Assembly (NCBI GenBank): GCA_905480575.1
Contig: CAJQQZ010000030.1
Coordinates: 3,521-67,520, forward strand
DNA: 64,000 nt
DNA from: an uncultured Alphaproteobacteria bacterium
GTDB lineage: Bacteria > Pseudomonadota > Alphaproteobacteria > UBA7985 > CAJQQZ01
Direction: 5' to 3'
The position numbers and the translations under genes are program-made. Of this stretch, positions 1 through 64,000 are shown in pieces. Numbering within the stretch: the stretch's first letter is position 1; each line of letters begins with the position of its first letter. Below the pieces are notes generated by a model, which was not told where the DNA came from, ran no database searches, and saw only the letters and a list, made by a program, of their open reading frames with translations.

Positions 1-1548
1 GATACGCTGTTTTTGGCCGCCAGAAAGCTGTCTTGGGCGGCGGATCGCAAAGTCTCTCGGCAGTTTCACCTGATCAAGAAGTGTGTTGATGATGCCTTTG
101 CGGTCATCTTTGTCACCACCGATCTTGAACTTCTCAAGCACACGCATGATCTGGAAGCCGATGGTATGGCTAGGGTTCAGGGTATCAAAGGGGTTTTGGA
201 AAACCATCTGCAGACGGCTGACGGTTTCATGGGAGCGCTTAATGACCGGCTCGTAGCCCAACTCTTTGCCTTTCAGCATGATAGAACCGTCAGTGGCGGT
301 CTCTAGCCCCAACATGACTTTCGCAAAGGTTGATTTACCACAGCCGGATTCACCAACAATAGCAACCGTCTCACCCGCACGAGCAGAGAAATTAATGTCT
401 TCGTTGGCCTTTACAACTTGCTGCGTGGTTGAGAAAACACCCTTGGTAACGGAGTAGTGCTTTTTGAGATTTTTGACTTCAAGAACCACGTCGCCCAACG
501 TCGCGCCTTCATAAGTATGATCGGCAATTGGCGGAGCGTCCCAATCAATTTCATTGATGCGCAAACAGCGGCTTTCATGCCCGTCGCTGATTTCCTCTGG
601 GTAGATCTTGCCTGCGTTACACCGTGTCTCATCATAAAAGTCACACCGTGGGCCAAAGTTGCAACCGCGGGGGCGTTCGTGTGGCAATGGCAGCTGTCCG
701 CGGATCGGAATCAAAGGTCGGCTGTGTTTATCGGCCCCGGGCAGTGGAATAGCGTTGAACAAGCCGCGTGTGTATGGATGACGCATTTCGTCAAAAACTT
801 GGTGAACCGTGCCAGTTTCGACCGCTTCGCCTGAATACATCACCGTGATGCGTCGGCAAGTATCCAGAATCAAACCCAAGTTATGGGAAATATAAATGAT
901 TGAGGTACCGTGCTCTTCCGCAATCTCTTTAATGAGATCAACAATGCCAGCCTCAACTGTTACGTCCAGGGCTGTTGTCGGCTCATCCAGCAGCAAGAGT
1001 GAAGGGTTTGAGAGCAAGGCCATTGCAATCACAACACGCTGCTGCTGGCCACCAGAAATTTGGTGAGGGTAAGCTTTCATTAATCGCTCTGGATCAGGCA
1101 AGCGTACCTTGGCCAACATCTCTCGTGATCGTTCCCAGGCTTCGGCTTTGCTCGCACCTTCATGAATCATCGGTACTTCGATGAGCTGGTTGCCAATCAG
1201 CATAGCTGGATTGAGCGACGCCATTGGCTCCTGATAAACCATAGCGATATCGGAACCACGGAGTTCATTGAGCTCCTCCTCCGACATGGTAATCATATCA
1301 CGGCCTTTGTAACGGATAGATCCGCTGACAATGGCGCCGTTCTTGCCCATGTAATTCATGATCGCGAGAGCAACTGTCGATTTACCACAACCGGACTCAC
1401 CCACAATACCCATGGCGTCACCCGCCATGATCTTGCAGTTGAAGTCAACAACAGCAGGAATTTCGCCAGCGCGCGTAAAGTAGGAGATACAAAGATCTTC
1501 GCATTCAAGAATAGGAACTGACGGATCGTTTGTTTGATCTAATGGCAT
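1..1548 (-). CDS. ABC transporter ATP-binding protein, fused double ATPase (DppD/DppF-like); runs off the left edge
   Basis: Not in the ORF track. Hand translation from ATG at 1548 gives MPLDQTNDPSVPILECEDLCISYFTRAGEIPAVVDFN...GIVGESGCGKSTVA. Signature HQISGGQQQRVVIAMAL..LLLLDEPTTALD near 960-1080; second Walker A VAIVGESGCGKSTF near 325-370. Confidence 0.93.
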   Translation of the reverse strand, partial: MPLDQTNDPSVPILECEDLCISYFTRAGEIPAVVDFNCKIMAGDAMGIVGESGCGKSTVALAIMNYMGKNGAIVSGSIRYKGRDMITMSEEELNELRGSDIAMVYQEPMASLNPAMLIGNQLIEVPMIHEGASKAEAWERSREMLAKVRLPDPERLMKAYPHQISGGQQQRVVIAMALLSNPSLLLLDEPTTALDVTVEAGIVDLIKEIAEEHGTSIIYISHNLGLILDTCRRITVMYSGEAVETGTVHQVFDEMRHPYTRGLFNAIPLPGADKHSRPLIPIRGQLPLPHERPRGCNFGPRCDFYDETRCNAGKIYPEEISDGHESRCLRINEIDWDAPPIADHTYEGATLGDVVLEVKNLKKHYSVTKGVFSTTQQVVKANEDINFSARAGETVAIVGESGCGKSTFAKVMLGLETATDGSIMLKGKELGYEPVIKRSHETVSRLQMVFQNPFDTLNPSHTIGFQIMRVLEKFKIGGDKDDRKGIINTLLDQVKLPRDFAIRRPRQLSGGQKQRI

Positions 1549-1552
1549 CGCT

Positions 1553-2779
1553 CTAATCCTTCAAAGACTGTTCACGCATGGCATCAGCCAGCAGGTTGAG
1601 ACCAAGGACCAACGTCATAATGGCGATCGCTGGCGGCAAGACCATGTGCGGATAGACGCGCAACAAAGATCGACCCAGGTTAATCATGGAACCCCAGTCC
1701 GGACTTTCTGTACCAAGGCCAATGCCAAGGAAACCAAGCGTACCAAGTAGGATCGTTGTGTAACCAACCCGAAGTGCAGCATCAACAATGAGAGGTCCAC
1801 GTACGTTTGGTAGGATCTCAAAGATCATAATGTACCAAGAATTCTCACCACGCGTTTCAGCAGCTGATACATAATCACGTGTTTTTGTATCCAAGGCCAG
1901 GCCACGGACAATACGAAAGGCACCTGGGGCAGAGGCGAAAGATACCGCCACGAAAACATTCAACATGTTACCCGGCAGGCGAAGGAAGTCACGCACCCAA
2001 ATGGTGATGGATGAAGCCGTTTCTTGGTCGCCGCCACCAAAGGTTCTAGCCGCCCAATCAGCGAGCCAACCCAATCCAGGCAGATTGTAGGCGATGCGCA
2101 GGTAGGCGAAAATCAAAACCGGTCCAACAATAAGACATGCAATCAACAGCTTTCTCGACCAGCCACCGAAGTAGCCGTAGAGTCCGAAGAACAACAAAGC
2201 GATCGGGAACAAGAAAATGATACCTGCCAAAGCGATTGGTAGGTTTGAGTCTTTACCCATCAAAACAATCAGGTAGAACAAGACAATCACAGGGAAAGAA
2301 AGCACCGCATTGGCGATGAATGAAAGCACTGTGTCTAACCAACCGCCTTTGTAACCAGCTGCCAGTCCAAGCGTAATACCGACGGTAAACGACACAGCAG
2401 TCGCGAAGATAGCAATCGGCAGAACCAACTGTGTCCCCCAGATAATTCGTGAGAAAACATCACGTTGAATTTTGTCACCTCCAAAAATGAACGGTTGCGC
2501 GTTCTCAATACCTTGCGGCACGGTCATAGGCGGCTTGTTTTTCATGCCTCTGACAGTTTCCAACGGCTCATATAGATCCATGAAGCCAGCCAACAGAGCC
2601 GCGAACACCCAGAACAAAACCAAGAAGAGTCCGACGATACCCACAGGGCTGTCGTAGACATGACCATAAAGGCCTAAACGATGTCGGTTCATGTAAGAAC
2701 CGCCCATCACGATTAGCAGAGCCAACCATACGGGCCAAAGAGTAACGAAAAATTCACCAAGCAAAGAGAAAAATACCAT
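1553..2779 (-). CDS. Family-5 ABC transporter permease (DppC-like)
   Basis: GGDKIQRDVFSRIIWG, YVSAAETRGE (EAA loop), ILPNVRGPL, PDWGSMIN; multiple TM segments. Confidence 0.93.
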   Translation of the reverse strand: MVFFSLLGEFFVTLWPVWLALLIVMGGSYMNRHRLGLYGHVYDSPVGIVGLFLVLFWVFAALLAGFMDLYEPLETVRGMKNKPPMTVPQGIENAQPFIFGGDKIQRDVFSRIIWGTQLVLPIAIFATAVSFTVGITLGLAAGYKGGWLDTVLSFIANAVLSFPVIVLFYLIVLMGKDSNLPIALAGIIFLFPIALLFFGLYGYFGGWSRKLLIACLIVGPVLIFAYLRIAYNLPGLGWLADWAARTFGGGDQETASSITIWVRDFLRLPGNMLNVFVAVSFASAPGAFRIVRGLALDTKTRDYVSAAETRGENSWYIMIFEILPNVRGPLIVDAALRVGYTTILLGTLGFLGIGLGTESPDWGSMINLGRSLLRVYPHMVLPPAIAIMTLVLGLNLLADAMREQSLKD

Positions 2780-2790
2780 GATCGTTTCTC

Positions 2791-3939
2791 CTATTGCTTA
2801 CGCAGACGTGGGTTCAAAATAATGTACCCAATGTCTGAGATGAATTGCGTCGCCAGCACCACGATCACCGAAACAACGGAGCAGGCAACAATCAAGTTAA
2901 AGTCCATGTTGGTTGCAGCCCTGTTGAGGGCAAAACCAAAACCTTTGTAATTAAAGATGATCTCAACGATCACCACACCGCTCAACAGAAAAGGGAACTG
3001 GAGCATGATGATGGTGAACGGTGCGATCAGTGCGTTACGAAGCGCATGAGATAGAACAACTTTGCGTCTGGGAACGCCTTTCAGAATGGCAGTTCGGATA
3101 TACTGGGAAGCCATCACTTCCGCCATGGATGCCCGTGTCATGCGGGCGATGTAGCCGAAACCGTAAATAGCGACTGTGATCACTGGTAGGAATAAAACCG
3201 CAAAAGAAGTGCCATCCTTATCATAGTTGGAAACTGCCTTGAGCGGCGAACGTTTGGCCCAGCTATCAAACCAGGTATCCGTCCAAGCGAATAAATCAAA
3301 GAAGGCGGCCAGCCAGGCAAAGACACCAAAGGCGGTCGCAAAGAAAACTGTAAATAAGATACCCGACACATATTCCGGCATTGAGGTCGTTGCGATGGAT
3401 AGAACGGATAAAGACCGGTCTGTTTTCGACCCCTCATTCATGCCTGCTATAACCCCAACAAGTAACGCGAAGAATACCATGGGGATGAAAGTCCAGAATG
3501 CGAGAATTCCGGTAGCAGTAAGACGCTCATTAATGACCCCCCAGGGGTCTTTATTGGGTCGCGGTACACCATCCCGGTCTTTAATGACCTCACCCCGCGA
3601 ATCTAACTTAAACTCTGAATAGCCAAGAATATGCTTTTTAAAGACGATCGAATAACCCCAGTCCCCAACGACGAAGCCGCTTAGCCAATCCCAGTAACGC
3701 TCATAGACGGGATAAGGTGTGCACTTAGTCAGATCTCTCTCACCCTTTGGGCATTGATGAAAAATCTCACGGTTTATCCAACTCTTTGCTTCTTCTGGTG
3801 TCGTTCGCGAGCCTAACTCTCCCACCGCAAGTGCTCGAAGGGCTCGCTCATTAGAAGCGACGACGGCAAATACAGCAAAAGAGACCACCAACAGGGTCAA
3901 CAGCAAAATGAAAAATCGGCGGAGGGCGAAGGAAAGCAT
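2791..3939 (-). CDS. Family-5 ABC transporter permease (DppB-like)
   Basis: YWDWLSGFVVGDWGYS, ARMTRASMAEVMASQYIRTAILKG, HALRNAL, LSGVVIVEIIFNYKGFG. Confidence 0.93.
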   Translation of the reverse strand: MLSFALRRFFILLLTLLVVSFAVFAVVASNERALRALAVGELGSRTTPEEAKSWINREIFHQCPKGERDLTKCTPYPVYERYWDWLSGFVVGDWGYSIVFKKHILGYSEFKLDSRGEVIKDRDGVPRPNKDPWGVINERLTATGILAFWTFIPMVFFALLVGVIAGMNEGSKTDRSLSVLSIATTSMPEYVSGILFTVFFATAFGVFAWLAAFFDLFAWTDTWFDSWAKRSPLKAVSNYDKDGTSFAVLFLPVITVAIYGFGYIARMTRASMAEVMASQYIRTAILKGVPRRKVVLSHALRNALIAPFTIIMLQFPFLLSGVVIVEIIFNYKGFGFALNRAATNMDFNLIVACSVVSVIVVLATQFISDIGYIILNPRLRKQ

Positions 3940-3992
3940 AGGCTTGAGTCCTCAGTTGGTTGTTAACTTTAACAACCCAGGGGCTACAAAAT

Positions 3993-4024
3993 AAAAAGGG
4001 GACGGATGGTTTCCATCCGCCCCC
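3993..4024 (-). terminator. Intercistronic stem-loop / intrinsic terminator after the substrate-binding gene
   Basis: GGGG-A-CGGATGG ttt CCATCCG-CCCC hairpin preceded on + by A5 (U tract on the minus strand). Confidence 0.75.
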
Positions 4025-4041
4025 AACTCAAGGAGCTAAAA

Positions 4042-5670
4042 CTAGCCCATAGAGACTTCTTCTAGATGATGCTCGTTCGCTTGGTGCTTAAAGTAACCAT
4101 GGACAGCATCAGAGTGGTGACAAAGAATACCACGCCAGTAAGGCTGGATAATCACGCCATCATCTTGAAGGATTTTTTCCAGCTTGCCCATAACAACAGA
4201 GCGCGCTGCTGGATCGGCAAGTGAATTAGCTTCATCAAGCAATGCGTCAAACTCTGCATTGCTGTAGTTAGCTTCGTTCCACTTCACGCCGCCACGGTAG
4301 GCCAGACCATAAATCTGAACACCGAGAGGACGACCGTTCCAGTTAGTTGTTGAGTAAGGGTAGTTCAACCAGTTTGACCAGAAGTCAGAAGCTGGACGAC
4401 CATCTGCCTCAACATTGAGACCTGCCTCACGGAACTGAGAAATCATCGCCTCTGAAGTGGACTGACGATAGTCACCACCAGCAAGGTATGAATAAGTAAA
4501 CTCAGCGCCTGCAAGACCTTCTGACTCGAGAAGAGCTTTAGCAGCTTCGATGTTCTGCGTAGGCTTCTCACCGAGGTCAACGTACTCTTCGTGCATCGGA
4601 CCAACGTGATGGTTTTCAGCAACTGAACCAATACCGTTCTGGCCAACTTCCAGCATATCAGCGTTTGATACACAAAGAGCTAGGGCTTTACGGAAGTTTT
4701 TGTTGGCCATGATTGAGCCTTCAGACTGGTGACCACGAGCAATGATTGTCGCACCAGTGGCAACTTGCGAGCGGGTGAAGCCAAGGCCATCCATCAACTC
4801 AGCTTGAGCTGGGAAGGTTTCATAGTTAGCATCAATTTCGCCAGATTCAAAAGCGGCTGTTTCAGGCGCAGGATCGTTACCATAGTCAGTATAAACGATT
4901 GAATCGAGCTTAACTTCGCCCCATTCGGCTGTGCCGTACCACTCAGCAGGATCACGCTTTTCATAACGCGCACCAACTTCAACCTCGAACTCAACCATGT
5001 TGTAAGGGCCGGTTCCGATTGGATTAGCTGATAGATCACCACCAAAGTCTGGGTGAACGATAAGTCCAGGATAGTCAGCCATACCAGCAATGATTGTGAT
5101 GTCAGGCTTTGTTAGGTTGAGGCGAATAGTTGTCGCGTCAACAATCTCAACACCTTCTTTCGTCAAGGAAGACACACGAGCGGCCATTGAGTTGCCTTCA
5201 ACGTCACCTTCGGTCCAACGTTGTAGGTTCCAAGCAATGTGTTCGGCCGTACACTTGTCACCGTTGTTCCAGGTTACATTATCACGTAGCTTCAAAGTAT
5301 AAACGGTTGCGTCTTCGTTTGCTTCCCAACCAGCCAAAAGGCGCGGTGAGAATGTGAAGTCTCTGTTCCAACGAACGAGAGGCTCGCAAAAGTGACGCGC
5401 AGTATTGCCCATTTCTGACCAGTCAAAAAGACGTGGGTCAGTCATTTGCTTAACTTGCATAGAGATACGGAGTTCACCGCCCATCTTACCATGGCTTCCA
5501 GCAGCAGCAGGCTTAACACCGATCATTGACATAGCGGCAGCGCCAGTTACACCAAGTGCTGTGGCAGTCGCTAAAAATTCACGACGAGATACTTTGCCGT
5601 TCTTGACGTCTTTGGCAGCTTTGAGGACCGATGAAGGTACCTTACCGCCTAGCAATGTTCTTGAACTCAT
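4042..5670 (-). CDS. Family-5 ABC substrate-binding protein with twin-arginine signal
   Basis: SRREFL Tat motif, EPLVRW...PRLLAGWEANEDATVYTLKLRDNVTWNNG, PIGTGPY. Confidence 0.92.
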   Translation of the reverse strand: MSSRTLLGGKVPSSVLKAAKDVKNGKVSRREFLATATALGVTGAAAMSMIGVKPAAAGSHGKMGGELRISMQVKQMTDPRLFDWSEMGNTARHFCEPLVRWNRDFTFSPRLLAGWEANEDATVYTLKLRDNVTWNNGDKCTAEHIAWNLQRWTEGDVEGNSMAARVSSLTKEGVEIVDATTIRLNLTKPDITIIAGMADYPGLIVHPDFGGDLSANPIGTGPYNMVEFEVEVGARYEKRDPAEWYGTAEWGEVKLDSIVYTDYGNDPAPETAAFESGEIDANYETFPAQAELMDGLGFTRSQVATGATIIARGHQSEGSIMANKNFRKALALCVSNADMLEVGQNGIGSVAENHHVGPMHEEYVDLGEKPTQNIEAAKALLESEGLAGAEFTYSYLAGGDYRQSTSEAMISQFREAGLNVEADGRPASDFWSNWLNYPYSTTNWNGRPLGVQIYGLAYRGGVKWNEANYSNAEFDALLDEANSLADPAARSVVMGKLEKILQDDGVIIQPYWRGILCHHSDAVHGYFKHQANEHHLEEVSMG

Positions 5671-6001
5671 TTAAAACTCCCTGTTCTAATAATTTAACTC
5701 GATCAGATTTTGACTCCGATTCTTGGGCCACCTGATCGAAACTGGTTTCACGATAACCAGCCTCGACCGTAACAGATTTACGAGGTCGTTCAAGAAAGAT
5801 TACGAAAGTTACTGTTCTGGAGGCGTCACTTTCATCCGCAGATAGTCACCTTAGATTGTTTTAAATATCTACGGAAAATAGATTTGTAATCAACTTTCAA
5901 GTTCCTGGAGCGAAACAAACATTCCGCCTCAGGAAATTCTGCTATTCTGTTTAGGTTACAAAAAGAGACGAATCGATTTCTTGTTCACAGCTTCGTGAAC
6001 C

Positions 6002-7211
6002 ATGGCCAGAGCAATCCAAAATGAGTGTAGAACCACTTCTATGGTTGATTCGAAGGCATTCTTTAAGCGGCTCCCAATTTACAAGCGTTTTGTCGATCTT
6101 GCTAATCCAACCATATATCAAGATTTCCCATCAGATTGGTCCGTTGCCCTCGTCGATATTGTGGACTCGACCAAAGCAATCGCTGACGGAAACTATAAAG
6201 CCGTCAATATGGCGGGGGCCTCTTTGCTGTCAGCAATGCGGAACACCTTGAAAGCAGATCCTTTACCAACAATTTTTGGTGGCGATGGCGCAGCGGTCGC
6301 TTTGCCAGATGAAGAAACTGAAGCAGCGAAAGGAGTTCTGTTGAGCTGCCAGCATTGGGTTGAAGAAGCTCTTCAGCTGAAGATGCGCGTTGCTTTGGTT
6401 CCTGTAAGGGCCATTCACGAAGCCGGGCAATCGATCCGCGTTGCTCGCTTTGCTCCCTCGGATCATGTCGATTACGCCATGTTTGACGGTGGCGGATTGG
6501 CCTGGGCAGAAGACGCAATGAAAAAAGGGCTGTTTCCTGTCAGCAGTTCAGCACCGATTGAACCCCCCAAACCTGGAGGGTCTTTCATGTCGCTGGCACC
6601 CAATCGAAGCCAGGAAAGGCTCTATCCTTTCCGTCATCATTCTTCCTCAAAAACAGCATGACGAAGCTTTCACAGCTTTAACGGAACAAGTTCTTTCAAT
6701 CTTTCAAGAGGAAGACAACAGAGGCAGTCCGGTACCCAAAGAGGGACCAAAGTATGCTTTCTGGTCCAAGGGCATCGACCTGGAATCGGCAAAGGAAAGC
6801 GACCCTGAGAAAAAAAAGTCCCAGAAAAAATGGGTTCGGTTTGTAACTATTTTTGCTTGGTGTTTGGCTAAATTCAACATCAACTACAATGGTTTTTCGG
6901 CGAAACACTATGCTGAAGTGGTATCCGCGAATACTGATTTTCGAAAATTTGATGACGGATTGAAAATGACGGTCGATTGTAACCAAAGCCAGTTCACACG
7001 ATTAGAAGACCTGCTCACCCAAGAGCATCAGACCGGGACCTGCTTTTTTGGTCTTCATGCACAGGACCAGGCCTTGATTACTTGCATCGTTCCCTCCCCG
7101 ATGGAGGACGACCATATCCACTACGTTGACGGTGCAAAAGGTGGCTATGCCGTTGCTGCCTTGGCCATGAAAGAACAGATGAAAAAAACCAAGGAAGCTT
7201 TACCTTCTTAG
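6002..7211 (+). pseudogene. DUF3095-family protein split by a +1 frameshift at a C6 run (6563-6568); likely start ATG 6041
   Basis: ORF 6002-6661 carries VDIVDSTKAI..YKAVNMAGA and IFGGDGA; ORF 6558-7211 continues with NLEGLSCRW, FRKFDDGLKM, HYVDGAKGGYA. Removing one C joins them. Confidence 0.8.
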
Positions 7212-7258
7212 GTGTTCAGCGTTAAATGCTATCCAAATCCTTTTAGAGAGATACCGTA

Positions 7259-8041
7259 ATGCCATTTGTCGACGTTGGAACTCACAACATTCACTACGAG
7301 CTTCACGGAACCGAAAACAACCTAACCCTGGTTTTTTCCAACTCTCTCGGCACCGATCTCCACCTGTGGGACCATCAGGTCAGCTGGCTTTCAAAACATT
7401 TTCGCTGTGTCAGTTATGACAAGCGCGGCCACGGACAATCCAGCACTGCCGAAGGTGAATACACCATGGCAGATCTCGGGGGTGATGTTATCAAACTCAT
7501 GGATCATCTCGGAATCGATAAAGCCTTCTGGATCGGACTTTCTATTGGCGGCATGACCGGTCAGTGGCTGGCCGCGAACCACCCCGAACGATTTGAGAAA
7601 ATGGTGTTCGCCAATACATCCTCTTTTGCGGGCGGCACCAAACAGGTTTGGGTGGATCGTATTACAACTGTGTTAACACAAGGCATGGATGTGATCGCTG
7701 ATACAACCATTGACCGTTGGTTTACAAAAGCCTTCCAAACCAGCAATCCAGAAGCGGTCAAAAACCAAATGGATATGGTTAGACAATCAGATCCGAAGGG
7801 TTATGCTGGTTGTTGTGCTGCGATCCGCGATATGGATCTGCGTGAAAGCAACAAAAGCGTGTCAATGCCAGTTTTGGTCATTAACGGCTTGGTTGACATT
7901 GCAACACCGCCCGAAATGGGCAGACTAATCGCGGAAACCATTCCTGGCGCCACCCTTGAAGAGTTCGAGGCTCCACATATTTCTAATGTCGAAAATCAGG
8001 CCTCGTTCGACGCTGCCATCAAATCTTTTTTTGCACTCTAG
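7259..8041 (+). CDS. pcaD: 3-oxoadipate enol-lactonase
   Basis: FSNSLGTDLHLWD, YDKRGHG, GLSIGGMTG nucleophile elbow, GYAGCCAAIRDMD, HISNVE. Confidence 0.88.
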   Translation: MPFVDVGTHNIHYELHGTENNLTLVFSNSLGTDLHLWDHQVSWLSKHFRCVSYDKRGHGQSSTAEGEYTMADLGGDVIKLMDHLGIDKAFWIGLSIGGMTGQWLAANHPERFEKMVFANTSSFAGGTKQVWVDRITTVLTQGMDVIADTTIDRWFTKAFQTSNPEAVKNQMDMVRQSDPKGYAGCCAAIRDMDLRESNKSVSMPVLVINGLVDIATPPEMGRLIAETIPGATLEEFEAPHISNVENQASFDAAIKSFFAL

Positions 8042-8052
8042 GATCGAAACCT

Positions 8053-9258
8053 ATGACCTCAGAAGCTTTCATCTGTGACTACATTCGCACACCCATAGGC
8101 CGCTTTGGCGGCGCTCTTTCCTCCGTCCGTGCAGACGACTTAGGGGCTATTCCCATCAAAGCTCTCATAGATCGCAATTCTGATGTCGATTGGTCAAAGG
8201 TTGACGATGTTATCTATGGCTGTGCCAACCAAGCGGGCGAAGACAATCGCAACGTTGCCCGTATGTCTGCTTTGTTGGCTGGTTTGCCAACAACGGTTCC
8301 TGGGGCTACGATCAACCGCCTTTGTGGATCGGGAATGGATGCCATCGCGATTGCGTCACGCATGATCAAATCAGGCGAAGCCGATATTGTGATTGCCGGT
8401 GGTGTTGAGTCGATGTCGCGCGCACCGTTTGTGATGCCAAAAGCCGGTTCGGCCTTTTCCCGCAATGCGGAGATCTATGACACAACACTTGGATGGCGTT
8501 TCGTCAACAAGCTAATGAAAAAACAGTACGGCATCGATTCCATGCCAGAGACTGGAGAAAATGTAGCGGAGCAATTCGGCGTCAGTCGAGAAGACCAAGA
8601 TGCTTTTGCTCTTCGAAGCCAAGAGAAAGCAGCAGCAGCGCAAGCCAACGGCCGCTTGGCTCAGGAAATTACGCCAGTGACAATACCACAGCGCAAAGGC
8701 GATCCTCTTGTTGTGGAAAAGGACGAGCATCCTCGCCTGACCTCAATCGAGAAACTCGCGTCTCTTGGAACACCATTCAAAGAGAACGGCACGGTAACCG
8801 CGGGCAATGCGTCAGGCGTAAATGATGGTTCCGCTGCCGTCATCGTGGCCTCGGAAGCCGCCATGAAGGCCTACAACCTTACACCGATCGTTCGTGTTCT
8901 TGGTGCGGCAACCGCGGGCGTTGAACCACGGATCATGGGTATCGGCCCAGCGCCAGCGTCGCAGAAACTTTGTGATCGTTTGGGTATCAAACCAACAGAG
9001 TTTGATGTCGTCGAGTTGAATGAAGCTTTTGCTGCACAAGGCATCCCAACACTTAGACAGCTCGGCATCGATGAAGCAGCAGAGCATGTCAATCCAAATG
9101 GCGGTGCCATCGCTCTCGGCCATCCACTGGGGGCATCTGGCGCCAGAATAACTGGCTCCGCTGCCTTAGAGCTGGTCAATCGCAACGCCAAGCTAGCTCT
9201 GGCCACTATGTGCATCGGCGTCGGTCAGGGCATTGCCATCGCGCTCGAACGGGTTTAG
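8053..9258 (+). CDS. pcaF: 3-oxoadipyl-CoA thiolase
   Basis: GCANQAGEDNRNVARM, INRLCGSG catalytic Cys, NEAFA, GHPLGASG, TMCIGVGQG. Confidence 0.93.
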   Translation: MTSEAFICDYIRTPIGRFGGALSSVRADDLGAIPIKALIDRNSDVDWSKVDDVIYGCANQAGEDNRNVARMSALLAGLPTTVPGATINRLCGSGMDAIAIASRMIKSGEADIVIAGGVESMSRAPFVMPKAGSAFSRNAEIYDTTLGWRFVNKLMKKQYGIDSMPETGENVAEQFGVSREDQDAFALRSQEKAAAAQANGRLAQEITPVTIPQRKGDPLVVEKDEHPRLTSIEKLASLGTPFKENGTVTAGNASGVNDGSAAVIVASEAAMKAYNLTPIVRVLGAATAGVEPRIMGIGPAPASQKLCDRLGIKPTEFDVVELNEAFAAQGIPTLRQLGIDEAAEHVNPNGGAIALGHPLGASGARITGSAALELVNRNAKLALATMCIGVGQGIAIALERV

Positions 9259-12200
9259 TTACGGAGTTCAGCGTTAATCGCCTCTCCCAGGGCTTTATGA
9301 AAAATCCCTGTCATCGGCACAGGTGATGGCAAGGCATTTCTCACAACGTCAATTGCGTTTTGGGTGATCTCTGCAGCTGCTCCCAAGGTTTCACTGGCAA
9401 AGCCTACACTCGGTCCAGCATGTTCGATAGCACCTTGTACAGCGTTGGAATTATAGGCTCCTGCCGCTGCTTCTCCGATATAACTGCCACCCGCTCCGGC
9501 TATTGTTGAACCAGCTTCCCAGCCTTTGCCACCAAGATAGGAGCGAACCGATCCGCCTGCTCCGCTGTTCCAAGCGTCATTTGCTGCCTGGCGGATGCCC
9601 GAACCAGAATTTCGACCGCCAGGCCGGACGAAGGCACCTCCGGCTTTGTTGATAAAGTCTGCCGTCCGATCACCAAACCAACCTTTCACATATTCCTCAC
9701 CTGCCGACACAAAGCCGCGCTGAAGTGCGCCTCCCACGCCACCTTCTGCATCACAGAGTTGCTCGGCTTTAGCGTAAGCCGCCGCCGTATCCTTCATCAA
9801 AAGAGAGTCTTCCGGGTTGCCTATAGCCTCCGCAACAAAACCCATCATCACTGTGGAATAGCACCAAGCTTTCATGTTCGCCCGTAGCAAAGCAATGAAG
9901 CCAGCGAGAAGATTAGCGTCCGGCACAATCCCGTAGCCGTTAACGATGGGCAATCCATAGTTAGCAATTCCAGCAAGGAGGTTGTCGAGGTTCCAGAATT
10001 CCCGCGCTATTTCTTCAACGTCTCCCTTAAGAGCTATGCCCGTCGACGTGTCATAGACACGGACATCACCTGTCTTCGGATCATAGAGCCAAGCGCTTTG
10101 GGAAGACGCATCAGACAAAAGCATCCTACTGTCTAGCATCGGATCAAAAACAGCACTTTCCAAATCATCAACTTTTTTGGGAGCCATCGATGAGGTTGTC
10201 TGCGGACTTTGACGCAATGAATGTTCGGCACTCGCAGACGTCAGGCCAGCAACAAAAGTTTCCATCTGGCCCCCTCCTCTCAACCAAGGGCCAGACCGTG
10301 GCATATCGAGCGTCATCCTTTGCGTGATTGTTTTTGAGGCTTCTTCAAACGGCCTAAATTGGCTTCGCTTAATCACTAGCTGAGGGAATGCAATCCTGCC
10401 ATAGGTTTCACCCAGCGATGTTACCGTCAAACGATTATGGCTGTTAGCTGACAACATATCTTCAAACGGCAGCCCTGGTAGGGAGTTATGGCCTATCTTA
10501 TCTGAAGCTGCCTCTTCATTACGATTGGCATCGTAGTAGTCTAACCACCGATCAAAATAGTGCGCTCCCACCAGTGAAGCGGAATAGACACCTGGCACAA
10601 AGTGCAGTTTGGTCGGACCTGCTAAGACCCATCTCGCTTCGTTTCCATCCAGTCGAACCAAGGTTCTTTCAATTGAGTTCCCTTCCGACAAATTGACTGT
10701 GAGTGCCAGGCGGGCCGGGTCAACAACTTGGTCAGATGGCACTGTAAACTCGCCTTGCGCTTTTGGATCAGAGCCGCGAACTGCAAGATTGAGAGAATGT
10801 CGATCACCGGCGCTTCCACCTTCCGAAACGAAAGATACCTCGAGTTTACCAGCTAAGCTTTGCCCTAGTTTGCGATAGGCTTGTTCGGCCTCCGAGAGAT
10901 TGCGAACACGGACAACGGAACCTGTTCCGGCATCAGCAATCTTTGCCGCTCCGGTGCTATCCTCGGGACCGACGATGATGAAGCTAACAGAGATTTGACC
11001 ATCGGCCACGCGACTAGCCAGCTTATCGATTTGAGATTTTACCTTCTTTGACTTTGGGTCAAGGCTTAGTTGACCGTCTGTAATCACCAAAATCCGAGCC
11101 TGATCATCTGACCCCAATTCGTATTCAGCAATATTGAGAGATCGCTCCACTGCATCCAAATAGGATTCAAATCCACCCAAGGGCTGTTGCCATAACTGGT
11201 CCAAGTTAGCGGCGCCTTTATCAAGAGGATCTAGCAAACGTTTCACCAAAACCTGATGGCCAAAAAGGACGACGGCCAAGGGCTGCCCCTCTGGCAATTA
11301 GTCTATCAACTTGTCACCCAGTGAAGATAGCAACTTATCTCCTTGAAAAGCGGCCATCGAACCCGAAGTGTCGGCAGACACGATTAAGGGGACCGGCGGC
11401 TCATAGCGAGATTCTACACGTACTACTCGTGGCTTACCTAGCTCTGTCAGATCCAAATGTTGCGGGAGAAGTGTCGCCGCTTGATCGGCCAAGAGGTCGA
11501 CCTTCAATGTCACGCGAGGGAAATCAGCGGTATCAACCGAGGAAATAGAGAGTCCCGATACTTTTGGTGGCTCTAGGTTTGCAAAGTCTTGTTCGGAAAT
11601 GTCAGAAACAGATTGAAAGGGCGGAACACGCCCATCGAGGCTAAACGGCTTACCTTCGACTACCTGCCCATCTGCCTGAAAGATAGGTTGCCAAAGGTTT
11701 ATGTCACTTGGGTTCAAGGGCCCCATCAAGCGTTTAGCCGTGTCTACAGCTGGCACAAAAAGGAGGTTGGCAGTGTCACCGTACGGGTCGCCTGACCATG
11801 ACAGCAAGGTCTTGCGACTGCCATTTCGCCCTTCCACAAAAAGCGAAATTGCCGACAAAGGTGCTCCTGCTGCAAAAGGTCGACTGAGCTCTGGTCGCTT
11901 CAATTCAGAACAATTTGGGTCAAAAGTGTTACCTGCTTCATCGACAAGCCAAACCCAGGTGTCTGTGTTCTGGGGGCTTGCGATTGCTTCATTCGACAGA
12001 ACATCTGTGCCCAAAATTGGGTCGAGAGCGGCCTTTTGAGCAGCCACTTCCTGCCTTATCTTTGACAGGGCTTTGGTTTGAAGCAACCATTGGCGCGCAT
12101 AGCCTTCGCCCAACGCCTCATCACCGATTCCGATACGTTCAATCAAACGATCAACACTCTGCGGCGCAGGTCGATAGCTATTGTCTTCAGGTGGTGTCGT

Positions 12201-12590
12201 CGGCCAAGTCAACCCGGCGACCGTTCTCGTTTTTAACCCTTTTTCCTTCAAAAGAGCCTGTAGAAGCAGGACCCTATCAACACCATTAGCCACCCGAGTT
12301 TTCAGCACAGTTTCTGGTTTTTGGAGATGCCCCTGATAGGATGTATAGGCGATATGATCGCTGATAAAGTCTACAAAAGCCTCAGGCTTATCAAGTACCG
12401 TAACGATTTCTGCTAGTTCAATCCCTGGGCCTAGGAGGTCAGACCGCGCCTTTTCGATCATCGGCTCCAACGGCTCTTCTGTGTCACAAGACTTAAGCAA
12501 CAGTAGAAGCAGGACAACAATCATCAATAGGGCAATACCACCGCCCAGGAGCGGTTTGGACAGGGATCTGTTTGTTCGGTTCTCGGCCAT
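9255..12590 (-). pseudogene. Large membrane-anchored protein (transglutaminase-like, VWA, Gly/Ala-rich C-terminus) interrupted by an in-frame TAA at 11298-11300
   Basis: ORFs 11298-12629 and 9255-11297 are in frame and abut: ...GAC AAG TTG ATA GAC TAA TTG CCA GAG GGG CAG. The VWA MIDAS DTSGS lies before the stop and ITDG after it. Likely start ATG 12590 with GGAG SD. Confidence 0.75.
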
Positions 12591-12600
12591 TATTCGCTCC

Positions 12601-13843
12601 CTATTCTTCTGGCTCTGGGACAGGCACACCCAAGCGTTTCAGTTTCTTGATCGAGAAGGGGTGCTTCTTCCTGGCAGCAGTCAAATAGAACTCGATGGCT
12701 TTGTCGCGGTTAGCATCAAAACCGTAGCCTTTTTCATGCATGAGCCCGAGCCAGTGGTATGAAATGACACGGCCCCCATCGGCTTGTTTCTGGAATTTCT
12801 CGGCGGCTTTCAAATAGAGGGTCTTGGCTCGCTCCGCATTTTTTGCCACTCCTGCTCCGATACGATATAGATCCGCCATTTTGAAAACGCCCCAAGCCGT
12901 ACCATGATAAGCGGCACGTCTGCACCAGTAGGCGCCGCCAACATAATCTTTAGAATAACCGTTCCATCCACCAACCAGAGCCTGTCCCAAATTTCCTTGA
13001 GAGGAAGCATTACCTTTTTCTGCCGCGAGTTTCTGGTAGCGATTACTTTTTTGGTCATTTACAGGAATGCCATAAACATCGCTCGCTAAGTACCATGCTA
13101 GGCTTGCTTGAGCGCTAACCGCTCCAGCCTCTGCTGCTCGTTCAAGCATTACCAAGCCTTGGGCACCATCCTGCTGTACGCCGTTCCCTTTGATCAAACG
13201 ACCGCCATAGTTTTCCAGCGCCCAGGGCTCGTCGGCTTCCGCCGCCTGTCTTATGAGATCGATTCCCTGAGGCTTGTCTTCGGTAACGCCCTCACCCTGT
13301 ACATAAGCATATCCCAGCGAGCTCAATCCCCAGGGATCGTTCCCACAGGCTGCTTTGTAGTACCAAGGAAAAGCGGCCTTCTCGCTCTTGAAACCCTGCA
13401 CCCCGACTAAACGCCCAACCAATGCGCTCCATTGCCGGCGCATAACCTCCTTCTGATGCAAGGGATAAGACGCTCAAGGCTTCGCTGTGATTTTCGGCGA
13501 GCTGTAGGCTAAAACCCAATTGAAAGGTTATGCGGTGATTTTCTGGTTCAAGACGATTTGCAGATTGGCAGGCCCTGACGGCTTTCATCACATCAATCTG
13601 ATCAAGATGAACGCCGGATGAGAAGACTAAATCAGGATTGGCAACTCTACCAGCTGCTTCATCACAAAGACGAAGCTCAGGCGCATCTGATTCTAACTGA
13701 GGATGCATAGAATAGTTGAAGTCATCACAATCCAAAGCCAGCGCGGTACTGCTCATCACCAACAGTGTTGAAAGGATCCAAACTGGGCTGAATTTCGATG
13801 TCTTGAAAGCCTTTCGGCTTCTGTTTATGTTAGTCTCATTCAT
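12601..13843 (-). pseudogene. Exported Sel1-repeat protein split by a frameshift at about 13387-13400
   Basis: Upstream frame: signal peptide (…MSSTALA), CDEAAG..NPD..GV..DQID..AVRAC motif, Sel1 start AMERIGWAFSRGAG. Downstream frame continues KSEKAAFPWYYKAA with further Sel1 repeats. Start ATG 13843 with GGAG SD. Confidence 0.78.
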
Positions 13844-13930
13844 CTGGCTCCGCCTCCAAAGAGTGACGCCCAGGAATTCTAATAGAGACTTTATGCCGAA
13901 ATTAAGGTCAAACAAGCAAAGCAGATCAAA

Positions 13931-15457
13931 TCAAAAATAATTCTGATCGGGCATCGAGGCTTTTCGGTTGACTATGTAAGCTTTCAACGCCTCGTCTATA
14001 CCGGGATCTAAGCCAGGATCCTCATAGTTTGCCAGCAAGCTCTTCCACTGTTCGTTTGCCCTCTGGGCCGTGTCTTTCTCACCCTCCGCCAGCCATTGCT
14101 CGAAGGAGTTGGAATCGGCAGAAGTCGGCATGTAAAAAGCGTCCTTGAAATTTTCCTGAGTATGAGCGGAACCCAGGAAATGAGATCCCGGTCCGACAGC
14201 TGCAATAGCATCCAGCGCCTGGGCATTATCGGACAAATCAATGCCTTCAAAGAAGCTTGCAACCTTGCCGCAGAGGTCAGCATCGATCATTGTCTTCTCG
14301 AACGAAGTCACCAAACCTCCCTCTAACCATCCCGTCGCGTGGTTGACGAGATTGGCACCAGCCAACATTGCCATCAACAAGCCCCAAGTGGCCTCTTGTT
14401 CAGACTGAGCGTCTGGTAATTTGGATGAAGACAAGGTTCCGACGGTATGCAACGGCACACCTAGTCGGCGTGCTAGCTGGCCAGACACCAACACCATCTT
14501 TGCAGCCTCTGGCGTACCAAAAGTTGGCGCACCGGACTGCATAGACATGGTGCTAGCGAACGAACCCATCAGGCACGGCGCGCCAGGCTTAATCAACTGC
14601 ACCAGAGCCAAGCAAGCCATCGCTTCAGCCAAAACCTGCGCTAAGGTACCTGCCACGGTGCAAGGGCTCATAGCGCCCGCCAAGGTCCAGGGCGTGCAAG
14701 CCACCGGTTGATTGTATTTTGCATAGGTTTTGAGCGCGCCAGACATATTACCGTCCATCACTAACGGGGCGTTGGTGTTGGAAACACAGTAGAGCACCGG
14801 GTTCTCCAACATGAATTCCTCACCAAAGATAATCTTTGCCATTTCAATAGCGTCCATAGCGCGCTCAGAGCCTATGAAAGCCCCCATGACCGGACGATCG
14901 GAGTAACGGATGTGGGTATAAAGCATATCGAGATGGCGTTTGTTCGCGGGTAAATCCACTGGCTCACACACCACACCACCAGAATGATGCAGATGAGGGA
15001 TCATGTGGTGAATTTTTACCAGCTTCTCAAAATCATCCAATGTTGCGTAGCGCCTGCCTTCGTCCAGGTTATGGATAAAGGGCGGACCCCAGGACGGGCA
15101 AAGAATTGTATTGTTGCCGCCGAATTCAACCGTGTTGGCCGGGTTACGCGCGTGTTGCTTGAAGGTTTTGGGCGCCGCCGCTTGAATGATCTGCCGGCAC
15201 ATCCCTGGTTCAAACCGAACCCGCACACCCTGAACGTCTGCGCCAACCTCTTTGAAGATCTCGAGCAAACTTGGGTCATCGTGAAACTCCATGCCGACTT
15301 CTTGCAGAATTTGATCGGCATTTCGTTCGATTAGACAAAGACCCTCTTCACCGAGGATGTCATAGGTCGCGAGCTTTCGATTGATGAAAGGTGCGCCCGA
15401 AATTCTTTTGATGAGAGTCCCCTCAGGTGGACGGTTTCGTCCGCTGCGCCTCGCCAT
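13931..15457 (-). CDS. Trimethylamine methyltransferase (MttB/MtgB) family protein, non-pyrrolysine
   Basis: QHARNPANTVEFGGN, SGGVVCEPVD, GAMSPCTVAGTLAQ, MQSGAPTFGTPE, HATGWLEGGL; no in-frame TAG. Confidence 0.92.
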   Translation of the reverse strand: MARRSGRNRPPEGTLIKRISGAPFINRKLATYDILGEEGLCLIERNADQILQEVGMEFHDDPSLLEIFKEVGADVQGVRVRFEPGMCRQIIQAAAPKTFKQHARNPANTVEFGGNNTILCPSWGPPFIHNLDEGRRYATLDDFEKLVKIHHMIPHLHHSGGVVCEPVDLPANKRHLDMLYTHIRYSDRPVMGAFIGSERAMDAIEMAKIIFGEEFMLENPVLYCVSNTNAPLVMDGNMSGALKTYAKYNQPVACTPWTLAGAMSPCTVAGTLAQVLAEAMACLALVQLIKPGAPCLMGSFASTMSMQSGAPTFGTPEAAKMVLVSGQLARRLGVPLHTVGTLSSSKLPDAQSEQEATWGLLMAMLAGANLVNHATGWLEGGLVTSFEKTMIDADLCGKVASFFEGIDLSDNAQALDAIAAVGPGSHFLGSAHTQENFKDAFYMPTSADSNSFEQWLAEGEKDTAQRANEQWKSLLANYEDPGLDPGIDEALKAYIVNRKASMPDQNYF

Positions 15458-15458
15458 G

Positions 15459-17876
15459 TTAACCCTGCCTCATGAGAATGTTCTCAGGATCATAAGGAGG
15501 GCGGTTCAAGATTTTAGCCTTCACTTTTTGATCCAAAATTTGAATATCAAACTCGCTTGCTGAAGCTTCAGGTTTCAACAGTGCAAGAGCCAAATGCTTT
15601 CCCACACGGTGGCCATAAGCAGCCGAGGTTACGACACCAACCGGCACGTAGTCCTGGAGAACCGAATGAGCGTAAAAAGCTTCGACTTTATGATTGGCTT
15701 CAAGCTCCAGCAAGACTGATCGCCATACTGTCGGTTTTTCGTCCCGCGCATTCATCGCCTCCTTGCCGACGAATTCTCTGCCTTCAGATTTCACCAATCC
15801 ACCAACTCCCGATTCCGCTGGTGTCCTTTCAGAAGTCAAATCAGCACCGACCGCTGGGTAGCCTTTTTCAAGACGCATCGCATTCATAGCGTAAGCACCA
15901 AAAAGGCTAATGCCGAACTCCTCACCCGCCGCCATCAAAGCCTCATAGAGAGGTTTGAGGTCTTCCAAGTGAGCATGAAGTTCCCAACCCATCTCTCCAA
16001 CATAGGAAACACGCAATGCACGAACCTCAATTCCAGCCACAGATACTTTCTTGGCAGATAACCAAGGAAACTCCAGAGCTTCATCAGTAAGCTTAGAGAG
16101 AACTGAACGCGCTGTCGGCCCCATTATCGCCAAGATGCCGAGTTCTTCGGTTCGATTCAAAATTTCTACTGAAGTGAAGTTTGCAGCATGCTTCCGCAGA
16201 ACGTCGCCATCAATACGCTCTGCCATCGCTGCACAAACCAGATAGTAACGTTCATCACTGATCTTGGTAACGGTAAATTCAGAGCAAACCCCACCGCTTG
16301 GGTAAAGCACATGGGTTAGACCAATACGACCCTCCTTTCGTGGTGGACGGTTAGAACCCAAGGTTTCGACAAAGACCGTTGCTTCAGCCCCCCTTACTTC
16401 AAACTTAGAGAAAGCAGAAAGATCAGCCAGGCCAACCTTTTCTTGCACGGCAAGACATTCCAGTTTGACCGCTTCGAACCAACCAGGGCGATTAAAGGTC
16501 AGTTCCGTTTCACTCCCTTGGTTGAAGTAATTCGGACGCTCCCATCCATAGGCGCATCCAAAGACAGCGCCTGCTGCTTTTTGATCCTCATAGATCGGGG
16601 TTAGACGTTGAAGGCGACCGGCTTCTCTTTCTTCAAAAGGATAGTGAACACCGAATTGTAATCCGAAGCATTCGATCGCCTTATCGAGGCGGTACTGCCG
16701 ATCAGCAAAAGGTCCAAACCGTCGTGAATCAACGGCCAGGGGATCCATTGGCGGCGCGCCATCAACCATCCAGTTGGCAAGGAAAGAACCAGCGCCACCA
16801 CCTTCCATAACGCCCATTGACGACCCAGTTAGCAGCCAAGCATTATCCAACCCTGTAGCTGGTCCAATCAAAGGGTTAGCATCAGGGGTAAAAGTAATCG
16901 GGCCGTTCACTACGGTCTTGATGCCAGCTGTTGCAAGTGAAGGGATACGCTCCATCGCCATCATCATGATATGTTCGATCGGCTCCAGATCAGGTGGCAA
17001 GAGCTCCATGCCAAATTCAGGTGGTACACCGTCGATTGACCAAGCTTTCGCCTTCTTCTCATAGGGCCCAATGATCATGCCGTTTCGTTCTTGCCTAACG
17101 TACCAGCTCTCTTCCGGATCACGGATGATCGCCAGCTCCGGTTCCCCAGCTTCGATACGTGCCTCAACATCGGGCACAGCATCCGTCACAACGTACTGAT
17201 GCAGCATTGGCACCACCGGCAGATCAAGCCCCATCATCGACCCAATCTCACGGCACCATGTGCCAGCAGCATTGACGATATGCTCAGCCACGATATCGCC
17301 CTTGATGGTCTTGACCAGCCACTCTCCATTCGCTGCTTTTTCGATGCCAAGCACTTCATTGTGTCGGTAGATCTCGGCTCCTCTGGATCGAGCACCGGCG
17401 GCCATGGCATTGGTCGCTAAAGTCGGATCGACGTGACCATCAAGCGGCTCATAGATGGCACCAAGAAGACCTTCTGTCTCAACAAGAGGATAGAGATCTT
17501 TCAACTCTGATGGTGACAGAAGATGGAAATCATAACCGACAAACCGACCAAGCCCCTGAACATGGCGAAACTCATCCATGCGGTCGGGGTTGCGGGCAAC
17601 CCGCAAAGCCCCCGATGGATGGAACCCGGTTTCTAGGCCCGTTTCCTTAGGCAAGATGTCCTTGTACAACCGAACCGAAGTGGCTCGCATTTCCATGATG
17701 GTCGCATTGTGTGCGAAGTGGGTGCAGAGCCCAGCGGCATGCCAGGTCGAACCCGCCGTCAGCTCATTCTTCTCAACCAACACGACATCAGACCAGCCAC
17801 GCTTCGTCAGATGGTAGAGGAGAGAGACACCCATAGCGCCACCGCCGATAATCACAACTCTTGCGTGGGTTTTCAT
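15459..17876 (-). CDS. GcvT-family FAD-dependent dehydrogenase (dimethylglycine/sarcosine dehydrogenase-like)
   Basis: GxGxxG (IIGGGAMG), LTAGSTWHAAG covalent-flavin His, NGPITFTPD, RVSYVGEMGWELH, MRLEKGY folate-binding domain. Confidence 0.92.
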   Translation of the reverse strand: MKTHARVVIIGGGAMGVSLLYHLTKRGWSDVVLVEKNELTAGSTWHAAGLCTHFAHNATIMEMRATSVRLYKDILPKETGLETGFHPSGALRVARNPDRMDEFRHVQGLGRFVGYDFHLLSPSELKDLYPLVETEGLLGAIYEPLDGHVDPTLATNAMAAGARSRGAEIYRHNEVLGIEKAANGEWLVKTIKGDIVAEHIVNAAGTWCREIGSMMGLDLPVVPMLHQYVVTDAVPDVEARIEAGEPELAIIRDPEESWYVRQERNGMIIGPYEKKAKAWSIDGVPPEFGMELLPPDLEPIEHIMMMAMERIPSLATAGIKTVVNGPITFTPDANPLIGPATGLDNAWLLTGSSMGVMEGGGAGSFLANWMVDGAPPMDPLAVDSRRFGPFADRQYRLDKAIECFGLQFGVHYPFEEREAGRLQRLTPIYEDQKAAGAVFGCAYGWERPNYFNQGSETELTFNRPGWFEAVKLECLAVQEKVGLADLSAFSKFEVRGAEATVFVETLGSNRPPRKEGRIGLTHVLYPSGGVCSEFTVTKISDERYYLVCAAMAERIDGDVLRKHAANFTSVEILNRTEELGILAIMGPTARSVLSKLTDEALEFPWLSAKKVSVAGIEVRALRVSYVGEMGWELHAHLEDLKPLYEALMAAGEEFGISLFGAYAMNAMRLEKGYPAVGADLTSERTPAESGVGGLVKSEGREFVGKEAMNARDEKPTVWRSVLLELEANHKVEAFYAHSVLQDYVPVGVVTSAAYGHRVGKHLALALLKPEASASEFDIQILDQKVKAKILNRPPYDPENILMRQG

Positions 17877-17879
17877 TGG

Positions 17880-20318
17880 CTAACCTCTCACTCGTTCATT
17901 CCGGGGATCGAAAGCCGCAGCCGCTAGTGGTTCGAGTTCAAAACGTTGCCCGGCTATTGAGATTTCAAATTGAGCCTTACGATAATTTTTTAGACTCATA
18001 CCGACGGGTGTTTTGACCGATGCGAAACAGATGGATTTGCCCGTCCTAAAACCTCGCCCGCCTGATGTGGTTTGGCCGACAAGCTTCCCATTGCGGAAGA
18101 TCGGCTCATCATGCAGCAACAAGGGATGGCCGCCTTTGACGGCAAAGGTTAACAGCCGTCGATCAACGCCAGAACTTTTCTGTTCAACCAGAGCCTTGCG
18201 ACCAAGGAAATCACCTTTGTCCCAATCAATCGTGAAACCTAGCCCGGCATTCAATGGCGTATCTTCTGTCCCAATGTCATGGCCCCAGTGTTTATAGCCT
18301 TTTTCCAGGCGACAAGCATCCAACGCCAGATGGCCAACATGGGCTAAAACGTGATCTTTCCCTGCCGCAACCAATTGTTCATAAACGGAAGCTGCCTGTT
18401 CTGCAGGAATGTAAAGCTCCCACCCTAGCTCTCCAACAAAGGACACACGCGTTGCTCTGACCCGGTTCATGCCCAAGGCAATTTCCTTTGACGTGGAGAA
18501 CGGGAACGCCTCAAAAGAAAGGTCTGTATTCGTCAGTCTTTCCAGGAGAGCTCTACTCATTGGACCCATCAGGCCAAGAACCGCTTCTGACGAAGTCGAA
18601 TCCGTTACTATCACCTCGTGATTCTTTGCTTGCCTTTCCAGCCAAGCCAGATCTTTCCATCGCGTGGCCGCGCCAGAGACAATCCGGAAATGGTTGTCGG
18701 AAAATCTAGTGACCGTTATGTCCGCTTCGATGCCACCCTGTTCATTCAGCATCTGTGTGTAGACGGCTGTCCCGTCAGAAACATCAATATTGGAAGTGCA
18801 AAGATACAGAAGCATCTGCAGGGCCTGTGGCCCTCGAATGTCCAATTTAGTGAAGGGACTGAGTTCCAACAAACCAACACCAGAGCTCATAGCTTGAACT
18901 TCGCGCTTAGCCATTGGCCACCAATGTTGATCCTCGTAGGAATAGCGTAGGCTCTCTTCTTCTGCACTTTGCGCAAACCATAGTGGCAGTTCCCATCCCG
19001 TTGGTGCACCAAAGAAAGCGCCAGCGGCAGCAAATTGCTCATGCAGAACTGAGCGCTGTAACCCTCGGCCAGCTTTGGCTTGCTTGAGAGGCCAGTGTGT
19101 GCCGAACACGTCTCCAACTGCTTCTTTCATACGTTCCACAAGGTAGGGGCCTTGGCCAGACGTTCGGTGAAATCTCGCGATGTCAACGTCCCAAAGATCG
19201 AAAGGCGCCTGGCTGTCCCTCACCCATTCGGCCATGGCCTTTCCGACACCTGCGGAAGACATCATACCCACTGAATTCATACCTGCCGCTAAGAAGAAGC
19301 CCTTGAGAAAAGGCGATTCACCCAACAAAGGACGGCTGTCCGGTGTGAATGATTCCGGCCCGTTCATGAAGTGCTGGATACCTGTTCGTTCAAGAGCTGG
19401 TAGTCGGTTTAGGCCGCCAGCCATAAAATGCTCAAATTGATTCCAGTCCTCGGGCAGTTCCAAGAACGCGCGATCTCCTTCTGGCCCGTAGGCCTCCCAG
19501 GGCTTGGCGTTGTATTCGAACCCACCTAGAACCAGTTTCCCAGTGTCACCCTTGATGTAAATTCCACCGTCTAGATCACGGAGGATTGGGAAAGGGTTGG
19601 GCAATTCAGGCATCGCTTCGGTGACCACATACATGTGCTCGACGGCCTGTAGTGGCACAGGGACACCAGCCATTTCACCCAGTCTCTGCGACCAAGCGCC
19701 AGCGCACACAACCACCTTTTCGCAAGAAATTTCCTCACCTGTCGAAAGCGTGAGGCCCCGAACCTGTCCGTTATGTCGATGAAATGCCGAGCATGCTGTG
19801 TCTTCTCGGATTTCTATTCCGGCGGCCCGCACTGCTTTGGTATAGGCCATACAGATATCAACCGGCGTGGCTTGACCGTCTTCAGCAACATAAAGGCCGC
19901 CAACCAGATCATCGGTTCTAAGATAGCTCGCTTGTTCTTTGATTTCGTCAGGTGTCACGAGATGGGCATCCATAGCCATCATACCACCAACGTCTGCTAT
20001 CCTTGCCAATTCGATCATGCGCTCTTGAGATTTGGTTAGCCAAAATCCACCCGTGCGCTTGTACCCCGTTGTTTGGCCGGTCTCTTCTTCTAAAGCAGGA
20101 AATAGTTCTGTGGCATATGACGCAAGCTTTGTGCCGTTCACAGAGGCACGTAATGGTCCAACGATGCCAGCAGCGTGCCAGGAGGTACCAGAAGTGAGCT
20201 TGTTACGTTCGATCAGCAGAACATCCGTGATGCCTAGCTTTAAGAGATGATAAGCAACCGAGAGGCCGATGATCCCACCGCCAATGATAACAATTTCTCG
20301 GTCCTGAGTTTTAGCCAC
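17880..20318 (-). CDS. GcvT-family FAD-dependent dehydrogenase (sarcosine/dimethylglycine dehydrogenase-like); probable GTG start at 20318
   Basis: IIGGGIIG, LTSGTSWHAAG, NGPESFTPD, RVSFVGELGWELY, CRLEKGY. Confidence 0.92.
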   Translation of the reverse strand: MAKTQDREIVIIGGGIIGLSVAYHLLKLGITDVLLIERNKLTSGTSWHAAGIVGPLRASVNGTKLASYATELFPALEEETGQTTGYKRTGGFWLTKSQERMIELARIADVGGMMAMDAHLVTPDEIKEQASYLRTDDLVGGLYVAEDGQATPVDICMAYTKAVRAAGIEIREDTACSAFHRHNGQVRGLTLSTGEEISCEKVVVCAGAWSQRLGEMAGVPVPLQAVEHMYVVTEAMPELPNPFPILRDLDGGIYIKGDTGKLVLGGFEYNAKPWEAYGPEGDRAFLELPEDWNQFEHFMAGGLNRLPALERTGIQHFMNGPESFTPDSRPLLGESPFLKGFFLAAGMNSVGMMSSAGVGKAMAEWVRDSQAPFDLWDVDIARFHRTSGQGPYLVERMKEAVGDVFGTHWPLKQAKAGRGLQRSVLHEQFAAAGAFFGAPTGWELPLWFAQSAEEESLRYSYEDQHWWPMAKREVQAMSSGVGLLELSPFTKLDIRGPQALQMLLYLCTSNIDVSDGTAVYTQMLNEQGGIEADITVTRFSDNHFRIVSGAATRWKDLAWLERQAKNHEVIVTDSTSSEAVLGLMGPMSRALLERLTNTDLSFEAFPFSTSKEIALGMNRVRATRVSFVGELGWELYIPAEQAASVYEQLVAAGKDHVLAHVGHLALDACRLEKGYKHWGHDIGTEDTPLNAGLGFTIDWDKGDFLGRKALVEQKSSGVDRRLLTFAVKGGHPLLLHDEPIFRNGKLVGQTTSGGRGFRTGKSICFASVKTPVGMSLKNYRKAQFEISIAGQRFELEPLAAAAFDPRNERVRG

Positions 20319-20386
20319 GGTCCCACCTGAGCTTCGATACAACCAAGACACCTAAGGTCAAAAGAAGATTGCTGTCAAAGTCAAAA

Positions 20387-20800
20387 TTACGACCGATTTG
20401 TGATTGTCACTAATCCCTGTTCAGGATCAACAGTGACGTGATCACCCGATTGGATCAAAGCCGTCACGTCGCCGTCCTCAAATCTATCAACCATCGGCAG
20501 ACCGGCCAAAGCTGCACCCTGGACCAGGATAGTGTTGGCCGCGTTAAAAATAATGGCCTTTGGCGTAATACCTCTGGACTTCATTTCGTGTAACATCCAG
20601 GCTGAAGCAACGCCGCCTTTAGCGGTATTGAAAACCAAAATCTTACCATCATAAGACTGGCCATGGAGTTTGTGAGCAGGCCTGGAGAAAACACCATTAA
20701 TGCGGTCCAGGTCATAGCGTGCGGAGAAATCATCTGACGTTACTAAGGCTTCTCCTTCGACCTTTGGGCCGAACCCTTTGTGACACTTGAGCTCTATCAT
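20387..20800 (-). CDS. Aconitase X swivel (small) subunit, DUF126
   Basis: GPKVEGEALV, HKLHGQSYDGKILVF..AKGG, PKAIIF; ATG at 20800 overlaps the stop of the large subunit (ATGA). Confidence 0.85.
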   Translation of the reverse strand: MIELKCHKGFGPKVEGEALVTSDDFSARYDLDRINGVFSRPAHKLHGQSYDGKILVFNTAKGGVASAWMLHEMKSRGITPKAIIFNAANTILVQGAALAGLPMVDRFEDGDVTALIQSGDHVTVDPEQGLVTITNRS

Positions 20801-22041
20801 TGAACGATCTCCCCAGCCACAGCAGACGCAATACAATCCTCCATCGAAGCCAAAGCAGGCCGATAGCCGTAGCCTCCCAAAATGTTCACGATCTTAGTTG
20901 AGTTCGACAACAGTCGCTTCCACCCATTGGCCTCACCAATCTCGCGGGCGTATTGTTGGTAGAAGCAGGTGCCTTGCAGCACTTTTCCGCCAAAAGCTTC
21001 TATAGCATCGTTGTAGCGCATCCGTTGAGCATCCGCATAAACAGAGGGCGCCGTGCAAACAATTAGAGCCGTATCTTGATGCCTTCTTCGATCTCGGCAT
21101 AGACCCGCGACTTGCTGCATTTCCACCAAAGAAAGCTGCGGTGCCGCGAAGACCACAACATCAACTTTCTCCCCTTTGGCTCCGAATGGAGCGCGCAAGG
21201 CGGAAATGTCTTCGCTTGTGATCGTCTCGGCAGCCAGTTTTTCACCGCCTACGTCCTTGAGGCTGTGGCACTCTGGTGTGATCCCTACGATGTGGAATAG
21301 TGGCGTTGAACCGTAGGAGGCCATAGCCGCTCCAAAATGCTTGATTTCGTCCGAGGTTGGGACGCTTTCAATGCCTTCAATCACCGGTACTTCCCAATAG
21401 GAACCTGCCTGCTTTCCAATGGTAGCACCCAGTACCCCCCAGTCTGTCAACTCCCCGGGTTGCTCCGTCACTCGGTAGCGTTTGGTCGCTTGCCGGTGTT
21501 TGTCAAGGTGCAATCCATAGCGCGGTGTCCGCCCCGTTAAACCGGCCGCTAAAGCCGACGGCCCGCCCTCAAAATTGGACCGCGCCCCGCAAACCGAATT
21601 TGAGTAAATCACCACCCCAGTATCGCCGTAAGCCACATGGTCACCCAAAACCGGCGGCATAATGGTTTGATAGTTGATGCAGGTATCCGTCATCATGATC
21701 CCTAGTTTTTCGCAAGCAGCCACAAATCGACGCTCAAGATTAGCCATCTCTTCTGTCTGGCCCAAAGGATCATAGTAGGACAAATCCACACCACGCGGAT
21801 CGGTAATCATGGGTATGGCTACCTTGCGTTCTAACACTGAAAGTTCAGCGAACTGCTCAACAAAGGCGACGCCCGCTTCACCGAGAGATTCCGGGTCCGC
21901 CATCATATGGGCCTGGCTGACAGCAACCATATCTTCTGCGTCAAACATGCCACCAACCTGCTTCTGATGCTCGATTGCCCACTGTCGTGCTGGGCCCATT
22001 TCGCCCGCCAACATGGCTCGTTCTTTTTCTGATAATTTCAT
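20797..22041 (-). CDS. Aconitase X catalytic (large) subunit, DUF521
   Basis: MKLSEKERAMLAGEMG, TCINY, VIYSNSVCGARSNFEGGPSALAAGLTGRTPRYGLH, FHIVGITPE, APQLSL; Cys in TCINY, VCT and GTC. Confidence 0.88.
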   Translation of the reverse strand: MKLSEKERAMLAGEMGPARQWAIEHQKQVGGMFDAEDMVAVSQAHMMADPESLGEAGVAFVEQFAELSVLERKVAIPMITDPRGVDLSYYDPLGQTEEMANLERRFVAACEKLGIMMTDTCINYQTIMPPVLGDHVAYGDTGVVIYSNSVCGARSNFEGGPSALAAGLTGRTPRYGLHLDKHRQATKRYRVTEQPGELTDWGVLGATIGKQAGSYWEVPVIEGIESVPTSDEIKHFGAAMASYGSTPLFHIVGITPECHSLKDVGGEKLAAETITSEDISALRAPFGAKGEKVDVVVFAAPQLSLVEMQQVAGLCRDRRRHQDTALIVCTAPSVYADAQRMRYNDAIEAFGGKVLQGTCFYQQYAREIGEANGWKRLLSNSTKIVNILGGYGYRPALASMEDCIASAVAGEIVQ

Positions 22042-22174
22042 TCTGCAAACTCCCAAGCCTAAGTATCTACCGCGTGAAATGACCGATTCAAGTCAAATAT
22101 GAAACAAGTTAAAACAACCCTTGATTGATGAGCGCTGGATTTTAAGTTATCGTTTTGTTTAGGAGGGCACAGCC

Positions 22175-23044
22175 ATGATTAGAAGCACTTGGTTATTTTT
22201 CTTCATTTGTACAACTTCTGTACTTGTTTTAGGAAGCGATACACTCTTCGCGACAGAGCACCCCCATGAGGATCCAAACACCAATCCCAAATTAGCCGAA
22301 ATCTTTGCCTGGTTAACTGTTGCTGTCGTGCTGATGGAAAACGCATTCGCTGTAATTTTTAACTCCAGGTTCTTTCTCATTTTCTTCAGCCGAAAAGGCC
22401 TACGGTCCCTCATCATTATCCTGGGGTCATCGTTGGTTGTTTGGAAATTCAATTTGGATATCTTTGCGGATCTCTTCAATGCTGTGGTCCCAGACAAACC
22501 AATTGATAGGGGCTTTTTTTCAGGCTTCTTAAGTGCCCTCACTCTCAGCGGCGGTAGCGCGAGTCTACACACCCTGATGACCAAACTTTCAATTCGCTCC
22601 GACAGAACCGACGTGGAGGAAAAGCCTGAAAGCGGCAAAGCTTGGATAGTAGTGAGAGCCGCCGGGTTGTTGCCCAATCAAAGTTTGATGGTTGAGTTAA
22701 ATGAGATTGCTACCCCAGAAGACGCCGATGCCAAACAAACCCATCATGTCGTTGGAATGTGCCGTGCCAGACAAAAACCCTGGCCACTGATCAAAGACTA
22801 CTTTTTATCAAGGAGCGATCGGTTTCCAAGAAATGGTGGTTACGAAGTCAAACCGGACACGACTTACAAAATTTGGGTCGCGAAATTCGACGGCGACCAA
22901 CCCAACAGACCTGCCAATTGGCAACTATTAAACGATTCACTTTTCACATTCGAATCCAGAGCAATTCTAGATTTTGATATAAAAGAAAGTTTCTTCACAT
23001 CAGACCCGATTACGCCCCCCAAAGATCCCAAAACAGAGAGCTGA
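22175..23044 (+). CDS. Hypothetical membrane protein (N-terminal hydrophobic segment, about 3 TM helices, soluble C-terminal domain)
   Basis: 289-aa ORF with GGAGG SD directly upstream; hydrophobic segments and LSALTLSGGSASLH motif. Confidence 0.7.
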   Translation: MIRSTWLFFFICTTSVLVLGSDTLFATEHPHEDPNTNPKLAEIFAWLTVAVVLMENAFAVIFNSRFFLIFFSRKGLRSLIIILGSSLVVWKFNLDIFADLFNAVVPDKPIDRGFFSGFLSALTLSGGSASLHTLMTKLSIRSDRTDVEEKPESGKAWIVVRAAGLLPNQSLMVELNEIATPEDADAKQTHHVVGMCRARQKPWPLIKDYFLSRSDRFPRNGGYEVKPDTTYKIWVAKFDGDQPNRPANWQLLNDSLFTFESRAILDFDIKESFFTSDPITPPKDPKTES

Positions 23045-23076
23045 GTTTCGGTAACAGGGCGAGCGAAAATACACTG

Positions 23077-24324
23077 CTAAATAATCAAATTCGACAATAT
23101 GTCGTTGTCAGTTATGTCCTGAAAACCGAAGCCATTGTTGGTCATGCGATGCTCAAAGTCAGCAAAATTTTCGGCACTGCTTGTTTCCAGACCAATAAGA
23201 ATCGTACCAAAATTGCGCGCTGATTTTTTCATGTACTCAAATCGAGAGATATCATCGTCTGGACCTAGCAATGAGAGAAAATCCTTTAGAGCACCGGGGC
23301 GCTGTGGAAGACGGAGGATAAAGTACTTTTTGAGGCCTGAGTATTTTAGGGCCTTCTCTTTCACTTCTGGCAAGCGCTCAAAATCAAAATTGCCGCCAGA
23401 GGTCAAGCAGACAACTTTTTTACCTTTCAGCTCATTTGGATCAAGATCTGTCAAAGCATCAATCGTCAAGGCGCCCGCTGGCTCTAGAACAATGCCTTCT
23501 ATGTTCAGCATTTCGATAATAGTGGTACAGAGGCGTGTTTCCGGCACAAGAACCATGGCGGCAGGATCATGGTCGGCTAACACTTGGTAGTTCGCTCTTC
23601 CTATTTGTGCGACGGCTGCGCCGTCAACAAAGTTGGAAAGCGTCGCTAACTTAACTCTCTCTCCGGCATTCAGAGCAGCATGCAGCGAAGCCGCTTCTGC
23701 CGGTTCCACCAATAGGATCTTGGTAGAGGGTGAAAAGTCGGCGAATACTTGAATGACACCGGCTGACAGACCGCCACCGCCCACTGGTAACAAAAGGATG
23801 TCGATCGCTGGTTCTTGCTCCAACATCTCCAATGCAACAGTGGCTTGGCCTTCTATAATGTCCAAATGATCAAAAGGTGGAACAAAAGCAGCCCCAACAG
23901 ATTCTGCAAATTCAATCGCCGCCGTATTGCACTCGTCAAAAATATCACCGACTAAACGGATCTCAGTTTCGCCTTTGCCAAAAACCTCCGTCTTGGTGAT
24001 TTTCTGTGCAGGTGTGGTCGTTGGCATAAAGATTGTGCCGCGCTTGCCAAAGTGATCGCAGGCCCAGGCAAAACCTTGAGCGTGATTGCCAGCTGACGCA
24101 CAAACGAAATGGTCAAGCTCTGGATTATCGGCCAATGCTTTACGAAAGAAGTTGTAGGCACCGCGGAGCTTATAGGACCGAACGGGGGACAGGTCCTCGC
24201 GCTTCAGTAGGACTGAGCATCCAAAGCGTTGACTTAGGTGGAGGTTCTCGGCCAAAGGCGTAGGCTGCAGAACTGACTGCATCGCCGCCTTGGCTTGACG
24301 CACGGACTGAAGAAAAGCTGACAT
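23077..24324 (-). CDS. ilvA: Threonine ammonia-lyase, biosynthetic, short form
   Basis: KREDLSPVRSYKLRGAYN PLP lysine, CASAGNHAQG, LEPAGAL, LPQRPGALKDF ACT domain. Confidence 0.95.
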   Translation of the reverse strand: MSAFLQSVRQAKAAMQSVLQPTPLAENLHLSQRFGCSVLLKREDLSPVRSYKLRGAYNFFRKALADNPELDHFVCASAGNHAQGFAWACDHFGKRGTIFMPTTTPAQKITKTEVFGKGETEIRLVGDIFDECNTAAIEFAESVGAAFVPPFDHLDIIEGQATVALEMLEQEPAIDILLLPVGGGGLSAGVIQVFADFSPSTKILLVEPAEAASLHAALNAGERVKLATLSNFVDGAAVAQIGRANYQVLADHDPAAMVLVPETRLCTTIIEMLNIEGIVLEPAGALTIDALTDLDPNELKGKKVVCLTSGGNFDFERLPEVKEKALKYSGLKKYFILRLPQRPGALKDFLSLLGPDDDISRFEYMKKSARNFGTILIGLETSSAENFADFEHRMTNNGFGFQDITDNDILSNLII

Positions 24325-24384
24325 AATTACTCAATCGAAAAAGGGATCGCCTAACTAGCAAGCCACTTTGCCGATAGCAACAAC

Positions 24385-25788
24385 CTACATCATCTCACTT
24401 TGAACTTCCTGGATCGCTTTATCCAAGATATCAAAGAGTTCGTCGATCTCATCTTTCTGAATAATCAAAGGGGGCGAGAAAACACATAGATTAAAGATCG
24501 GGCGCACAATGAGCCCCATCTCCTCGCACTTTGCATCGACGCGGTAGCCGAAATCAGTATCGATCGCCAAGCGCTTTTCCTCAGGCAGATCCGGTGCCGC
24601 AGTTCCTTCGACACAACCAACCAAACCCATCCCTCTGGCGTTACCAATGATGTCATGACGAACGAGATCTTTGAGGCGTTCCTGGAAATGTGGCGTCAGC
24701 TCCCGGACATGTTCTAACAAGCCGTCGCGTTCTATGATTTCAATATTCTTGAGAGCCGCCGCACAGCAAATTGGGTGGCCGGAGTAGGTGAAACCGTTGG
24801 AGAAGGTGGCAACATAATCCTCACTCTCATCACCAATATCATTCATCAATCGATCAGATATGATCGCGGCGCCCAATGGCTGATACCCCGATGTTAAACC
24901 TTTCGCACAGGTGATGATGTCAGGAACAATATCAAACACAGGCTCTGAGGCAAACCAATGGCCCAAGCGGCCGAAACCTGTCACGACTTCATCAGAAATG
25001 TAGAGGACATCGTGTTTGCGGCAGATTTCCAAGCAGCGCTTGTGATAACCTGGCGGCGGTACAATCACACCACCGGAAGCCAAAAGTGGTTCCGCAATAA
25101 ACGCAGCTACTTTGTCAGCACCGGCATCCAATATGGCGCTTTCTAAGTCCACAATTTTTGCATCACACCAGTCTTCAACTGACATACCACTTGGTCGAAC
25201 ATAAGGATTTACATCTGATAGGAACCGCACCAGATGTTCCGCTGTATCCATGTGCGATTTATCGCGTGCCTTACCCGATACAGAAGCCGCCAGGTAAGTT
25301 GAACCGTGATAACCGCGTTCCCTGGCGATCACTAGCTTCTTTTCCGGGCGGCCCTTGAGATTATTATAAAAATGAACGAAACGAAGCGCCGTATCAACTG
25401 CCTCTGACCCACCATTGGTCAGGAACACGCGATTGAGATCACCAGGAGCGAATTCAGCGATTTTTCGCGACAAAACAGACGCGGGCTCAGCCGCCATCCC
25501 GAATGGGTTGAAATAAGGCAACGCCATCGCCTGTTCAGCAATCGCATCCGCCATTTCTTGGTTGCCGTAGCCAATTTGAACGCACCACATACCACCAGGG
25601 CCGTCGATGTAGCGCTTACCATCGGGGCCAATCAAATGGATGCCTTCGCCTCTCGCTACAATCGTGCGATTGGGATCATCGCCACCTACGCCATTCCAAG
25701 GGTGAATAAAATGTTCATTGTCCCAATCACGGATGTCGTCAGGACTGACACCATTGTGTTGGCTATTTACCTGTGCTTCTAAAGACAT
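24385..25788 (-). CDS. Class III (omega-amino) aminotransferase
   Basis: DGPGGMWCVQIGYG, RGYHGSTY, FIAEPLLASGGV, DEVVTGFGRLG, ITCAKGLTSGY. Confidence 0.92.
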   Translation of the reverse strand: MSLEAQVNSQHNGVSPDDIRDWDNEHFIHPWNGVGGDDPNRTIVARGEGIHLIGPDGKRYIDGPGGMWCVQIGYGNQEMADAIAEQAMALPYFNPFGMAAEPASVLSRKIAEFAPGDLNRVFLTNGGSEAVDTALRFVHFYNNLKGRPEKKLVIARERGYHGSTYLAASVSGKARDKSHMDTAEHLVRFLSDVNPYVRPSGMSVEDWCDAKIVDLESAILDAGADKVAAFIAEPLLASGGVIVPPPGYHKRCLEICRKHDVLYISDEVVTGFGRLGHWFASEPVFDIVPDIITCAKGLTSGYQPLGAAIISDRLMNDIGDESEDYVATFSNGFTYSGHPICCAAALKNIEIIERDGLLEHVRELTPHFQERLKDLVRHDIIGNARGMGLVGCVEGTAAPDLPEEKRLAIDTDFGYRVDAKCEEMGLIVRPIFNLCVFSPPLIIQKDEIDELFDILDKAIQEVQSEMM

Positions 25789-25849
25789 AGATTAGGAAGT
25801 AGCTCTAGAATGCTGTCGCTTCAAGTCTCAGATGGGATAGATCAGAATT

Positions 25850-26623
25850 ATGAAGATTAGACTCCTGACAGAGAATTTGGCCTCGGACATGGTTTGGTTG
25901 GCCGAATGGGGTTTCTCCGCCTGGATAGAGTATGCAGGTAAGAACATTCTGTTCGATACCGGTTACTCTGACGTTTACCGCAAGAATGCCGCTCATGCAG
26001 GGATTGACTTGGAAGAGGCTGATTTCCTAGCACTTTCCCATTTTCATCGGGATCACACGAGGGGACTCCTTTATCATCCTTTCGAAAGCAAAAAGAAATT
26101 GCTCCTTCATCCAAGAGTGCTGACAGCGCGCTACAAAAGTGATGATGAACAACTCCATGCCGATTATGCCGATATTCGAACGACACTCACTGATGACTTT
26201 GAATTGATACAAACAACCGACCCTGTCGAATTTGTTGAGGGTGCGTTTTTCTTGGGCGAAATTCCACGAGCGAACTCCTTTGAGAAAGGTTGTTTCTTCG
26301 AAGATCCTATGGAAGACGACACCGCGCTGGCCTTCAAAACTGACAAAGGCGTCGTGGTCGTCTCAGGTTGTTCTCACGCAGGCATCTGCAACATCTGTGA
26401 ATACGCAAAAGCCGTTACTGGCCAACCACTCTATGCCGTCGTCGGAGGCTTTCACCTGATGCATGACGAGGATCCACCGGTACAAGAAACCATTGATTAT
26501 TTTAGGGCCGAAGCGCCTGAACATTTGATGCCAGTGCATTGTATCGATTTCGATATTCAGGCCGCATTTCAAACAGCACTGGGCTACAACCGACCCGGGG
26601 CAGGATCTTTAATCGAGCTTTGA
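25850..26623 (+). CDS. MBL-fold metallo-hydrolase
   Basis: GFSAWIE..ILFDTG, LSHFHRDHTRG, SGCSHAGI, VGGFHL, PVHC. Confidence 0.88.
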   Translation: MKIRLLTENLASDMVWLAEWGFSAWIEYAGKNILFDTGYSDVYRKNAAHAGIDLEEADFLALSHFHRDHTRGLLYHPFESKKKLLLHPRVLTARYKSDDEQLHADYADIRTTLTDDFELIQTTDPVEFVEGAFFLGEIPRANSFEKGCFFEDPMEDDTALAFKTDKGVVVVSGCSHAGICNICEYAKAVTGQPLYAVVGGFHLMHDEDPPVQETIDYFRAEAPEHLMPVHCIDFDIQAAFQTALGYNRPGAGSLIEL

Positions 26624-26675
26624 TTTCGCTCAGAAACCTTCAAAACAGTTACCCAAGGGCTCAGCACCACAAGCA

Positions 26676-27641
26676 ATGAATGATCGATCACCCATTAAAT
26701 CAATCCTTGTCATCAACCAAAGCCGTGAGGAGGTAGAACCAGCTTTACTTGCCATTGTCGAAGATGTGGGAGTAACTTTCGCAACCGAACCTGATCAAGT
26801 ATTGCCCGCACTGGAAAAGGCCCAACCAGAAGCCATTTTTTCCATGTCGCAATCAACGTTCCCTGGATCGGCTCAACGCGAGGCCATTGATTTTCCATCC
26901 GTTCGCTGGTTTCATGTCGCCGGCTCGGGCTATGAGTACATCCAACCCTGGGACGGGGAGCGTGTGACTGTCACTAATGGGCAGGGAGTGTTGGCGCCTT
27001 TTCTGGCTGAGATGGTTTTGGGCGCGATGCTTATGTTGAATGGGAACTTCCCTAGTTATGGTGAACAACAGAGGAAGAGGATCTGGCAAAGACAATTCTT
27101 CAAACCAATAGAGGGGCAGACACTACTGATCGTTGGTGCAGGCGCTATTGGTTCTCTGGTTGCGGCGAAAGCCAAGAGCCAAGGAATGCGGGTCATCGCA
27201 ACCCGCCGAACACCCCAACCAGATCCGAACATTGATGAAGTTTACAGTGATGCCGAACTGCCCCGACTTTTGGCAGAAGCGGATTTTGTCTCTTTACATG
27301 TCCGGTTAACAGATCAGACCAAGCATCTATTCAATCAACAGACTTTCGATCGCATGAAGCCCGGTGCCTTCCTAATCAACACCTCAAGAGGCCCAGTTGT
27401 CGACGAAGAAGCCTTGTTGTCCGCCTTGCAGCGTGGACAAGTTGGTGGTGCCTATTTGGATGTTTTCGAGGTTGAACCTCTACCCAAGGAAAGTCCGTTG
27501 TGGGAAACTCCAAATGTCATCCTCACACCGCACGCCTCCGACAACATCATTGACTGGACCCACCGATGTACTGATTTGTTTGTACAAAACTTGCGCCGTT
27601 GGAATGATGGACAAGAACTGATCAATTTAGTGCAGTCTTAG
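26676..27641 (+). CDS. D-2-hydroxyacid dehydrogenase
   Basis: VGAGAIG, DFVSLHVRLT, LINTSRG, LDVFEVEPLP, LTPHAS. Confidence 0.9.
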   Translation: MNDRSPIKSILVINQSREEVEPALLAIVEDVGVTFATEPDQVLPALEKAQPEAIFSMSQSTFPGSAQREAIDFPSVRWFHVAGSGYEYIQPWDGERVTVTNGQGVLAPFLAEMVLGAMLMLNGNFPSYGEQQRKRIWQRQFFKPIEGQTLLIVGAGAIGSLVAAKAKSQGMRVIATRRTPQPDPNIDEVYSDAELPRLLAEADFVSLHVRLTDQTKHLFNQQTFDRMKPGAFLINTSRGPVVDEEALLSALQRGQVGGAYLDVFEVEPLPKESPLWETPNVILTPHASDNIIDWTHRCTDLFVQNLRRWNDGQELINLVQS

Positions 27642-27649
27642 GAGCGCTT

Positions 27650-28258
27650 ATGACGTCCACCGATCAGTACACCACTGACGTCGCTTTCACCAAGTCGGTA
27701 AAACAGGTTCAAGAAAAATTAGGCAGCAGAGCCATGATGGAACGGCTCGAACAAAGTGAACGTTGGCAGACAACGGTTACACCTGACCTCGCTAAGTTCC
27801 TCCAGGCCCGCACCTCCATCTACCTGAGTACCGCTAGTGCCGACGGTCGCCCCTACATGCAACACCGCGGTGGTCCACCTTGCTTTATTCGCATTGTTGA
27901 TGAAAGAACGCTGGAGTTTGACGATTACCCAGGGAATCGACAGTACATCACGCTTGGGAACTTAGCCGAGAACGACCAGGTTCTCATCTTTGCTATGGAC
28001 TATGAGCAGAAACAACGAATCAAGCTTTGGGGCCGGGCTAAGCTGGTTGATCTGCCTGAACCCAAAAAGGCATTTGGCGCGACACAAGTCATAAGAGTCC
28101 TGCAGTTCGAAATCGAAGCCTGGGATGTAAACTGCAAATCTTATTTGCCAGATTTCTATCGCCGCGAAACCGTAGAGCTTGCGACCAAGAAAATGGCAGC
28201 TAGGATAGCCGAGCTAGAAACCGAAGTCGCACGGTTGCGAGACGCACTGAAAAGATAG
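27650..28258 (+). CDS. Pyridoxamine 5'-phosphate oxidase family protein
   Basis: YLSTASADGRPYMQHRGGPPCF, DYPGNRQYITLGNL, RIKLWGRA. Confidence 0.87.
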   Translation: MTSTDQYTTDVAFTKSVKQVQEKLGSRAMMERLEQSERWQTTVTPDLAKFLQARTSIYLSTASADGRPYMQHRGGPPCFIRIVDERTLEFDDYPGNRQYITLGNLAENDQVLIFAMDYEQKQRIKLWGRAKLVDLPEPKKAFGATQVIRVLQFEIEAWDVNCKSYLPDFYRRETVELATKKMAARIAELETEVARLRDALKR

Positions 28259-28273
28259 AAGGAAGAAATCAGT

Positions 28274-28663
28274 ATGTTTGCCCATGTATCGCTGGGAGTA
28301 AGCAACATAAAAAGGTCGCTCGCCTTCTACGACCCGGTGATGGCGACGTTGGGTTACGATCGACTTTTTGGCGCTGAGGAAGAAGAATTTATGGCCTATG
28401 GTCCAGAGGATTCATTTTTCATCATAAATCGCCCGTTGGAAGAAGAACGAGGTGAACCTCAAGCGACGAACGGCACACACATTTGCTTGAAAGCACCAAG
28501 TAAAGAAGCCGTCGACGAATTCCACAAAAGCGCATTGGAGCAGGGCGGGACTAGCAACGGCGAACCAGGCATCAGACCTCAGTACAATGCCACATACTAC
28601 GCGGCGTTCATTTTGGACCCCGATGGTCACAAGATAGAAGCTCTTTTTCACTTAGAAAGCTGA
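28274..28663 (+). CDS. VOC / glyoxalase family protein
   Basis: HVSLGVSN..RSLAFYD, NGTHICL, YYAAFILDPDGHKIEA. Confidence 0.9.
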   Translation: MFAHVSLGVSNIKRSLAFYDPVMATLGYDRLFGAEEEEFMAYGPEDSFFIINRPLEEERGEPQATNGTHICLKAPSKEAVDEFHKSALEQGGTSNGEPGIRPQYNATYYAAFILDPDGHKIEALFHLES

Positions 28664-28750
28664 CGTTCTCAAAAAGGCCATGACTGCGCCGCAAATTTGA
28701 CTGACAAGGTCACGAAGTTGGAAGGCCCTCACCAATGCAGAGCCTTTTAA

Positions 28751-29356
28751 ATGATCCTTGTACGTTTAACCTTGATTCTTACCTGTTTGAGTTTACTCTT
28801 TCTCGCGCCCAAATTCAGCGCTGCAAATCAATTCGGACTTGCTCTGGCAGACGCCGCCGAGCAACAAGTCGGTGTCACGGTTACCTATGATCCGAGTTAT
28901 GTTTCTATCCCCTTTCCTGGCGGTGACATTCCACGAGACAAAGGCGTATGCTCCGATGTGTTCATCAGAGCGCTTAGAGATGCCCACCAGATTGACCTCC
29001 AGCAAAGAGTCAATACTGACATGAAAAAGGCATTCTCTCGTTATCCCAAAACATGGGGGCTAAAATCTACAGACACATCCATTGATCATCGCCGAGTTTA
29101 CAATTTACAAAGATTTCTGGAGCGACAGGGTTTTTCTCTGCCGGTCAGCTCAGATGCTAACGACTATCTTCCTGGTGATATTGTCACATGGATGCTGCCT
29201 GGTAACTTGCCTCATTTGGGTTTGGTTTCCGACAAAAAGTCCCTCTGGAGCGATCGATATTTGGTTATCCATAATATTGGAGCTGGTACACAAATAGAGG
29301 ACCGTCTTTTCGACTTTGACGTTAAGGGTCACTATCGCATCACCCAAACCTTCTAG
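28751..29356 (+). CDS. DUF1287 (YijF-like) exported protein
   Basis: YDPSYVSIPFPGGDIP..KGVCSDVFIRA, DTSIDHRRVYNL, PGDIVTW, HLG, VIHNIG. Confidence 0.88.
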   Translation: MILVRLTLILTCLSLLFLAPKFSAANQFGLALADAAEQQVGVTVTYDPSYVSIPFPGGDIPRDKGVCSDVFIRALRDAHQIDLQQRVNTDMKKAFSRYPKTWGLKSTDTSIDHRRVYNLQRFLERQGFSLPVSSDANDYLPGDIVTWMLPGNLPHLGLVSDKKSLWSDRYLVIHNIGAGTQIEDRLFDFDVKGHYRITQTF

Positions 29357-29446
29357 ACATTCAAAGCTGCAAGGTTCCTTAACTTTTTGCATGGCAGCAA
29401 AATTTGTTGTTAAACTGCGAAGTGCTGCAAAAAGGAGAAGAGTTCG

Positions 29447-30046
29447 GTGTCACAATCTGAAATCCTAAATGTTCCTGCAAGATGTGGTCGTGCTGTTCAC
29501 CTCAAAGCCGGTCAATCGTTGAAAATCATCAACACTCACGGCCATCAGGTTGTCGACTTCTGGGCTTTCAATACCGAAGACATGAGCGAGTTCCTGTCCA
29601 TGGAGCATTTAAGAGCCACGCTCGGCACGATCTTCCCTCAAGCAGGGCAAGGCCTGATTTCCAACCGCCGACGCTCGATCATGGATTTTGCCGAAGATAC
29701 CTCACCCGGTGTTCACGACACGGTCATGGCCGCCTGTGACACCCATCGCTACGCCTCCTTAGGCTGCACTGAGTACCACGACAACTGTACCGACAACTTG
29801 AAAGCAGCAATGAAAGCCATTGGTCTAGGCACTCCCGAGGTTCCCAGCCCCTTCAATATTTGGATGAACATCCCCGTTGGACCTGACGGTTCCACCAGTT
29901 GGGAAGCGCCAGTGTCGAAAGCCGGAGATTACGTTGTTTTGAAGGCCATGATAGATGTCGTCGCTGTCATGTCTTGCTGCCCGCAGGATCTAGTTCCAGT
30001 CAATGCCGGTGCGCCCACGGAAGTTCACTATCAAGTTCTAGATTGA
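29447..30046 (+). CDS. Urea carboxylase-associated family protein (DUF1989)
   Basis: GHQVVDFWAF, DTSPGVHDTVMAACD, HDNCTDNL, PFNIWMN, SCCPQD. Confidence 0.88.
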   Translation: MSQSEILNVPARCGRAVHLKAGQSLKIINTHGHQVVDFWAFNTEDMSEFLSMEHLRATLGTIFPQAGQGLISNRRRSIMDFAEDTSPGVHDTVMAACDTHRYASLGCTEYHDNCTDNLKAAMKAIGLGTPEVPSPFNIWMNIPVGPDGSTSWEAPVSKAGDYVVLKAMIDVVAVMSCCPQDLVPVNAGAPTEVHYQVLD

Positions 30047-30347
30047 TTTCATGTATGGCGCTACGTCCGTGTAAGATGTCTGGAAGCAAAATTTCTTTAG
30101 TTTCGAATCATGCGTTGTTCGCTACTAAAGCAACCCATCTAATATCTTTTTATCTGATAGAGAGATTTGGACAGTCCATTAGAATCGTAAAGCTTAAAAC
30201 CCTTCTGGAACAACCGGAAGCCATTTGTAAGTGAAACGCTTGCGTAATTGTTTGATATAACATCAGTTTTCTTTGACGGTGATTCAACGAAAAAAGAAAT
30301 TGCGTTAGAGTTTCATCACGGATGTTTAGGACCTAACGCCTAGAAAC

Positions 30348-30375
30348 AAAAAAGGGCCAGTCGAATGACCAGCCC
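30348..30375 (-). terminator. Intrinsic terminator of etfBA
   Basis: Minus strand GGGCUGGUC-AUUC-GACUGGCCC-U6, 24 nt after the etfA stop. Confidence 0.75.
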
Positions 30376-30399
30376 TCTCTCAAATTCATGTAGAATTGG

Positions 30400-31332
30400 T
30401 TAGTCGAGTGCAGCGTCCAATTCAGGGACCGCATCAAACAAATCAGCAACAAGACCGTAGTCAGCAACCTGAAAAATAGGTGCTTCTTCATCTTTGTTGA
30501 TCGCTACGATGACTTTAGAGTCTTTCATACCAGCCAAGTGCTGGATAGCGCCAGAAATACCAACAGCGATGTAGAGGTCAGGTGCAACCACCTTACCTGT
30601 CTGACCAACCTGGTAGTCGTTAGGCACATAACCGGCGTCAACCGCAGCACGAGATGCACCCACAGCAGCGCCAAGTTTGTCAGCAATCTTGTCCAGCATA
30701 GCGAAGTTTTCGCCATTCTGCATACCTCGACCACCTGAGATAACGATCTTAGCAGATGTCAATTCTGGACGGTCAGAAGATGAAAGCTCTTCACCGACAA
30801 ATGAAGACATGCCCGCATCACCCGCGCTTGAGAATGCCTCAACAGTGGCAGAGCCACCTTCCGCAGCCGCCGCTTCAAATGACGTCGCACGTACTGTCAC
30901 GACCTTCACAGAATCAGTAGACTGGACAGTTGCGATAGCGTTACCAGCGTAGATTGGACGCTCAAAAGTATCAGAAGAAACGATTGCTGAAATGTCTGAA
31001 ATTGGCTGAACATCCATCAAAGCACCAACACGTGGCAGCAGGTTTTTGCCGTATGTGGTGGCTGGAGCAAGCACGTGTGTCATGCCTTCCGCAGCGGCAA
31101 CAACCGTTGGCGCAATGTTTTCAGCAAGGCCATTACCAAGCTCAGCAGCGTCAGCATGAAGAACTCTCGAAACACCAGCAACTTTAGCCGCTTCTTCAGC
31201 AACAGCAGCGGAACCAGAACCCGCAACCAAAACCGCGATGTCGCCACCGATTTCGGCAGCAGCAGCAATTGTGTTCAACGTCGCTGGCTGAAGCGCAGCA
31301 TTGTCATGATCTGCAACAACTAGAATGCCCAT
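30400..31332 (-). CDS. etfA: Electron transfer flavoprotein alpha subunit
   Basis: [47 protein letters not shown]. Confidence 0.97.
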
Positions 31333-31334
31333 GA

Positions 31335-32084
31335 TTATATCACCTTTGCTTCGTTCTTGAGTTTATCAACCAGTTCAGCAACAGAACCAACGATCACGCC
31401 AGCTGCACGGGCAGCAGGCTCTTCAACCTTCACTGTGTTCACACGTGGTGTTGTATCCACGCCGAGATCAGCAGGAGTCATCGCATCGATTGGCTTCTTC
31501 TTTGCCTTCATGATGTTTGGCAGCGACGCATAACGAGGCTCGTTCAAACGAAGATCAACAGTCAAAACAGCAGGAAGGTTGATTTTAACATTCTCAAGAC
31601 CCGCATCAACTTCACGAGTGATCGTCGCTTCGCCGTCACCGACTTCGAGATTCGAAATGAATGTACCTTGTGGCCAACCCATCAGCGCGGAAAGGATCTG
31701 GCCAGTTTGGTTGTTGTCGCCGTCAATGGCTTGCTTGCCAACGATTACGATGCCAGGCTCTTCTTTCGCGATCACTTCTTTCAGAAGTTTTGCAATCGCA
31801 AGGGGCTGAAGCTCATCATCAGTGTTAACGTGAATGCCACGATCCGCGCCCATAGCGAGTGCAGTACGGATAGTTTCCTGACACTGCTGGACACCAAGAG
31901 AAACCGCAATCACTTCGCTGGCTGTACCAGCTTCTTTCAAGCGAATGGCTTGCTCAACTGCAATCTCGTCAAAGGGGTTCATTGACATCTTGACGTTTGC
32001 CAATTCAACGCCTGACTGATCGGGCTTAACGCGTATTTTCACGTTGTAATCAACAACGCGCTTAACGCAGACCAAAACTTTCAT
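31335..32084 (-). CDS. etfB: Electron transfer flavoprotein beta subunit (start ATG 32084)
   Basis: [51 protein letters not shown]. Confidence 0.97.
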
Positions 32085-32226
32085 TTCTAGTCCTTTCGGG
32101 GATGATAAGAAAAAGCCCTCGGGAAAAGCTACACGTTGTCCGTTGGGCACCTCAATTTGGCGCGGACACTAGGAGGGGTCTTAAAGTGAGTCAATACTAT
32201 CCGCGACGTTGCGATATAAATTCGCG

Positions 32227-32796
32227 TCAGCGATTGGCACCTGGCACCCAAAGAACGTCGGAACGGCCATTATCGTTGCAAATTCTGGACAAAACAAAGA
32301 ACAAGTCGGACAATCTGTTTAGGTAACGCACAACCTCTCGGTTGATCTCTTCTTGATCAGACAATTCCACGACAAGGCGTTCAGCCCTCCGAGTCACCGT
32401 TCTCGCCATATGCAGATAAGATGCCGCCGCTGAGCCGCCAGGTAATATAAAAGATTTCAGCGGCTCTAGCTTGTCATTGAAATCATCGATCTCTTTTTCA
32501 AGGCGCTCTGTTTGGGCTGAAGTCACCCGCAGAGGCTCGTATCCCAGATCAGGAGCATCGGGAGTACAAAGATCCGCACCAACGTCAAAGAGATCGTTTT
32601 GAATCAAGGATAACAAGGCATCTAAGCGCTCGTCGTTCTGAGTATGCAAGCGCACGAGCCCCAGAACCGCGTTGGCTTCATCAACTGTTCCATAGGCGGA
32701 AACACGGAGGTCATATTTAGCGACGCGCACTCCAGAACCAAGAGAGGTTTTCCCTTTGTCGCCGCCCTTAGTGTAAATTCGAGTAAGCTCAACCAT
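32227..32796 (-). CDS. Cob(I)alamin adenosyltransferase, PduO type
   Basis: IYTKGGDKGKT, AYGTVDEAN, IQNDLFDVGADL, FILPGG, RTVTRRAER, YLNRLSD. Confidence 0.93.
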   Translation of the reverse strand: MVELTRIYTKGGDKGKTSLGSGVRVAKYDLRVSAYGTVDEANAVLGLVRLHTQNDERLDALLSLIQNDLFDVGADLCTPDAPDLGYEPLRVTSAQTERLEKEIDDFNDKLEPLKSFILPGGSAAASYLHMARTVTRRAERLVVELSDQEEINREVVRYLNRLSDLFFVLSRICNDNGRSDVLWVPGANR

Positions 32797-32806
32797 GAAA
32801 TGACCT

Positions 32807-32995
32807 TTAAGAACTTGCTTTCACAAGTAAAAGCGCAACAACCAAAGCAATCGTTACGAACTGAGAGATGACACGCGCGCGCATGAGAAGATTTGACTTC
32901 TCGCTCCCTCTCGCCATGGACACGAGCCCTAGCAGCAGAATCCCAATTGTGATCACTAATGCCGCAAAGACGAGGATCGTTAAAACAGTTTCCAT
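32807..32995 (-). CDS. Twin transmembrane helix small protein (HIG1-like)
   Basis: Two hydrophobic helices around SNLLMRARVISQ; typical position upstream of the PduO-type gene and etfB. Confidence 0.82.
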   Translation of the reverse strand: METVLTILVFAALVITIGILLLGLVSMARGSEKSNLLMRARVISQFVTIALVVALLLVKASS

Positions 32996-33014
32996 TTCAG
33001 CTCCAATTTCGACG

Positions 33015-33374
33015 CTATGTCGATGAGGTCAATGTAAGGGTGAAGTCGGATCTTTCCATTGCGACATCGCGCAGCATATCAACGATGCGCACCCAGTCGC
33101 CGCCCAGACGGTCCTCGGCATTTTTGATGTCATACCAATGAACTTCAATCGGTCCCTCAACCATTCCAGTCAAGAAGTCATAGACTGCATCTAGATTTTT
33201 TCCAGCCCAGTCTTCGGCACCCAGTTGGTCATAGATTGATTGGTAGACCTCTTGTCTGGTTTCGAAAGAAGCATCTAAACGGCAGACATTCGCTTTGGTC
33301 TCTGTGCCAGTTGGTGTGAGTGGATTTTCTACAATTGGGGGCTCATCCTTAGAGCCAAACGGCCACCATCTCAT
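33015..33374 (-). CDS. Barstar-family ribonuclease inhibitor
   Basis: LGAEDWAGKNLDAVYDFLTG.VEGPIEVHW matches the barstar G.NLDAL.D.LTG pattern; ATGA overlap with the upstream RNase. Confidence 0.87.
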   Translation of the reverse strand: MRWWPFGSKDEPPIVENPLTPTGTETKANVCRLDASFETRQEVYQSIYDQLGAEDWAGKNLDAVYDFLTGMVEGPIEVHWYDIKNAEDRLGGDWVRIVDMLRDVAMERSDFTLTLTSST

Positions 33375-34087
33375 CTTGTTGGATCCACTTTATGAAATGA
33401 GTCATAATGATCAACCGTTAACCATTGCAGCCATCTGTTCTTACTATTCTTGACGAACACAAGCCGTTTGGCACCACGACGGTCGCCGTCAAAATCGACG
33501 TCTGCTTCAATGAATTGACCAACATTCTTTGGTAAACGACCTTCATAGTTACCGAAGCGATTGCCGCCGATGGAATGGCCTGGCGAAGAATTCCAGAGAT
33601 CGCGGCCGCGGCTCCAACCACGATCTTCCGCTTGACGCTTTGTCAGATAACATTTCGGCAGACGACCGGTTTTGTTCACTGTGTTGGTGACATTCACGAA
33701 GGTATAAGGATATTGCAGGCGATAGCGCTTTGCCATCGAAAGGAGTTTCTTATCGAAAGCTCCTTTGATCCGAGGTGCACTGCCGCAGATACCTTCGTCT
33801 CGGTAACCATAGTTATCCTTATTAACCTTTTGCTTCGGTTCCGCTTTTGCTACCTCAATCTTTTTAGCAGGTTTCTTCTTTTCAACTTTTTTGACGACAG
33901 TTGTTTTGACCGGCTCTGTTTTAGCGGGCTGTTCAACTTTTTGAACGGCTGGCTGGGCCGGAGCTGTCGCCTGAATTTGGTTTGTTTGTTCGCCACCGAT
34001 AAGCTGCTGAAGCTTATCCAAGTTACCGGTCGCAGCAAAACCACCGACAATGAGTAAACCCACTACTATCGAAAGAATTTTCTTCAT
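33371..34087 (-). CDS. Barnase/N1-family ribonuclease with N-terminal hydrophobic anchor/signal and Q/P/K-rich linker
   Basis: LPKCYLTK..A...GW, PGHSIGGNRFGNYEGRLP, EADV, RGAKR, DHY; barnase catalytic Lys, Glu, Arg and His equivalents present. Confidence 0.9.
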   Translation of the reverse strand: MKKILSIVVGLLIVGGFAATGNLDKLQQLIGGEQTNQIQATAPAQPAVQKVEQPAKTEPVKTTVVKKVEKKKPAKKIEVAKAEPKQKVNKDNYGYRDEGICGSAPRIKGAFDKKLLSMAKRYRLQYPYTFVNVTNTVNKTGRLPKCYLTKRQAEDRGWSRGRDLWNSSPGHSIGGNRFGNYEGRLPKNVGQFIEADVDFDGDRRGAKRLVFVKNSKNRWLQWLTVDHYDSFHKVDPTR

Positions 34088-34230
34088 CGCTCTTCAGTTC
34101 TCCAAATCTTGGGCTTGCGGCATCGGTTCTATCCGCGAGATATATTTTATTTGAGGTAAACAAAGCAAGTCATTGACCAAAAAAGAGTGGGTGACCATAA
34201 AGCGAGAACTTCAAACAAAGAGATTAGATC

Positions 34231-35457
34231 ATGAAGGTTTCACCACTCGCGCCTAAGAAATTCCCTGCAATGCCTCCCATTCCTGGTGTGGAAATGCTGA
34301 CGGTCCAGTCTGGCATGAAATACCAAGGGCGAACGGATGTCCTGCTTGTGCGATTGGCTAAAGGCTCAACCATTGCTGGTACTTTCACGAAATCTTTGAC
34401 CGCTAGCGCTCCTGTTGAATGGTGCCGAGAACAAGTCATCAAAGGCGACGTCTCAGCCATCATTGTGAATGCAGGTAATGCCAACGCCTTCACTGGATCG
34501 GCTGGTGTGAAGTCAGTAGAAGAGATGGTCTCCACCGCTTCTGAAACCGTCAACTGCGACCGGGATCAAGTCTTCGTGGCATCAACAGGCGTTATCGGCG
34601 AACCACTGCCAGCGGATATCATCGACCGTGCCGTGAAGGCCGACGCAGGTGCCTTTCAATCAAATGACTGGCAAGCCGCTGCTCAAGCCATCATGACCAC
34701 GGACACTTTTCCAAAGGGTTCCACTAAAACTGTTTCCATCGACGGTACGCCGGTTAAAATTTGTGGGATAGTCAAAGGCAGCGGAATGATCGCGCCGGAC
34801 ATGGCCACTATGCTCGGTTTTGTTTTTACCGATGCCGCTATCCCAGCACCCATTCTTCAGAAAATGCTATCTGACGTCACAAACAAGTCCTTTAATTCCA
34901 TTACTGTCGATAGTGACACCTCCACCAGCGATACGGTTTTGTTGACTGCGACTGGCCAAGCTAGCCACACGGCGGTCACATCAATCAATGACGCCCATCT
35001 GTCCGCTTTCAAAAGAGCTTTAAAAAACGTCTGCATCGATCTTGCTCAACAAATCGTGAAAGACGGAGAAGGCGCTAGCAAGTTCATTACTATCGATGTG
35101 ACGGGTGCTAAATCCCAAAAAGCCGCACGTCGTATTGCTTTGGCCATCGCAAATTCGCCTTTGGTGAAAACCGCGATTGCTGGCGAAGATGCCAATTGGG
35201 GTCGTATCGTGATGGCAGTCGGCAAGTCCGGCGAGAAAGCAGACCGCGATGCTCTAGAAATTTCTATCGGGGGTCGCCAGATCACCGAAGGCGGCAAAGT
35301 CGTCGAGGGCTATGATGAAACACCCGTTGCTGAGCATATGAAGCATCAAAAGATCGACATCACAGTTGATGTTGGCGTTGGTCGTTCGAAGGCGCGGGTC
35401 TGGACCTGTGATTTGACCCATGGCTATATCGAAATCAACGCAGACTATCGGAGCTAG
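34231..35457 (+). CDS. argJ: Bifunctional ornithine acetyltransferase / N-acetylglutamate synthase
   Basis: NAGNANAFTG, STGVIG, KGSGMIAPDMATML, DSDTSTSD, DGEGA, SPLVKTA, INADYRS. Confidence 0.97.
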   Translation: MKVSPLAPKKFPAMPPIPGVEMLTVQSGMKYQGRTDVLLVRLAKGSTIAGTFTKSLTASAPVEWCREQVIKGDVSAIIVNAGNANAFTGSAGVKSVEEMVSTASETVNCDRDQVFVASTGVIGEPLPADIIDRAVKADAGAFQSNDWQAAAQAIMTTDTFPKGSTKTVSIDGTPVKICGIVKGSGMIAPDMATMLGFVFTDAAIPAPILQKMLSDVTNKSFNSITVDSDTSTSDTVLLTATGQASHTAVTSINDAHLSAFKRALKNVCIDLAQQIVKDGEGASKFITIDVTGAKSQKAARRIALAIANSPLVKTAIAGEDANWGRIVMAVGKSGEKADRDALEISIGGRQITEGGKVVEGYDETPVAEHMKHQKIDITVDVGVGRSKARVWTCDLTHGYIEINADYRS

Positions 35458-35462
35458 CAGCG

Positions 35463-36449
35463 GTGCGGGACTATCCTTCATTTCAAACGGAAAGACTGAA
35501 ACTTCGCCCATTACGAGCCGAAGACAAGGCTTACTTAGAGGAGATTTGGTCTTTCAATGAAATAGCCGAGTGGAGTAAGTCCATTCCGTACCCATTGCCT
35601 GACAACTTTGCAGAAGCTTATTTATCAAAGAAGATTGAAGCACGAGATAAAGGCGATTTCGTTTGTTACATTCTCGAGCGGAAAGATAACCAACAAGTCA
35701 TTGGCTACGCTGACATAATTTTTGAGGAAGACGAGGCCACGCCTGAAGTCTCGTTTTTCCTCCACCCCGATCAACATAGCCAAGGCTACATGAGCGAAGC
35801 GATCACCAATTTGCTTGCCCTTGCATTTGATCACTACGACATCGAACAGTTCTGTGCTTATGCGCGCGTTGAAAACACGGCTTCCCAACATCTAATGGCC
35901 AAGCTCGGCTTTGTTTGCGAGCGAGAGTTTCTTGATAACGAGTCCGTCCGTGGCGAAGAAATGATCCGTCGTTTCATCGTAACTAAGCAGGCCTTTCAAT
36001 CTGTCCGATTGAGGGCGGGCTGTGCGGGGGCAAGTGGGCCGGCGTTGGAGATACCAACCGTTTTGGTGTCTGCTGTTGTACTGGTGGATGCTGATGATCG
36101 AATTCTGTTGGCTCAACGCCCAGAAGGCAAGTCCATGGCTGGTCTTTGGGAGTTTCCAGGCGGCAAAGTAGAACCTGGCGAAACTCCTGAAGCCGCCCTT
36201 GTAAGAGAACTTGATGAAGAGCTCGGCATATCAACAAAGAACTCCTGCCTGGCTCCCTTTACTTTTGCCAGCCATTCCTATCCCAAATTCCATCTTCTGA
36301 TGCCGCTTTATGTTTGCCGCATCTGGGACGGCACACCTGAACCGCGTGAGGGTCAACAATTGGCCTGGGTCCGGTCTAACAAACTGCGCGACTATCCAAT
36401 GCCACCCGCGGATGAACCCTTAATCGCGATGATCCGGGATTTTCTTTGA
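35463..36449 (+). CDS. mutT: RimJ-type GNAT acetyltransferase fused to MutT-like 8-oxo-dGTP diphosphatase
   Basis: N-terminal TERLKLRP...GYMSEA..ENTASQHLMAKLGF; C-terminal Nudix box WEFPGGKVEPGETPEAALVRELDEELG and PMPPAD. Confidence 0.9.
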   Translation: MRDYPSFQTERLKLRPLRAEDKAYLEEIWSFNEIAEWSKSIPYPLPDNFAEAYLSKKIEARDKGDFVCYILERKDNQQVIGYADIIFEEDEATPEVSFFLHPDQHSQGYMSEAITNLLALAFDHYDIEQFCAYARVENTASQHLMAKLGFVCEREFLDNESVRGEEMIRRFIVTKQAFQSVRLRAGCAGASGPALEIPTVLVSAVVLVDADDRILLAQRPEGKSMAGLWEFPGGKVEPGETPEAALVRELDEELGISTKNSCLAPFTFASHSYPKFHLLMPLYVCRIWDGTPEPREGQQLAWVRSNKLRDYPMPPADEPLIAMIRDFL

Positions 36450-36451
36450 AA

Positions 36452-37369
36452 TCACGAAGGTTTGGCGGGACCATTTAGATTTTGTTCAAAGGAACCCAGT
36501 GCGTCCGCTAATCGTGACTTTGCGGAGCCCGGCCGAAGCGGTTTTTGCTGGGAGGCATCTGGCCGCCAACCCGTCAAAAACAGAATGTCAAAGATGACAG
36601 GCAAACGACCTTGTCCGTCTTTTTGACTTTCCAGTTTTGACAACCCTGCCATCAGAACTGAACGAGCGGTTAGGTGTTTTATGCCTTGCGTTAAGGCCGC
36701 TGTTTCACCCATCCCTCTCAGATCGTGCAAAAGTTTTAATCCGGAGCCATAAGAAACAGAAATACGGTCGAGGTCTGCAACCGGGAGAGCAAATCCTGCC
36801 CGCTGCAACAAAGCAGCGGCTTCCCGCAAATCCAACACTGGCGAGAATCGAGGGCTGGCACCGCCTGTCACATCCATCTCTGCTTCCAGGAAGGCATTAC
36901 GGACAGTGGCTAGGCTTTCACCGCCAATCATGGAGGCTAGGAAAAGCCCATCGGGTTTGAGCTTGTGTCCGACTTGCAAAAAACAGCCCGGTAAATCGTT
37001 CACCCAATGAAGAGCCAAGTTCGAGATTATCAAATCGAATTCTTGGTCTTCGAAGTTGAGGTGTTCTTCATCTATTGCCGCAGCAGGCAGACCTGTGTTT
37101 TGTGCCGCGCGCTCTACCATCCTCAAAGAGAGATCACATTGGACAATCCGAGCATTCGGCATCTGCCGTTGGACAAGCTTGGTGAGATAGCCTCTTTTGC
37201 AGCCCAAAATTAAAATCGAAGAAAAATCTCGTTTGATATCCAACAGTCGATCGGCCAAGCGTTCGGCAACTTCCTGCTCCAGAAAGTCATCAAACTTGGC
37301 ATCTCGTGCCGCGCGGTCACGGTGCAAACGAACGAGGTTTCTGTCGAAGGGTTGTTGCAAATGGGTCAT
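36452..37369 (-). CDS. BioC-like / NDUFAF5-like SAM methyltransferase
   Basis: FDRNLVRLHRDRA, DEEHL.F, SNLALHW.NDLPG, LLQRAGFALPVAD, DLRGMGE, QQKPLRPGSA. Confidence 0.88.
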   Translation of the reverse strand: MTHLQQPFDRNLVRLHRDRAARDAKFDDFLEQEVAERLADRLLDIKRDFSSILILGCKRGYLTKLVQRQMPNARIVQCDLSLRMVERAAQNTGLPAAAIDEEHLNFEDQEFDLIISNLALHWVNDLPGCFLQVGHKLKPDGLFLASMIGGESLATVRNAFLEAEMDVTGGASPRFSPVLDLREAAALLQRAGFALPVADLDRISVSYGSGLKLLHDLRGMGETAALTQGIKHLTARSVLMAGLSKLESQKDGQGRLPVIFDILFLTGWRPDASQQKPLRPGSAKSRLADALGSFEQNLNGPAKPS

Positions 37370-37432
37370 GGAGCCTCTCATGCCAGCTGTCATTGTTCTT
37401 TGACAAGGAAAGAATCATGTTAGCTTTCAACT

Positions 37433-38173
37433 ATGGGCATTTTCCAAAACATTAAGTCTGTTAGTGGATTTCTTCTGGACCAAGTCATTCCACCCACTTG
37501 TCTGTCTTGCACAGAAACTGTGGGGAACTCAGCTGCACTCTGTCCAAATTGTTGGTCTTCGTTGACCTTTATCTCAGAGCCCTTTTGCCAGACCTGTGGC
37601 CTTCCATTCGACCTCGAGGACGACGATAACCAAGTCTGTGGACCTTGCTTGAAAAAAACTCCGCCCTACAGTCTGATGAGATCTTCGCTTATCTATGATG
37701 AAGCGAGCCGACCTATGATTCTGTCGTTCAAGCATGGAGACCAGTTAGATGCTTGCCCCACTTTTGCTAAGTGGCTCGCCACTGCCGACCCTTCGATGTT
37801 TCACGATGTTGATGTGGTCACTGCGGTTCCCTTGCACTGGCTACGTTTATTGAAGCGTCGATATAATCAGTCGGCGATGATGAGCAATGCGCTTGCTAAG
37901 ACTCAAAACTTAGGGGCAATACCGGATCTGTTGACCCGGCAACGCAACACCGCTAGCCAAGGGCACCTAACGCGAAATCAACGGCGCGCCAACGTCAGAG
38001 GTGCCTTTAGGATGAACCCTCGTTATCAAGCTTTTGTGGAAGACAAGGTAGTCTTGTTAGTCGATGACGTTTTGACGACTGGCGCCACGATCGAGGCCTG
38101 TTGTTTAGCTCTACGAAACGCGGGAGCTGCCGAAGTTAGAGTTCTAACACTTGCGCGCGCTTCCTCTTCATAA
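37433..38173 (+). CDS. ComF-family amidophosphoribosyltransferase
   Basis: Zn-ribbon CxxC pairs, VPLH, RRYNQS, R.ANVRGAF, LVDDVLTTGAT PRPP loop. Confidence 0.93.
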   Translation: MGIFQNIKSVSGFLLDQVIPPTCLSCTETVGNSAALCPNCWSSLTFISEPFCQTCGLPFDLEDDDNQVCGPCLKKTPPYSLMRSSLIYDEASRPMILSFKHGDQLDACPTFAKWLATADPSMFHDVDVVTAVPLHWLRLLKRRYNQSAMMSNALAKTQNLGAIPDLLTRQRNTASQGHLTRNQRRANVRGAFRMNPRYQAFVEDKVVLLVDDVLTTGATIEACCLALRNAGAAEVRVLTLARASSS

Positions 38174-38250
38174 CCCTAAACGCAAGGTGAAAGCTTGCCG
38201 ATCACCACAATTAGTCCTATTTATCGGCTCACACTTAACGATTTGGATTT

Positions 38251-38517
38251 ATGATGGCTGGCAAAGTAGAGTTATTTTTTAGAGATTTTTGCCCCTTTTG
38301 TAGCCGCGCCGAACGCTTGCTAGAATCAAAGGGTATCGATTTCGAAGCCATTAACATCTGGGAGCAAACCGACCGCAAGAATGAGATGATCCAACGCAGT
38401 GGCGGGAAAACGTCTGTGCCGCAAGTTTTTGTCGACGGTGATTATCTCGGCGATTGCGATGCGATCTTCAGGCTTGAAATGCAGGGCGAACTGGATGAAG
38501 CCCTCGGTCTTGCATGA
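38251..38517 (+). CDS. grxC: Glutaredoxin 3
   Basis: CPFC, SVPQVFV, GDCD. Confidence 0.9.
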   Translation: MMAGKVELFFRDFCPFCSRAERLLESKGIDFEAINIWEQTDRKNEMIQRSGGKTSVPQVFVDGDYLGDCDAIFRLEMQGELDEALGLA

Positions 38518-39341
38518 CGGCCAAGTTCACAGCCGCCTGCATCCAGTTATCGGTCAGCGATCAACCAGAGACCAATGCTGAAATTACCTCCGATCTGATC
38601 CGTGAGGCTCATCAAGAGTCAGATGCAGAGTTCTTTGTAACGCCTGAATGCACCAACATGATCGTGCCGGATCGCCAACGCCTTCGACAGCTTGTGACAA
38701 CCGAAGAAAATTGCCCCAGTCTTTGTGCGTTTAAAAGCCTGGCACAAGAACTGTCGATCTGGATTTGCGTTGGGTCGCTGTTGTTAAAAATTGAGGGTCA
38801 AGAGAAGCTCGTTAATCGACAGTTCTTGATCAATCCAGCAGGCAAGATTGTTAATCGTTACGACAAAATTCATATGTTTGACGTCGATATTCCTGACGGC
38901 CAAACATACAAAGAATCAGCGACCTATCAGGCAGGCACAAAACCGCAATTGTCAGACCTGCCTTGGGGCAAACTAGGTCATGGCATCTGCTACGATATGA
39001 GATTCCCTAAACTCTACCTCGGCCTTGCAGAAAGAGGTGCTGACTTCTTGCTCGCCCCTTCTGCTTTTACCGTTTTCACGGGCGAGGCCCATTGGCACAC
39101 ATTGCTCAAAGCACGTGCCATTGAGACCGGCTGTTTCGTCTTCGCTTCTGCCCAATGCGGAGAGCATGCCGAAGGCCGCAAAACTTATGGCCACTCTCTT
39201 ATTGTTTCGCCCTGGGGTGACATCTTGGTGGATGGCGGCACACATGTGGGCTGGTTCAGTGTGGAGATCGATGTTGATAGAGTGAAGGAGGCGCGAAATC
39301 GAGTTCCTTCATTGAGCAACCAAGTCGACCTCAATTTTTAA
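38514..39341 (+). CDS. Carbon-nitrogen hydrolase (Nit1-like)
   Basis: TPE, YDKIHMFDVD, ICYDMRFP, PSAFT.FTG.AHW, ARAIETG. Confidence 0.92.
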   Translation: MTAKFTAACIQLSVSDQPETNAEITSDLIREAHQESDAEFFVTPECTNMIVPDRQRLRQLVTTEENCPSLCAFKSLAQELSIWICVGSLLLKIEGQEKLVNRQFLINPAGKIVNRYDKIHMFDVDIPDGQTYKESATYQAGTKPQLSDLPWGKLGHGICYDMRFPKLYLGLAERGADFLLAPSAFTVFTGEAHWHTLLKARAIETGCFVFASAQCGEHAEGRKTYGHSLIVSPWGDILVDGGTHVGWFSVEIDVDRVKEARNRVPSLSNQVDLNF

Positions 39342-39891
39342 TCGCACAAATACGCTGTACAACAGCAGATCTTGGCGTGCCTAGCTCTACTGTTTCAAAA
39401 GCCTTTACGGTAAGATGAGCCTGGAAAGCATCGAGCAACTCATTCTCTTTCAGCAAGAAATCCGGATTACTAGGCCGTCCATAACGCTCATTACCGACAG
39501 CGAAAGTCTCATAGATCAGCACGCCTCCATCGGCCAACATAATAGGCAAAAGCGCTAAAAGTGGGCGATGAAGATAACGTGTCACAACAATCGCATCAAA
39601 CTGCCGTTCAAAAAGGGAAGTATGCCCTCCCTGCTCTAAATCGATTTCAAGAGCTTCCAGTTGGTCGTTATATTGCTCCGAAGGTAAACCAACCGCCGAC
39701 AGCAGAGAAATATCTCTATCGACCGCCACAACCGAAAATTCTTGTTCCAGAAAATAGCGACTATGCCGACCCTGGCCACAAGCAAGATCCAACACTTGCC
39801 CACCAGGTCGAATAAGGTGAGAGTGCCGTGTCACCCACTCAGACGGCAGAAAGCGATAGAGGGCCGGGTTATGGTCAAATCTTTCATTCAT
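39331..39891 (-). CDS. Class I SAM-dependent methyltransferase (TehB-like)
   Basis: VLDLACGQGRH, FDAIVVTRYLHRP, YETF, NPDFLL. Confidence 0.88.
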   Translation of the reverse strand: MNERFDHNPALYRFLPSEWVTRHSHLIRPGGQVLDLACGQGRHSRYFLEQEFSVVAVDRDISLLSAVGLPSEQYNDQLEALEIDLEQGGHTSLFERQFDAIVVTRYLHRPLLALLPIMLADGGVLIYETFAVGNERYGRPSNPDFLLKENELLDAFQAHLTVKAFETVELGTPRSAVVQRICAIKN

Positions 39892-39968
39892 AAAGCTTGG
39901 CGTATCCAGTCATAATTCCTATATATGGTCCCTCGGACAAGACCCTAACAGAGAACCTCTGCCTTACT

Positions 39969-40481
39969 ATGATCAAGTATTCTCTACAATGTTCAAACGG
40001 CCATGGATTCGATGGTTGGTTCAAAGACAGTGCTACTTTTGACCAACAATCAGCCTCAGGCCTGCTAACTTGTCCACAATGTGATGACCCCCATGTTGCC
40101 AAGACTTTGATGGCACCGCACATCGGCAACAATGCTGGCAAGAACCGTGGTGCGAGAGTTGCCGATACTCCTGCATCGCTACCGCCTGCACCAGCCCCTA
40201 TGCCAACGCCAGTTGCGGCTCCAGCACCCGTTGCATTCACACCGCAACAAGTTGAGGCCATCGAGCAAGTTGGGGAGATGGTCAAGAAGGTGAAGGAGCA
40301 CATCCTCAACACCTGTAAAGACGTGGGCAACAACCTGGCGGAAGAAGCGCGTAAAATGCACTACGGCGAAAAGAAATCCGAAGGCATTTACGGCACAGCC
40401 AGCCAAGACGACGTAGAAGAACTGTTAGACGAAGGCATAGAAGTGATGCCCGCGCCGTTTTTACAGAAACCGGACGCTTAG
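39969..40481 (+). CDS. DUF1178 family protein (start ATG 39969)
   Basis: MIKYSLQC..GHGFDGWF, LTCPQC..VAKTLMAP, VG.NLAEEARKMHYGE. Confidence 0.92.
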   Translation: MIKYSLQCSNGHGFDGWFKDSATFDQQSASGLLTCPQCDDPHVAKTLMAPHIGNNAGKNRGARVADTPASLPPAPAPMPTPVAAPAPVAFTPQQVEAIEQVGEMVKKVKEHILNTCKDVGNNLAEEARKMHYGEKKSEGIYGTASQDDVEELLDEGIEVMPAPFLQKPDA

Positions 40482-41242
40482 TCCGGCGGGCAGTCGGAAT
40501 AATTCTTGATCAAAGCGAAATAGTTCACTGCAGTATCAGAACCCAATGTCCAAACAGCAGTGATTGGATTGTAGGTTCCGCCCTTGACCTCGACCAAATC
40601 CAAACCAGCATCATCTACCCAGATATCCATTTGCTCTGGAGTGACGAATTTTCGCCAATCATGGGTGCCTTTTGGCAACCAGCCTAGAATGTACTCCGCC
40701 GCAACGATTCCTAAAGCAAAAGATTTTGCGGTTTTGTTCAATGTCGACATTACCATCATGCCGTCGGGTTTCATAAGGTTTGCACAAGACTTCACAAAGT
40801 CTGCTGGCTCTGCAACGTGCTCGATGATTTCCATTGCCAAAACAACATCGAAGCGCTTTTCCTCTTCTAACAAAGCTTCAGCTGTCATCGCTCGATATTT
40901 AATTTCTAAGCCACTTTCCTTAGCATGAAGGCGTGCAACCTCGATGTTGCGTTCTGAAGCATCGACCCCCGTGACCTCGGCACCAAGACGGCTAAAAGGT
41001 TCAGACAACAGTCCGCCACCAGAGCCAATATCCAGGACTTGTAACCCTTTGAAAGGCTCGTACGACTGAGCATCGCAGCCGAAATGTTCGATCATCCGAT
41101 CGCGGATAAAAGCGAGACGCAGCGGGTTCATTTTGTGAAGAGGGGCGAACTTACCCTTGGGGTCCCACCATTCTTCCGCCATTCGAGCAAATTTGTCTAC
41201 CTCGGCTTGATCGATGGACGAATCCAACACCGCTTCTTTCAT
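40478..41242 (-). CDS. ubiG: Ubiquinone biosynthesis O-methyltransferase
   Basis: WWDPKGKFAPLHKMNPLRL, LDIGSGGG, MEIIEHV, LPKGTHDW. Confidence 0.95.
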   Translation of the reverse strand: MKEAVLDSSIDQAEVDKFARMAEEWWDPKGKFAPLHKMNPLRLAFIRDRMIEHFGCDAQSYEPFKGLQVLDIGSGGGLLSEPFSRLGAEVTGVDASERNIEVARLHAKESGLEIKYRAMTAEALLEEEKRFDVVLAMEIIEHVAEPADFVKSCANLMKPDGMMVMSTLNKTAKSFALGIVAAEYILGWLPKGTHDWRKFVTPEQMDIWVDDAGLDLVEVKGGTYNPITAVWTLGSDTAVNYFALIKNYSDCPPD

Positions 41243-41390
41243 TGAAATTTTCTTTCTCCGACGCGGCTTTTGGGCCGCTCTAACTCTAACCTTGCGTCTT
41301 TCGTATGCTCAGAGTAAACGTAGCGCAAATTTTCTCTTATTTTACATCTAGTAGGTAGCAGCCGATATTTCCAGAGGCTGACTAAACAAA

Positions 41391-42620
41391 ATGGCAAGAG
41401 TAGTAATGAAATTCGGCGGCACTTCTGTCGCTGATCTAGATCGAATTCGCAATGTCGCCAAGCGCGTCAAAGCAGAGTACGACAAAGGCAACGAAGTCGC
41501 TGTCGTGGTATCCGCTATGTCGGGCGTTACCAATCAACTGGTAGCTTACTGCCAAGACGCAGGCGAACTCTACGACACCAGAGAATACGACACTATCGTT
41601 TCTACTGGAGAGCAAGTGACAGTTGGCTTGTTATCAATCGTTCTGCAAGGCATGGGCGTGAATGCCCGATCCTGGCTTGGATGGCAGTTGCCCTTCCGAA
41701 CGGATAATTCTCACGGCAATGCCCAGATCAAAGAGATCAACACCAGCGAAATCGAGGAGCGCTTTAAGGAAGGTCAAGTTGCCGTGATGGCGGGCTTCCA
41801 AGGCGTGTCTCCGAACAATCGCATCGCGACGTTAGGTCGAGGTGGATCAGACACGTCTGCTGTGGCTCTCGCCGCTGCGATGAATGCTGACCGCTGTGAC
41901 ATCTACACGGACGTCGATGGTGTTTACACGACCGACCCACGCATCACGCCCAAAGCACGCAAGATTGACCGCATCACTTACGAGGAGATGCTAGAGTTGG
42001 CCTCCGTCGGTGCGAAAGTGCTGCAAACCCGTTCCGTTTCGATGGCCATGCGCTACAACACAAGACTACAAGTCTTATCTAGCTTTGAGGACAAACCCGG
42101 CACATTAGTGTGTGGAGAGGATGAAGTTATGGAAGAAAATATTGTAACCGGTATCGCCTATAGCCGCGACGAAGCGAAAATCACACTCAGAGGGATTTCC
42201 GACAATCCAGGGATCGCTTCCTCCATCTTTGGCGCCATGGGTGATGCAGCGATCAACGTCGACATGATTGTTCAAACACTCTCCGAAGAAAACCGATCAA
42301 CCGACATGTCTTTCACGGTTGGCCGAGCCGATCTAAAACGCGCCGTTAACGCGCTGGAAGCCATTCGAAGTAAAATCAATTGTGACGCCATTGAAAGTGA
42401 TGCGACAGTTGCGAAAGTATCCGTGGTCGGTGTTGGCATGCGCAGTCACGCCGGTGTCGCACAAAGAATGTTTGCGACCCTTGCGGATAAAGGCATCAAT
42501 ATCCAATTAATCTCCACGTCCGAGATCAAAGTCAGTGTTTTGATCGCAGAAGAATATTTGGAATTGGCCGTCCGCTCGCTTCACACTGCTTATGGGCTCG
42601 ACAACGAAGAAGCGGCATAA
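41391..42620 (+). CDS. lysC: Aspartate kinase (alpha/beta type)
   Basis: VMKFGGTSV, TLGRGGSDTSA, YTDVDG..TDPRI, two ACT domains, ISTSEIKVSV. Confidence 0.97.
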   Translation: MARVVMKFGGTSVADLDRIRNVAKRVKAEYDKGNEVAVVVSAMSGVTNQLVAYCQDAGELYDTREYDTIVSTGEQVTVGLLSIVLQGMGVNARSWLGWQLPFRTDNSHGNAQIKEINTSEIEERFKEGQVAVMAGFQGVSPNNRIATLGRGGSDTSAVALAAAMNADRCDIYTDVDGVYTTDPRITPKARKIDRITYEEMLELASVGAKVLQTRSVSMAMRYNTRLQVLSSFEDKPGTLVCGEDEVMEENIVTGIAYSRDEAKITLRGISDNPGIASSIFGAMGDAAINVDMIVQTLSEENRSTDMSFTVGRADLKRAVNALEAIRSKINCDAIESDATVAKVSVVGVGMRSHAGVAQRMFATLADKGINIQLISTSEIKVSVLIAEEYLELAVRSLHTAYGLDNEEAA

Positions 42621-42659
42621 AGCTCAGGATTGATCTCAATCCTTAGAAAGTGAGGGGTT

Positions 42660-44936
42660 ATGGCCCCAACAGTAAATTGGAGTGGAAGCAGGCAACTGCT
42701 GAGGCAACTGCGCGACACCATGCGGTCCAGCGGTAGCGCTGAATCTCGCCTCCAAACTATTGTTGAAGTCATCGCTTCAGAGATGAAGGCTTCTGTTTGT
42801 TCCTGCTATATCACGCGTGCTGGTGAAGTTTTGGAGCTGGTTGCTACACAGGGCCTCAATCGGTCTGCAATCCACCAAACAAGATTGAGGATCGGCGAAG
42901 GCCTCGTCGGTATAGTTGCTGCACGGGAGCAAACAGAAGCCTTTGAGGACGCCCCTTCTCATCCACAGTTCGCCTACCGTCCGGAAACAGGTGAAGATCC
43001 ATTTCATTCGTTGCTTGGCATCCCTATTCTACGTTCAGAGCGTTTGCTTGGTGTCTTGGTTATCCAGAGCCTGGAAGCACGACGTTTTGAGGAAGATGAA
43101 CGCGAAAGCCTAGAAACTATCGCCATGCTGCTAGCCGAATTGATCGCCAGTAGCGAGTTCTTAAGCGACCTCGAAAAACGCGGCATTGATTATCAAACCG
43201 TCGGAACACCACGGCTTGTCGGGCAAGGTTTGGTCAAAGGCTTCGCGCGCGGGTTTGTTGCCTACCATGATCAGGAGATCCTCATTCGTCGGTTTGTGGC
43301 CGAGAATGAAACAGAAGAACAGGATCGTTTGAGCGCGGCAATGAAAGCCCTCCAGCTTTCACTCGAAAATCTTAGCAAGATGGGTGCTGTTGCTGGCGAC
43401 CAGCAAAGCCGCGAAATCATGAATGCCTATAAGACCATTGCCGCTGATCGTGGCTGGCTTCGCAAAATTCGTGAGGCGATCAAAACTGGCCTAACGGCAG
43501 AAGCAGCGCTGCATAGAACCATCACAGACTACCGCGCTCGGTTTAACCAAATCACCGACCCCTATCTTAAGGAACGTGTAGCAGACATCAACGATATCGC
43601 TACGAGACTGATGAAACATCTCGTTGAGCAAAGTGAAGGAGGAGTTATTCGTGATAAGGACCTTGGCAATAGGACTATTCTAGCGGCCAAAACACTCGGC
43701 CCTGCGGAGCTGCTGGACTACAACCCAGAAAACCTCTCCGCTATCCTGCTCGAAGAAGGCAGTGCCAACGCACATGCCGTCATTCTCGCTAAGTCGATGA
43801 ACATTCCCGTTATTGCGCGGATCAAAAACCTGTTCAATACTATCAATGATGGCGATGAGGTTCTGGTCAATGCTCATGAAAATTCCGTCATTGTACGGCC
43901 CAGAAACGCTGTCGCTGACTTGTTTGAAGAATCAGTTCAAGCCTTCCACCGCCGCCGCAGCGAAGATGGGGCGCAAAGTGCGTTACCTTCAATCACAAAA
44001 GACGAAAAAGAGGTTGGCCTTTTCGTGAATGCTGGGTTGATGATGGACGTCGCTCATTTGGAGGAAACAGGAGCGGCTGGCATCGGCCTCTTTCGAACCG
44101 AGTTAGCGTTTATGGCGAGACAGGGTTTCCCCACTGTAGAAGAGCAAACCGAATTTTACACTTCTGTGATGAACAGCGCAGGCCAAAAAGCCGTCAATTT
44201 CCGCACACTCGACGTCGGTGGTGACAAGGTTCTCCCCTATTGGAGCAATGGGCACGAAGAAAACCCGGCCATGGGTTGGCGGGCCATTCGGGTAGGATTG
44301 GATCGCCCTGCCATGCTTCGCCAACAGCTGAGGGGCCTGATTAGAGCCGGTGACGGCAAGGCACTCAGGGTCATGTTTCCTATGATCTCTGAAGCGTCGG
44401 AATTTTTCCGCGCGAAAGAAATCTTTGATCTCGAGTTAGCACATGAAAAAGCGAGCAGAGACGTCGAGCCCAACTCTGTGTCCGTTGGTATCATGCTGGA
44501 GGTTCCCGGCCTCATTTGGCAATTGGATCAATTGGCGCCTCACCTGGATTTCATATCTGTTGGCACCAATGATCTCCTACAGTTCGCCTTCGCAGCGGAT
44601 CGTAACAACCCGCAACTTAGTAACCGTTTCGATACCCTTTCACCGGCGGCGCTCGCGCTGTTGAAGTCAGTCGCGGAATGCGGAAACCGTCACGGCGTAA
44701 CCACAACGGTTTGCGGTGAAATTGCCGGCTCGCCGCTGGAAGCAATGGCTTTGATTGGATGTGGGTTCAACAATTTTTCGATGTCGTGGTCCTCTGTATC
44801 AGCCGTAAAAGCGATGGTGAGAAGCCTAGATAGTCAAGCGATTGCTGAATACGTCGAGTATACTTTGACGCGCAGTTACCAGAGTCTAAGGCAGCCACTT
44901 CTGGCTTTCGCCAAGGACCACGCTGTCCGCTTATGA
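42660..44936 (+). CDS. ptsP: Enzyme I-Ntr, GAF domain plus PEP-protein phosphotransferase
   Basis: N-terminal GAF (CSCY..GEGLVG..FHSLLG.P), SANAHAVI phospho-His, GIGLFRTE, FRTLDVGGDK, SVGTNDL. Confidence 0.96.
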   Translation: MAPTVNWSGSRQLLRQLRDTMRSSGSAESRLQTIVEVIASEMKASVCSCYITRAGEVLELVATQGLNRSAIHQTRLRIGEGLVGIVAAREQTEAFEDAPSHPQFAYRPETGEDPFHSLLGIPILRSERLLGVLVIQSLEARRFEEDERESLETIAMLLAELIASSEFLSDLEKRGIDYQTVGTPRLVGQGLVKGFARGFVAYHDQEILIRRFVAENETEEQDRLSAAMKALQLSLENLSKMGAVAGDQQSREIMNAYKTIAADRGWLRKIREAIKTGLTAEAALHRTITDYRARFNQITDPYLKERVADINDIATRLMKHLVEQSEGGVIRDKDLGNRTILAAKTLGPAELLDYNPENLSAILLEEGSANAHAVILAKSMNIPVIARIKNLFNTINDGDEVLVNAHENSVIVRPRNAVADLFEESVQAFHRRRSEDGAQSALPSITKDEKEVGLFVNAGLMMDVAHLEETGAAGIGLFRTELAFMARQGFPTVEEQTEFYTSVMNSAGQKAVNFRTLDVGGDKVLPYWSNGHEENPAMGWRAIRVGLDRPAMLRQQLRGLIRAGDGKALRVMFPMISEASEFFRAKEIFDLELAHEKASRDVEPNSVSVGIMLEVPGLIWQLDQLAPHLDFISVGTNDLLQFAFAADRNNPQLSNRFDTLSPAALALLKSVAECGNRHGVTTTVCGEIAGSPLEAMALIGCGFNNFSMSWSSVSAVKAMVRSLDSQAIAEYVEYTLTRSYQSLRQPLLAFAKDHAVRL

Positions 44937-46037
44937 GCCATAATGCTCGCTCTGCATTTCGATCATGCGGCTGACTGTGCGCTGAAACTCAAAAGAGCCA
45001 TCACCGCTGGGATAAAGTTGCTCAGGGGCTGCATCAGCACCGATCACCACCTGGATCCGTCGATCATAGAGAGCATCAATCAGGGTCATGAACCGGCGAG
45101 CCTCGTTGCGACGGTCCGGCCCCATCCGTGGCACACCAACGATGATCAATGTGTCAAATTCCTGGGTTAACTTCAAATAGTCAGCGGTCCCCAGAGCACG
45201 GCCACAAAGATCGTGGAAATTGAAAAGAGCCACTCTTCCGTTTGCACGTGGCACAACCAGTTCGCGTCGACCAACCATGACGGTCCTGGGTTCACCCAAT
45301 TCGCCGCCAGTAAGCGCCGTGAAGCTATCCAACAATCGGTTTTCAGTCACTTGATCATTTGGCACAAAATATGTGTCCGGCAACCGCATGTTCAGGACAC
45401 GGTAATCACTCTTATGATCAACCAAGACCTGATCTGTCGTTTCTTTCAGTAGAGCAATAAAAGGTAAAAACCGTTCCCTTTGCAAGCCACCTTCATAGAG
45501 CCGGTCAGGCGGAAAGTTCGACGTCATAACCATGATTGTGCCGTGGCTTTGCAGCGCCTGGTAAAGCCGACCGAGGATCATCGCATCGGCAATGTTGTTT
45601 ATGACGAACTCGTCAAAACAAAGCACCTGAGATTCTTGGGCAATTTCAGCAGCCAAGGGCGCAATCGCATCTTCACTGTCAGGTTCTTTACTCCGCCTTG
45701 CATGAATACGGTTGTGGACCTCTAGCATAAAAGCATGAAAATGAACTCTGCGCTTGCTCACACCTTCTAACGAATCGTGAAACAAATCCATTATTGTCGT
45801 TTTACCGCGGCCAACAGGGCCGTAGAGATAAACATTTTTCAGCTCAGGTTCTTTTGATTTGCCTAGGTTAACCAGGCGAGAAAAGAGCCCCTTCTTTCCG
45901 CTACTCTTATCCTCCAGGCGTTGTTGCAAACGGTCAAGCACCGTCGCCGCCATTTCCTGACTGGGATTGGCTTTGAAAAGGCCGTCGCTCACCTGTTGGT
46001 GATAGCGTTCAAGAGTTCCTCTTGTCTGTTCCGACAT
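44931..46037 (-). CDS. zapE: AFG1/ZapE-family ATPase
   Basis: YLYGPVGRGKT, RVHFHAFM, LCFDEF, TSNFPP, RRFMTLIDALY, RTVSRMIEM. Confidence 0.95.
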   Translation of the reverse strand: MSEQTRGTLERYHQQVSDGLFKANPSQEMAATVLDRLQQRLEDKSSGKKGLFSRLVNLGKSKEPELKNVYLYGPVGRGKTTIMDLFHDSLEGVSKRRVHFHAFMLEVHNRIHARRSKEPDSEDAIAPLAAEIAQESQVLCFDEFVINNIADAMILGRLYQALQSHGTIMVMTSNFPPDRLYEGGLQRERFLPFIALLKETTDQVLVDHKSDYRVLNMRLPDTYFVPNDQVTENRLLDSFTALTGGELGEPRTVMVGRRELVVPRANGRVALFNFHDLCGRALGTADYLKLTQEFDTLIIVGVPRMGPDRRNEARRFMTLIDALYDRRIQVVIGADAAPEQLYPSGDGSFEFQRTVSRMIEMQSEHYGS

Positions 46038-46107
46038 GGTTGCTCAACAAATCTTAGAAAACAAATCTAGGGCGGTTAGTTGGCACAGCTAAGTACCTTA
46101 TTCAAGC

Positions 46108-46132
46108 AAAAGCCCTCCGCATAGGGAGGGCT
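46108..46132 (-). terminator. Intrinsic terminator after the 46159-47928 gene
   Basis: GCCCTCC-gcatag-GGAGGGC stem preceded by A4 on +. Confidence 0.65.
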
Positions 46133-46158
46133 CGAGCTTTTGACGATTATTGGAAAGC

Positions 46159-47928
46159 CTAGAATGGCATTGGTTTGCCATTCACTGTCAACGTACCGGC
46201 TTCATCAATTTTAATGTTGTAGACGAAAGTATCATCGCCCGCTGCTTCGCCGAAGATCTGAGCGACTGGTAAGCCGGAAATCAGCACGCTAGCGCGTTTT
46301 GCAGCGCTACGATCTTTTCCAGCAGCCACTTCTTGCGCCACAGCCGTAATAGACTGGAAACCCTTCACGAAAATTTGCATCTCGCCCAGTGCGAAGAGCG
46401 GTGAACTCGGGTCAACATTGAAAGCACCGTCAACGTCAACTTTAAACAAATCACCCAAGATGTGAGAGGCTGGAACAACAATCTTTGGAGGCGACCCAAA
46501 GAAAACACCCATCAGGGCTGGAGCAGAGGCTTCTAACGCATTTTCCAATCCTGTGCTGTCGAGAAGCCCGCCTTCAATCGGTTGCTCCGCTAAGGCTTCT
46601 TTCAGTCCTGCCAATGGCAAGTCCTCAAAACGAATTGAAAGGTTGGTATCTTGTGGAATAAGTCCAGAAGTCAATTTGTCCAGGAATTCATTGAGCGTGA
46701 CATCCTTTGAACGAATGTTCATCGCAAGTACGGCACCCGATTCGCGGACATCGGTTAAGGCTAGTTCAAAGTTTCCGGTTTCTGCTCTCATTGACTTTTT
46801 GCTGCCTGGGCGGACGACCGTCAAACCAGTACCAGAAGCTTGAAAACTGGCGCTATTGAAATTCATATAAACATTAAGCAAGTCACCCATAGTGGCAACG
46901 GCATCTTCTCCAGTCGTGAAGAGTTTTTTCGAGGCTGCCTGATAGAGTGGGCCATCAATGTTCGACATCAGACCTTCATACTTTGCGGAATCGAGAGAAA
47001 CATTTCCCTCCGTTGTATTGATGGCGACCTCATTCATGCTTGAAACCAAAGCGTAGCTGCCGTCAGTGGCTGAGAGCATGTCGTTGGCTGTCACAGAAAG
47101 CTGGAGATCACCGAAAGCCAGATTCAATTTTTCTTCAGGCACGGCCATCTTGAAATTAGAAAGTTGCAGCGAGGCGTCGCTGTAATCGAATTCTATATCA
47201 ATCATTGAAGTTACAGATTGAAGTTTCGAAAGGTCATCCGGATTGAAGTTACCATCTTCGTCACGGAATCCTTCAACAACATTGGAATAGAGAGCAAAGA
47301 GATCATAGCTTTGCTCGCCATTGATCGAACCACCTAGAGCAATGTTATCGAGCGAAATTGTGATCTTTTCATCTAAATGAATGAAGTTCAAATTCTCCAA
47401 ACTCCAATCGAGCTGTTGATCACCCGCCCCTGCCAGCGTTAGCGCCATAGCACCCGTGCTCAAAATACCTTCGTCGTCGGCGACTTTCAGCGATGTGTAA
47501 CCCCAGCTAAGGTCTTTGTAAGATTGGCTTTCAACCGACCAAAGCCCGCGCCATGTGTAGCCTTCCAGCTGAATTTGCGGTCCGCCTTCAATTTGTAAAC
47601 TGGATGGGAATTCTTGGCTTTCAACGCGATATTGACCTTCGCCAACTGGCTCCATCGTGAAGCTGAAGTTTCCAACTCTGAGGTTTGAGCCCAAAAAGGC
47701 GTCATTAACCGTGACAGTGAAATAGCCGCCTTCATCAGCAACATTTACGTCGCCATGCTCCCAGGGACCAATGACAGCCACTGACATCACGCGAGAGAGA
47801 TTGTCTTCAACGTGTTTACCAACAGCGCCGGCATCAAGAGACTGAGCTTGGGCTGTTGCAACCGACAGTGATGCTACAATAACAAAAGCCAAATAACGAA
47901 AGAGGCGCATAGGTTCGAAACCTTTCAA
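46159..47928 (-). CDS. Exported beta-rich hypothetical protein (DUF2125/YdgA-like architecture)
   Basis: Signal peptide ending ATAQA; alternating hydrophobic beta-strand pattern; C-terminal G.LTVNGKPM. Confidence 0.7.
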   Translation of the reverse strand: MKGFEPMRLFRYLAFVIVASLSVATAQAQSLDAGAVGKHVEDNLSRVMSVAVIGPWEHGDVNVADEGGYFTVTVNDAFLGSNLRVGNFSFTMEPVGEGQYRVESQEFPSSLQIEGGPQIQLEGYTWRGLWSVESQSYKDLSWGYTSLKVADDEGILSTGAMALTLAGAGDQQLDWSLENLNFIHLDEKITISLDNIALGGSINGEQSYDLFALYSNVVEGFRDEDGNFNPDDLSKLQSVTSMIDIEFDYSDASLQLSNFKMAVPEEKLNLAFGDLQLSVTANDMLSATDGSYALVSSMNEVAINTTEGNVSLDSAKYEGLMSNIDGPLYQAASKKLFTTGEDAVATMGDLLNVYMNFNSASFQASGTGLTVVRPGSKKSMRAETGNFELALTDVRESGAVLAMNIRSKDVTLNEFLDKLTSGLIPQDTNLSIRFEDLPLAGLKEALAEQPIEGGLLDSTGLENALEASAPALMGVFFGSPPKIVVPASHILGDLFKVDVDGAFNVDPSSPLFALGEMQIFVKGFQSITAVAQEVAAGKDRSAAKRASVLISGLPVAQIFGEAAGDDTFVYNIKIDEAGTLTVNGKPMPF

Positions 47929-48111
47929 TTCTGAACAAGTAAAATTAGGGCGATTCCGCCAATCAATTAGTGTCTACAGATTTATCGAAAATCTGAAAAG
48001 CGTGAGAATCGTAAATGACAAAAGAAAAGGGCCTGATTAAGGCTTGTTGTCTCAAACTTGATGACATTGCAGGTTGGAGGCCTCAAAAATTGGCCCAATT
48101 CTCACAAAATG

Positions 48112-48144
48112 AAAAGGGCGGTCCCAACAATTGAGCCGCCCTTT
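48112..48144 (-). terminator. Intrinsic terminator after folD
   Basis: AAAAGGGCGG...CCGCCCTTT inverted repeat. Confidence 0.7.
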
Positions 48145-48165
48145 GATCCAATTCATTGTGGACGC

Positions 48166-49065
48166 TTATCCGAAATCAGGATCAGCAAGTCCATTTTGGC
48201 GGCAAGTGGCTGTCAAAGCATTGGCTAAAAGGCAAGCGATTGTCATTGGCCCGACACCACCAGGAACAGGTGTGATTGCACCGGCCACTTGAGAGGCCGA
48301 TGCATAGTCAACATCACCAACAAGCTTGTTTTTGCCCTCGGGTGTTTGAATTCTGTTGATACCAACGTCGATCACGGTAGCACCTGGTTTAATCCAATCG
48401 CCAGGGATCATTTCTGGACGACCAACAGCTGCAACGACGATGTCTGCACGACGGCAAACTTCTTGCAGGTTCTTGGTGCGGCTGTGTGCGACAGTAACGG
48501 TACAGCTCTCCTGGAGAAGCAATGCAGCCATTGGTTTACCAACGATGTTCGACCGTCCGACAACGACCGCGTCAAGGCCGGACAAACTACCAAGCTTGTC
48601 TTTCAGCAACATAATCGAGCCGAGTGGTGTGCAAGGGATCATCGGCTTGCCGGTCCAAGTCGAAAGTCTGCCAACGTTGATAACATGGAAGCCATCGACA
48701 TCTTTTTCAGGCTTGATCGTCGCCAATACTTTGTCTGAATCGATATGGTCAGGCAATGGAAGCTGAACCAGAATTCCATTGACGCTATCGTCATTGTTCA
48801 TTTCATCGATCAGCTTCAGCAGAACTTCTTCAGACGTTGTCTCATCAAGCTTGTGCTCAATTGAGTTCATCCCCGCTTCTATTGTCTGCTTTCCCTTAGA
48901 ACGAACATAGACCTGACTTGCAGGGTCTTCGCCAACCAGTACGACAGCTAAGCCGGGTACAAGATTGTGTTGTGCTTTAAGATCGCTGACTTGATGCTTG
49001 ATGTTTTCACGCAGTTTGGCGGAAAAGGCTTTACCGTCGATTACTTCGGTCATTTTATTGTCCAA
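48166..49065 (-). CDS. folD: Methylene-THF dehydrogenase / cyclohydrolase
   Basis: [47 protein letters not shown]. Confidence 0.97.
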
Positions 49066-49401
49066 CTATTCCTGGGGATTTTGTGTCAATTGCTGCGACC
49101 ACTTGTCAAAAAATTCGACAAAAAATGGTGGGTCTATGGCGACATGGACTGTCTTGTTTCGGTCCTTTTCACCCGAAATGATCGTGAGCTGACTTTTTGC
49201 AACCCGCCATTCCTTCGCTAACAGTTTTATCAGCCCTGCATTAGCTTTCCCCTTTTCAGGGACCGCCGCCACTCTGGCTTTCAGCCGAGAGTTTCCAAGA
49301 TAATCAACGACTATGCCATCCAATGTATTCTTCCCCGCATTTGGCGTCAGTCGAAGGAGGCACAAGCATCCGTCATCGGTCACTTGTAGTGGTGATGACA
49401 C
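49066..49401 (-). CDS. DUF167 (YggU) family protein
   Basis: RLTPNA, LKARVAAVPEKGKANAGLIKLLA, SG...RNK. Confidence 0.88.
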   Translation of the reverse strand: MSSPLQVTDDGCLCLLRLTPNAGKNTLDGIVVDYLGNSRLKARVAAVPEKGKANAGLIKLLAKEWRVAKSQLTIISGEKDRNKTVHVAIDPPFFVEFFDKWSQQLTQNPQE

Positions 49402-49404
49402 CTT

Positions 49405-49695
49405 TTAGTTCAGCAACGTCGGCAGATCGTACTGAATGAATGAACGAATAAAATAAATGACCAGAATGAGCGCAATCGGTGAAAGGTCAACACCGCCCAA
49501 ACGCGGCAGAATTCGCCTGAAGGGCGCCAGAACAGGATCAACAATAGATCGGCAAACTTCCCAAATCGTGCGAACAAATGGATGGTGCATATTGACGATG
49601 CCGAACTGTAGAAGCCACGACAAGACCACGTAGATAAAGAGCACCATAAATAGGAGGTTAAGGACTAAGTCGATAACCATAATCAAGGCGTTCAT
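49405..49695 (-). CDS. YggT family membrane protein (start ATG 49695)
   Basis: VVLSWL..FGIVN, PVLAPFRRILPRLGGVDLSPI. Confidence 0.92.
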   Translation of the reverse strand: MNALIMVIDLVLNLLFMVLFIYVVLSWLLQFGIVNMHHPFVRTIWEVCRSIVDPVLAPFRRILPRLGGVDLSPIALILVIYFIRSFIQYDLPTLLN

Positions 49696-49807
49696 AGGAT
49701 TACTGTCCTTTAAACTGTCATTAGGACGGTTGAGGTAAAGCAAAGGTTCCCTATTCGCAACCGAATTTTGTCGTGGTTCATTGACAAGCCGGTGACAAAA
49801 AGAAAGA

Positions 49808-50245
49808 TTGAACGTCGACCAAAAGGAGCTGGCCGTGAACAAAGACGAATTGCAAAAATTACTCGCCGATGTATTTGCACCATGGGTGCAGGCGTTGGAT
49901 TTATCTGTTGATCACGTCAGCGGCAATGAAGTCGACCTCCGAATGAAATTCGACGAGCAGCTCTGTCGAGAGGGTGGTATCGTTTGTGGTCAATCGATGA
50001 TGGCGATCTCTGACACAGCTATGGTTTTGGCCATTTGTTCAGCTTCTGGTGCTTATAGACCGATGGGAACCGTTGATCAAACAACCCACTTTATGAAACC
50101 CATTTCAAACAAGAATGTGATTGCGAAGGCATCTGTGACACGCTTGGGCCGGACAATGGCCTTTGCTCAGACGACCATTTACGCAGAAGGCGACGAGAAA
50201 CCCGCTGGTATAGCGACTGCCGCTTATGCTTTGGCTCCCGCCTAG
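49808..50245 (+). CDS. PaaI-family thioesterase
   Basis: GGIVCGQSMMAISDTAM, TVDQTTHFMKP, RLGRTMAF. Confidence 0.88.
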   Translation: MNVDQKELAVNKDELQKLLADVFAPWVQALDLSVDHVSGNEVDLRMKFDEQLCREGGIVCGQSMMAISDTAMVLAICSASGAYRPMGTVDQTTHFMKPISNKNVIAKASVTRLGRTMAFAQTTIYAEGDEKPAGIATAAYALAPA

Positions 50246-50255
50246 AAAAACGGCA

Positions 50256-50924
50256 CTAGTTGGATACGGCCAGCCTTAGGGCCCAGGCTGTTCCAAGAAT
50301 ACCCACCGGAAGAGCAAACAAAGTCAAAGCGGCAAGGATCAAAAAAGCTCCTTCACTGGGCAAGGACATGAGCGCCATATCCGCGATTGAAACCCCGAAA
50401 ATTAGAATTGGAATAAAGAGGGGCAAGGAGATCAGGGCGACCAAAACCGTGCCACTGCGAGCACCCAACGCAAGTGCTGCTCCGATTGATCCAAGCAAAG
50501 ACAAAGCGGCGACACCAAGAAGAAGTGATCCGACCATCAAAGGCAGAGCCTGGATATCGAGTTGGAACATGACTGCCACGAGCGGTGTAAGCAGCGCTAA
50601 AGGTAGCGCCGTCAACAGCCAATGCACAAGAACCTTCGCAAGCACAATCAGCTCTAGAGGTAAAGCGCTCAGCATTAGGATTTCGATGCTGCCATCGTTG
50701 TAATCTGGCTCCCACAGTCTTGGCAAAGACAGAAGCACAGACAACAAAGCCGTCACCCAGATAATGCCAGGCGCTATTCGGGCCAGCAGGTTTGGTTCCG
50801 CGCCTACTGCTAGAGGGAACAGACTCGTGGTGAGAAGAAAAAAGCTGACAATGAGCAACAAGTCGCCCGGTTGACGCGCAGTCAATTTTAGCTCGTGTCG
50901 AATAATAGCCCAAAATATTGTCAT
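50256..50924 (-). CDS. ccmB: Heme exporter protein CcmB
   Basis: FPLAVG.EP, PGIIWV, DYNDGSIE, KVLVHW, LPLFIPILIFG. Confidence 0.94.
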   Translation of the reverse strand: MTIFWAIIRHELKLTARQPGDLLLIVSFFLLTTSLFPLAVGAEPNLLARIAPGIIWVTALLSVLLSLPRLWEPDYNDGSIEILMLSALPLELIVLAKVLVHWLLTALPLALLTPLVAVMFQLDIQALPLMVGSLLLGVAALSLLGSIGAALALGARSGTVLVALISLPLFIPILIFGVSIADMALMSLPSEGAFLILAALTLFALPVGILGTAWALRLAVSN

Positions 50925-51538
50925 GAAACAACAAACTGCGTTAAAGTAAATTCGGTAAGACTCAACACCGTGCAGTTAGGCATATCAAGGGCGATATGAC
51001 TGGTCAGGATAATGATGCCGCCATCCTGTCTATGCTGCTCTATCTTTTCAAGGAGCATTTCAACCCCTTGACTATCCAGACCCACAAAAGGCTCGTCCAG
51101 TAACCAAAGCTTACGCGTGCCAGTAAGCAACAAAAAAGAACTTCGCCGTCGTTGACCAGACGACAACATCTTCGTCGGCAAATCTGATACTTTGCCCAAG
51201 CCAACATCGCCACTGACCCCGTCTTTGAACCCGAGCAACCGTTGCCAAAAATTCAGATGGTCATCGGGACAAAGTTGTTTCTTAAGGGGTGCTTGATCCG
51301 GTAGGAAAACCAAATCTTGACGATATCTCGTGAGATCTTGGTGTATATTTTCGCCCTGCCACTCAATGTCACCAGACAGTGGGTTTGAAAACCCAGCCAA
51401 AAGCCGAAGCAACGACGATTTCCCGATCCCATTACTGCCCACCAAATGCATCACCTGGCCTTCCTTCAACTCAAAAGAAAGGCCGGAGAAAAGACATCCT
51501 TCCCCACGCATACAGGCTAAATCGCTAACTTTGAGCAT
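50921..51538 (-). CDS. ccmA: Heme ABC exporter ATPase CcmA
   Basis: GSNGIGKSSLLR, LSSGQRRR, WLLDEPFVGLD, TSH. Confidence 0.93.
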   Translation of the reverse strand: MLKVSDLACMRGEGCLFSGLSFELKEGQVMHLVGSNGIGKSSLLRLLAGFSNPLSGDIEWQGENIHQDLTRYRQDLVFLPDQAPLKKQLCPDDHLNFWQRLLGFKDGVSGDVGLGKVSDLPTKMLSSGQRRRSSFLLLTGTRKLWLLDEPFVGLDSQGVEMLLEKIEQHRQDGGIIILTSHIALDMPNCTVLSLTEFTLTQFVVS

Positions 51539-51601
51539 CCAAACTTCTCAAGATCATCCAAGCCAACAGCATAGCTCAATCAAAAAGCGGGACAAAGAGA
51601 C

Positions 51602-51637
51602 AAAAAAACCGCATCCGAGTTAAATTCCCGGATGCGG
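51602..51637 (-). terminator. Strong intrinsic terminator
   Basis: Perfect 9-bp stem CCGCATCCG/CGGATGCGG preceded on + by A7. Confidence 0.85.
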
Positions 51638-51760
51638 CTTCATAAAAAGGAGAACGCGGTAATCAAGTTAGGGGAGCTTAATCTACCAGAGACCTAGGGT
51701 TTTAGGGGGGTAAGCGGAGGGTAACCGCTAAATCTCTCTTTTGTTTTGTTCTCCTTAATT
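51602..51760 (-). ncRNA. Candidate structured small RNA between tlpA and ccmA
   Basis: No ORF. Long-range 9-bp pair 51647-51655/51748-51756, internal hairpin 51713-51729, C/U-rich motifs, ends in the terminator. Confidence 0.45.
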
Positions 51761-51832
51761 CAATAGATAGGTATTATTTCCGGCAAGAAAAGGCCTCGAT
51801 TGAGGCAAAATGGGGGCACTAAGTAACTAATA

Positions 51833-52357
51833 CTATTTATTTTCCACTAGCGACTCGACATAGGTCACAACTTCATCCGAATCCCATTCCAGATCACCCA
51901 CCAATCTAGCGATTTCCCGGCCAGAGGCATTTACAATCAGCGTTGTTGGCAAACCCCGACCACCGAGGGAGCGAAAACCAATCCCTTTGTCGTCCAAAAG
52001 TAATGTCAGTCCTTCTATGCCTTTGTCCTCTAGAAATTTTCTGGGAACGTCAAAACCGCCAAAATCTTCCGAAATAGCGATAACCCGAACCGGTTTGCCG
52101 ACCAACCTGCTTTGTAGTCGCGCGAAGGAAGGCAGTTCTTTTACACAAGGTGGACACCAGGTTGCCCAAAAATTGACCAAGAGAATTTCGCCAGCAAAGT
52201 CTTGCAATTGACGCTGTTCGCCTTGGCCATCCAGAAAGAAGGCTTGAGACAGGTTTCTAGACTCGTCCAGAATATCCAGTTTGTCTTTCAGTGAACCAGC
52301 AGAAGCTCCGACCACCCAAACTAAAGACAGAAAAGTTAACAGTAGAACCCGTTTCAC
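51833..52357 (-). CDS. tlpA: TlpA-family thioredoxin-like disulfide reductase (Sec signal)
   Basis: LVNFWATWCPPCVKELP, GLPTT, GDLEWDS. Confidence 0.9.
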   Translation of the reverse strand: MKRVLLLTFLSLVWVVGASAGSLKDKLDILDESRNLSQAFFLDGQGEQRQLQDFAGEILLVNFWATWCPPCVKELPSFARLQSRLVGKPVRVIAISEDFGGFDVPRKFLEDKGIEGLTLLLDDKGIGFRSLGGRGLPTTLIVNASGREIARLVGDLEWDSDEVVTYVESLVENK

Positions 52358-52360
52358 AGA

Positions 52361-52927
52361 TCAACCATACCTTACCAAGTAGTCGATTAGCGCTTTAGCA
52401 TCGGCAGAATCCCAACCCGCCGGACCTTCGAAGCGGCCACGAAAGTTGCCTTTCTGATCGATGATGAAGGTTGTTGGCGTACCTCTTGCGCCAAAGAAAG
52501 ACAACGACATACGCTCTGGGTCATGGAACACTTCCAAGTTTTTTAAGCCGCGTGCATTGTAGTATCTGCGAATCTTCGATCTGTTTTTGTCGATAGAGAT
52601 CGGCATGAACAGGACCTGCGAGCTAGAGTATCGCCCTGCCGCTTTATTAATCGTCGGCATCTCTTGCTTGCAAACACCGCACCAGGTTGCCCAGATCGTC
52701 GCCACGATAACCCGTCCCCGATAATCACTGACAGAGACATCACCACCGTGTTCGTTCTGGAAAACAAGATTGGGGGCTTCAGAAGGGCTGTCCAAATACT
52801 CAAACATACCACCGGCAAACTTGCCGCGCAGGGGTGGATTGGCCTTGGCGCTTCCGCTAAACAATGGCATAGACAGCGCGGTCGCCGCTACGGCTGACCC
52901 CGTTGATAGAAAATTTCGTCGATCCAC
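52361..52927 (-). CDS. TlpA-family thioredoxin-like protein with twin-arginine signal
   Basis: [34 protein letters not shown]. Confidence 0.9.
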
Positions 52928-52960
52928 TCATTCAATCCTTTTATATTTTGGTCTGCCCTC

Positions 52961-54382
52961 ATGTCGAACAACCAATCATCTTCATCCAAAGCCTCATCTG
53001 CAAACGCAATGTGGGGCGGTCGCTTTACTTCAGGTCCTGCAGAGATCATGGAGCAAATCAACGCTTCCATCGATTTTGATCAACGCCTGTACCAGCAAGA
53101 CATTCAAGCCTCAAAAGCTCATGCGACTATGCTCGCCGCTTGTGGAATCATAAGTGACAGTGACAATGAAGCAATTCAAGACGGTCTCGACAAGATAGCC
53201 CAAGAAATAGCCCAGGGGCATTTCACATTTCAGCGAGCTTTAGAAGATATTCACATGAATGTGGAGGCACGCCTGAGAGAATTGATCGGCGAAGCGGCTG
53301 GTCGCCTTCACACCGCACGGTCTAGGAATGACCAAATCGCAACGGATTTTCGTCTTTGGGTTCGCGATTCCAATGATGGCGTTATTGGTCAATTGAGAGA
53401 GGCTCTGAGCGCACTCCTCGACAAAGCTGAACAGCATTCAGCCGTTGTCATGCCCGGCTTCACCCATCTGCAAAATGCTCAACCCGTCACATTTGGCCAT
53501 CACATGATGGCCTACGTTTCTATGTTGCGTCGTGATCTAAGCCGTTTTGAAGACGCCCGTGTCAGAATGAACGAGTCCCCTCTTGGCGGTGCAGCATTGG
53601 CAGGCACAGGTTTTCCCATCGATCGCAATCAAACCGCTGAGCTCTTAGGCTTTGATCGTCCGATGGCCAATTCCATTGACGCCGTTTCGGATCGGGACCA
53701 TGCTTTGGAATTTTTGTCGAATTCAGCCATTCTTGCCACACATCTTTCGCGCTTGGCGGAAGAAGTGGTTATTTGGGCGTCGGATGCTTATTCCTTCATC
53801 TCATTAACGGATGCCTTCACGACCGGCTCTTCGATCATGCCGCAGAAACGCAATCCCGATGCCGCGGAATTAGTTAGAGGAAAAAGCGGACGAATAATCG
53901 GCAACCTCAATGCCTTGCTGGTGGTGATGAAAGGTCTCCCGCTTTCTTATTCTAAAGATATGCAGGAAGACAAAGAACCGGTCTTTGATACCGCTGACTC
54001 AATCAATCTTTGCCTCGCCGCAATGACCGGAATCATTAAAGATATGCAACCTAATGAAGAACGTTTGAGAGCGGCGACCGGAAAAGGGCAAATAACAGCC
54101 ACAGATCTTGCCGATTGGTTGGTTAGGGAACTGGGCCTTCCGTTCCGCGATGCACACCACGCGACCGGGTCAATTGTCCATTTAGCCGAATCTCAATCTT
54201 GTCAGATTTGGGATTTATCCTTGGCAGAGATGCAAAAAATTGAACCACGGCTTAACGAAGGAGTCTTTTCTGTGTTATCAGTAGACGAATCGGCTAGCAG
54301 CCGCCGTTCATTTGGAGGCACTGCACCGCTCAGAGTAAGAGAAGCAATAGTCGCGGCTCGTCAGGAATTAGGGCTATCCTAA
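52961..54382 (+). CDS. argH: Argininosuccinate lyase
   Basis: [43 protein letters not shown]. Confidence 0.98.
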
Positions 54383-54394
54383 GGGATTAAATTC

Positions 54395-54628
54395 ATGTTT
54401 TTATTAAAGAAATTTTCTTCATTCGTGTTCATAGGAGTTTTGGTTTTAGGACTTTGCGGTCTGCAAGCCTGTGGTAAACGAGGCGACCCTTATGCTTCTA
54501 AACCAGCGGCAAGCGCGGAAGCTAACGCTAAACCAGAGAAGGTCGACAATAGCAAAAGCTATCCAGCGCCTTACCAAGACAAAGTTTTACACGAACCTAA
54601 AAAGAAGAAGTTTCTTGGAATATTTTAA
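54395..54628 (+). CDS. Small lipoprotein (LptM/YifL-like)
   Basis: Lipobox LQAC followed by GKRGDP; conserved position between argH and lysA. Confidence 0.75.
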   Translation: MFLLKKFSSFVFIGVLVLGLCGLQACGKRGDPYASKPAASAEANAKPEKVDNSKSYPAPYQDKVLHEPKKKKFLGIF

Positions 54629-55877
54629 CTACCGTGACGGCGAACTTTTTGTCGAAGATCTATCGATCTCCCAAATTAGTGACAGCGTTGGCACGCCCTT
54701 TTATTGCTATTCACAAAGCTCAATTGAACAGTCTTATCAACAACTAGCCTCAGCAATCGAAGGCCTGAACCTTTCGATTTATTACGCCATCAAAGCCAGT
54801 TCTAATCCTGCGATCATCAAAGTTCTTGCGGATCAAGGCGCTGGTGCTGATATCGTTTCCGGTGGCGAGCTAAGGTTGGCTCTGGCCGCTGGTTTGTCCG
54901 CCGATAGGATTGTCTTTGCGGGTGTAGGCAAAACCAGAGAAGAGATGGCCTTTGCGCTTAGCCAAGGTATTCTGCAATTCAATGTCGAGTCCCCGCAAGA
55001 AATCGAAGTCCTCAATTCTGTGGCTGAAGAGCTGGGTTTGATTGCGCCGATTGCGCTGCGCATCAATCCTGACGTCGATGCCAAAACGGACGCCCGCATT
55101 ACAACAGGTAAGGCCGACAACAAGTTTGGTATTGATGCCAAAGATGCGCTCACTCTTGCCGAGCGAAGCAAGAGCCTAAAATCCATCCGCATTGATGGAC
55201 TGGCAGTTCATATCGGATCCCAATTGTTGGATCTAGAACCCTACCGTGAAGCTTACAATCGTTTGGGATCTCTAGCGACAAGTTTCATGAACGCAGGTTT
55301 TGGCCTCCGTCATTTGGACCTTGGTGGCGGTGTTGGTATCGCTTACGATTTAGGCCAGGCACCCGATCTCAATGCTTACGCTGCGATTGTTAAAGACACT
55401 GTCCATCCACTCGGACTTCCACTGATGATGGAACCAGGGCGTTCGCTGGTCGGGCAATCCGGTTTGATGGTTTCTAAAGTGATCCATACTAAGGACGCTA
55501 CGACCAAATCTTTTGCTATTATTGACGCTGCTATGAATGATTTGATCAGACCAGCTCTATATCAAGCCAAGCATACCATCAGACCTGTTAAAGAAAGCAC
55601 AAGCGCCAGCCATAACCGCTCTTATGATTTCGTTGGCCCTGTTTGTGAATCGACCGATACTTTTGCCGAAGACTTCGACTTTTCAGAACTGGAAGCCGAC
55701 GACCTCGTCGCCTTTTATTCGGCTGGTGCTTACGGTGCTGTCATGGCATCCGAATACAATGGTCGGCCGTTGATCCCAGAAGTACTGGTCAAGGGGGATC
55801 GCTATGCGGTCATCCGACAACGCCCTAGCTACGAAGACATGTTGAAACTCTATTCCTTGGCCAGCTGGCAAAAATAG
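54615..55877 (+). CDS. lysA: Diaminopimelate decarboxylase (probable TTG start at 54615)
   Basis: YAIKASSN, DIVSGGEL, FAGVGKT, HIGSQ, DLGGG, EPGR, GPVCES. Confidence 0.96.
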   Translation: MEYFNYRDGELFVEDLSISQISDSVGTPFYCYSQSSIEQSYQQLASAIEGLNLSIYYAIKASSNPAIIKVLADQGAGADIVSGGELRLALAAGLSADRIVFAGVGKTREEMAFALSQGILQFNVESPQEIEVLNSVAEELGLIAPIALRINPDVDAKTDARITTGKADNKFGIDAKDALTLAERSKSLKSIRIDGLAVHIGSQLLDLEPYREAYNRLGSLATSFMNAGFGLRHLDLGGGVGIAYDLGQAPDLNAYAAIVKDTVHPLGLPLMMEPGRSLVGQSGLMVSKVIHTKDATTKSFAIIDAAMNDLIRPALYQAKHTIRPVKESTSASHNRSYDFVGPVCESTDTFAEDFDFSELEADDLVAFYSAGAYGAVMASEYNGRPLIPEVLVKGDRYAVIRQRPSYEDMLKLYSLASWQK

Positions 55878-55882
55878 CGCTT

Positions 55883-58309
55883 ATGCCCAATCAGCCCTTG
55901 AGACTCTACCTGTTAAAGCCGTTGGCTTGGGTGGTTTTGTTGTGGGAGGCTTTTTGGGCTGCTTTTTGGCTCTTCTTTATCTGCCTGGGGTTTGTCTTCG
56001 CCTTAGCCGTCACGCCATTCTCTGACTTTCTTCCACCTCTTTGGCACTTAGGCCTGCTCTTTTTGGCAGGTACTGCCTTATTGGCGACATTTGGTTTGAG
56101 CTGTTGGCGGTTTCGTTTTCCGAGGTGGCAGCAAGTTGTTCGACGCCTGGAGGAAGACAGCGGTTTCGATCATCGACCTTTGTCCACGATGCAGGAAAAC
56201 GCCAACTTTGTTAGCGATGATCCAGACGATCCCGCCGCTGCCCTTTGGAAGGCCCATCGGGAGCAACAAAGAAAACAACTAAAGAAAACCAGAATCAAAG
56301 CTCCCAGAGGCCAGGTATCCACAATGGACCGCTTTGGGCTGCGCATGTTGCCGTTATTGGCGATAGCGATAGTCATCCCTCTCAATTGGCCAAACTTAGA
56401 GACTAACGCCAAAGCTAACATGTGGCCAACCTGGCCGAAACCGCCGGCACCTTTGCCTTTACAAATTGATGCTTGGATCACGCCACCCACTTACGCCGCT
56501 GTTGATCCGTTTGTTGTCGACTTTAGTGAGAACCAAACTCAACGACTGTTGGTCCCCACCAAGTCTGACCTGGTCATCCAATTGCAAGGCGGAACGGAAG
56601 GTGTTGAAGTGATCGGCGGCAACAGCACTTTTGTCCTGTCACAAGTGAGTTCAGGTGCACTTCGGGTCAAGGACACCCTTACAAGCGACCAAATCATTCG
56701 AGTTATGAAATCGAATGAAGAGCAGGCTCGTCTTGTGTTCAAGATTAAACCTGACTTGCCTCCCGTCATTGTCATTGAAGGGCGTCCAAGGTCGACAGAT
56801 CGCGGGTCGCTGCAACTTAAGTACCGAGCAGAAGATGATTACGGCCTAACGTCGGTTCAGGCGAAATTCGAACTCGCGGAAGAAAATAGTTTTGCGCCAG
56901 AGGTCTTTGAAATTTCTGTGTTCACAGAATTGGAAACTCAAATCCAAAAGGACGAATTTTTGTCGTTCGGTGAGCACTTGTGGGCCGGATCAGATGTTTT
57001 TGTCAGCCTGATTGCTAGGGACGTTGCCGGGCAATTACAGGAAAGTTCCCCTTCCCACATCAAGTTGCCGGAACTTCAGTTTAGAAGCCCCATCGCCCGC
57101 CAAGTGATTGCACTCCGCAAACAGCTCTACTTTTTACCTCAGGAAAAAACCACAATTGGTCAGACATTACTGAATGTTGCCCTGTCCGCAGATATTCCAT
57201 TGGATGGGCGTAATTTGAATGAAGAGGTCAACCGGATCGGCCGAGAACTGCTAGGACAAGCAGAAAAAGAGACACTCACTTCCGTCTTCAAAGACCTATG
57301 GAACCTTGCCCTCGCTTTGGATTTCTCACCTTTGAGCCAGGCTGAAGCAAGACTAAAAGAGGCCGAGAAAAACCTTCGCAATGCGTTAGAAAACTCGGCA
57401 CCTGAAAGCGAGATCGAACAAAGAGTACGGGAACTTCAAACAGCGATGGAGGACTTCATGTCTGAAATGGCGCGACAAAGCCTTGAGGACATGTTGAAGG
57501 ATCAAAGCCTAGATCCCACACCACTTGACCAGAACTCGCCAACCAAATCAGCCTTAGATCAACTAAGCGAAGAGCTAAAAGATCTGGCCAACCAGGGGTC
57601 TCGTGAGAAAGCTTTAGAGCTGCTCAACCGTATGAAAGAAATGCTGGAGAACCTGAACAGTAATGATCTCAAAATGAGCCTAGATCAATCCCCAAGTGAT
57701 GGTGAAAACGCCGGAATGATGGGACAACTAGGCGGCATCATGGAGGATCAACAGAACCTATTGAACGACCTCTTCGATGCTATGCAATCAGGTTCTGACC
57801 TCAGCCAAACAGAAGCCGACAACCTTGATTCAGCTCTTAACCAAGAAAAGTTGCGGCAAGACCTGGGTAATCTGATGCGGGAAACAGCAAGAGGGCTGGG
57901 CGATATACCAAAGCCTCTGGGTGAAGCCGAACGCAGCATGAAAAGTGCCGTTGAAGCTCTTCGCGATGGAAGAGGACAGGACGCTGCAAACAATCAAACC
58001 GAAGCTTTGAAGTCACTCCAAAACAGTGCTCAGGAAATCGCCAACATGATCGCACAAAAAATGGGTGAAGGGGCGGCTGGACAAGCAATGGAAGGTTTGC
58101 GCCCTGGAGGTCAACAAGGCGGTGTGGATCCGCTGGGTCGTAGGACAAAAGAAGGTCGTACAGGGAAAGACGATTTGCTTGGCAATGACCCGTCATTGGC
58201 CGGCGACCAATCGGATGTCATTGTGAGAGAACTCAGAAAACGGCTTACTCAGCCCAACCTGAAACCTAAAGAGCGAGCCTACATTCAAAAGCTACTAGAA
58301 AAGTTTTGA
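55883..58309 (+). CDS. TIGR02302/DUF4175 family membrane-anchored coiled-coil protein
   Basis: LE..SG..HRPL, DAWITPP.Y, DDYG, Q/E-rich coiled coil, DPLGR, Y..KLLE.F; usual position downstream of lysA. Confidence 0.9.
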   Translation: MPNQPLRLYLLKPLAWVVLLWEAFWAAFWLFFICLGFVFALAVTPFSDFLPPLWHLGLLFLAGTALLATFGLSCWRFRFPRWQQVVRRLEEDSGFDHRPLSTMQENANFVSDDPDDPAAALWKAHREQQRKQLKKTRIKAPRGQVSTMDRFGLRMLPLLAIAIVIPLNWPNLETNAKANMWPTWPKPPAPLPLQIDAWITPPTYAAVDPFVVDFSENQTQRLLVPTKSDLVIQLQGGTEGVEVIGGNSTFVLSQVSSGALRVKDTLTSDQIIRVMKSNEEQARLVFKIKPDLPPVIVIEGRPRSTDRGSLQLKYRAEDDYGLTSVQAKFELAEENSFAPEVFEISVFTELETQIQKDEFLSFGEHLWAGSDVFVSLIARDVAGQLQESSPSHIKLPELQFRSPIARQVIALRKQLYFLPQEKTTIGQTLLNVALSADIPLDGRNLNEEVNRIGRELLGQAEKETLTSVFKDLWNLALALDFSPLSQAEARLKEAEKNLRNALENSAPESEIEQRVRELQTAMEDFMSEMARQSLEDMLKDQSLDPTPLDQNSPTKSALDQLSEELKDLANQGSREKALELLNRMKEMLENLNSNDLKMSLDQSPSDGENAGMMGQLGGIMEDQQNLLNDLFDAMQSGSDLSQTEADNLDSALNQEKLRQDLGNLMRETARGLGDIPKPLGEAERSMKSAVEALRDGRGQDAANNQTEALKSLQNSAQEIANMIAQKMGEGAAGQAMEGLRPGGQQGGVDPLGRRTKEGRTGKDDLLGNDPSLAGDQSDVIVRELRKRLTQPNLKPKERAYIQKLLEKF

Positions 58310-58368
58310 GGTTTGAACGTTTTGGGCTCAAGCAACCCCCGAGCGCTAACAACCCTAGGAGAAAGCCC

Positions 58369-58527
58369 TTAGTCTTTCTTTAAAACAAAATGTTTGCTGC
58401 AATAAGGGCAGTCAATGGCACCCTTGCCGCGCATGTTCAGATATACCTTTGGATGACCGAGCGCACCGCCGCCGCCTTCACAAGCAACTTTTTCCTGGTT
58501 CACTTCAACAGTTTCCGCGCCTTGCAT
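58369..58527 (-). CDS. CHCC zinc-finger protein (NDUFS6-like), 52 aa
   Basis: Hand translation MQGAETVEVNQEKVACEGGGGALGHPKVYLNMRGKGAIDCPYCSKHFVLKKD*; C..G....GHP.V....CPYC motif. Below the ORF-track cutoff. Confidence 0.92.
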   Translation of the reverse strand: MQGAETVEVNQEKVACEGGGGALGHPKVYLNMRGKGAIDCPYCSKHFVLKKD

Positions 58528-58675
58528 CTCTTCTATCCCAATCTAGATAAGATTTCATTGCAAGCGATTTATCAGCAAAGCGAGATGAAAACAAGTTTCT
58601 CTGACGGGCAAAATTGATTCCTTTACCAAGCACACAGACATTTCGTAGAAGAATGAAAATTTACCAGGAAAACCC

Positions 58676-59647
58676 GTGGCCCAACTCCCAGATTTAGCAA
58701 TCAATGCCCAAGCCATCACCAAAATTTACAAAGATGGCAAGCCAAACAGCCCCGCAAAGAAAGCGCTGGATACTGTTGATCTCCAGGTGCCTCGCGGATC
58801 GCTCTTTGGTCTTCTTGGTCCCAATGGTGCAGGCAAGTCTACATTGATCAACATCATGGCTGACCTGGTGAACAAATCATCCGGGTCGCTATCTATTTGG
58901 GGCTATGACATCGACAAGCGACCCAGACAGTCGCGCGCTGCCATCGGTATTGTTCCACAAGAGCTGACCTTCGATCCCTATTTTTCTCCACGACAAGTAC
59001 TTGAACTACAAGCGGGCATGTATGGAGTTCCACCAAAAGAGCGAAGAACGATGGAGCTTTTGGAAACAGTGGGGCTAGCCGACAAGGCCGACGCCTATGC
59101 TCGGTCGTTGTCAGGCGGCATGAAACGCCGCCTGATGGTCGCAAAGGCGATGGTTCACACGCCTCCGATCCTGGTTTTGGACGAGCCAACGGCCGGCGTC
59201 GACGTGGAACTGAGGCGCATGCTTTGGGAACACGTGAAGGAACTAAACAATCTCGGGGTCACTATTGTCTTAACAACGCACTATCTAGAGGAAGCAGAAG
59301 AGCTTTGTGACCGCATCGCAATCATCAACCAGGGCCAGATCGTTGCTTGCGAAGACAAACCAATCCTTTTGAATAGGATCGACAGCAAGAAAGTCGTGAT
59401 TTCTCTACAGAAATTACCTCAGACTCTACCCACTGCCCTCAAAGCTTTTTCACCAGAAGTGATACAGCCATCTGCTTCCTCTTCTGGCTTGACCCAATTG
59501 GCGTTCTCCTATCGCCGAAGCGACAGCCCGATCAGCGCAATTCTATCTGCTGTAGCCTCTGCTGGTTTGGAAATTTGTGATATATCGACCGAAGAAAGCG
59601 ACCTTGAAGACATATTCTTGCAACTCACATCCAACAAAGCCGCCTGA
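58676..59647 (+). CDS. ABC-2 type exporter ATP-binding protein (YadG-like)
   Basis: GPNGAGKST, LSGGMKRR, LDEPTAGVDV, LTTHYLEEAE. Confidence 0.93.
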   Translation: MAQLPDLAINAQAITKIYKDGKPNSPAKKALDTVDLQVPRGSLFGLLGPNGAGKSTLINIMADLVNKSSGSLSIWGYDIDKRPRQSRAAIGIVPQELTFDPYFSPRQVLELQAGMYGVPPKERRTMELLETVGLADKADAYARSLSGGMKRRLMVAKAMVHTPPILVLDEPTAGVDVELRRMLWEHVKELNNLGVTIVLTTHYLEEAEELCDRIAIINQGQIVACEDKPILLNRIDSKKVVISLQKLPQTLPTALKAFSPEVIQPSASSSGLTQLAFSYRRSDSPISAILSAVASAGLEICDISTEESDLEDIFLQLTSNKAA

Positions 59648-59721
59648 AAATCATTTACCTATAGCGGCCCTTAAGCTATTAGGCAGCTACTTCCTTTCAG
59701 GCCTGATTTTTAGGCCTCCGC

Positions 59722-59798
59722 GGACCCATAGCTCAGTTGGATAGAGTGCTGCCCTCCGAAGGCAGAGGCCGCTGGTTCGAATCCAGCTGGGTCCGCCA
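59722..59798 (+). tRNA. tRNA-Arg (anticodon CCG)
   Basis: GGACCCA/TGGGTCC acceptor stem, TAGCTCAGTTGGATAGAG D arm, CTGCC-CTCCGAA-GGCAG anticodon arm, GGTTCGAATCC T arm, encoded CCA. Confidence 0.97.
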
Positions 59799-59807
59799 AT
59801 GATTTCA

Positions 59808-59885
59808 TGTGTCTGGCCCGAAGACATAGGTAACAGTTTGTACCTAAAACATCAGTGACTAAGTCGAGCGAACTCTTGGCTCGCC
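59808..59885. mobile_element. Possible remnant of a TGT-ended transposon end next to tRNA-Arg
   Basis: TGT at 59808; imperfect 18-nt direct repeat 59818-59835/59843-59860 (12/18 identical); hairpin 59865-59883. No transposase in the window. Confidence 0.35.
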
Positions 59886-59956
59886 GAAATTTATGTTTCC
59901 AATCGAGTAGGAACTATTATAGAAACGTCCCACTATTTAGGTGAAGGAGTTAAGTA

Positions 59957-60973
59957 ATGCGGATTTTGATTATCGGCCTTGGGTCAATGGGCAAAAGAAG
60001 AGCTGGTAATCTTTTGGGCTTGTCGAGAGTAACGGAAGTTCGTGGATGGGACCCAAGAGAAGACAGGCGACAAGAAGCAGAAGCCCAAAGAGGAATCACC
60101 ACTTTTGTGGAACTAGATCAGGCCTATGATTGGAAACCTGATGCAATCGTTATTTCTACTCCCCCAAATTACCATACAATCTACGCAAAGCAAGCGGCTA
60201 CTCTCAAGATTCCATTCTTTGTAGAGGCATCGGTTCTTGACGATGGATTAGACGAAGTTGTCGGAATTCTTAATGATAATCATGCACTTGGCGTTCCGTC
60301 ATGCACAATGAGGTTTCACCCTGATGTTCAGGCGATGAAACGCCTTATTGAGGATGGTGCTTTAGGCGATCCAACAAACAGAATTGGCTTTACATACCAT
60401 ATGGGGCAATACTTGCCAGACTGGCATCCAAATGAAGATTACAGGAAGTTCTACGTAGGGCAGAAAGAAACTTCAGCTGCTCGCGAAATGGTTTGTTTTG
60501 AGGCGGTGTGGATGTCTTGGCTCATTGGACTGCCAAAGCAAGTTATGGCGCAGCGATCCAAATTGACAGATTTAGATGCCGACATTGATGACATTTATCA
60601 ATTGCTGACAGTCCACGAGACTGGTGCAATGGGATCCACGATGATTGATGTCATAGCGCGCCATCCATATCGGCATCTGAGACTATTGAGCGAAGATGGC
60701 ATTATAGAATGGTCTGCCCTGGATAAAAGCCTGAAATATTTCGACGGCAAAACCAAGTCCTGGTCTCAAATTGGAGATGGCGACAAAACAGGTTACAGCG
60801 GTGGAAACTTCACGGGCGAAGAAATGTACGTGAAGGAAATGGATGCATTCCTTGATGTAGCCGAAGGAAATCGAGCAGCTTTCCCATATTCGTTTGAAGA
60901 TGATATTCGAGTACTTTCATACCTAAGAGCAGCTGAGACAAGTGACGATACTGGACGCCTTGTAAAACTATAG
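59957..60973 (+). CDS. Gfo/Idh/MocA oxidoreductase (sugar-nucleotide pathway associated)
   Basis: IIGLGSMGKR, AIVISTPPNYH, GQYLPDWHP.EDYR. Confidence 0.88.
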   Translation: MRILIIGLGSMGKRRAGNLLGLSRVTEVRGWDPREDRRQEAEAQRGITTFVELDQAYDWKPDAIVISTPPNYHTIYAKQAATLKIPFFVEASVLDDGLDEVVGILNDNHALGVPSCTMRFHPDVQAMKRLIEDGALGDPTNRIGFTYHMGQYLPDWHPNEDYRKFYVGQKETSAAREMVCFEAVWMSWLIGLPKQVMAQRSKLTDLDADIDDIYQLLTVHETGAMGSTMIDVIARHPYRHLRLLSEDGIIEWSALDKSLKYFDGKTKSWSQIGDGDKTGYSGGNFTGEEMYVKEMDAFLDVAEGNRAAFPYSFEDDIRVLSYLRAAETSDDTGRLVKL

Positions 60974-61013
60974 TCCTGTTTTTGGATTGATAAAATTTTA
61001 GTGAGCTCATGAA

Positions 61014-61997
61014 ATGACACTTAAAGGGAAGCGCGTTCTTGTAACTGGAGCCGGTGGTTTCATCGGCAGCCATTTGACGGAAAGATTGGTCGAAATGGGA
61101 GCAGATACAACTGCTCTGGTTCGTTACAATTCTTGCTCAAATAGAGGCTGGCTGGAACAATCTCGTCACGCAAAGAACATCAAGTTCGAATTTGGTGATA
61201 TTGTTGATCAGTCCTTTGTACGATCGATCGTCAAGGACCAGGATTACGTCTTTCATCTTGCTGCCTTGATAGGAATACCGTTTTCCTATGTTGCACCGAA
61301 CTATTATGTGGCAACCAACGTTCAAGGCACAGTCAACATTGTAGAAGCGGTCAGAGATTTTGGTGTTTCTCGTCTACTCACTACTTCAACATCAGAAACC
61401 TATGGTACGGCAAGAACAACGCCCATCAGAGAAGATCATCCCATGCAGCCGCAGAGCCCTTACTCTGCGTCAAAAATTGCTGCCGATAATCTGGCTCAAT
61501 CCTTTTATCTTTCTTTTGATACTCCTGTAACCATTGTCCGGCCATTCAACACTTTCGGGCCTCGCCAATCTGCGCGAGCAATCATCCCCACCATAATTTC
61601 ACAATTGTTGACGCAAGATCAGCTTTCATTGGGCAGTTTGAGTCCAACTCGGGATCTGAATTATGTCGGAAACACAGTGGATGGTTTCATAGCAGCGGCG
61701 CTTTCAGACAAGGCGATAGGAGAAACTATAAACTTTGGCTTTGGAAAAGAAATTTCCATTGGTGATCTTGCGCAGCTGATCATGCAAATCATGGGCAAAA
61801 AGGTTGAAATTGTGACAGAAGAGGTCCGGCTTCGCCCAGAAAAATCTGAAGTGTTCAGATTGATTTCTGACAACAGCAGGGCGAAAGAAATCACAGGCTG
61901 GGAACCAAAGATTGGATTAAAAGAAGGGTTGACCGAAACTATTCATTGGCTCGAGAAAAACATATCGAGGTATAGGCCAAATGAATACGCTCGGTAA
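61014..61997 (+). CDS. legB: NAD-dependent nucleotide-sugar 4,6-dehydratase, LegB-like
   Basis: VTGAGGFIGSHL, HLAALIGIPFSY, STSETYG, PQSPYSASK, RPFNTFGPRQSARA, RLRPEKSEV.RL. Confidence 0.8.
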   Translation: MTLKGKRVLVTGAGGFIGSHLTERLVEMGADTTALVRYNSCSNRGWLEQSRHAKNIKFEFGDIVDQSFVRSIVKDQDYVFHLAALIGIPFSYVAPNYYVATNVQGTVNIVEAVRDFGVSRLLTTSTSETYGTARTTPIREDHPMQPQSPYSASKIAADNLAQSFYLSFDTPVTIVRPFNTFGPRQSARAIIPTIISQLLTQDQLSLGSLSPTRDLNYVGNTVDGFIAAALSDKAIGETINFGFGKEISIGDLAQLIMQIMGKKVEIVTEEVRLRPEKSEVFRLISDNSRAKEITGWEPKIGLKEGLTETIHWLEKNISRYRPNEYAR

Positions 61998-62015
61998 AAC
62001 TGAATTTGGGTCAAA

Positions 62016-63197
62016 TTGATGGTTATCGCTGTTTCAGAACCCAACGTTGGCCAACGGGAATACAAAAACCTTGCTCATTGTATTGATAGCGGTTGGGTTT
62101 CTGCTAAGGGCAGTTTTGTAACCGAATTTGAGAAACGAGTAGCCGAAAGTATGGGCAGTACCGCGGCCGGTTTTGCTACTTGTTCTGGTACGACAGCGCT
62201 GCATCTTTCACTGCATTGTGTGGGTGTGAAAAGCGGTGATCTGGTTATTTGCCCTGGCTTCTCTTTTATTGCAACGGCTAATGCTATCGCTCACGCTGGC
62301 GCCACACCTTGGTTTTTTGACATAGATTCCAGTAATTGGTGCTTGGATGTTGAAAAACTTGAAGCCGCGCTCGAACAAGAATTAGTGAAAGACACGTCCG
62401 GGGTCTGGGTCCGAAAAGACTGTGGTCGACCTTTGTCGGCAATTATGCCCGTCTATACATTGGGCAACACACCTGACTTGCAAAAAATCCTGAATCTGGC
62501 TCGTAAGTATGACCTCAAGATTGTAGCTGATGCAGCTTGCGCGGTTGGCAGTACTCATTTGGGAGAAAAACTGGCGCGCTACGCCGACTTGAGCTGTTTG
62601 AGTTTCAATGGCAACAAATTGGTTACCACTGGATGTGGTGGTATGATTGTCGGCGGAAGAAGCGACAACGAAGAGAAGCAACCCATCGAGCTTGCTCGTC
62701 ATGTTGGTGAAACTGCAAGGGTACTTCCAGGCTATGATCATGATCGCGTTGGTTACAATTACCGAATGTCAAATATCGAAGCGGCGGTCGGTTGTGCTCA
62801 ATTGGATCGGTTGGACGAATTCTTAGAGAGAAAACAACAAATCCGAGACTTCTACAAAAAAGTTCTTGAAGACTTGGACGGTATGAATCCTTTTCCGGAT
62901 ATCAACGAAAACGACAGCTGCAATTGGCTATCAGGTGTCGTGATCGAGAATTCGTCCGAAATGGAGATTGAGGACATTAAATCTTTGTTCCGTGGCGCCT
63001 CTGTGCAGCTGATGCCTTTCTGGAAGCCATTACATTTGCAGCCTCCCTTTGTTGAGGCTCCTTGCCAAGATCTATCCGTAACGGAACAATTGTGGACGCA
63101 GATATTTGCTTTGCCTTGTTCCACGGGGATAACAGACGAACAGTTGAAAATAGTTGCAGATTTACTGAGAAGTTTTTCTGGAACCAGGTCAAAATAA
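62016..63197 (+). CDS. legC: DegT/DnrJ-family aminotransferase, LegC-like
   Basis: GWVSAKG.FV.EFE, SGTTALHL, FIATANAI, DAAC, SFNGNKLVTTG, GYNYRMSNI.AA.G.AQ. Confidence 0.8.
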   Translation: MMVIAVSEPNVGQREYKNLAHCIDSGWVSAKGSFVTEFEKRVAESMGSTAAGFATCSGTTALHLSLHCVGVKSGDLVICPGFSFIATANAIAHAGATPWFFDIDSSNWCLDVEKLEAALEQELVKDTSGVWVRKDCGRPLSAIMPVYTLGNTPDLQKILNLARKYDLKIVADAACAVGSTHLGEKLARYADLSCLSFNGNKLVTTGCGGMIVGGRSDNEEKQPIELARHVGETARVLPGYDHDRVGYNYRMSNIEAAVGCAQLDRLDEFLERKQQIRDFYKKVLEDLDGMNPFPDINENDSCNWLSGVVIENSSEMEIEDIKSLFRGASVQLMPFWKPLHLQPPFVEAPCQDLSVTEQLWTQIFALPCSTGITDEQLKIVADLLRSFSGTRSK

Positions 63198-63242
63198 GTC
63201 ATTTGCGAACGGGAAAACCGTTCAATTCGAAAGGAAAACGAG

Positions 63243-64000
63243 ATGAGTTCAGTTGAAATTGGTGGCGTTAAAGTCGGAGATGGAAACCCGGTCTACGTCG
63301 TAGCTGAAATGGCCTGGTCCCACGATGGAACGGTCGAAAATGGCAAAAAGATCATCGATATAGCAGCAGCTGGTGGCGCCCAAGCCATCAACATGCACCT
63401 CACGTCGGTTGCCGATTACATCGTGCCTAACTATGGTTTGGATATTTCACCTTTGGCAGACAACAAAGATCCAAATTCGGCTTTTAACTACCTAGCGAAT
63501 ATCAATCTTTCATTCGGCGATTTCAAAAACCTGGCGGCTCATGCAAGATCGCTTGGCTTATCCGTTTCGATTATGTGTAACGATGATCCTTCTTTGGATT
63601 ATGCCGCTGCAGAGATTAATCCAGAAATCCTGATGATCCATCCATCCTGCGTTGGCGACCGAGATTTTGTTGCTAGAGTGGCTGAGAAAGCAAACGTTTT
63701 ACTGCTCTATGTTGGTGGCCTAAGCCTTGGAGAAATTGAAAGATCTGTCATTGCGGCAAGCGAAGCAGGTTGTGATTCGATTATCTTGCAACATGGCTTT
63801 CAATCCTACCCGACACCGATTGAAGAGAATAATCTGCATTATATTCCTACACTAAAGAAACTTTTTGATGTTCCCGTCGCCTTTGGTGATCATACGGATG
63901 GCGGTGATCCTTTTGCTCTGGTTATTCCAGCAGTCGCCACTGGCGTTGGCGCAAACCTTATTGAAAAACATTTGACCCATGATCGTTCGGTCAAAGGTGA
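63243..64000 (+). CDS. N-acetylneuraminate-synthase (NeuB) family protein, divergent; truncated by the window edge
   Basis: Not in the ORF track. Hand translation MSSVEIGGVKVGDGNPVYVVAEMAWSHDG...LQHGFQSYPTP..NL..I..LK..F.VPVAFGDHT...LIEKHLTHDRS.KG; no stop before 64000. Confidence 0.85.
   Translation, partial: MSSVEIGGVKVGDGNPVYVVAEMAWSHDGTVENGKKIIDIAAAGGAQAINMHLTSVADYIVPNYGLDISPLADNKDPNSAFNYLANINLSFGDFKNLAAHARSLGLSVSIMCNDDPSLDYAAAEINPEILMIHPSCVGDRDFVARVAEKANVLLLYVGGLSLGEIERSVIAASEAGCDSIILQHGFQSYPTPIEENNLHYIPTLKKLFDVPVAFGDHTDGGDPFALVIPAVATGVGANLIEKHLTHDRSVKG

Follow-up and report, generated by a model that had tools for sequence, protein, structure and literature searches.

Five genes for an aconitase X large and small subunit (AcnXL and AcnXS), two flavoprotein dehydrogenases (DH1 and DH2) and a methyltransferase (MttB) are arranged head-to-tail on the minus strand from 22041 to 13931 of the window, which is the whole 64-kb stretch of DNA that was analysed. 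The features used in the following are:

13931..15457, minus strand: MttB, a non-pyrrolysine MttB-superfamily methyltransferase of the 'His clade' (PF06253, 671 bits)
15459..17876, minus strand: DH2, the second flavoprotein with DAO-FAO_M-GCV_T-GCV_T_C architecture (Pfam)
17880..20318, minus strand: DH1, a DMGDH/SarDH-like flavoprotein, DAO-FAO_M-GCV_T-GCV_T_C (Pfam)
20350..20386, minus strand: conserved intergenic element TTTGnC-TTTGACAG, just 3' of the AcnXS stop codon (comparison of the window, L001 and L134)
20387..20800, minus strand: AcnXS, small (swivel) subunit, 137 aa (PF01989, 90 bits), translationally coupled via an ATGA overlap
20797..22041, minus strand: AcnXL, large (catalytic) subunit, 414 aa (PF04412, 372 bits), type II, 'D-T-G' clade
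22042..23076, no strand: 1-kb segment of 46% GC, holding a 289-aa membrane-like ORF of no known family (22175-23044, plus strand)
23077..25788, minus strand: IlvA (threonine ammonia-lyase) and a PRK07036-type omega-transaminase (NF006390, 552, cutoff 421; NF005447, 655, cutoff 618)
30400..32150, minus strand: ETF alpha and beta subunits (Pfam ETF / ETF_alpha)

The five co-directional genes, their families and their junction spacings, as given by a first-pass annotation of this DNA, were confirmed by ORFs, Pfam and reading of the sequence. AcnXL and AcnXS overlap by the four nucleotides ATGA, read directly from the sequence, while DH1 and DH2 are separated by 3 nt and DH2 and MttB by 1 nt. The gap between AcnXS and DH1 is 68 nt with the likely DH1 start, a GTG at 20318 preceded by AGGTGG, and 35 nt with the alternative GTG at 20351. 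All five ORFs are intact.

The same gene order was found at two other loci, L001 from a genome and L134 from a metagenome. Between the window and L001 dN of the five genes is 0.05-0.18 and dS is saturated, i.e. purifying selection acts on every gene; the two MttB copies are 94% identical. Each of the five genes is partly covered by short metatranscriptome contigs (99-100% identity); the AcnXL/AcnXS junction is crossed by three such contigs and the AcnXS/DH1 junction by one (20198-20474). As the order has been kept in three lineages under purifying selection while synonymous sites became saturated, the adjacency is not a fleeting accident, and within the window's clade the five-gene arrangement is stable.

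The element between AcnXS and DH1 contains TTGACA at 20378-20373, followed 17 nt downstream by a weak -10-like TTAGGT. Although dS is saturated, the TTGACA-box motif shows no change among the window, L001 and L134; the canonical modules described below do not have it between LysR and DH1. A consensus promoter scan made no call at the element, because the -10 is weak. DH1-DH2-MttB may be controlled from this element, which we regard as a candidate internal promoter or operator. The possibility of a terminator in the AcnXS/DH1 gap was rejected: the fold is no better than that of shuffled sequences (z = -0.06) and the terminator scan calls none in the intergenic region.

Upstream of the block L001 carries GMC oxidoreductase, PrpD/MmgE and ThDP decarboxylase genes in place of the 22042-23076 segment. 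Beyond it, IlvA and the omega-transaminase are syntenic with L001; tblastn detects them neither in the canonical MttB modules nor in the upstream flank of L134. On the other side a single 263-aa ORF of L001 corresponds in position to a Sel1/transglutaminase-like pseudogene block of the window (9255-13915). A split DUF3095 gene is also found near the cluster.

The AcnX pair consists of a PF04412 large subunit and a separate PF01989 small subunit side by side, as is characteristic of two-subunit type II enzymes. The best match in PDB is TkAcnX for both subunits (195 bits for the large and 64 bits for the small), and AcnXL is nearer to this enzyme (7cnr) than to AtAcnX (7cnp, 115 bits). The NCBIfam equivalog NF051439 (LhpI) has a cutoff of 700 bits, and the window proteins score 203.7 bits (AcnXL) and 28.9 bits (AcnXS).

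TkAcnX and ApAcnX are archaeal type IIb enzymes, mevalonate-5-phosphate dehydratases (PDB 7cnr/7cns; PMC8184944). The window enzyme shares with TkAcnX the two-subunit organization as well as Cys110, Cys342 and the catalytic Lys361, which are kept as C121, C359 and K383. It differs in that the third cluster ligand Cys283 is Ala300, Glu129-Ser130-Ser131 is D-T-G, Tyr365 is Ile387, the catalytic Ser62 of the small subunit is Gly63, and the phosphate loop (G48-V49-S50, N53) reads M47-A48-(gap)-D49...S52. The lost phosphate loop together with the changes at Cys283 and Ser62 rules out mevalonate-5-phosphate dehydratase, and in this bacterial host no mevalonate-pathway context was found for the window AcnX.

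The cis-3-hydroxyproline site is made up of Asp203, Thr72, Trp35 and Ile206 with Ser70 as the general base, in AtAcnX numbering (PMC8184944). The window pair has the AcnX fold and the bacterial origin in common with cis-3-hydroxyproline dehydratases, and type IIa enzymes are, like it, two-subunit and keep two cluster cysteines only. The site itself is replaced throughout, Asp203 by Met47, Ile206 by Pro50, Thr72 by Ala65, Trp35 by Arg28 and the base Ser70 by Gly63, and Cys510 by Tyr361. These five landmark positions, invariant in the orthologues, rule out cis-3-hydroxyproline dehydratase; no hydroxyproline genes were found near the pair. The statement in the first-pass annotation that bacterial two-subunit AcnX is without an established substrate is thus right for the window enzyme but not for type IIa, whose members are cis-3-hydroxy-L-proline dehydratases (PMC8184944).

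The residues that set the window enzyme apart are strictly conserved. D140-T141-G142, standing where characterised types have E-S-S/N, is invariant in 72 AcnXL orthologues, as are C121, A300, C359, Y361, K383 and I387, and roughly 17 representative clusters (39-60% identity) share the D-T-G signature. In AcnXS, aligned with TkAcnX-S and AF0055, Gly63 occupies the catalytic Ser position within the motif K61-G-G-V-A-(S/T)66, and Arg28 that of Tk Leu27/At Trp35; both are invariant in 52 orthologues. C121 and C359 are the only known cluster cysteines retained in AcnXL. A role of Cys329 as the missing third ligand of the cluster is unsupported, since this residue, although invariant within the close family, is not kept across the D-T-G clade. 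Judged from its sequence, the pair is a distinct clade, neither a cis-3-hydroxyproline nor a mevalonate-5-phosphate dehydratase. Types IIc-IIf of Watanabe et al. (2021) are described as bacterial, two-subunit and devoid of the landmark residues of both known activities, a description that fits the window AcnX. A search of the literature on DUF521/DUF126 and aconitase X found no characterised bacterial type IIc-f enzyme.

DH1 and DH2 both have DMGDH/SarDH-type architecture and resemble the rat and human DMGDH structures (4p9s/5l46), with 444 bits for DH1 and 610 bits for DH2; the two are 31% identical to each other. NCBIfam holds no equivalog model for such dehydrogenases. DMGDH and SarDH reduce ETF, which is therefore the likely acceptor of electrons from both dehydrogenases. 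Genes for ETF and FolD are present in the window.

MttB covers profile positions 2-500 of PF06253 in an unbroken 508-codon ORF with no in-frame UAG, and is thus of the non-Pyl type. Its scores are 605 bits with 4yyc and 372 bits with DhMtgB. Glycine betaine is bound in MtgB by Tyr97, Phe356, His348 and Arg312, the latter binding the carboxylate (PMC13080624). In the alignment with DhMtgB the corresponding residues are Trp123, Gly381, His373 and His337, so that the aromatic residue and the histidine are kept and the arginine and phenylalanine are not. His is found at the Arg312 position in all 35 readable MttB orthologues, and paralogues in the same collections have Arg. Neither a corrinoid protein gene nor a methylcobalamin:THF methyltransferase gene was found within the window.

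The gene neighbourhoods of the AcnX pair were surveyed at 83 distinct loci with an AcnXL orthologue of 74-86% identity. Orthologous DH1-DH2-MttB genes were present at two of them, L001 and L134, both of the window's own clade; L001 is the only one among the 80 genome loci, and L134 is the third instance of the five-gene linkage. At the other 81 loci the AcnX pair is unlinked to these genes. The immediate neighbours (n=127) fall into 124 Pfam families, with MR/MLE enolase (11), E1-beta (9) and TctC (6) at the top and DAO/GCV_T only twice. The usual neighbours are genes of organic-acid transport and catabolism, orthologues of 75-86% identity residing in operons of TTT, TRAP, enolase and SDH-like genes. 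Paralogous genes do occur within 10 kb of AcnX, for MttB at L052, L076 and L136 and for DAO-GcvT at L058. A DAO-sized ORF beside AcnX at L045 was found to be Lon protease and not a dehydrogenase. At some loci SHMT-like, GlnA-like or GGT genes adjoin AcnX. The two AcnX genes form a unit that is conserved on its own.

The reciprocal survey comprised 37 loci with an MttB orthologue of at least 67% identity, and AcnX was present at none of them. A dehydrogenase was found at 30 of the 37 loci and both at 21, an AGXT2L/ethanolamine-phosphate-phospho-lyase-like class-III gene at 20 and LysR at 13; where at least 5 kb was available on both sides, 12 of 13 loci had the dehydrogenases. DH1 orthologues (47-64% identity) adjoin MttB in 30 of the 37, and DH2 orthologues (56-70%) are found in canonical modules, in which LysR, MttB, two dehydrogenases and the phospho-lyase-like class-III enzyme stand together. 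The canonical module was also seen in a MAG, in Mesorhizobium and in Roseovarius albus, and the best match to its class-III PLP enzyme is human ethanolamine-phosphate phospho-lyase (6tor).

The window MttB nests within the module-bearing clade (100/99 support), is 79% identical to the MttBs of canonical modules and, being of the His type with both DAO-GcvT genes adjacent, has the gene content by which the His-clade module is recognised. Unlike the canonical module, the window has the AcnX pair where the phospho-lyase-like and LysR genes would be; an adjacent AGXT2L/ETNPPL-like enzyme and LysR are absent from the cluster and from the whole window (for the enzyme, no homologue above 27% identity). 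The class-III aminotransferase of the window was considered as the deaminating enzyme of the module and rejected, as it belongs to a different subfamily (PRK07036) with omega-transaminases as the closest solved structures. Given that the MttB orthologues at the 37 loci occur with the dehydrogenases, the class-III enzyme and LysR and never with AcnX, DH1-DH2-MttB is a truncated copy of a widespread, separately conserved demethylation module.

Since the AcnX pair and the amine-demethylation trio are found apart outside one small marine clade, the five genes probably represent two independent modules, each conserved in itself and uncharacterised, that lie side by side in this lineage only: DH1-DH2-MttB (module A) and AcnXL-AcnXS (module B). 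Counting against this are the stable order in three lineages, the junction-spanning contig, the lack of the phospho-lyase-like and LysR genes in this clade, the MttB and DH paralogues near AcnX and the SHMT-like, GlnA-like or GGT neighbours of AcnX at some loci.

Serial removal of three N-methyl groups by MttB and two DAO-GcvT enzymes, another proposal of the first-pass annotation, is plausible. The substrate of module A would be a quaternary amine of the choline type, with no carboxylate, from which the His-clade MttB would move the first methyl group to a corrinoid protein whose gene lies elsewhere; the methyl group would then pass to tetrahydrofolate. The remaining two methyl groups would be taken off oxidatively by DH1 and DH2 and appear as 5,10-methylene-THF, with electrons going to the ETF encoded 8 kb away. 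Module B, an Fe-S hydro-lyase of the D-T-G clade, would (de)hydrate a beta-hydroxy acid with a second anionic group, a poly-carboxylate or sulfo-carboxylate and not an N-methyl compound. The divergent LysR/phospho-lyase unit upstream of DH1 was probably displaced by the AcnX pair in an ancestor of the window's clade, and DH1-DH2-MttB probably retained or acquired a promoter/operator of its own (the TTGACA box), with partial read-through from AcnX.

A single pathway for a hydroxylated N-methyl compound, as the first-pass annotation had it, is unlikely. In that pathway three demethylations would act on a hydroxylated trimethylammonium acid (an algal osmolyte resembling carnitine or hydroxyproline betaine, or some other one), and AcnX would dehydrate its beta-hydroxy-acid skeleton. 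The tight spacing with its ATGA overlap, the order common to L001, L134 and the window even though dS is saturated, and the contig across the AcnXS-DH1 junction all speak for one pathway, as does the missing deaminating enzyme. The reading fails on the lack of co-conservation, an outcome that the first-pass annotation had itself listed as refuting: the linkage is confined to these three loci, 81 of 83 AcnX loci are without orthologous DH/MttB genes and 0 of 37 MttB loci have AcnX. The paralogous MttB/DH genes near AcnX at four other loci, which may be taken in its favour, amount to about 5% of loci and are at chance level if genomes hold several MttB paralogues; up to seven are reported (PMC12478193). 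AcnX chemistry requires a carboxylate whereas MttB is without the carboxylate-binding Arg and, at 79% identity to canonical MttBs, has probably kept the canonical substrate. On the AcnX side, the Asp binding the amine nitrogen in cis-3-hydroxyproline dehydratase is Met47 in AcnXL, and the orthologues belong to organic-acid operons.

With the phospho-lyase-like and LysR genes missing here, AcnX might conceivably be their replacement. We consider it quite unlikely that the D-T-G AcnX was recruited into a quaternary-amine pathway, either replacing the phospho-lyase-like step or working on a hydroxylated anionic trimethylammonium skeleton.

Glycine betaine demethylation by MtgB, dimethylglycine dehydrogenase and sarcosine dehydrogenase, with AcnX as an unrelated neighbour, is very unlikely as the role of DH1-DH2-MttB. 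Aerobic marine bacteria have several MtgB paralogues and shared MtgC/MtgD encoded elsewhere, and in Ruegeria pomeroyi and others MtgBCD(E) followed by DMGDH/SarDH-type enzymes demethylates glycine betaine aerobically, the later genes often lying near mtgB (PMC12478193). The window resembles this system in its non-Pyl PF06253 methyltransferase without an adjoining corrinoid gene, the DAO-GcvT dehydrogenases beside it, the ETF and THF-C1 (FolD) genes in the region and the marine alphaproteobacterial host; the DH2 score of 610 bits and an OpuAC-type binding protein after the module in Mesorhizobium point the same way. Against it, His337 and Gly381 replace Arg312 and Phe356 of the glycine betaine site (PMC13080624), paralogues that keep the Arg exist in the same collections, and the module is co-conserved with LysR and a phospho-lyase-like enzyme which is not needed for glycine. 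The changed residues and this gene company indicate that the substrate of MttB is probably not glycine betaine.

A decaying cluster in a pathway being lost, with a functionally meaningless adjacency, is extremely improbable, since the losses (LysR, the phospho-lyase-like gene and, relative to L001, GMC-PrpD-ThDP), the foreign-looking insertions on both sides (22042-23076 and 9255-13915) and the split DUF3095 gene are met by five intact ORFs with dN far under the saturated dS, metatranscriptome contigs for all five genes and an MttB 94% identical to that of L001.

A single pathway would, if true, be a new osmolyte catabolic route, and the evidence is not in its favour. If AcnX has been recruited, this would be an undescribed route and the first substrate for an AcnX type without the canonical serine base. 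Left standing are two well-delimited, abundant marine enzyme modules, both uncharacterised. Members of the D-T-G AcnX clade, 75-86% identical across Alpha- and Gammaproteobacteria, lack the catalytic serine and one of the cluster cysteines found in the known enzymes, and the His-clade MttB/two-dehydrogenase module probably lets aerobic marine bacteria use a choline-type compound by a cobalamin-dependent route. Because the two modules are joined in the window's clade, this natural experiment offers a convenient setting for testing their interaction.

Five intact co-directional open reading frames were found on the minus strand of the window at 22041-13931, in a genome of an uncultured marine plankton bacterium that is present in many metagenomes:

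22041-20797, minus strand: large subunit of aconitase X, AcnXL (PF04412, 372 bits)
20800-20387, minus strand: swivel subunit of aconitase X, AcnXS (PF01989, 90 bits)
minus strand: DH1 and DH2, about 800 aa each, both of DAO-FAO_M-GCV_T-GCV_T_C architecture and 31% identical to each other
minus strand: MttB, 508 aa (PF06253), no internal stops

The first-pass annotation was borne out as regards the reading frames, the families, the ATGA overlap of the two AcnX genes and the small intergenic gaps, the last two being visible in the sequence itself. The 68-nt gap fits a DH1 start at GTG 20318, which is preceded by an AGGTGG box and coincides with the start of the alignments of its relatives.

Genomes, one per species, were scanned with AcnXL. 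The 80 resulting loci (74-86% identity) belong to Hyphomicrobiaceae, Filomicrobium, Paracoccaceae, Rhodospirillales, Puniceispirillaceae, Granulosicoccaceae and others. The small subunit directly follows the large one in nearly all 80, and DH1-DH2-MttB stands beside AcnX only in the closest relative, L001. Contig look-ups were extended to three more close AcnX proteins (L133, L134 and L136). Locus L134 is a third case of the five-gene order (AcnXL 85%, DH1 78% and DH2 81% identity), and L136 carries a paralogous MttB (37% identity) 2.5 kb from AcnX. Using relaxed thresholds within 10 kb, 4 of 81 other AcnX loci (about 5%) had either an MttB paralogue (L052, L076, L136) or full-length DAO-GcvT genes (L058), and L056 gave weak partial GcvT-like matches only. 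This would be about the chance level where genomes hold several MttB paralogues, of which up to seven per genome have been described (PMC12478193).

The reverse test comprised a metagenome scan with MttB and three contig look-ups, for a total of 37 loci with MttB at least 67% identical. An orthologous dehydrogenase lies beside MttB in 30 of these and both dehydrogenases in 21; the class-III PLP enzyme of the canonical module was found in 20, LysR in 13 and AcnX in none of the 37. Where at least 5 kb was available on both sides of MttB, dehydrogenases were present in 12 of 13 loci. The conserved unit is LysR next to DH-DH-MttB or MttB-DH-DH, together with a class-III enzyme; among solved structures, the one closest to this enzyme is that of human ethanolamine-phosphate phospho-lyase (6tor, 296 bits). 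This canonical module was found in a MAG, Mesorhizobium and Roseovarius albus, and in metagenomes:

L081, 2600-11566: canonical module
L082, 2508-11563: canonical module
L083, 8931-17642: canonical module
L084-L125: about 25 metagenome loci with the canonical module

The L081 module has an additional Sulfotransfer_5 gene and that of Mesorhizobium an additional OpuAC-type ABC transporter. The substrate of the canonical module is probably a choline ester or other non-carboxylate quaternary amine.

The five genes had been proposed to form one pathway for a hydroxylated N-methyl compound; this does not hold outside the clade of the window, because AcnX and DH1-DH2-MttB are not co-conserved there. 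The likeliest reading, which we favour with reasonable though far from full confidence, is a joining of two separate modules within a single clade of marine Alphaproteobacteria, where the AcnX pair would have taken the place of the regulator and the last enzyme of the demethylation module.

In L001, a co-directional row runs omega-transaminase, IlvA, GMC (choline-dehydrogenase-like), PrpD/MmgE, ThDP decarboxylase, AcnXL, AcnXS, DH1, DH2, MttB, followed by a thiolase and a hydrolase as in the window. The two loci differ on both sides of the five genes:

22042-23076: 1-kb segment of 46% GC in place of the three-gene GMC-PrpD-ThDP stretch of L001
22175-23044, plus strand (opposite to the AcnX genes): membrane-like ORF of 289 aa, no Pfam or NCBIfam family
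9255-13915, minus strand: Sel1, transglutaminase-like and VWA block, separating MttB from the thiolase
L001 18100-18891: one 263-aa ORF where the window has the Sel1 block

From its absence in L001, the Sel1 block is an insertion specific to the lineage of the window. Metatranscriptome contigs map to the 22042-23076 segment. Farther out, a DUF3095 gene (6002-7211, plus strand) is split into two overlapping ORFs, 6002-6661 (profile positions 1-170) and 6558-7211 (171-378); this frameshift marks a pseudogene or else an error in the assembly. The gene upstream in L134 differs from both other loci. Window, L001 and L134 have exactly AcnXL-AcnXS-DH1-DH2-MttB in common. Between window and L001, dN is 0.05-0.18 and dS is saturated; the block is therefore old and each gene constrained.

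Directly after the AcnXS stop, a direct-repeat-like motif, TTTGnC-TTTGACAG, with a perfect TTGACA hexamer, is invariant in the three loci:

window 20350-20386, minus strand: TTTGnC-TTTGACAG
L001 11586-11640: the same motif
L134 2303-2360: the same motif

TTGACA is followed, after 16-17 nt, by a weak -10-like element, and the motif was not found in the LysR-DH1 spacers of canonical modules. It may act as an internal promoter (-35 box) or as an operator or regulator site, which would have taken over once LysR was lost. Folding of the AcnXS-DH1 spacer was no better than that of shuffled sequence, so no terminator lies there. Among metatranscriptome contigs, one of 277 nt (20198-20474, 100% identical) spans this spacer and three span the AcnXL/AcnXS overlap; these contigs lack strand information, may include DNA, and point weakly to read-through from AcnX to DH1. 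Since the block has been stable and its genes may share a transcript, we leave some room for one integrated pathway, which the missing co-conservation beyond the clade nevertheless makes unlikely.

The window MttB falls within the module-bearing clade (support 100/99). Its nearest neighbours, placed with weak support (85/67), have the order phospho-lyase-like < LysR < > DH1 > DH2 > MttB. Neither the phospho-lyase-like gene nor LysR is found in the window, where the class-III enzyme at 24385-25788 is a PRK07036-type omega-transaminase and the adjoining PLP enzyme a genuine IlvA. The glycine betaine site of D. hafniense MtgB is known from mutagenesis and from a structure with bound ligand (PMC13080624). 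By alignment, MtgB His348 is retained as His373 of the window MttB, while Tyr97 corresponds to Trp123, the carboxylate-binding Arg312 to His337 and Phe356 to Gly381. The histidine at the Arg312 position is present in all 35 readable orthologues, whereas 37-56% identical paralogues in the same loci retain Arg. This signature suggests a non-carboxylate, choline-type quaternary amine as substrate. A plain glycine betaine route for DH1-DH2-MttB is accordingly disfavoured, by the His and Gly substitutions as well as by the phospho-lyase-like partner in canonical modules, and we rate it lower than the integrated pathway. Simple decay of the five-gene cluster is highly improbable given purifying selection and expression.

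In the favoured two-module reading, the first methyl group would pass to a corrinoid protein whose gene lies elsewhere, an arrangement that has been shown for aerobic marine bacteria (PMC12478193). No corrinoid protein was found within the 64-kb window. DH1 and DH2 would remove the next two methyl groups with THF and pass electrons to ETF. FolD is encoded within the window, as are:

30400-32150, minus strand: ETF beta and alpha subunits, 8 kb from the MttB and dehydrogenase genes
30400-32796, minus strand: the same ETF genes with the PduO-type cob(I)alamin adenosyltransferase that comes after them

These electron-transfer and cobalamin-handling genes fit the proposed chemistry.

AcnX of types I and IIa dehydrates cis-3-hydroxy-L-proline, and archaeal type IIb is a mevalonate-5-phosphate dehydratase; the bacterial types IIc-f are without the landmark residues of either activity and uncharacterised (PMC8184944). 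The window AcnXL is nearer TkAcnX (195 bits) than AtAcnX (115 bits), and the published residues were mapped onto both subunits. The TkAcnX cluster ligands Cys110 and Cys342 are retained as C121 and C359 and the catalytic Lys361 as K383. The ligand Cys283 is replaced by Ala300, Glu129-Ser130-Ser131 by Asp140-Thr141-Gly142 (D-T-G) and Tyr365 by Ile387, and the phosphate loop is not retained. The AtAcnX cluster ligand Cys510 becomes Tyr361, and the ring-nitrogen-binding Asp203 of AtAcnX becomes Met47. In AcnXS, Gly63, inside the motif K-G-G-V-A-(S/T), stands in the position of the general-base serine (Tk Ser62, At Ser70), and the residue touching the distal substrate part (Tk Leu27, At Trp35) is Arg28. 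The Ser-to-Gly call is robust because no gap interrupts the small-subunit alignment from the ILVF block on one side to the PKAII block on the other. Across 72 large-subunit and 52 small-subunit orthologues, none of the mapped positions varies. Among 1.8 billion representatives, the close AcnXL family forms one 50% cluster; D-T-G, C121, A300, C359, Y361 and K383 are common to about 17 neighbouring clusters (39-60% identity), and remoter clusters carry E-S-S and three cysteines. Judged by these signatures, the window AcnX belongs to a distinct D-T-G clade.

Directly beside the AcnX pairs lie 127 genes of 124 Pfam families, including MR/MLE enolase (n=11), 2-oxoacid dehydrogenase E1-beta (n=9), TctC (n=6), gamma-glutamyltranspeptidase (GGT), SHMT-like and SdhB-like proteins (n=4 each) and DAO/GCV_T (n=only 2). 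Three contexts recur: TctABC-GntR-enolase-AcnX-SdhBCDA-like-TtdAB-like, E1alpha/beta-AcnX-ADH-TRAP and ThDP decarboxylase-AcnX (8 loci). The first is represented by:

L133, 2317-11422: TctABC-GntR, then MR/MLE enolase, AcnXL, AcnXS, SdhB-like, two Sdh_cyt, SdhA/TfrA-like flavoprotein, TtdA/TtdB-like Fe-S hydro-lyase

This uncharacterised organic-acid oxidation pathway is also encoded, as a longer operon, in L014, L015, L019, L022, L025, L026 and L028 (Filomicrobium and other Hyphomicrobiaceae), with a DUF3604-like protein and a ThDP enzyme nearby. Other recurrent neighbours (L008/L017/L018/L020 and L003/L004/L009) are GGT accompanied by an SHMT-like protein of 503 aa, and a type of glutamine-synthetase-like protein; in some contexts these may point to amine or gamma-glutamyl chemistry. 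The conserved carboxylate-binding lysine, the invariant Arg28 and the gene contexts suggest, as putative AcnX substrate, a beta-hydroxy acid that bears a second anionic group.

Both the AcnX pair and the MttB trio belong to known enzyme families, of which they are uncharacterised variants; their fusion is new but local.

Follow-up and report, generated by a model that had tools for sequence, protein, structure and literature searches.

A NeuB-family protein lacking the PEP ligands of nonulosonic acid synthases is encoded beside an SpsF-type cytidylyltransferase in a legionaminic-acid gene cluster

The divergent neuB-like gene and its cluster

The window analysed here, a stretch of 64,000 nucleotides, contains near its right-hand end the beginning of a gene cluster for nonulosonic acid (NulO) synthesis; the window features described below are on the plus strand. 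The head of the cluster is occupied by a gene for a GFO/IDH/MocA oxidoreductase (59957..60973), an ortholog (35-48% identity) of a cassette dehydrogenase of other genomes, where it is found 3' of the NeuB-like/cytidylyltransferase gene pair. It is followed by genes for a LegB-type NAD-dependent 4,6-dehydratase (61014..61997; 454 bits on TIGR04180, with a curated cut-off of 475) and a LegC-family aminotransferase of the DegT type (62016..63197; 356 bits on TIGR04181, with a curated cut-off of 420). The next open reading frame, which encodes a divergent member of the NeuB family, starts with an ATG at 63243 and stays open to the end of the window (63243..64000). A Shine-Dalgarno-like element, AAAGGAAAA (63230..63238), was read directly from the sequence 4 nt 5' of this ATG. 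The gene extends 313 nt past the window end (66763-67833 of the contig, C30, corresponding to 3243-4313 of the extended locus, L002) and encodes a protein of 356 amino acids, the first 252 of which lie inside the window.

A canonical neuB gene (NeuB/LegI, L002 6729-7760), the possibility of which had been raised in the first-pass annotation, is present 2.4 kb downstream of the divergent gene. Its product scored 433.7 bits on TIGR03569 and has its own SAF domain. Together with LegB, LegC, NeuC, NeuD and a PtmE-like gene, it makes up a complete legionaminic-acid set. The presence of this downstream NeuB rules out the divergent gene as the sole synthase gene of the cluster. Canonical and divergent NeuB occurred together in all 13 genomes checked (this one and 12/12 others). 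The canonical gene usually adjoins neuC, not the divergent gene, and in two Legionella species the two neuB-like genes are about 33 kb apart.

Fold, branch and active site of the divergent protein

The in-window part of the divergent open reading frame scored 101 bits on the Pfam NeuB model (PF03102, cut-off 22.1), and its homologs contain both PF03102 and the SAF domain PF08666. The protein has the fold of the NeuB family, with a TIM-barrel NeuB domain followed by a SAF (antifreeze-like) domain: the AlphaFold (AF2) model has a pLDDT of 94.7, and the Foldseek comparison with N. meningitidis NeuB (NmNeuB; 2wqp/1xuu) gave a TM score of 0.84. The scores on the two equivalog models for synthases were below the curated cut-offs (175.4 bits on TIGR03569, NeuB_NnaB, cut-off 399.65; 149.8 bits on TIGR03586, PseI, cut-off 340.25), and the identity to the canonical NeuB of the same cluster was 28% (BLASTP, E 2e-41). 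The alignment register was checked in five ways (phmmer against PDB chains, BLASTP, MAFFT, a 98-sequence profile against NmNeuB, and the fold from Foldseek). All five pair the same residues, which rules out a shifted register, the caveat attached to the first-pass annotation. The pocket geometry discussed below derives from this alignment alone.

More than 360 homologs sharing 43-54% identity and the same conserved motifs were found in bacteria and archaea, including Alphaproteobacteria, Legionella, Chloroflexota, Saccharibacteria and Asgard/Hadarchaeota archaea; Azospirillum soli (CC-LY788) is a cultured, non-pathogenic carrier. This clade is characterised by the signature xHM..Q[AG] at NmNeuB positions 53/55/110/184/213 and by the motifs AEMAW[SA]HDG and DHTDG. 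The divergent protein carries N-H-M-...-Q-G at these positions and falls within the clade in a tree of 231 homologs, in answer to the earlier question of whether the AEMAWSHDG proteins form a clade of their own. The divergent open reading frame encodes a member of a widespread sister branch of the NeuB/LegI/PseI synthases.

The substituted motifs previously read by hand translation (AEMAWSHDG, AINMH, IMCN, MIHP, YVG and AFGDH) were confirmed at their places. AEMAWSHDG (residues 21-29, 63303..63329) is the clade signature found in place of AE(L/I)GxNHxG, and its Glu22 is equivalent to the catalytic Glu25. In AINMH (48-52, 63384..63398), which replaces AVKFQ, Lys53 has become Asn50, at a position that is variable in the clade, and Gln55 has become His52, present in 96/98 clade members. 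The following β2-α2 loop (64-79, 63432..63479) has low pLDDT; it corresponds to the sugar-specificity loop of canonical NeuBs (PMC7371886) and is without the GxGRVSAGK motif that most of the clade keeps. This Gly-rich loop with a conserved Arg/Lys is present in about 80% of the clade and absent from the protein described here. As judged from sequence, its Arg/Lys could bind an anion, and the family could thus use an anionic co-substrate.

IMCND (110-114, 63570..63584) takes the place of STPF, with Thr110 replaced by Met111 and Phe112 by Asn113; Asn113 (94/98) and Asp114 (98/98) are new clade-conserved residues. MIHPSC (131-136, 63633..63650) is found instead of KIGSGE, so that Lys129 is Met131, Ser132 is Pro134 and the catalytic Glu134 is Cys136, a loss that goes beyond those listed in the first-pass annotation. 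YVGG (156-159, 63708..63719) replaces STGM, with the PEP-phosphate ligand Ser154 changed to Tyr156 at a position that varies in the clade. In QHGFQSYPT (183-191, 63789..63815), Asn184 is replaced by the clade-invariant Gln187 and Tyr186 is kept as Tyr189, within QSYP (187-190). In AFGDHTDGGD (213-222, 63879..63908), the PEP-phosphate ligand Ser213 is replaced by Gly215, Asp214 and the metal ligand His215 are kept as Asp216 and His217, and a clade-specific insertion of five residues with a conserved Asp219 follows AFGDH. Finally, IEKHLTHDR (240-248, 63960..63986) retains, in EKH (241-243), Glu241 (Glu234) and the metal ligand His243 (His236). Past the window end, Asp247 and the SAF-domain Arg314 are kept as Asp254 and Arg322. 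The DH, EKH and SYP motifs earlier described as remaining are thus all present.

In characterised synthases, Lys53, Lys129 and the serines are PEP ligands and the SAF arginine holds the N-acetyl group, and the substituted residues are among those contacting PEP and the sugar, as previously stated (PMC11339185). Three acidic catalytic residues have been proposed (Glu25, Glu/Asp134 and Glu234; PMC8208679); two of them are kept here (Glu22 and Glu241), and no acidic residue is found at position 134 in any of the 98 clade members. The PEP carboxylate lysines, both invariant in 36/36 canonical sequences, are found in 6/98 (Lys53) and 0/98 (Lys129) clade members. The PEP phosphate serines, kept in 35-36 of 36 canonical sequences, are found in 24/98 (Ser132), 3/98 (Ser154) and 3/98 (Ser213), and Thr110 in 1/98. 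Positions 53, 129, 134 and 154 vary across the clade, and no replacement cationic residue conserved at ≥90% was found in the clade barrel. The equivalents of Glu25, Tyr186, Asp214, His215, Glu234, His236, Asp247 and Arg314 are instead kept in 93-98 of 98 members; the two metal histidines are present in 98/98, and the sugar-binding residues Tyr189, Asp254 and Arg322 in 93/98, 97/98 and 98/98, respectively. Of the features expected of a PEP-dependent synthase, the divergent protein therefore has the metal histidines and the sugar residues and lacks the PEP carboxylate ligands, the PEP phosphate ligands and a complete acidic triad. The earlier claim that the PEP/sugar motifs had been lost holds for the PEP half only, since the sugar and metal half is 95-100% conserved, including the SAF arginine.

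The catalytic face of the barrel has more than its share of residues conserved at ≥90% (odds ratio 3.9, p = 8e-5). Conservation on this face as compared to the rest is 0.73/0.60 in the clade and 0.69/0.57 in canonical NeuBs, the mean pairwise distances being 0.91 and 0.80, respectively. The conservation loss at the former active site that would mark a pseudoenzyme was not seen in the clade; the catalytic face even carries new invariant polar residues (His27, Asp114, Ser117 and Gln187). These data agree with the first-pass view that the substitutions are concerted and not a product of decay. A decaying neuB duplicate without function would explain the low scores on the synthase equivalog models, but the open frame, the more than 360 conserved homologs in many phyla, the strong constraint on the catalytic face and the confident model rule it out for practical purposes. 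Judging from its sequence conservation, the divergent protein is functional.

Association with an SpsF-type cytidylyltransferase

A CTP_transf_3 gene (L002 4348-5109) starts 34 nt past the stop codon of the divergent gene, and its product is SpsF-like, with 6OEW as the best PDB match. Of the 36 loci that extend far enough for the arrangement to be assessed, 30 have a cytidylyltransferase gene directly 3' of the divergent gene; in 14 loci the two genes overlap (a gap of -4 nt), and in most the gap is ≤15 nt. In sister branches, the NeuB-family protein is fused to CTP_transf_3. The first-pass annotation had considered a second NeuB as the possible partner; adjacency, stop/start overlap, sister-branch fusions and the mirror-tree analysis point to the downstream cytidylyltransferase as the fixed partner instead. 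In the mirror-tree analysis, the distances of the NeuB-like protein and of the cytidylyltransferase correlated with r = 0.80. The partial correlation given the canonical NeuB was 0.66, as compared to 0.02 between canonical NeuB and cytidylyltransferase given the NeuB-like protein. Co-transfer of the neighbouring genes, with no physical interaction of their products, could also produce such a correlation.

Among the 13 genomes checked, the adjacent cytidylyltransferase is the only CTP_transf_3 protein besides KdsB/MocA in this genome and at least 7 others. No second CMP-NulO synthetase was found elsewhere in the genome analysed here, where the other matches were KdsB and a MocA-type enzyme. The gene order NeuB-like, CTP_transf_3, GFO, Aminotran_3 was observed in 19/36 loci, in both bacteria and archaea. 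The class III aminotransferase of this cassette matches sugar C-6' aminotransferases (7LLD, E 6e-34), and the GFO/IDH/MocA protein gave no PDB match at E ≤ 1e-5. In three minimal clusters (L006, L014 and L027), the precursor pathway, the canonical NeuB and the cytidylyltransferase are each present once. A NeuB-like gene followed by a cytidylyltransferase gene is also the order expected of a true synthase and its activating enzyme, as in spsE-spsF of B. subtilis, and in this respect it counts against the role proposed below.

Proposed role and alternative explanations

The reading that we favour, to which we give about an even chance on the sequence evidence, is that the divergent NeuB-like protein binds or processes a sugar independently of PEP at the CMP-activation/tailoring step, as the partner of the SpsF-type cytidylyltransferase. 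The protein would have lost the condensation of PEP with a sugar, and its retained metal/sugar site would bind a legionaminic-type sugar or a hexose precursor. The two proteins would act together at the activation/tailoring stage: the NeuB-like protein may convert the sugar without PEP, either while it is still free or once CMP has been attached, or may present it to the cytidylyltransferase. Where the cassette includes them, the GFO/IDH/MocA protein would oxidise a hydroxyl and the class III aminotransferase would transaminate it. The basic legionaminic-acid pathway, as in C. jejuni, needs no such extra step, which counts against this proposal.

A bolder form of the proposal, which we consider possible but put forward with some doubt, is that the pair performs an undescribed two-protein NulO step. 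In it, the divergent NeuB would be the first enzyme with the NeuB/KDO8PS/DAH7PS-type synthase fold to work without PEP, catalysing a new reaction on a legionaminic-type sugar or its CMP ester through the kept metal/sugar site. Candidate reactions are epimerisation, ring or anomer processing, or priming for the dehydrogenase/aminotransferase pair, and the product would be a NulO other than plain Leg5Ac7Ac.

A pure protein-protein function can also explain why the donor-binding residues and a catalytic Glu were lost, since the former synthase may survive as a non-catalytic subunit of the cytidylyltransferase, serving structure, oligomerisation or regulation. A precedent is vertebrate CMP-sialic acid synthetase, in which an inactive phosphatase-like domain at the C-terminus serves as a tetramerisation platform. 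The obligate adjacency, the overlapping genes and the fusions would fit such a subunit, as would the canonical synthase in every genome checked (13/13). One would expect the catalytic-face residues to disappear from a pure scaffold, whereas the metal histidines and the equivalents of Glu22, Glu241, Asp254, Tyr189 and Arg322 are kept in 93-98/98 members from bacteria to archaea, and the invariant His27, Asp114, Ser117 and Gln187 lie on a face constrained as in real NeuBs; for this reason we regard a pseudoenzyme as unlikely, if still worth attention. An aldol-type synthase with a different donor, such as pyruvate or some other enol(ate), or with a different acceptor is in our opinion improbable. 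It would form a second ulosonic acid, possibly a higher-carbon sugar as proposed in the first-pass annotation, to be activated by the adjacent cytidylyltransferase. The retained metal site, Glu25/Glu234 equivalents and aldose-binding residues, the SAF arginine included, speak in its favour, together with the synthase-then-cytidylyltransferase order, the sister-branch fusions and the possible anion-binding Arg/Lys in the loop of about 80% of the clade. A further point in its favour is that Magnetospirillum gryphiswaldense is reported to have unassigned C10 ulosonic acids that carry a free amine and are activated with CMP (bioRxiv 10.64898/2026.04.20.719630), but among the 61 genomes of the family centred on the Magnetospirillum MAG locus only 2 have the clade, which leaves this link unsupported. 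All the PEP ligands and Glu134 are gone and no conserved cationic residue in the barrel replaces them. Such a synthase is made less likely because several of the former PEP positions vary in the clade, the three minimal clusters hold a single precursor pathway, and one NulO-type cytidylyltransferase stands beside two NeuB-family proteins in no fewer than 8 of the 13 genomes.

The involvement of a second NeuB would take the form of a heterodimer with the canonical enzyme, each SAF domain capping the barrel of the other and tuning synthase specificity. NeuB is a domain-swapped dimer in which the SAF Arg314 completes the site of the neighbouring subunit (PMC11339185). Arg322 is invariant in the clade, the canonical NeuB co-occurs in 13/13 genomes, and in one natural fusion protein (P0136) a cytidylyltransferase and a non-canonical NeuB-SAF are joined to a canonical NeuB barrel that has no SAF domain itself. 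However, P0136 is from another branch (KQD type), the canonical NeuB of this cluster has its own SAF domain, and canonical genes normally adjoin neuC or lie, as in the two Legionella species, far away. Moreover, the history of the cytidylyltransferase follows that of the NeuB-like protein and not that of the canonical NeuB. Overall, this arrangement appears very improbable.

Significance and comparison with known systems

Flagella, capsules, LPS and S-layers carry nonulosonic acids (sialic, legionaminic and pseudaminic acids), which affect how hosts and phages recognise the cells that bear them. The pathways of these sugars are viewed as fully assigned, with a synthase followed by a CMP-synthetase. 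If the proposed role is right, a step or partner that recurs where the sugar is activated with CMP has so far escaped notice. Our full-text literature search returned no paper on the divergent NeuB branch or on the four-gene cassette, and a large NeuB phylogeny does not cover the branch (PMC8208679). Automatic annotation names its members 'N-acetylneuraminate synthase', although, judging from their residues, they would be unable to bind PEP in the known way. Predictions from gene clusters in which two synthases stand for two sugars are accordingly likely to be in error for many genomes. If the bolder form of the proposal is true, the NulO product of these clusters differs from plain Leg5Ac7Ac. 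The branch could also account for some of the unassigned CMP-ulosonic acids detected by mass spectrometry.

With the NeuB/LegI/PseI enzymes (N. meningitidis NeuB, 1XUZ/2WQP; C. jejuni PseI, 8H2C), the divergent protein shares the TIM barrel and SAF domain (TM 0.84), the metal histidines, the equivalents of Glu25, Glu234, Tyr186, Asp247 and SAF Arg314, and the location in NulO clusters. It differs from them in the replacement of Lys53, Lys129, Ser132, Ser154, Ser213, Thr110 and Glu134, in the branch's own conserved residues (His52, Asn113, Asp114, Ser117, Gln187 and Asp219), in scores far under the curated synthase cut-offs and in its coexistence with a canonical synthase. The closest parallel in gene order is B. 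subtilis SpsE-SpsF (SpsE, 1VLI), where a NeuB-family gene is likewise followed by an SpsF-type cytidylyltransferase gene in a legionaminic-acid pathway, that of the spore crust; SpsE is genetically required for legionaminic acid synthesis, and spsF for its transfer but not for its synthesis (PMC7439481). SpsE has the canonical AVKFQ, with the Lys53/Gln55 equivalents (phmmer alignment of this motif only), whereas the SpsF-linked copy described here is without the PEP site and is accompanied by a separate canonical NeuB.

Leptospira interrogans also has a second, distant NeuB-family protein in its legionaminic-acid cluster, with an extra aminotransferase and cytidylyltransferase. This second 'NulO synthase' (NP_711794) is an endonuclease/phosphatase-like fusion encoded near an aminotransferase and neuA2, and was interpreted as part of an animal-like Neu5Ac-9-P route, which assumes PEP chemistry (PMC3438082; PMC4758666). 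AP_endonuc_2-NeuB-CTP_transf_3 fusions resembling it were found among our distant homolog matches.

The pairing of a dehydrogenase with a class III C-6' aminotransferase recalls the GenQ/GenB-type enzymes of gentamicin synthesis (7LLD). In the GenQ/GenB pathway, a dehydrogenase and a C-6' aminotransferase act on a sugar hydroxyl, and the analogy suggests that the cassette enzymes oxidise and then transaminate a sugar hydroxyl. The cassette dehydrogenase differs in being of the GFO/IDH/MocA type, and the substrate would be a NulO or its precursor. Finally, a parallel to the proposed role is found in vertebrate CMP-sialic acid synthetase, whose C-terminal domain is an enzyme fold recruited to the CMP-sugar synthetase after losing its chemistry. 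That domain is catalytically dead, whereas the divergent NeuB keeps a metal site and a remodelled polar pocket, both strongly conserved.

Active site and conservation of the divergent NeuB

The divergent NeuB gene, located in a 4.03-Mb genome (99.8% complete), starts with an ATG at window position 63243 on the plus strand, preceded by a Shine-Dalgarno-like AAAGGAAAA, and runs past the window end; in its contig, C30, of which the window covers bases 3521-67520, it encodes 356 residues (3243-4313 of L002, a stretch of the same contig over the window end). Its in-window part gave a Pfam NeuB match of 101 bits, and the full-length protein stayed below the cut-offs of two curated models, with 175 bits on TIGR03569 for N-acetylneuraminate synthases (cut-off 399.65) and 150 bits on the PseI model (cut-off 340.25). 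The AlphaFold2 model was confident (mean pLDDT 94.7), with N. meningitidis NeuB (NmNeuB; TM 0.84) and C. jejuni PseI as top structural matches.

The motifs quoted in the first-pass annotation were all found again, and its substitutions proved to be in register with NmNeuB. The same pairing was obtained by phmmer against solved NeuB/PseI/SpsE structures, by BLASTP against the canonical NeuB of the same cluster (28% identity, E 2e-41), and by MAFFT alignments and a profile of 98 members of the clade (homologs with AEMAW[SA]HDG-type motifs). As described in PMC11339185 and PMC8208679, which both cite Gunawan 2005, PEP phosphate is bound by Ser132, Ser154, Ser213 and Asn184, PEP carboxylate by Lys53 and Lys129, with Thr110 nearby, ManNAc by Gln55, Asn74, Tyr186, Asp247 and Arg314 of the SAF domain, and the metal by His215 and His236, while Glu25, Glu134 and Glu234 are catalytic. 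In the divergent NeuB the changed positions are K53 (N50), Q55 (H52), T110 (M111), F112 (N113), K129 (M131), S132 (P134), E134 (C136), S154 (Y156), N184 (Q187) and S213 (G215), and the kept ones are E25 (E22), Y186 (Y189), D214/H215 (D216/H217), E234 (E241), H236 (H243), D247 (D254) and R314 (R322). Therefore, it is the PEP half of the site that has been exchanged, with retention of the metal and sugar half. The proposed loss of PEP- and sugar-binding residues thus holds for the former half and not for the latter, where Y189, D254 and R322 and the metal ligands H217 and H243 remain. As judged from these alignments, the former PEP site is remodelled and non-cationic, and the metal/sugar site is conserved.

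By word-indexed search, 364 homologs were obtained at E ≤ 1e-10. The top 120 are about 355 residues long with 42-54% identity, apart from a 99%-identical copy and a 225-residue fragment, and the names given by the sources do not go beyond 'N-acetylneuraminate synthase family protein' or 'SpsE'. An exhaustive HMMER scan showed that the clade grades into general NeuBs. Each retained active-site residue is present in 93-98 of the 98 clade members; equivalents of K129 and E134 occur in none, of K53 in six, and of S154 and S213 in three each, the positions of K53, K129, E134 and S154 being variable. Newly fixed are H52 (96/98), N113 (94/98), D114, S117 and Q187 (98/98 each) and D219 (at least 90%). 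Residues conserved in at least 90% of members occur preferentially where the eight barrel strands end C-terminally (odds ratio 3.9, p = 8e-5), and the conservation of this catalytic face against that of the remaining barrel (0.73/0.60) follows the same relation as in canonical NeuBs (0.69/0.57). Purifying selection acts on the divergent NeuB, an intact protein of NeuB fold; its substitutions are concerted, as first suggested, and decay is excluded.

In a tree of 231 homologs, the AEMAWSHDG-type proteins form their own branch (H at 55, M at 110), one of several non-canonical branches. In the order QQxK, KQ(D/E)K, KH(M/V)(F/Y) and this one, they lie progressively farther from the canonical KQ(T/S)KS...S type. 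With one genome scanned per prokaryotic species, the clade was found in Rhodospirillales, Magnetospirillum, Azospirillum soli, Pelagibacter, Legionella moravica, L. bononiensis, Chloroflexota, Saccharibacteria and Nitrospirota, and, among archaea, in Hadarchaeota, Heimdallarchaeota, Methanomethylicales and Thermoplasmatota. The beta2-alpha2 loop (window 63432-63479, residues 64-79) is hypervariable in the divergent NeuB and its nearest relatives (P0013, P0034, P0067 and others). Most of the clade has a Gly-rich 'YGxGxGRVSAGK' loop, absent here, with Arg/Lys in 77 of 98 members. Since this loop determines sugar specificity in canonical NeuBs (PMC7371886), sub-specificities may exist within the clade.

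The glycan cluster and its canonical synthase

Upstream of the divergent NeuB, on the same strand, lie genes for a GFO/IDH/MocA oxidoreductase (window 59957-60973), a LegB-type 4,6-dehydratase (61014-61997) and a LegC-family aminotransferase (62016-63197). Downstream, also on that strand, follow a CTP_transf_3 cytidylyltransferase (L002 4348-5109), a TagF/Epimerase_2-like 'surface carbohydrate biosynthesis protein' (5186-6634; weak TIGR04396 match), the canonical NeuB that had been looked for (6729-7760; TIGR03569, 433.7 bits), NeuC (7753-8922), a NeuD-type acetyltransferase (8915-9544) and a GSA-like class III aminotransferase (9673-11040). Three large ORFs come next; two ORFs, at 12959-14509 and 14513-16399, have no Pfam match, and a 364-residue candidate PtmE-like nucleotidyltransferase, similar to homologs in other clusters, lies on the other strand (16449-17543). 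Judged by its gene content, the cluster without the divergent NeuB is a complete legionaminic-acid-type pathway. The two NeuBs are the only NeuB-family genes of this genome, and the divergent one is not the synthase of its cluster.

The GC content of the cluster (window 60001-64000 and L002 1-15000) is 44-46%, as compared to 48-52% in the preceding 60 kb, and GC skew switches sign at about 60 kb of the window. The low GC and skew change are consistent with an acquired island. No ortholog of the divergent NeuB was found among 30 relatives, of which one belongs to the same genus and the others to the same order or class.

Coupling to the cytidylyltransferase

Loci were compared using the proteins of this cluster as probes and precomputed Pfam calls, and 36 had room to judge. 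The cytidylyltransferase lies immediately 3' of the divergent NeuB in 30 (gap of -4 nt in 14, at most 15 nt in most), and the order NeuB-like, CTP_transf_3, GFO/IDH/MocA, Aminotran_3 (the cassette) was found in 19. Minimal clusters (L006, L014, L027) are limited to a single Leg-type pathway, a canonical and a divergent NeuB and a single cytidylyltransferase; a canonical NeuB was also present in all 12 other genomes tested. In this genome, besides the divergent NeuB's neighbour, the only CTP_transf_3-type genes encode KdsB and a MocA-type enzyme, plus a weak 24-bit match on contig C131. Of 13 genomes, at least 8 have this neighbour as their only cytidylyltransferase besides KdsB; by elimination it is the candidate CMP-nonulosonic acid (NulO) synthetase, and the divergent NeuB is locked to this sole candidate. 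Cytidylyltransferase distances correlate with those of the divergent NeuB at r = 0.80 (0.66 as a partial r with canonical NeuB controlled) and do not track those of the canonical NeuB (partial r = 0.02), and sister branches are fused to CTP_transf_3. The closest solved relative of the cytidylyltransferase, which is SpsF-like, is 6OEW; B. subtilis spsF mutants make Leg and lose Leg transfer (PMC7439481).

Fusions among distant homologs (P0136, P0171, P0175, P0244) comprise NeuB-SAF + CTP_transf_3, the reverse order, and AP_endonuc_2 + NeuB-SAF + CTP_transf_3; in one protein, a canonical NeuB barrel is followed by a NeuB-SAF of non-canonical type and by CTP_transf_3. The KQ(D/E)K signature (T110 to D/E, N184 to Q, S213 to A/H) is found in most of the fused NeuB domains. 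Many genomes of the Magnetospirillum-locus family (G056, G060, G062, G071, G076, G079, G098, G100) have NeuB domains within open frames of about 735-970 residues, such as P0266, with a flavin amine-oxidase/UDP-galactopyranose-mutase-like domain and a canonical-signature NeuB.

TagF/Epimerase_2-like homologs lie directly 5' of the divergent NeuB in several other phyla (L006, L007, L014, L020, L025, L045), which makes the protein a candidate for transfer or polymerisation of NulO. The L. moravica cassette is in a Wzm/Wzt-type polysaccharide locus. Its flanks (L026 9033-9752, 14148-15753) encode a metallo-beta-lactamase-fold protein, a carbon-nitrogen hydrolase and an SDR, wzm/wzt-type ABC transporter genes and two GT2 glycosyltransferase genes adjoin it, and some 33 kb separate it from the canonical NeuB. 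Compared with the aminotransferase at L002 9673-11040, those of the cassettes fall at 47-59% (e.g. L012, L005, L021, L043) or 26-33% identity (e.g. L003, L009, L026), which suggests two subtypes in otherwise similar cassettes.

Possible role of the divergent NeuB

We infer that the divergent NeuB does not perform PEP condensation. It would act with the cytidylyltransferase at the activation or tailoring stage, either by a PEP-independent conversion of the sugar or by presenting it. A synthase using another donor or acceptor, one of the first-pass proposals, has some plausibility, considering the intact aldose site and the Arg/Lys-bearing Gly-rich loop of most clade members, although not of this one. 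The other proposal, a non-catalytic partner of the canonical NeuB, has against it both the gene arrangement and the mirror-tree result, and the conservation pattern of the catalytic face speaks against a pure scaffold.

The cassette dehydrogenase and class III aminotransferase may turn a sugar hydroxyl into an amine, by analogy with known pathways. Both are missing in about one third of loci, and therefore the role of the divergent NeuB is independent of them. In some genomes, the cassette comes with genes for B12-binding radical SAM and SPASM radical SAM proteins, methyltransferases and a GHMP kinase (L003/L004 3152-6720, L005 8263-9270, L007 11914-13173). The GenK/GenQ/GenB logic consists of C-methylation, oxidation and transamination; by analogy, these accompanying genes with the dehydrogenase and aminotransferase could provide a one-carbon extension of the sugar backbone.

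Unassigned C10 ulosonic acids that are CMP-activated and bear a free amine were described in Magnetospirillum gryphiswaldense (bioRxiv 10.64898/2026.04.20.719630, 2026 preprint); no connection to the clade was found, and the clade is rare in that family (2/61 genomes). No description of this branch or of the four-gene cassette was found in the literature searched. For the branch, the fold and the pathway context are known ones and the active site is rebuilt: with respect to NmNeuB, the divergent NeuB keeps the metal histidines and the Glu25 and Glu234 equivalents and lacks Glu134 and the PEP ligands. The pairing of a dehydrogenase with a class III aminotransferase in the cassette is similar to that of dehydrogenase and C-6' aminotransferase in aminoglycoside pathways (7LLD match).
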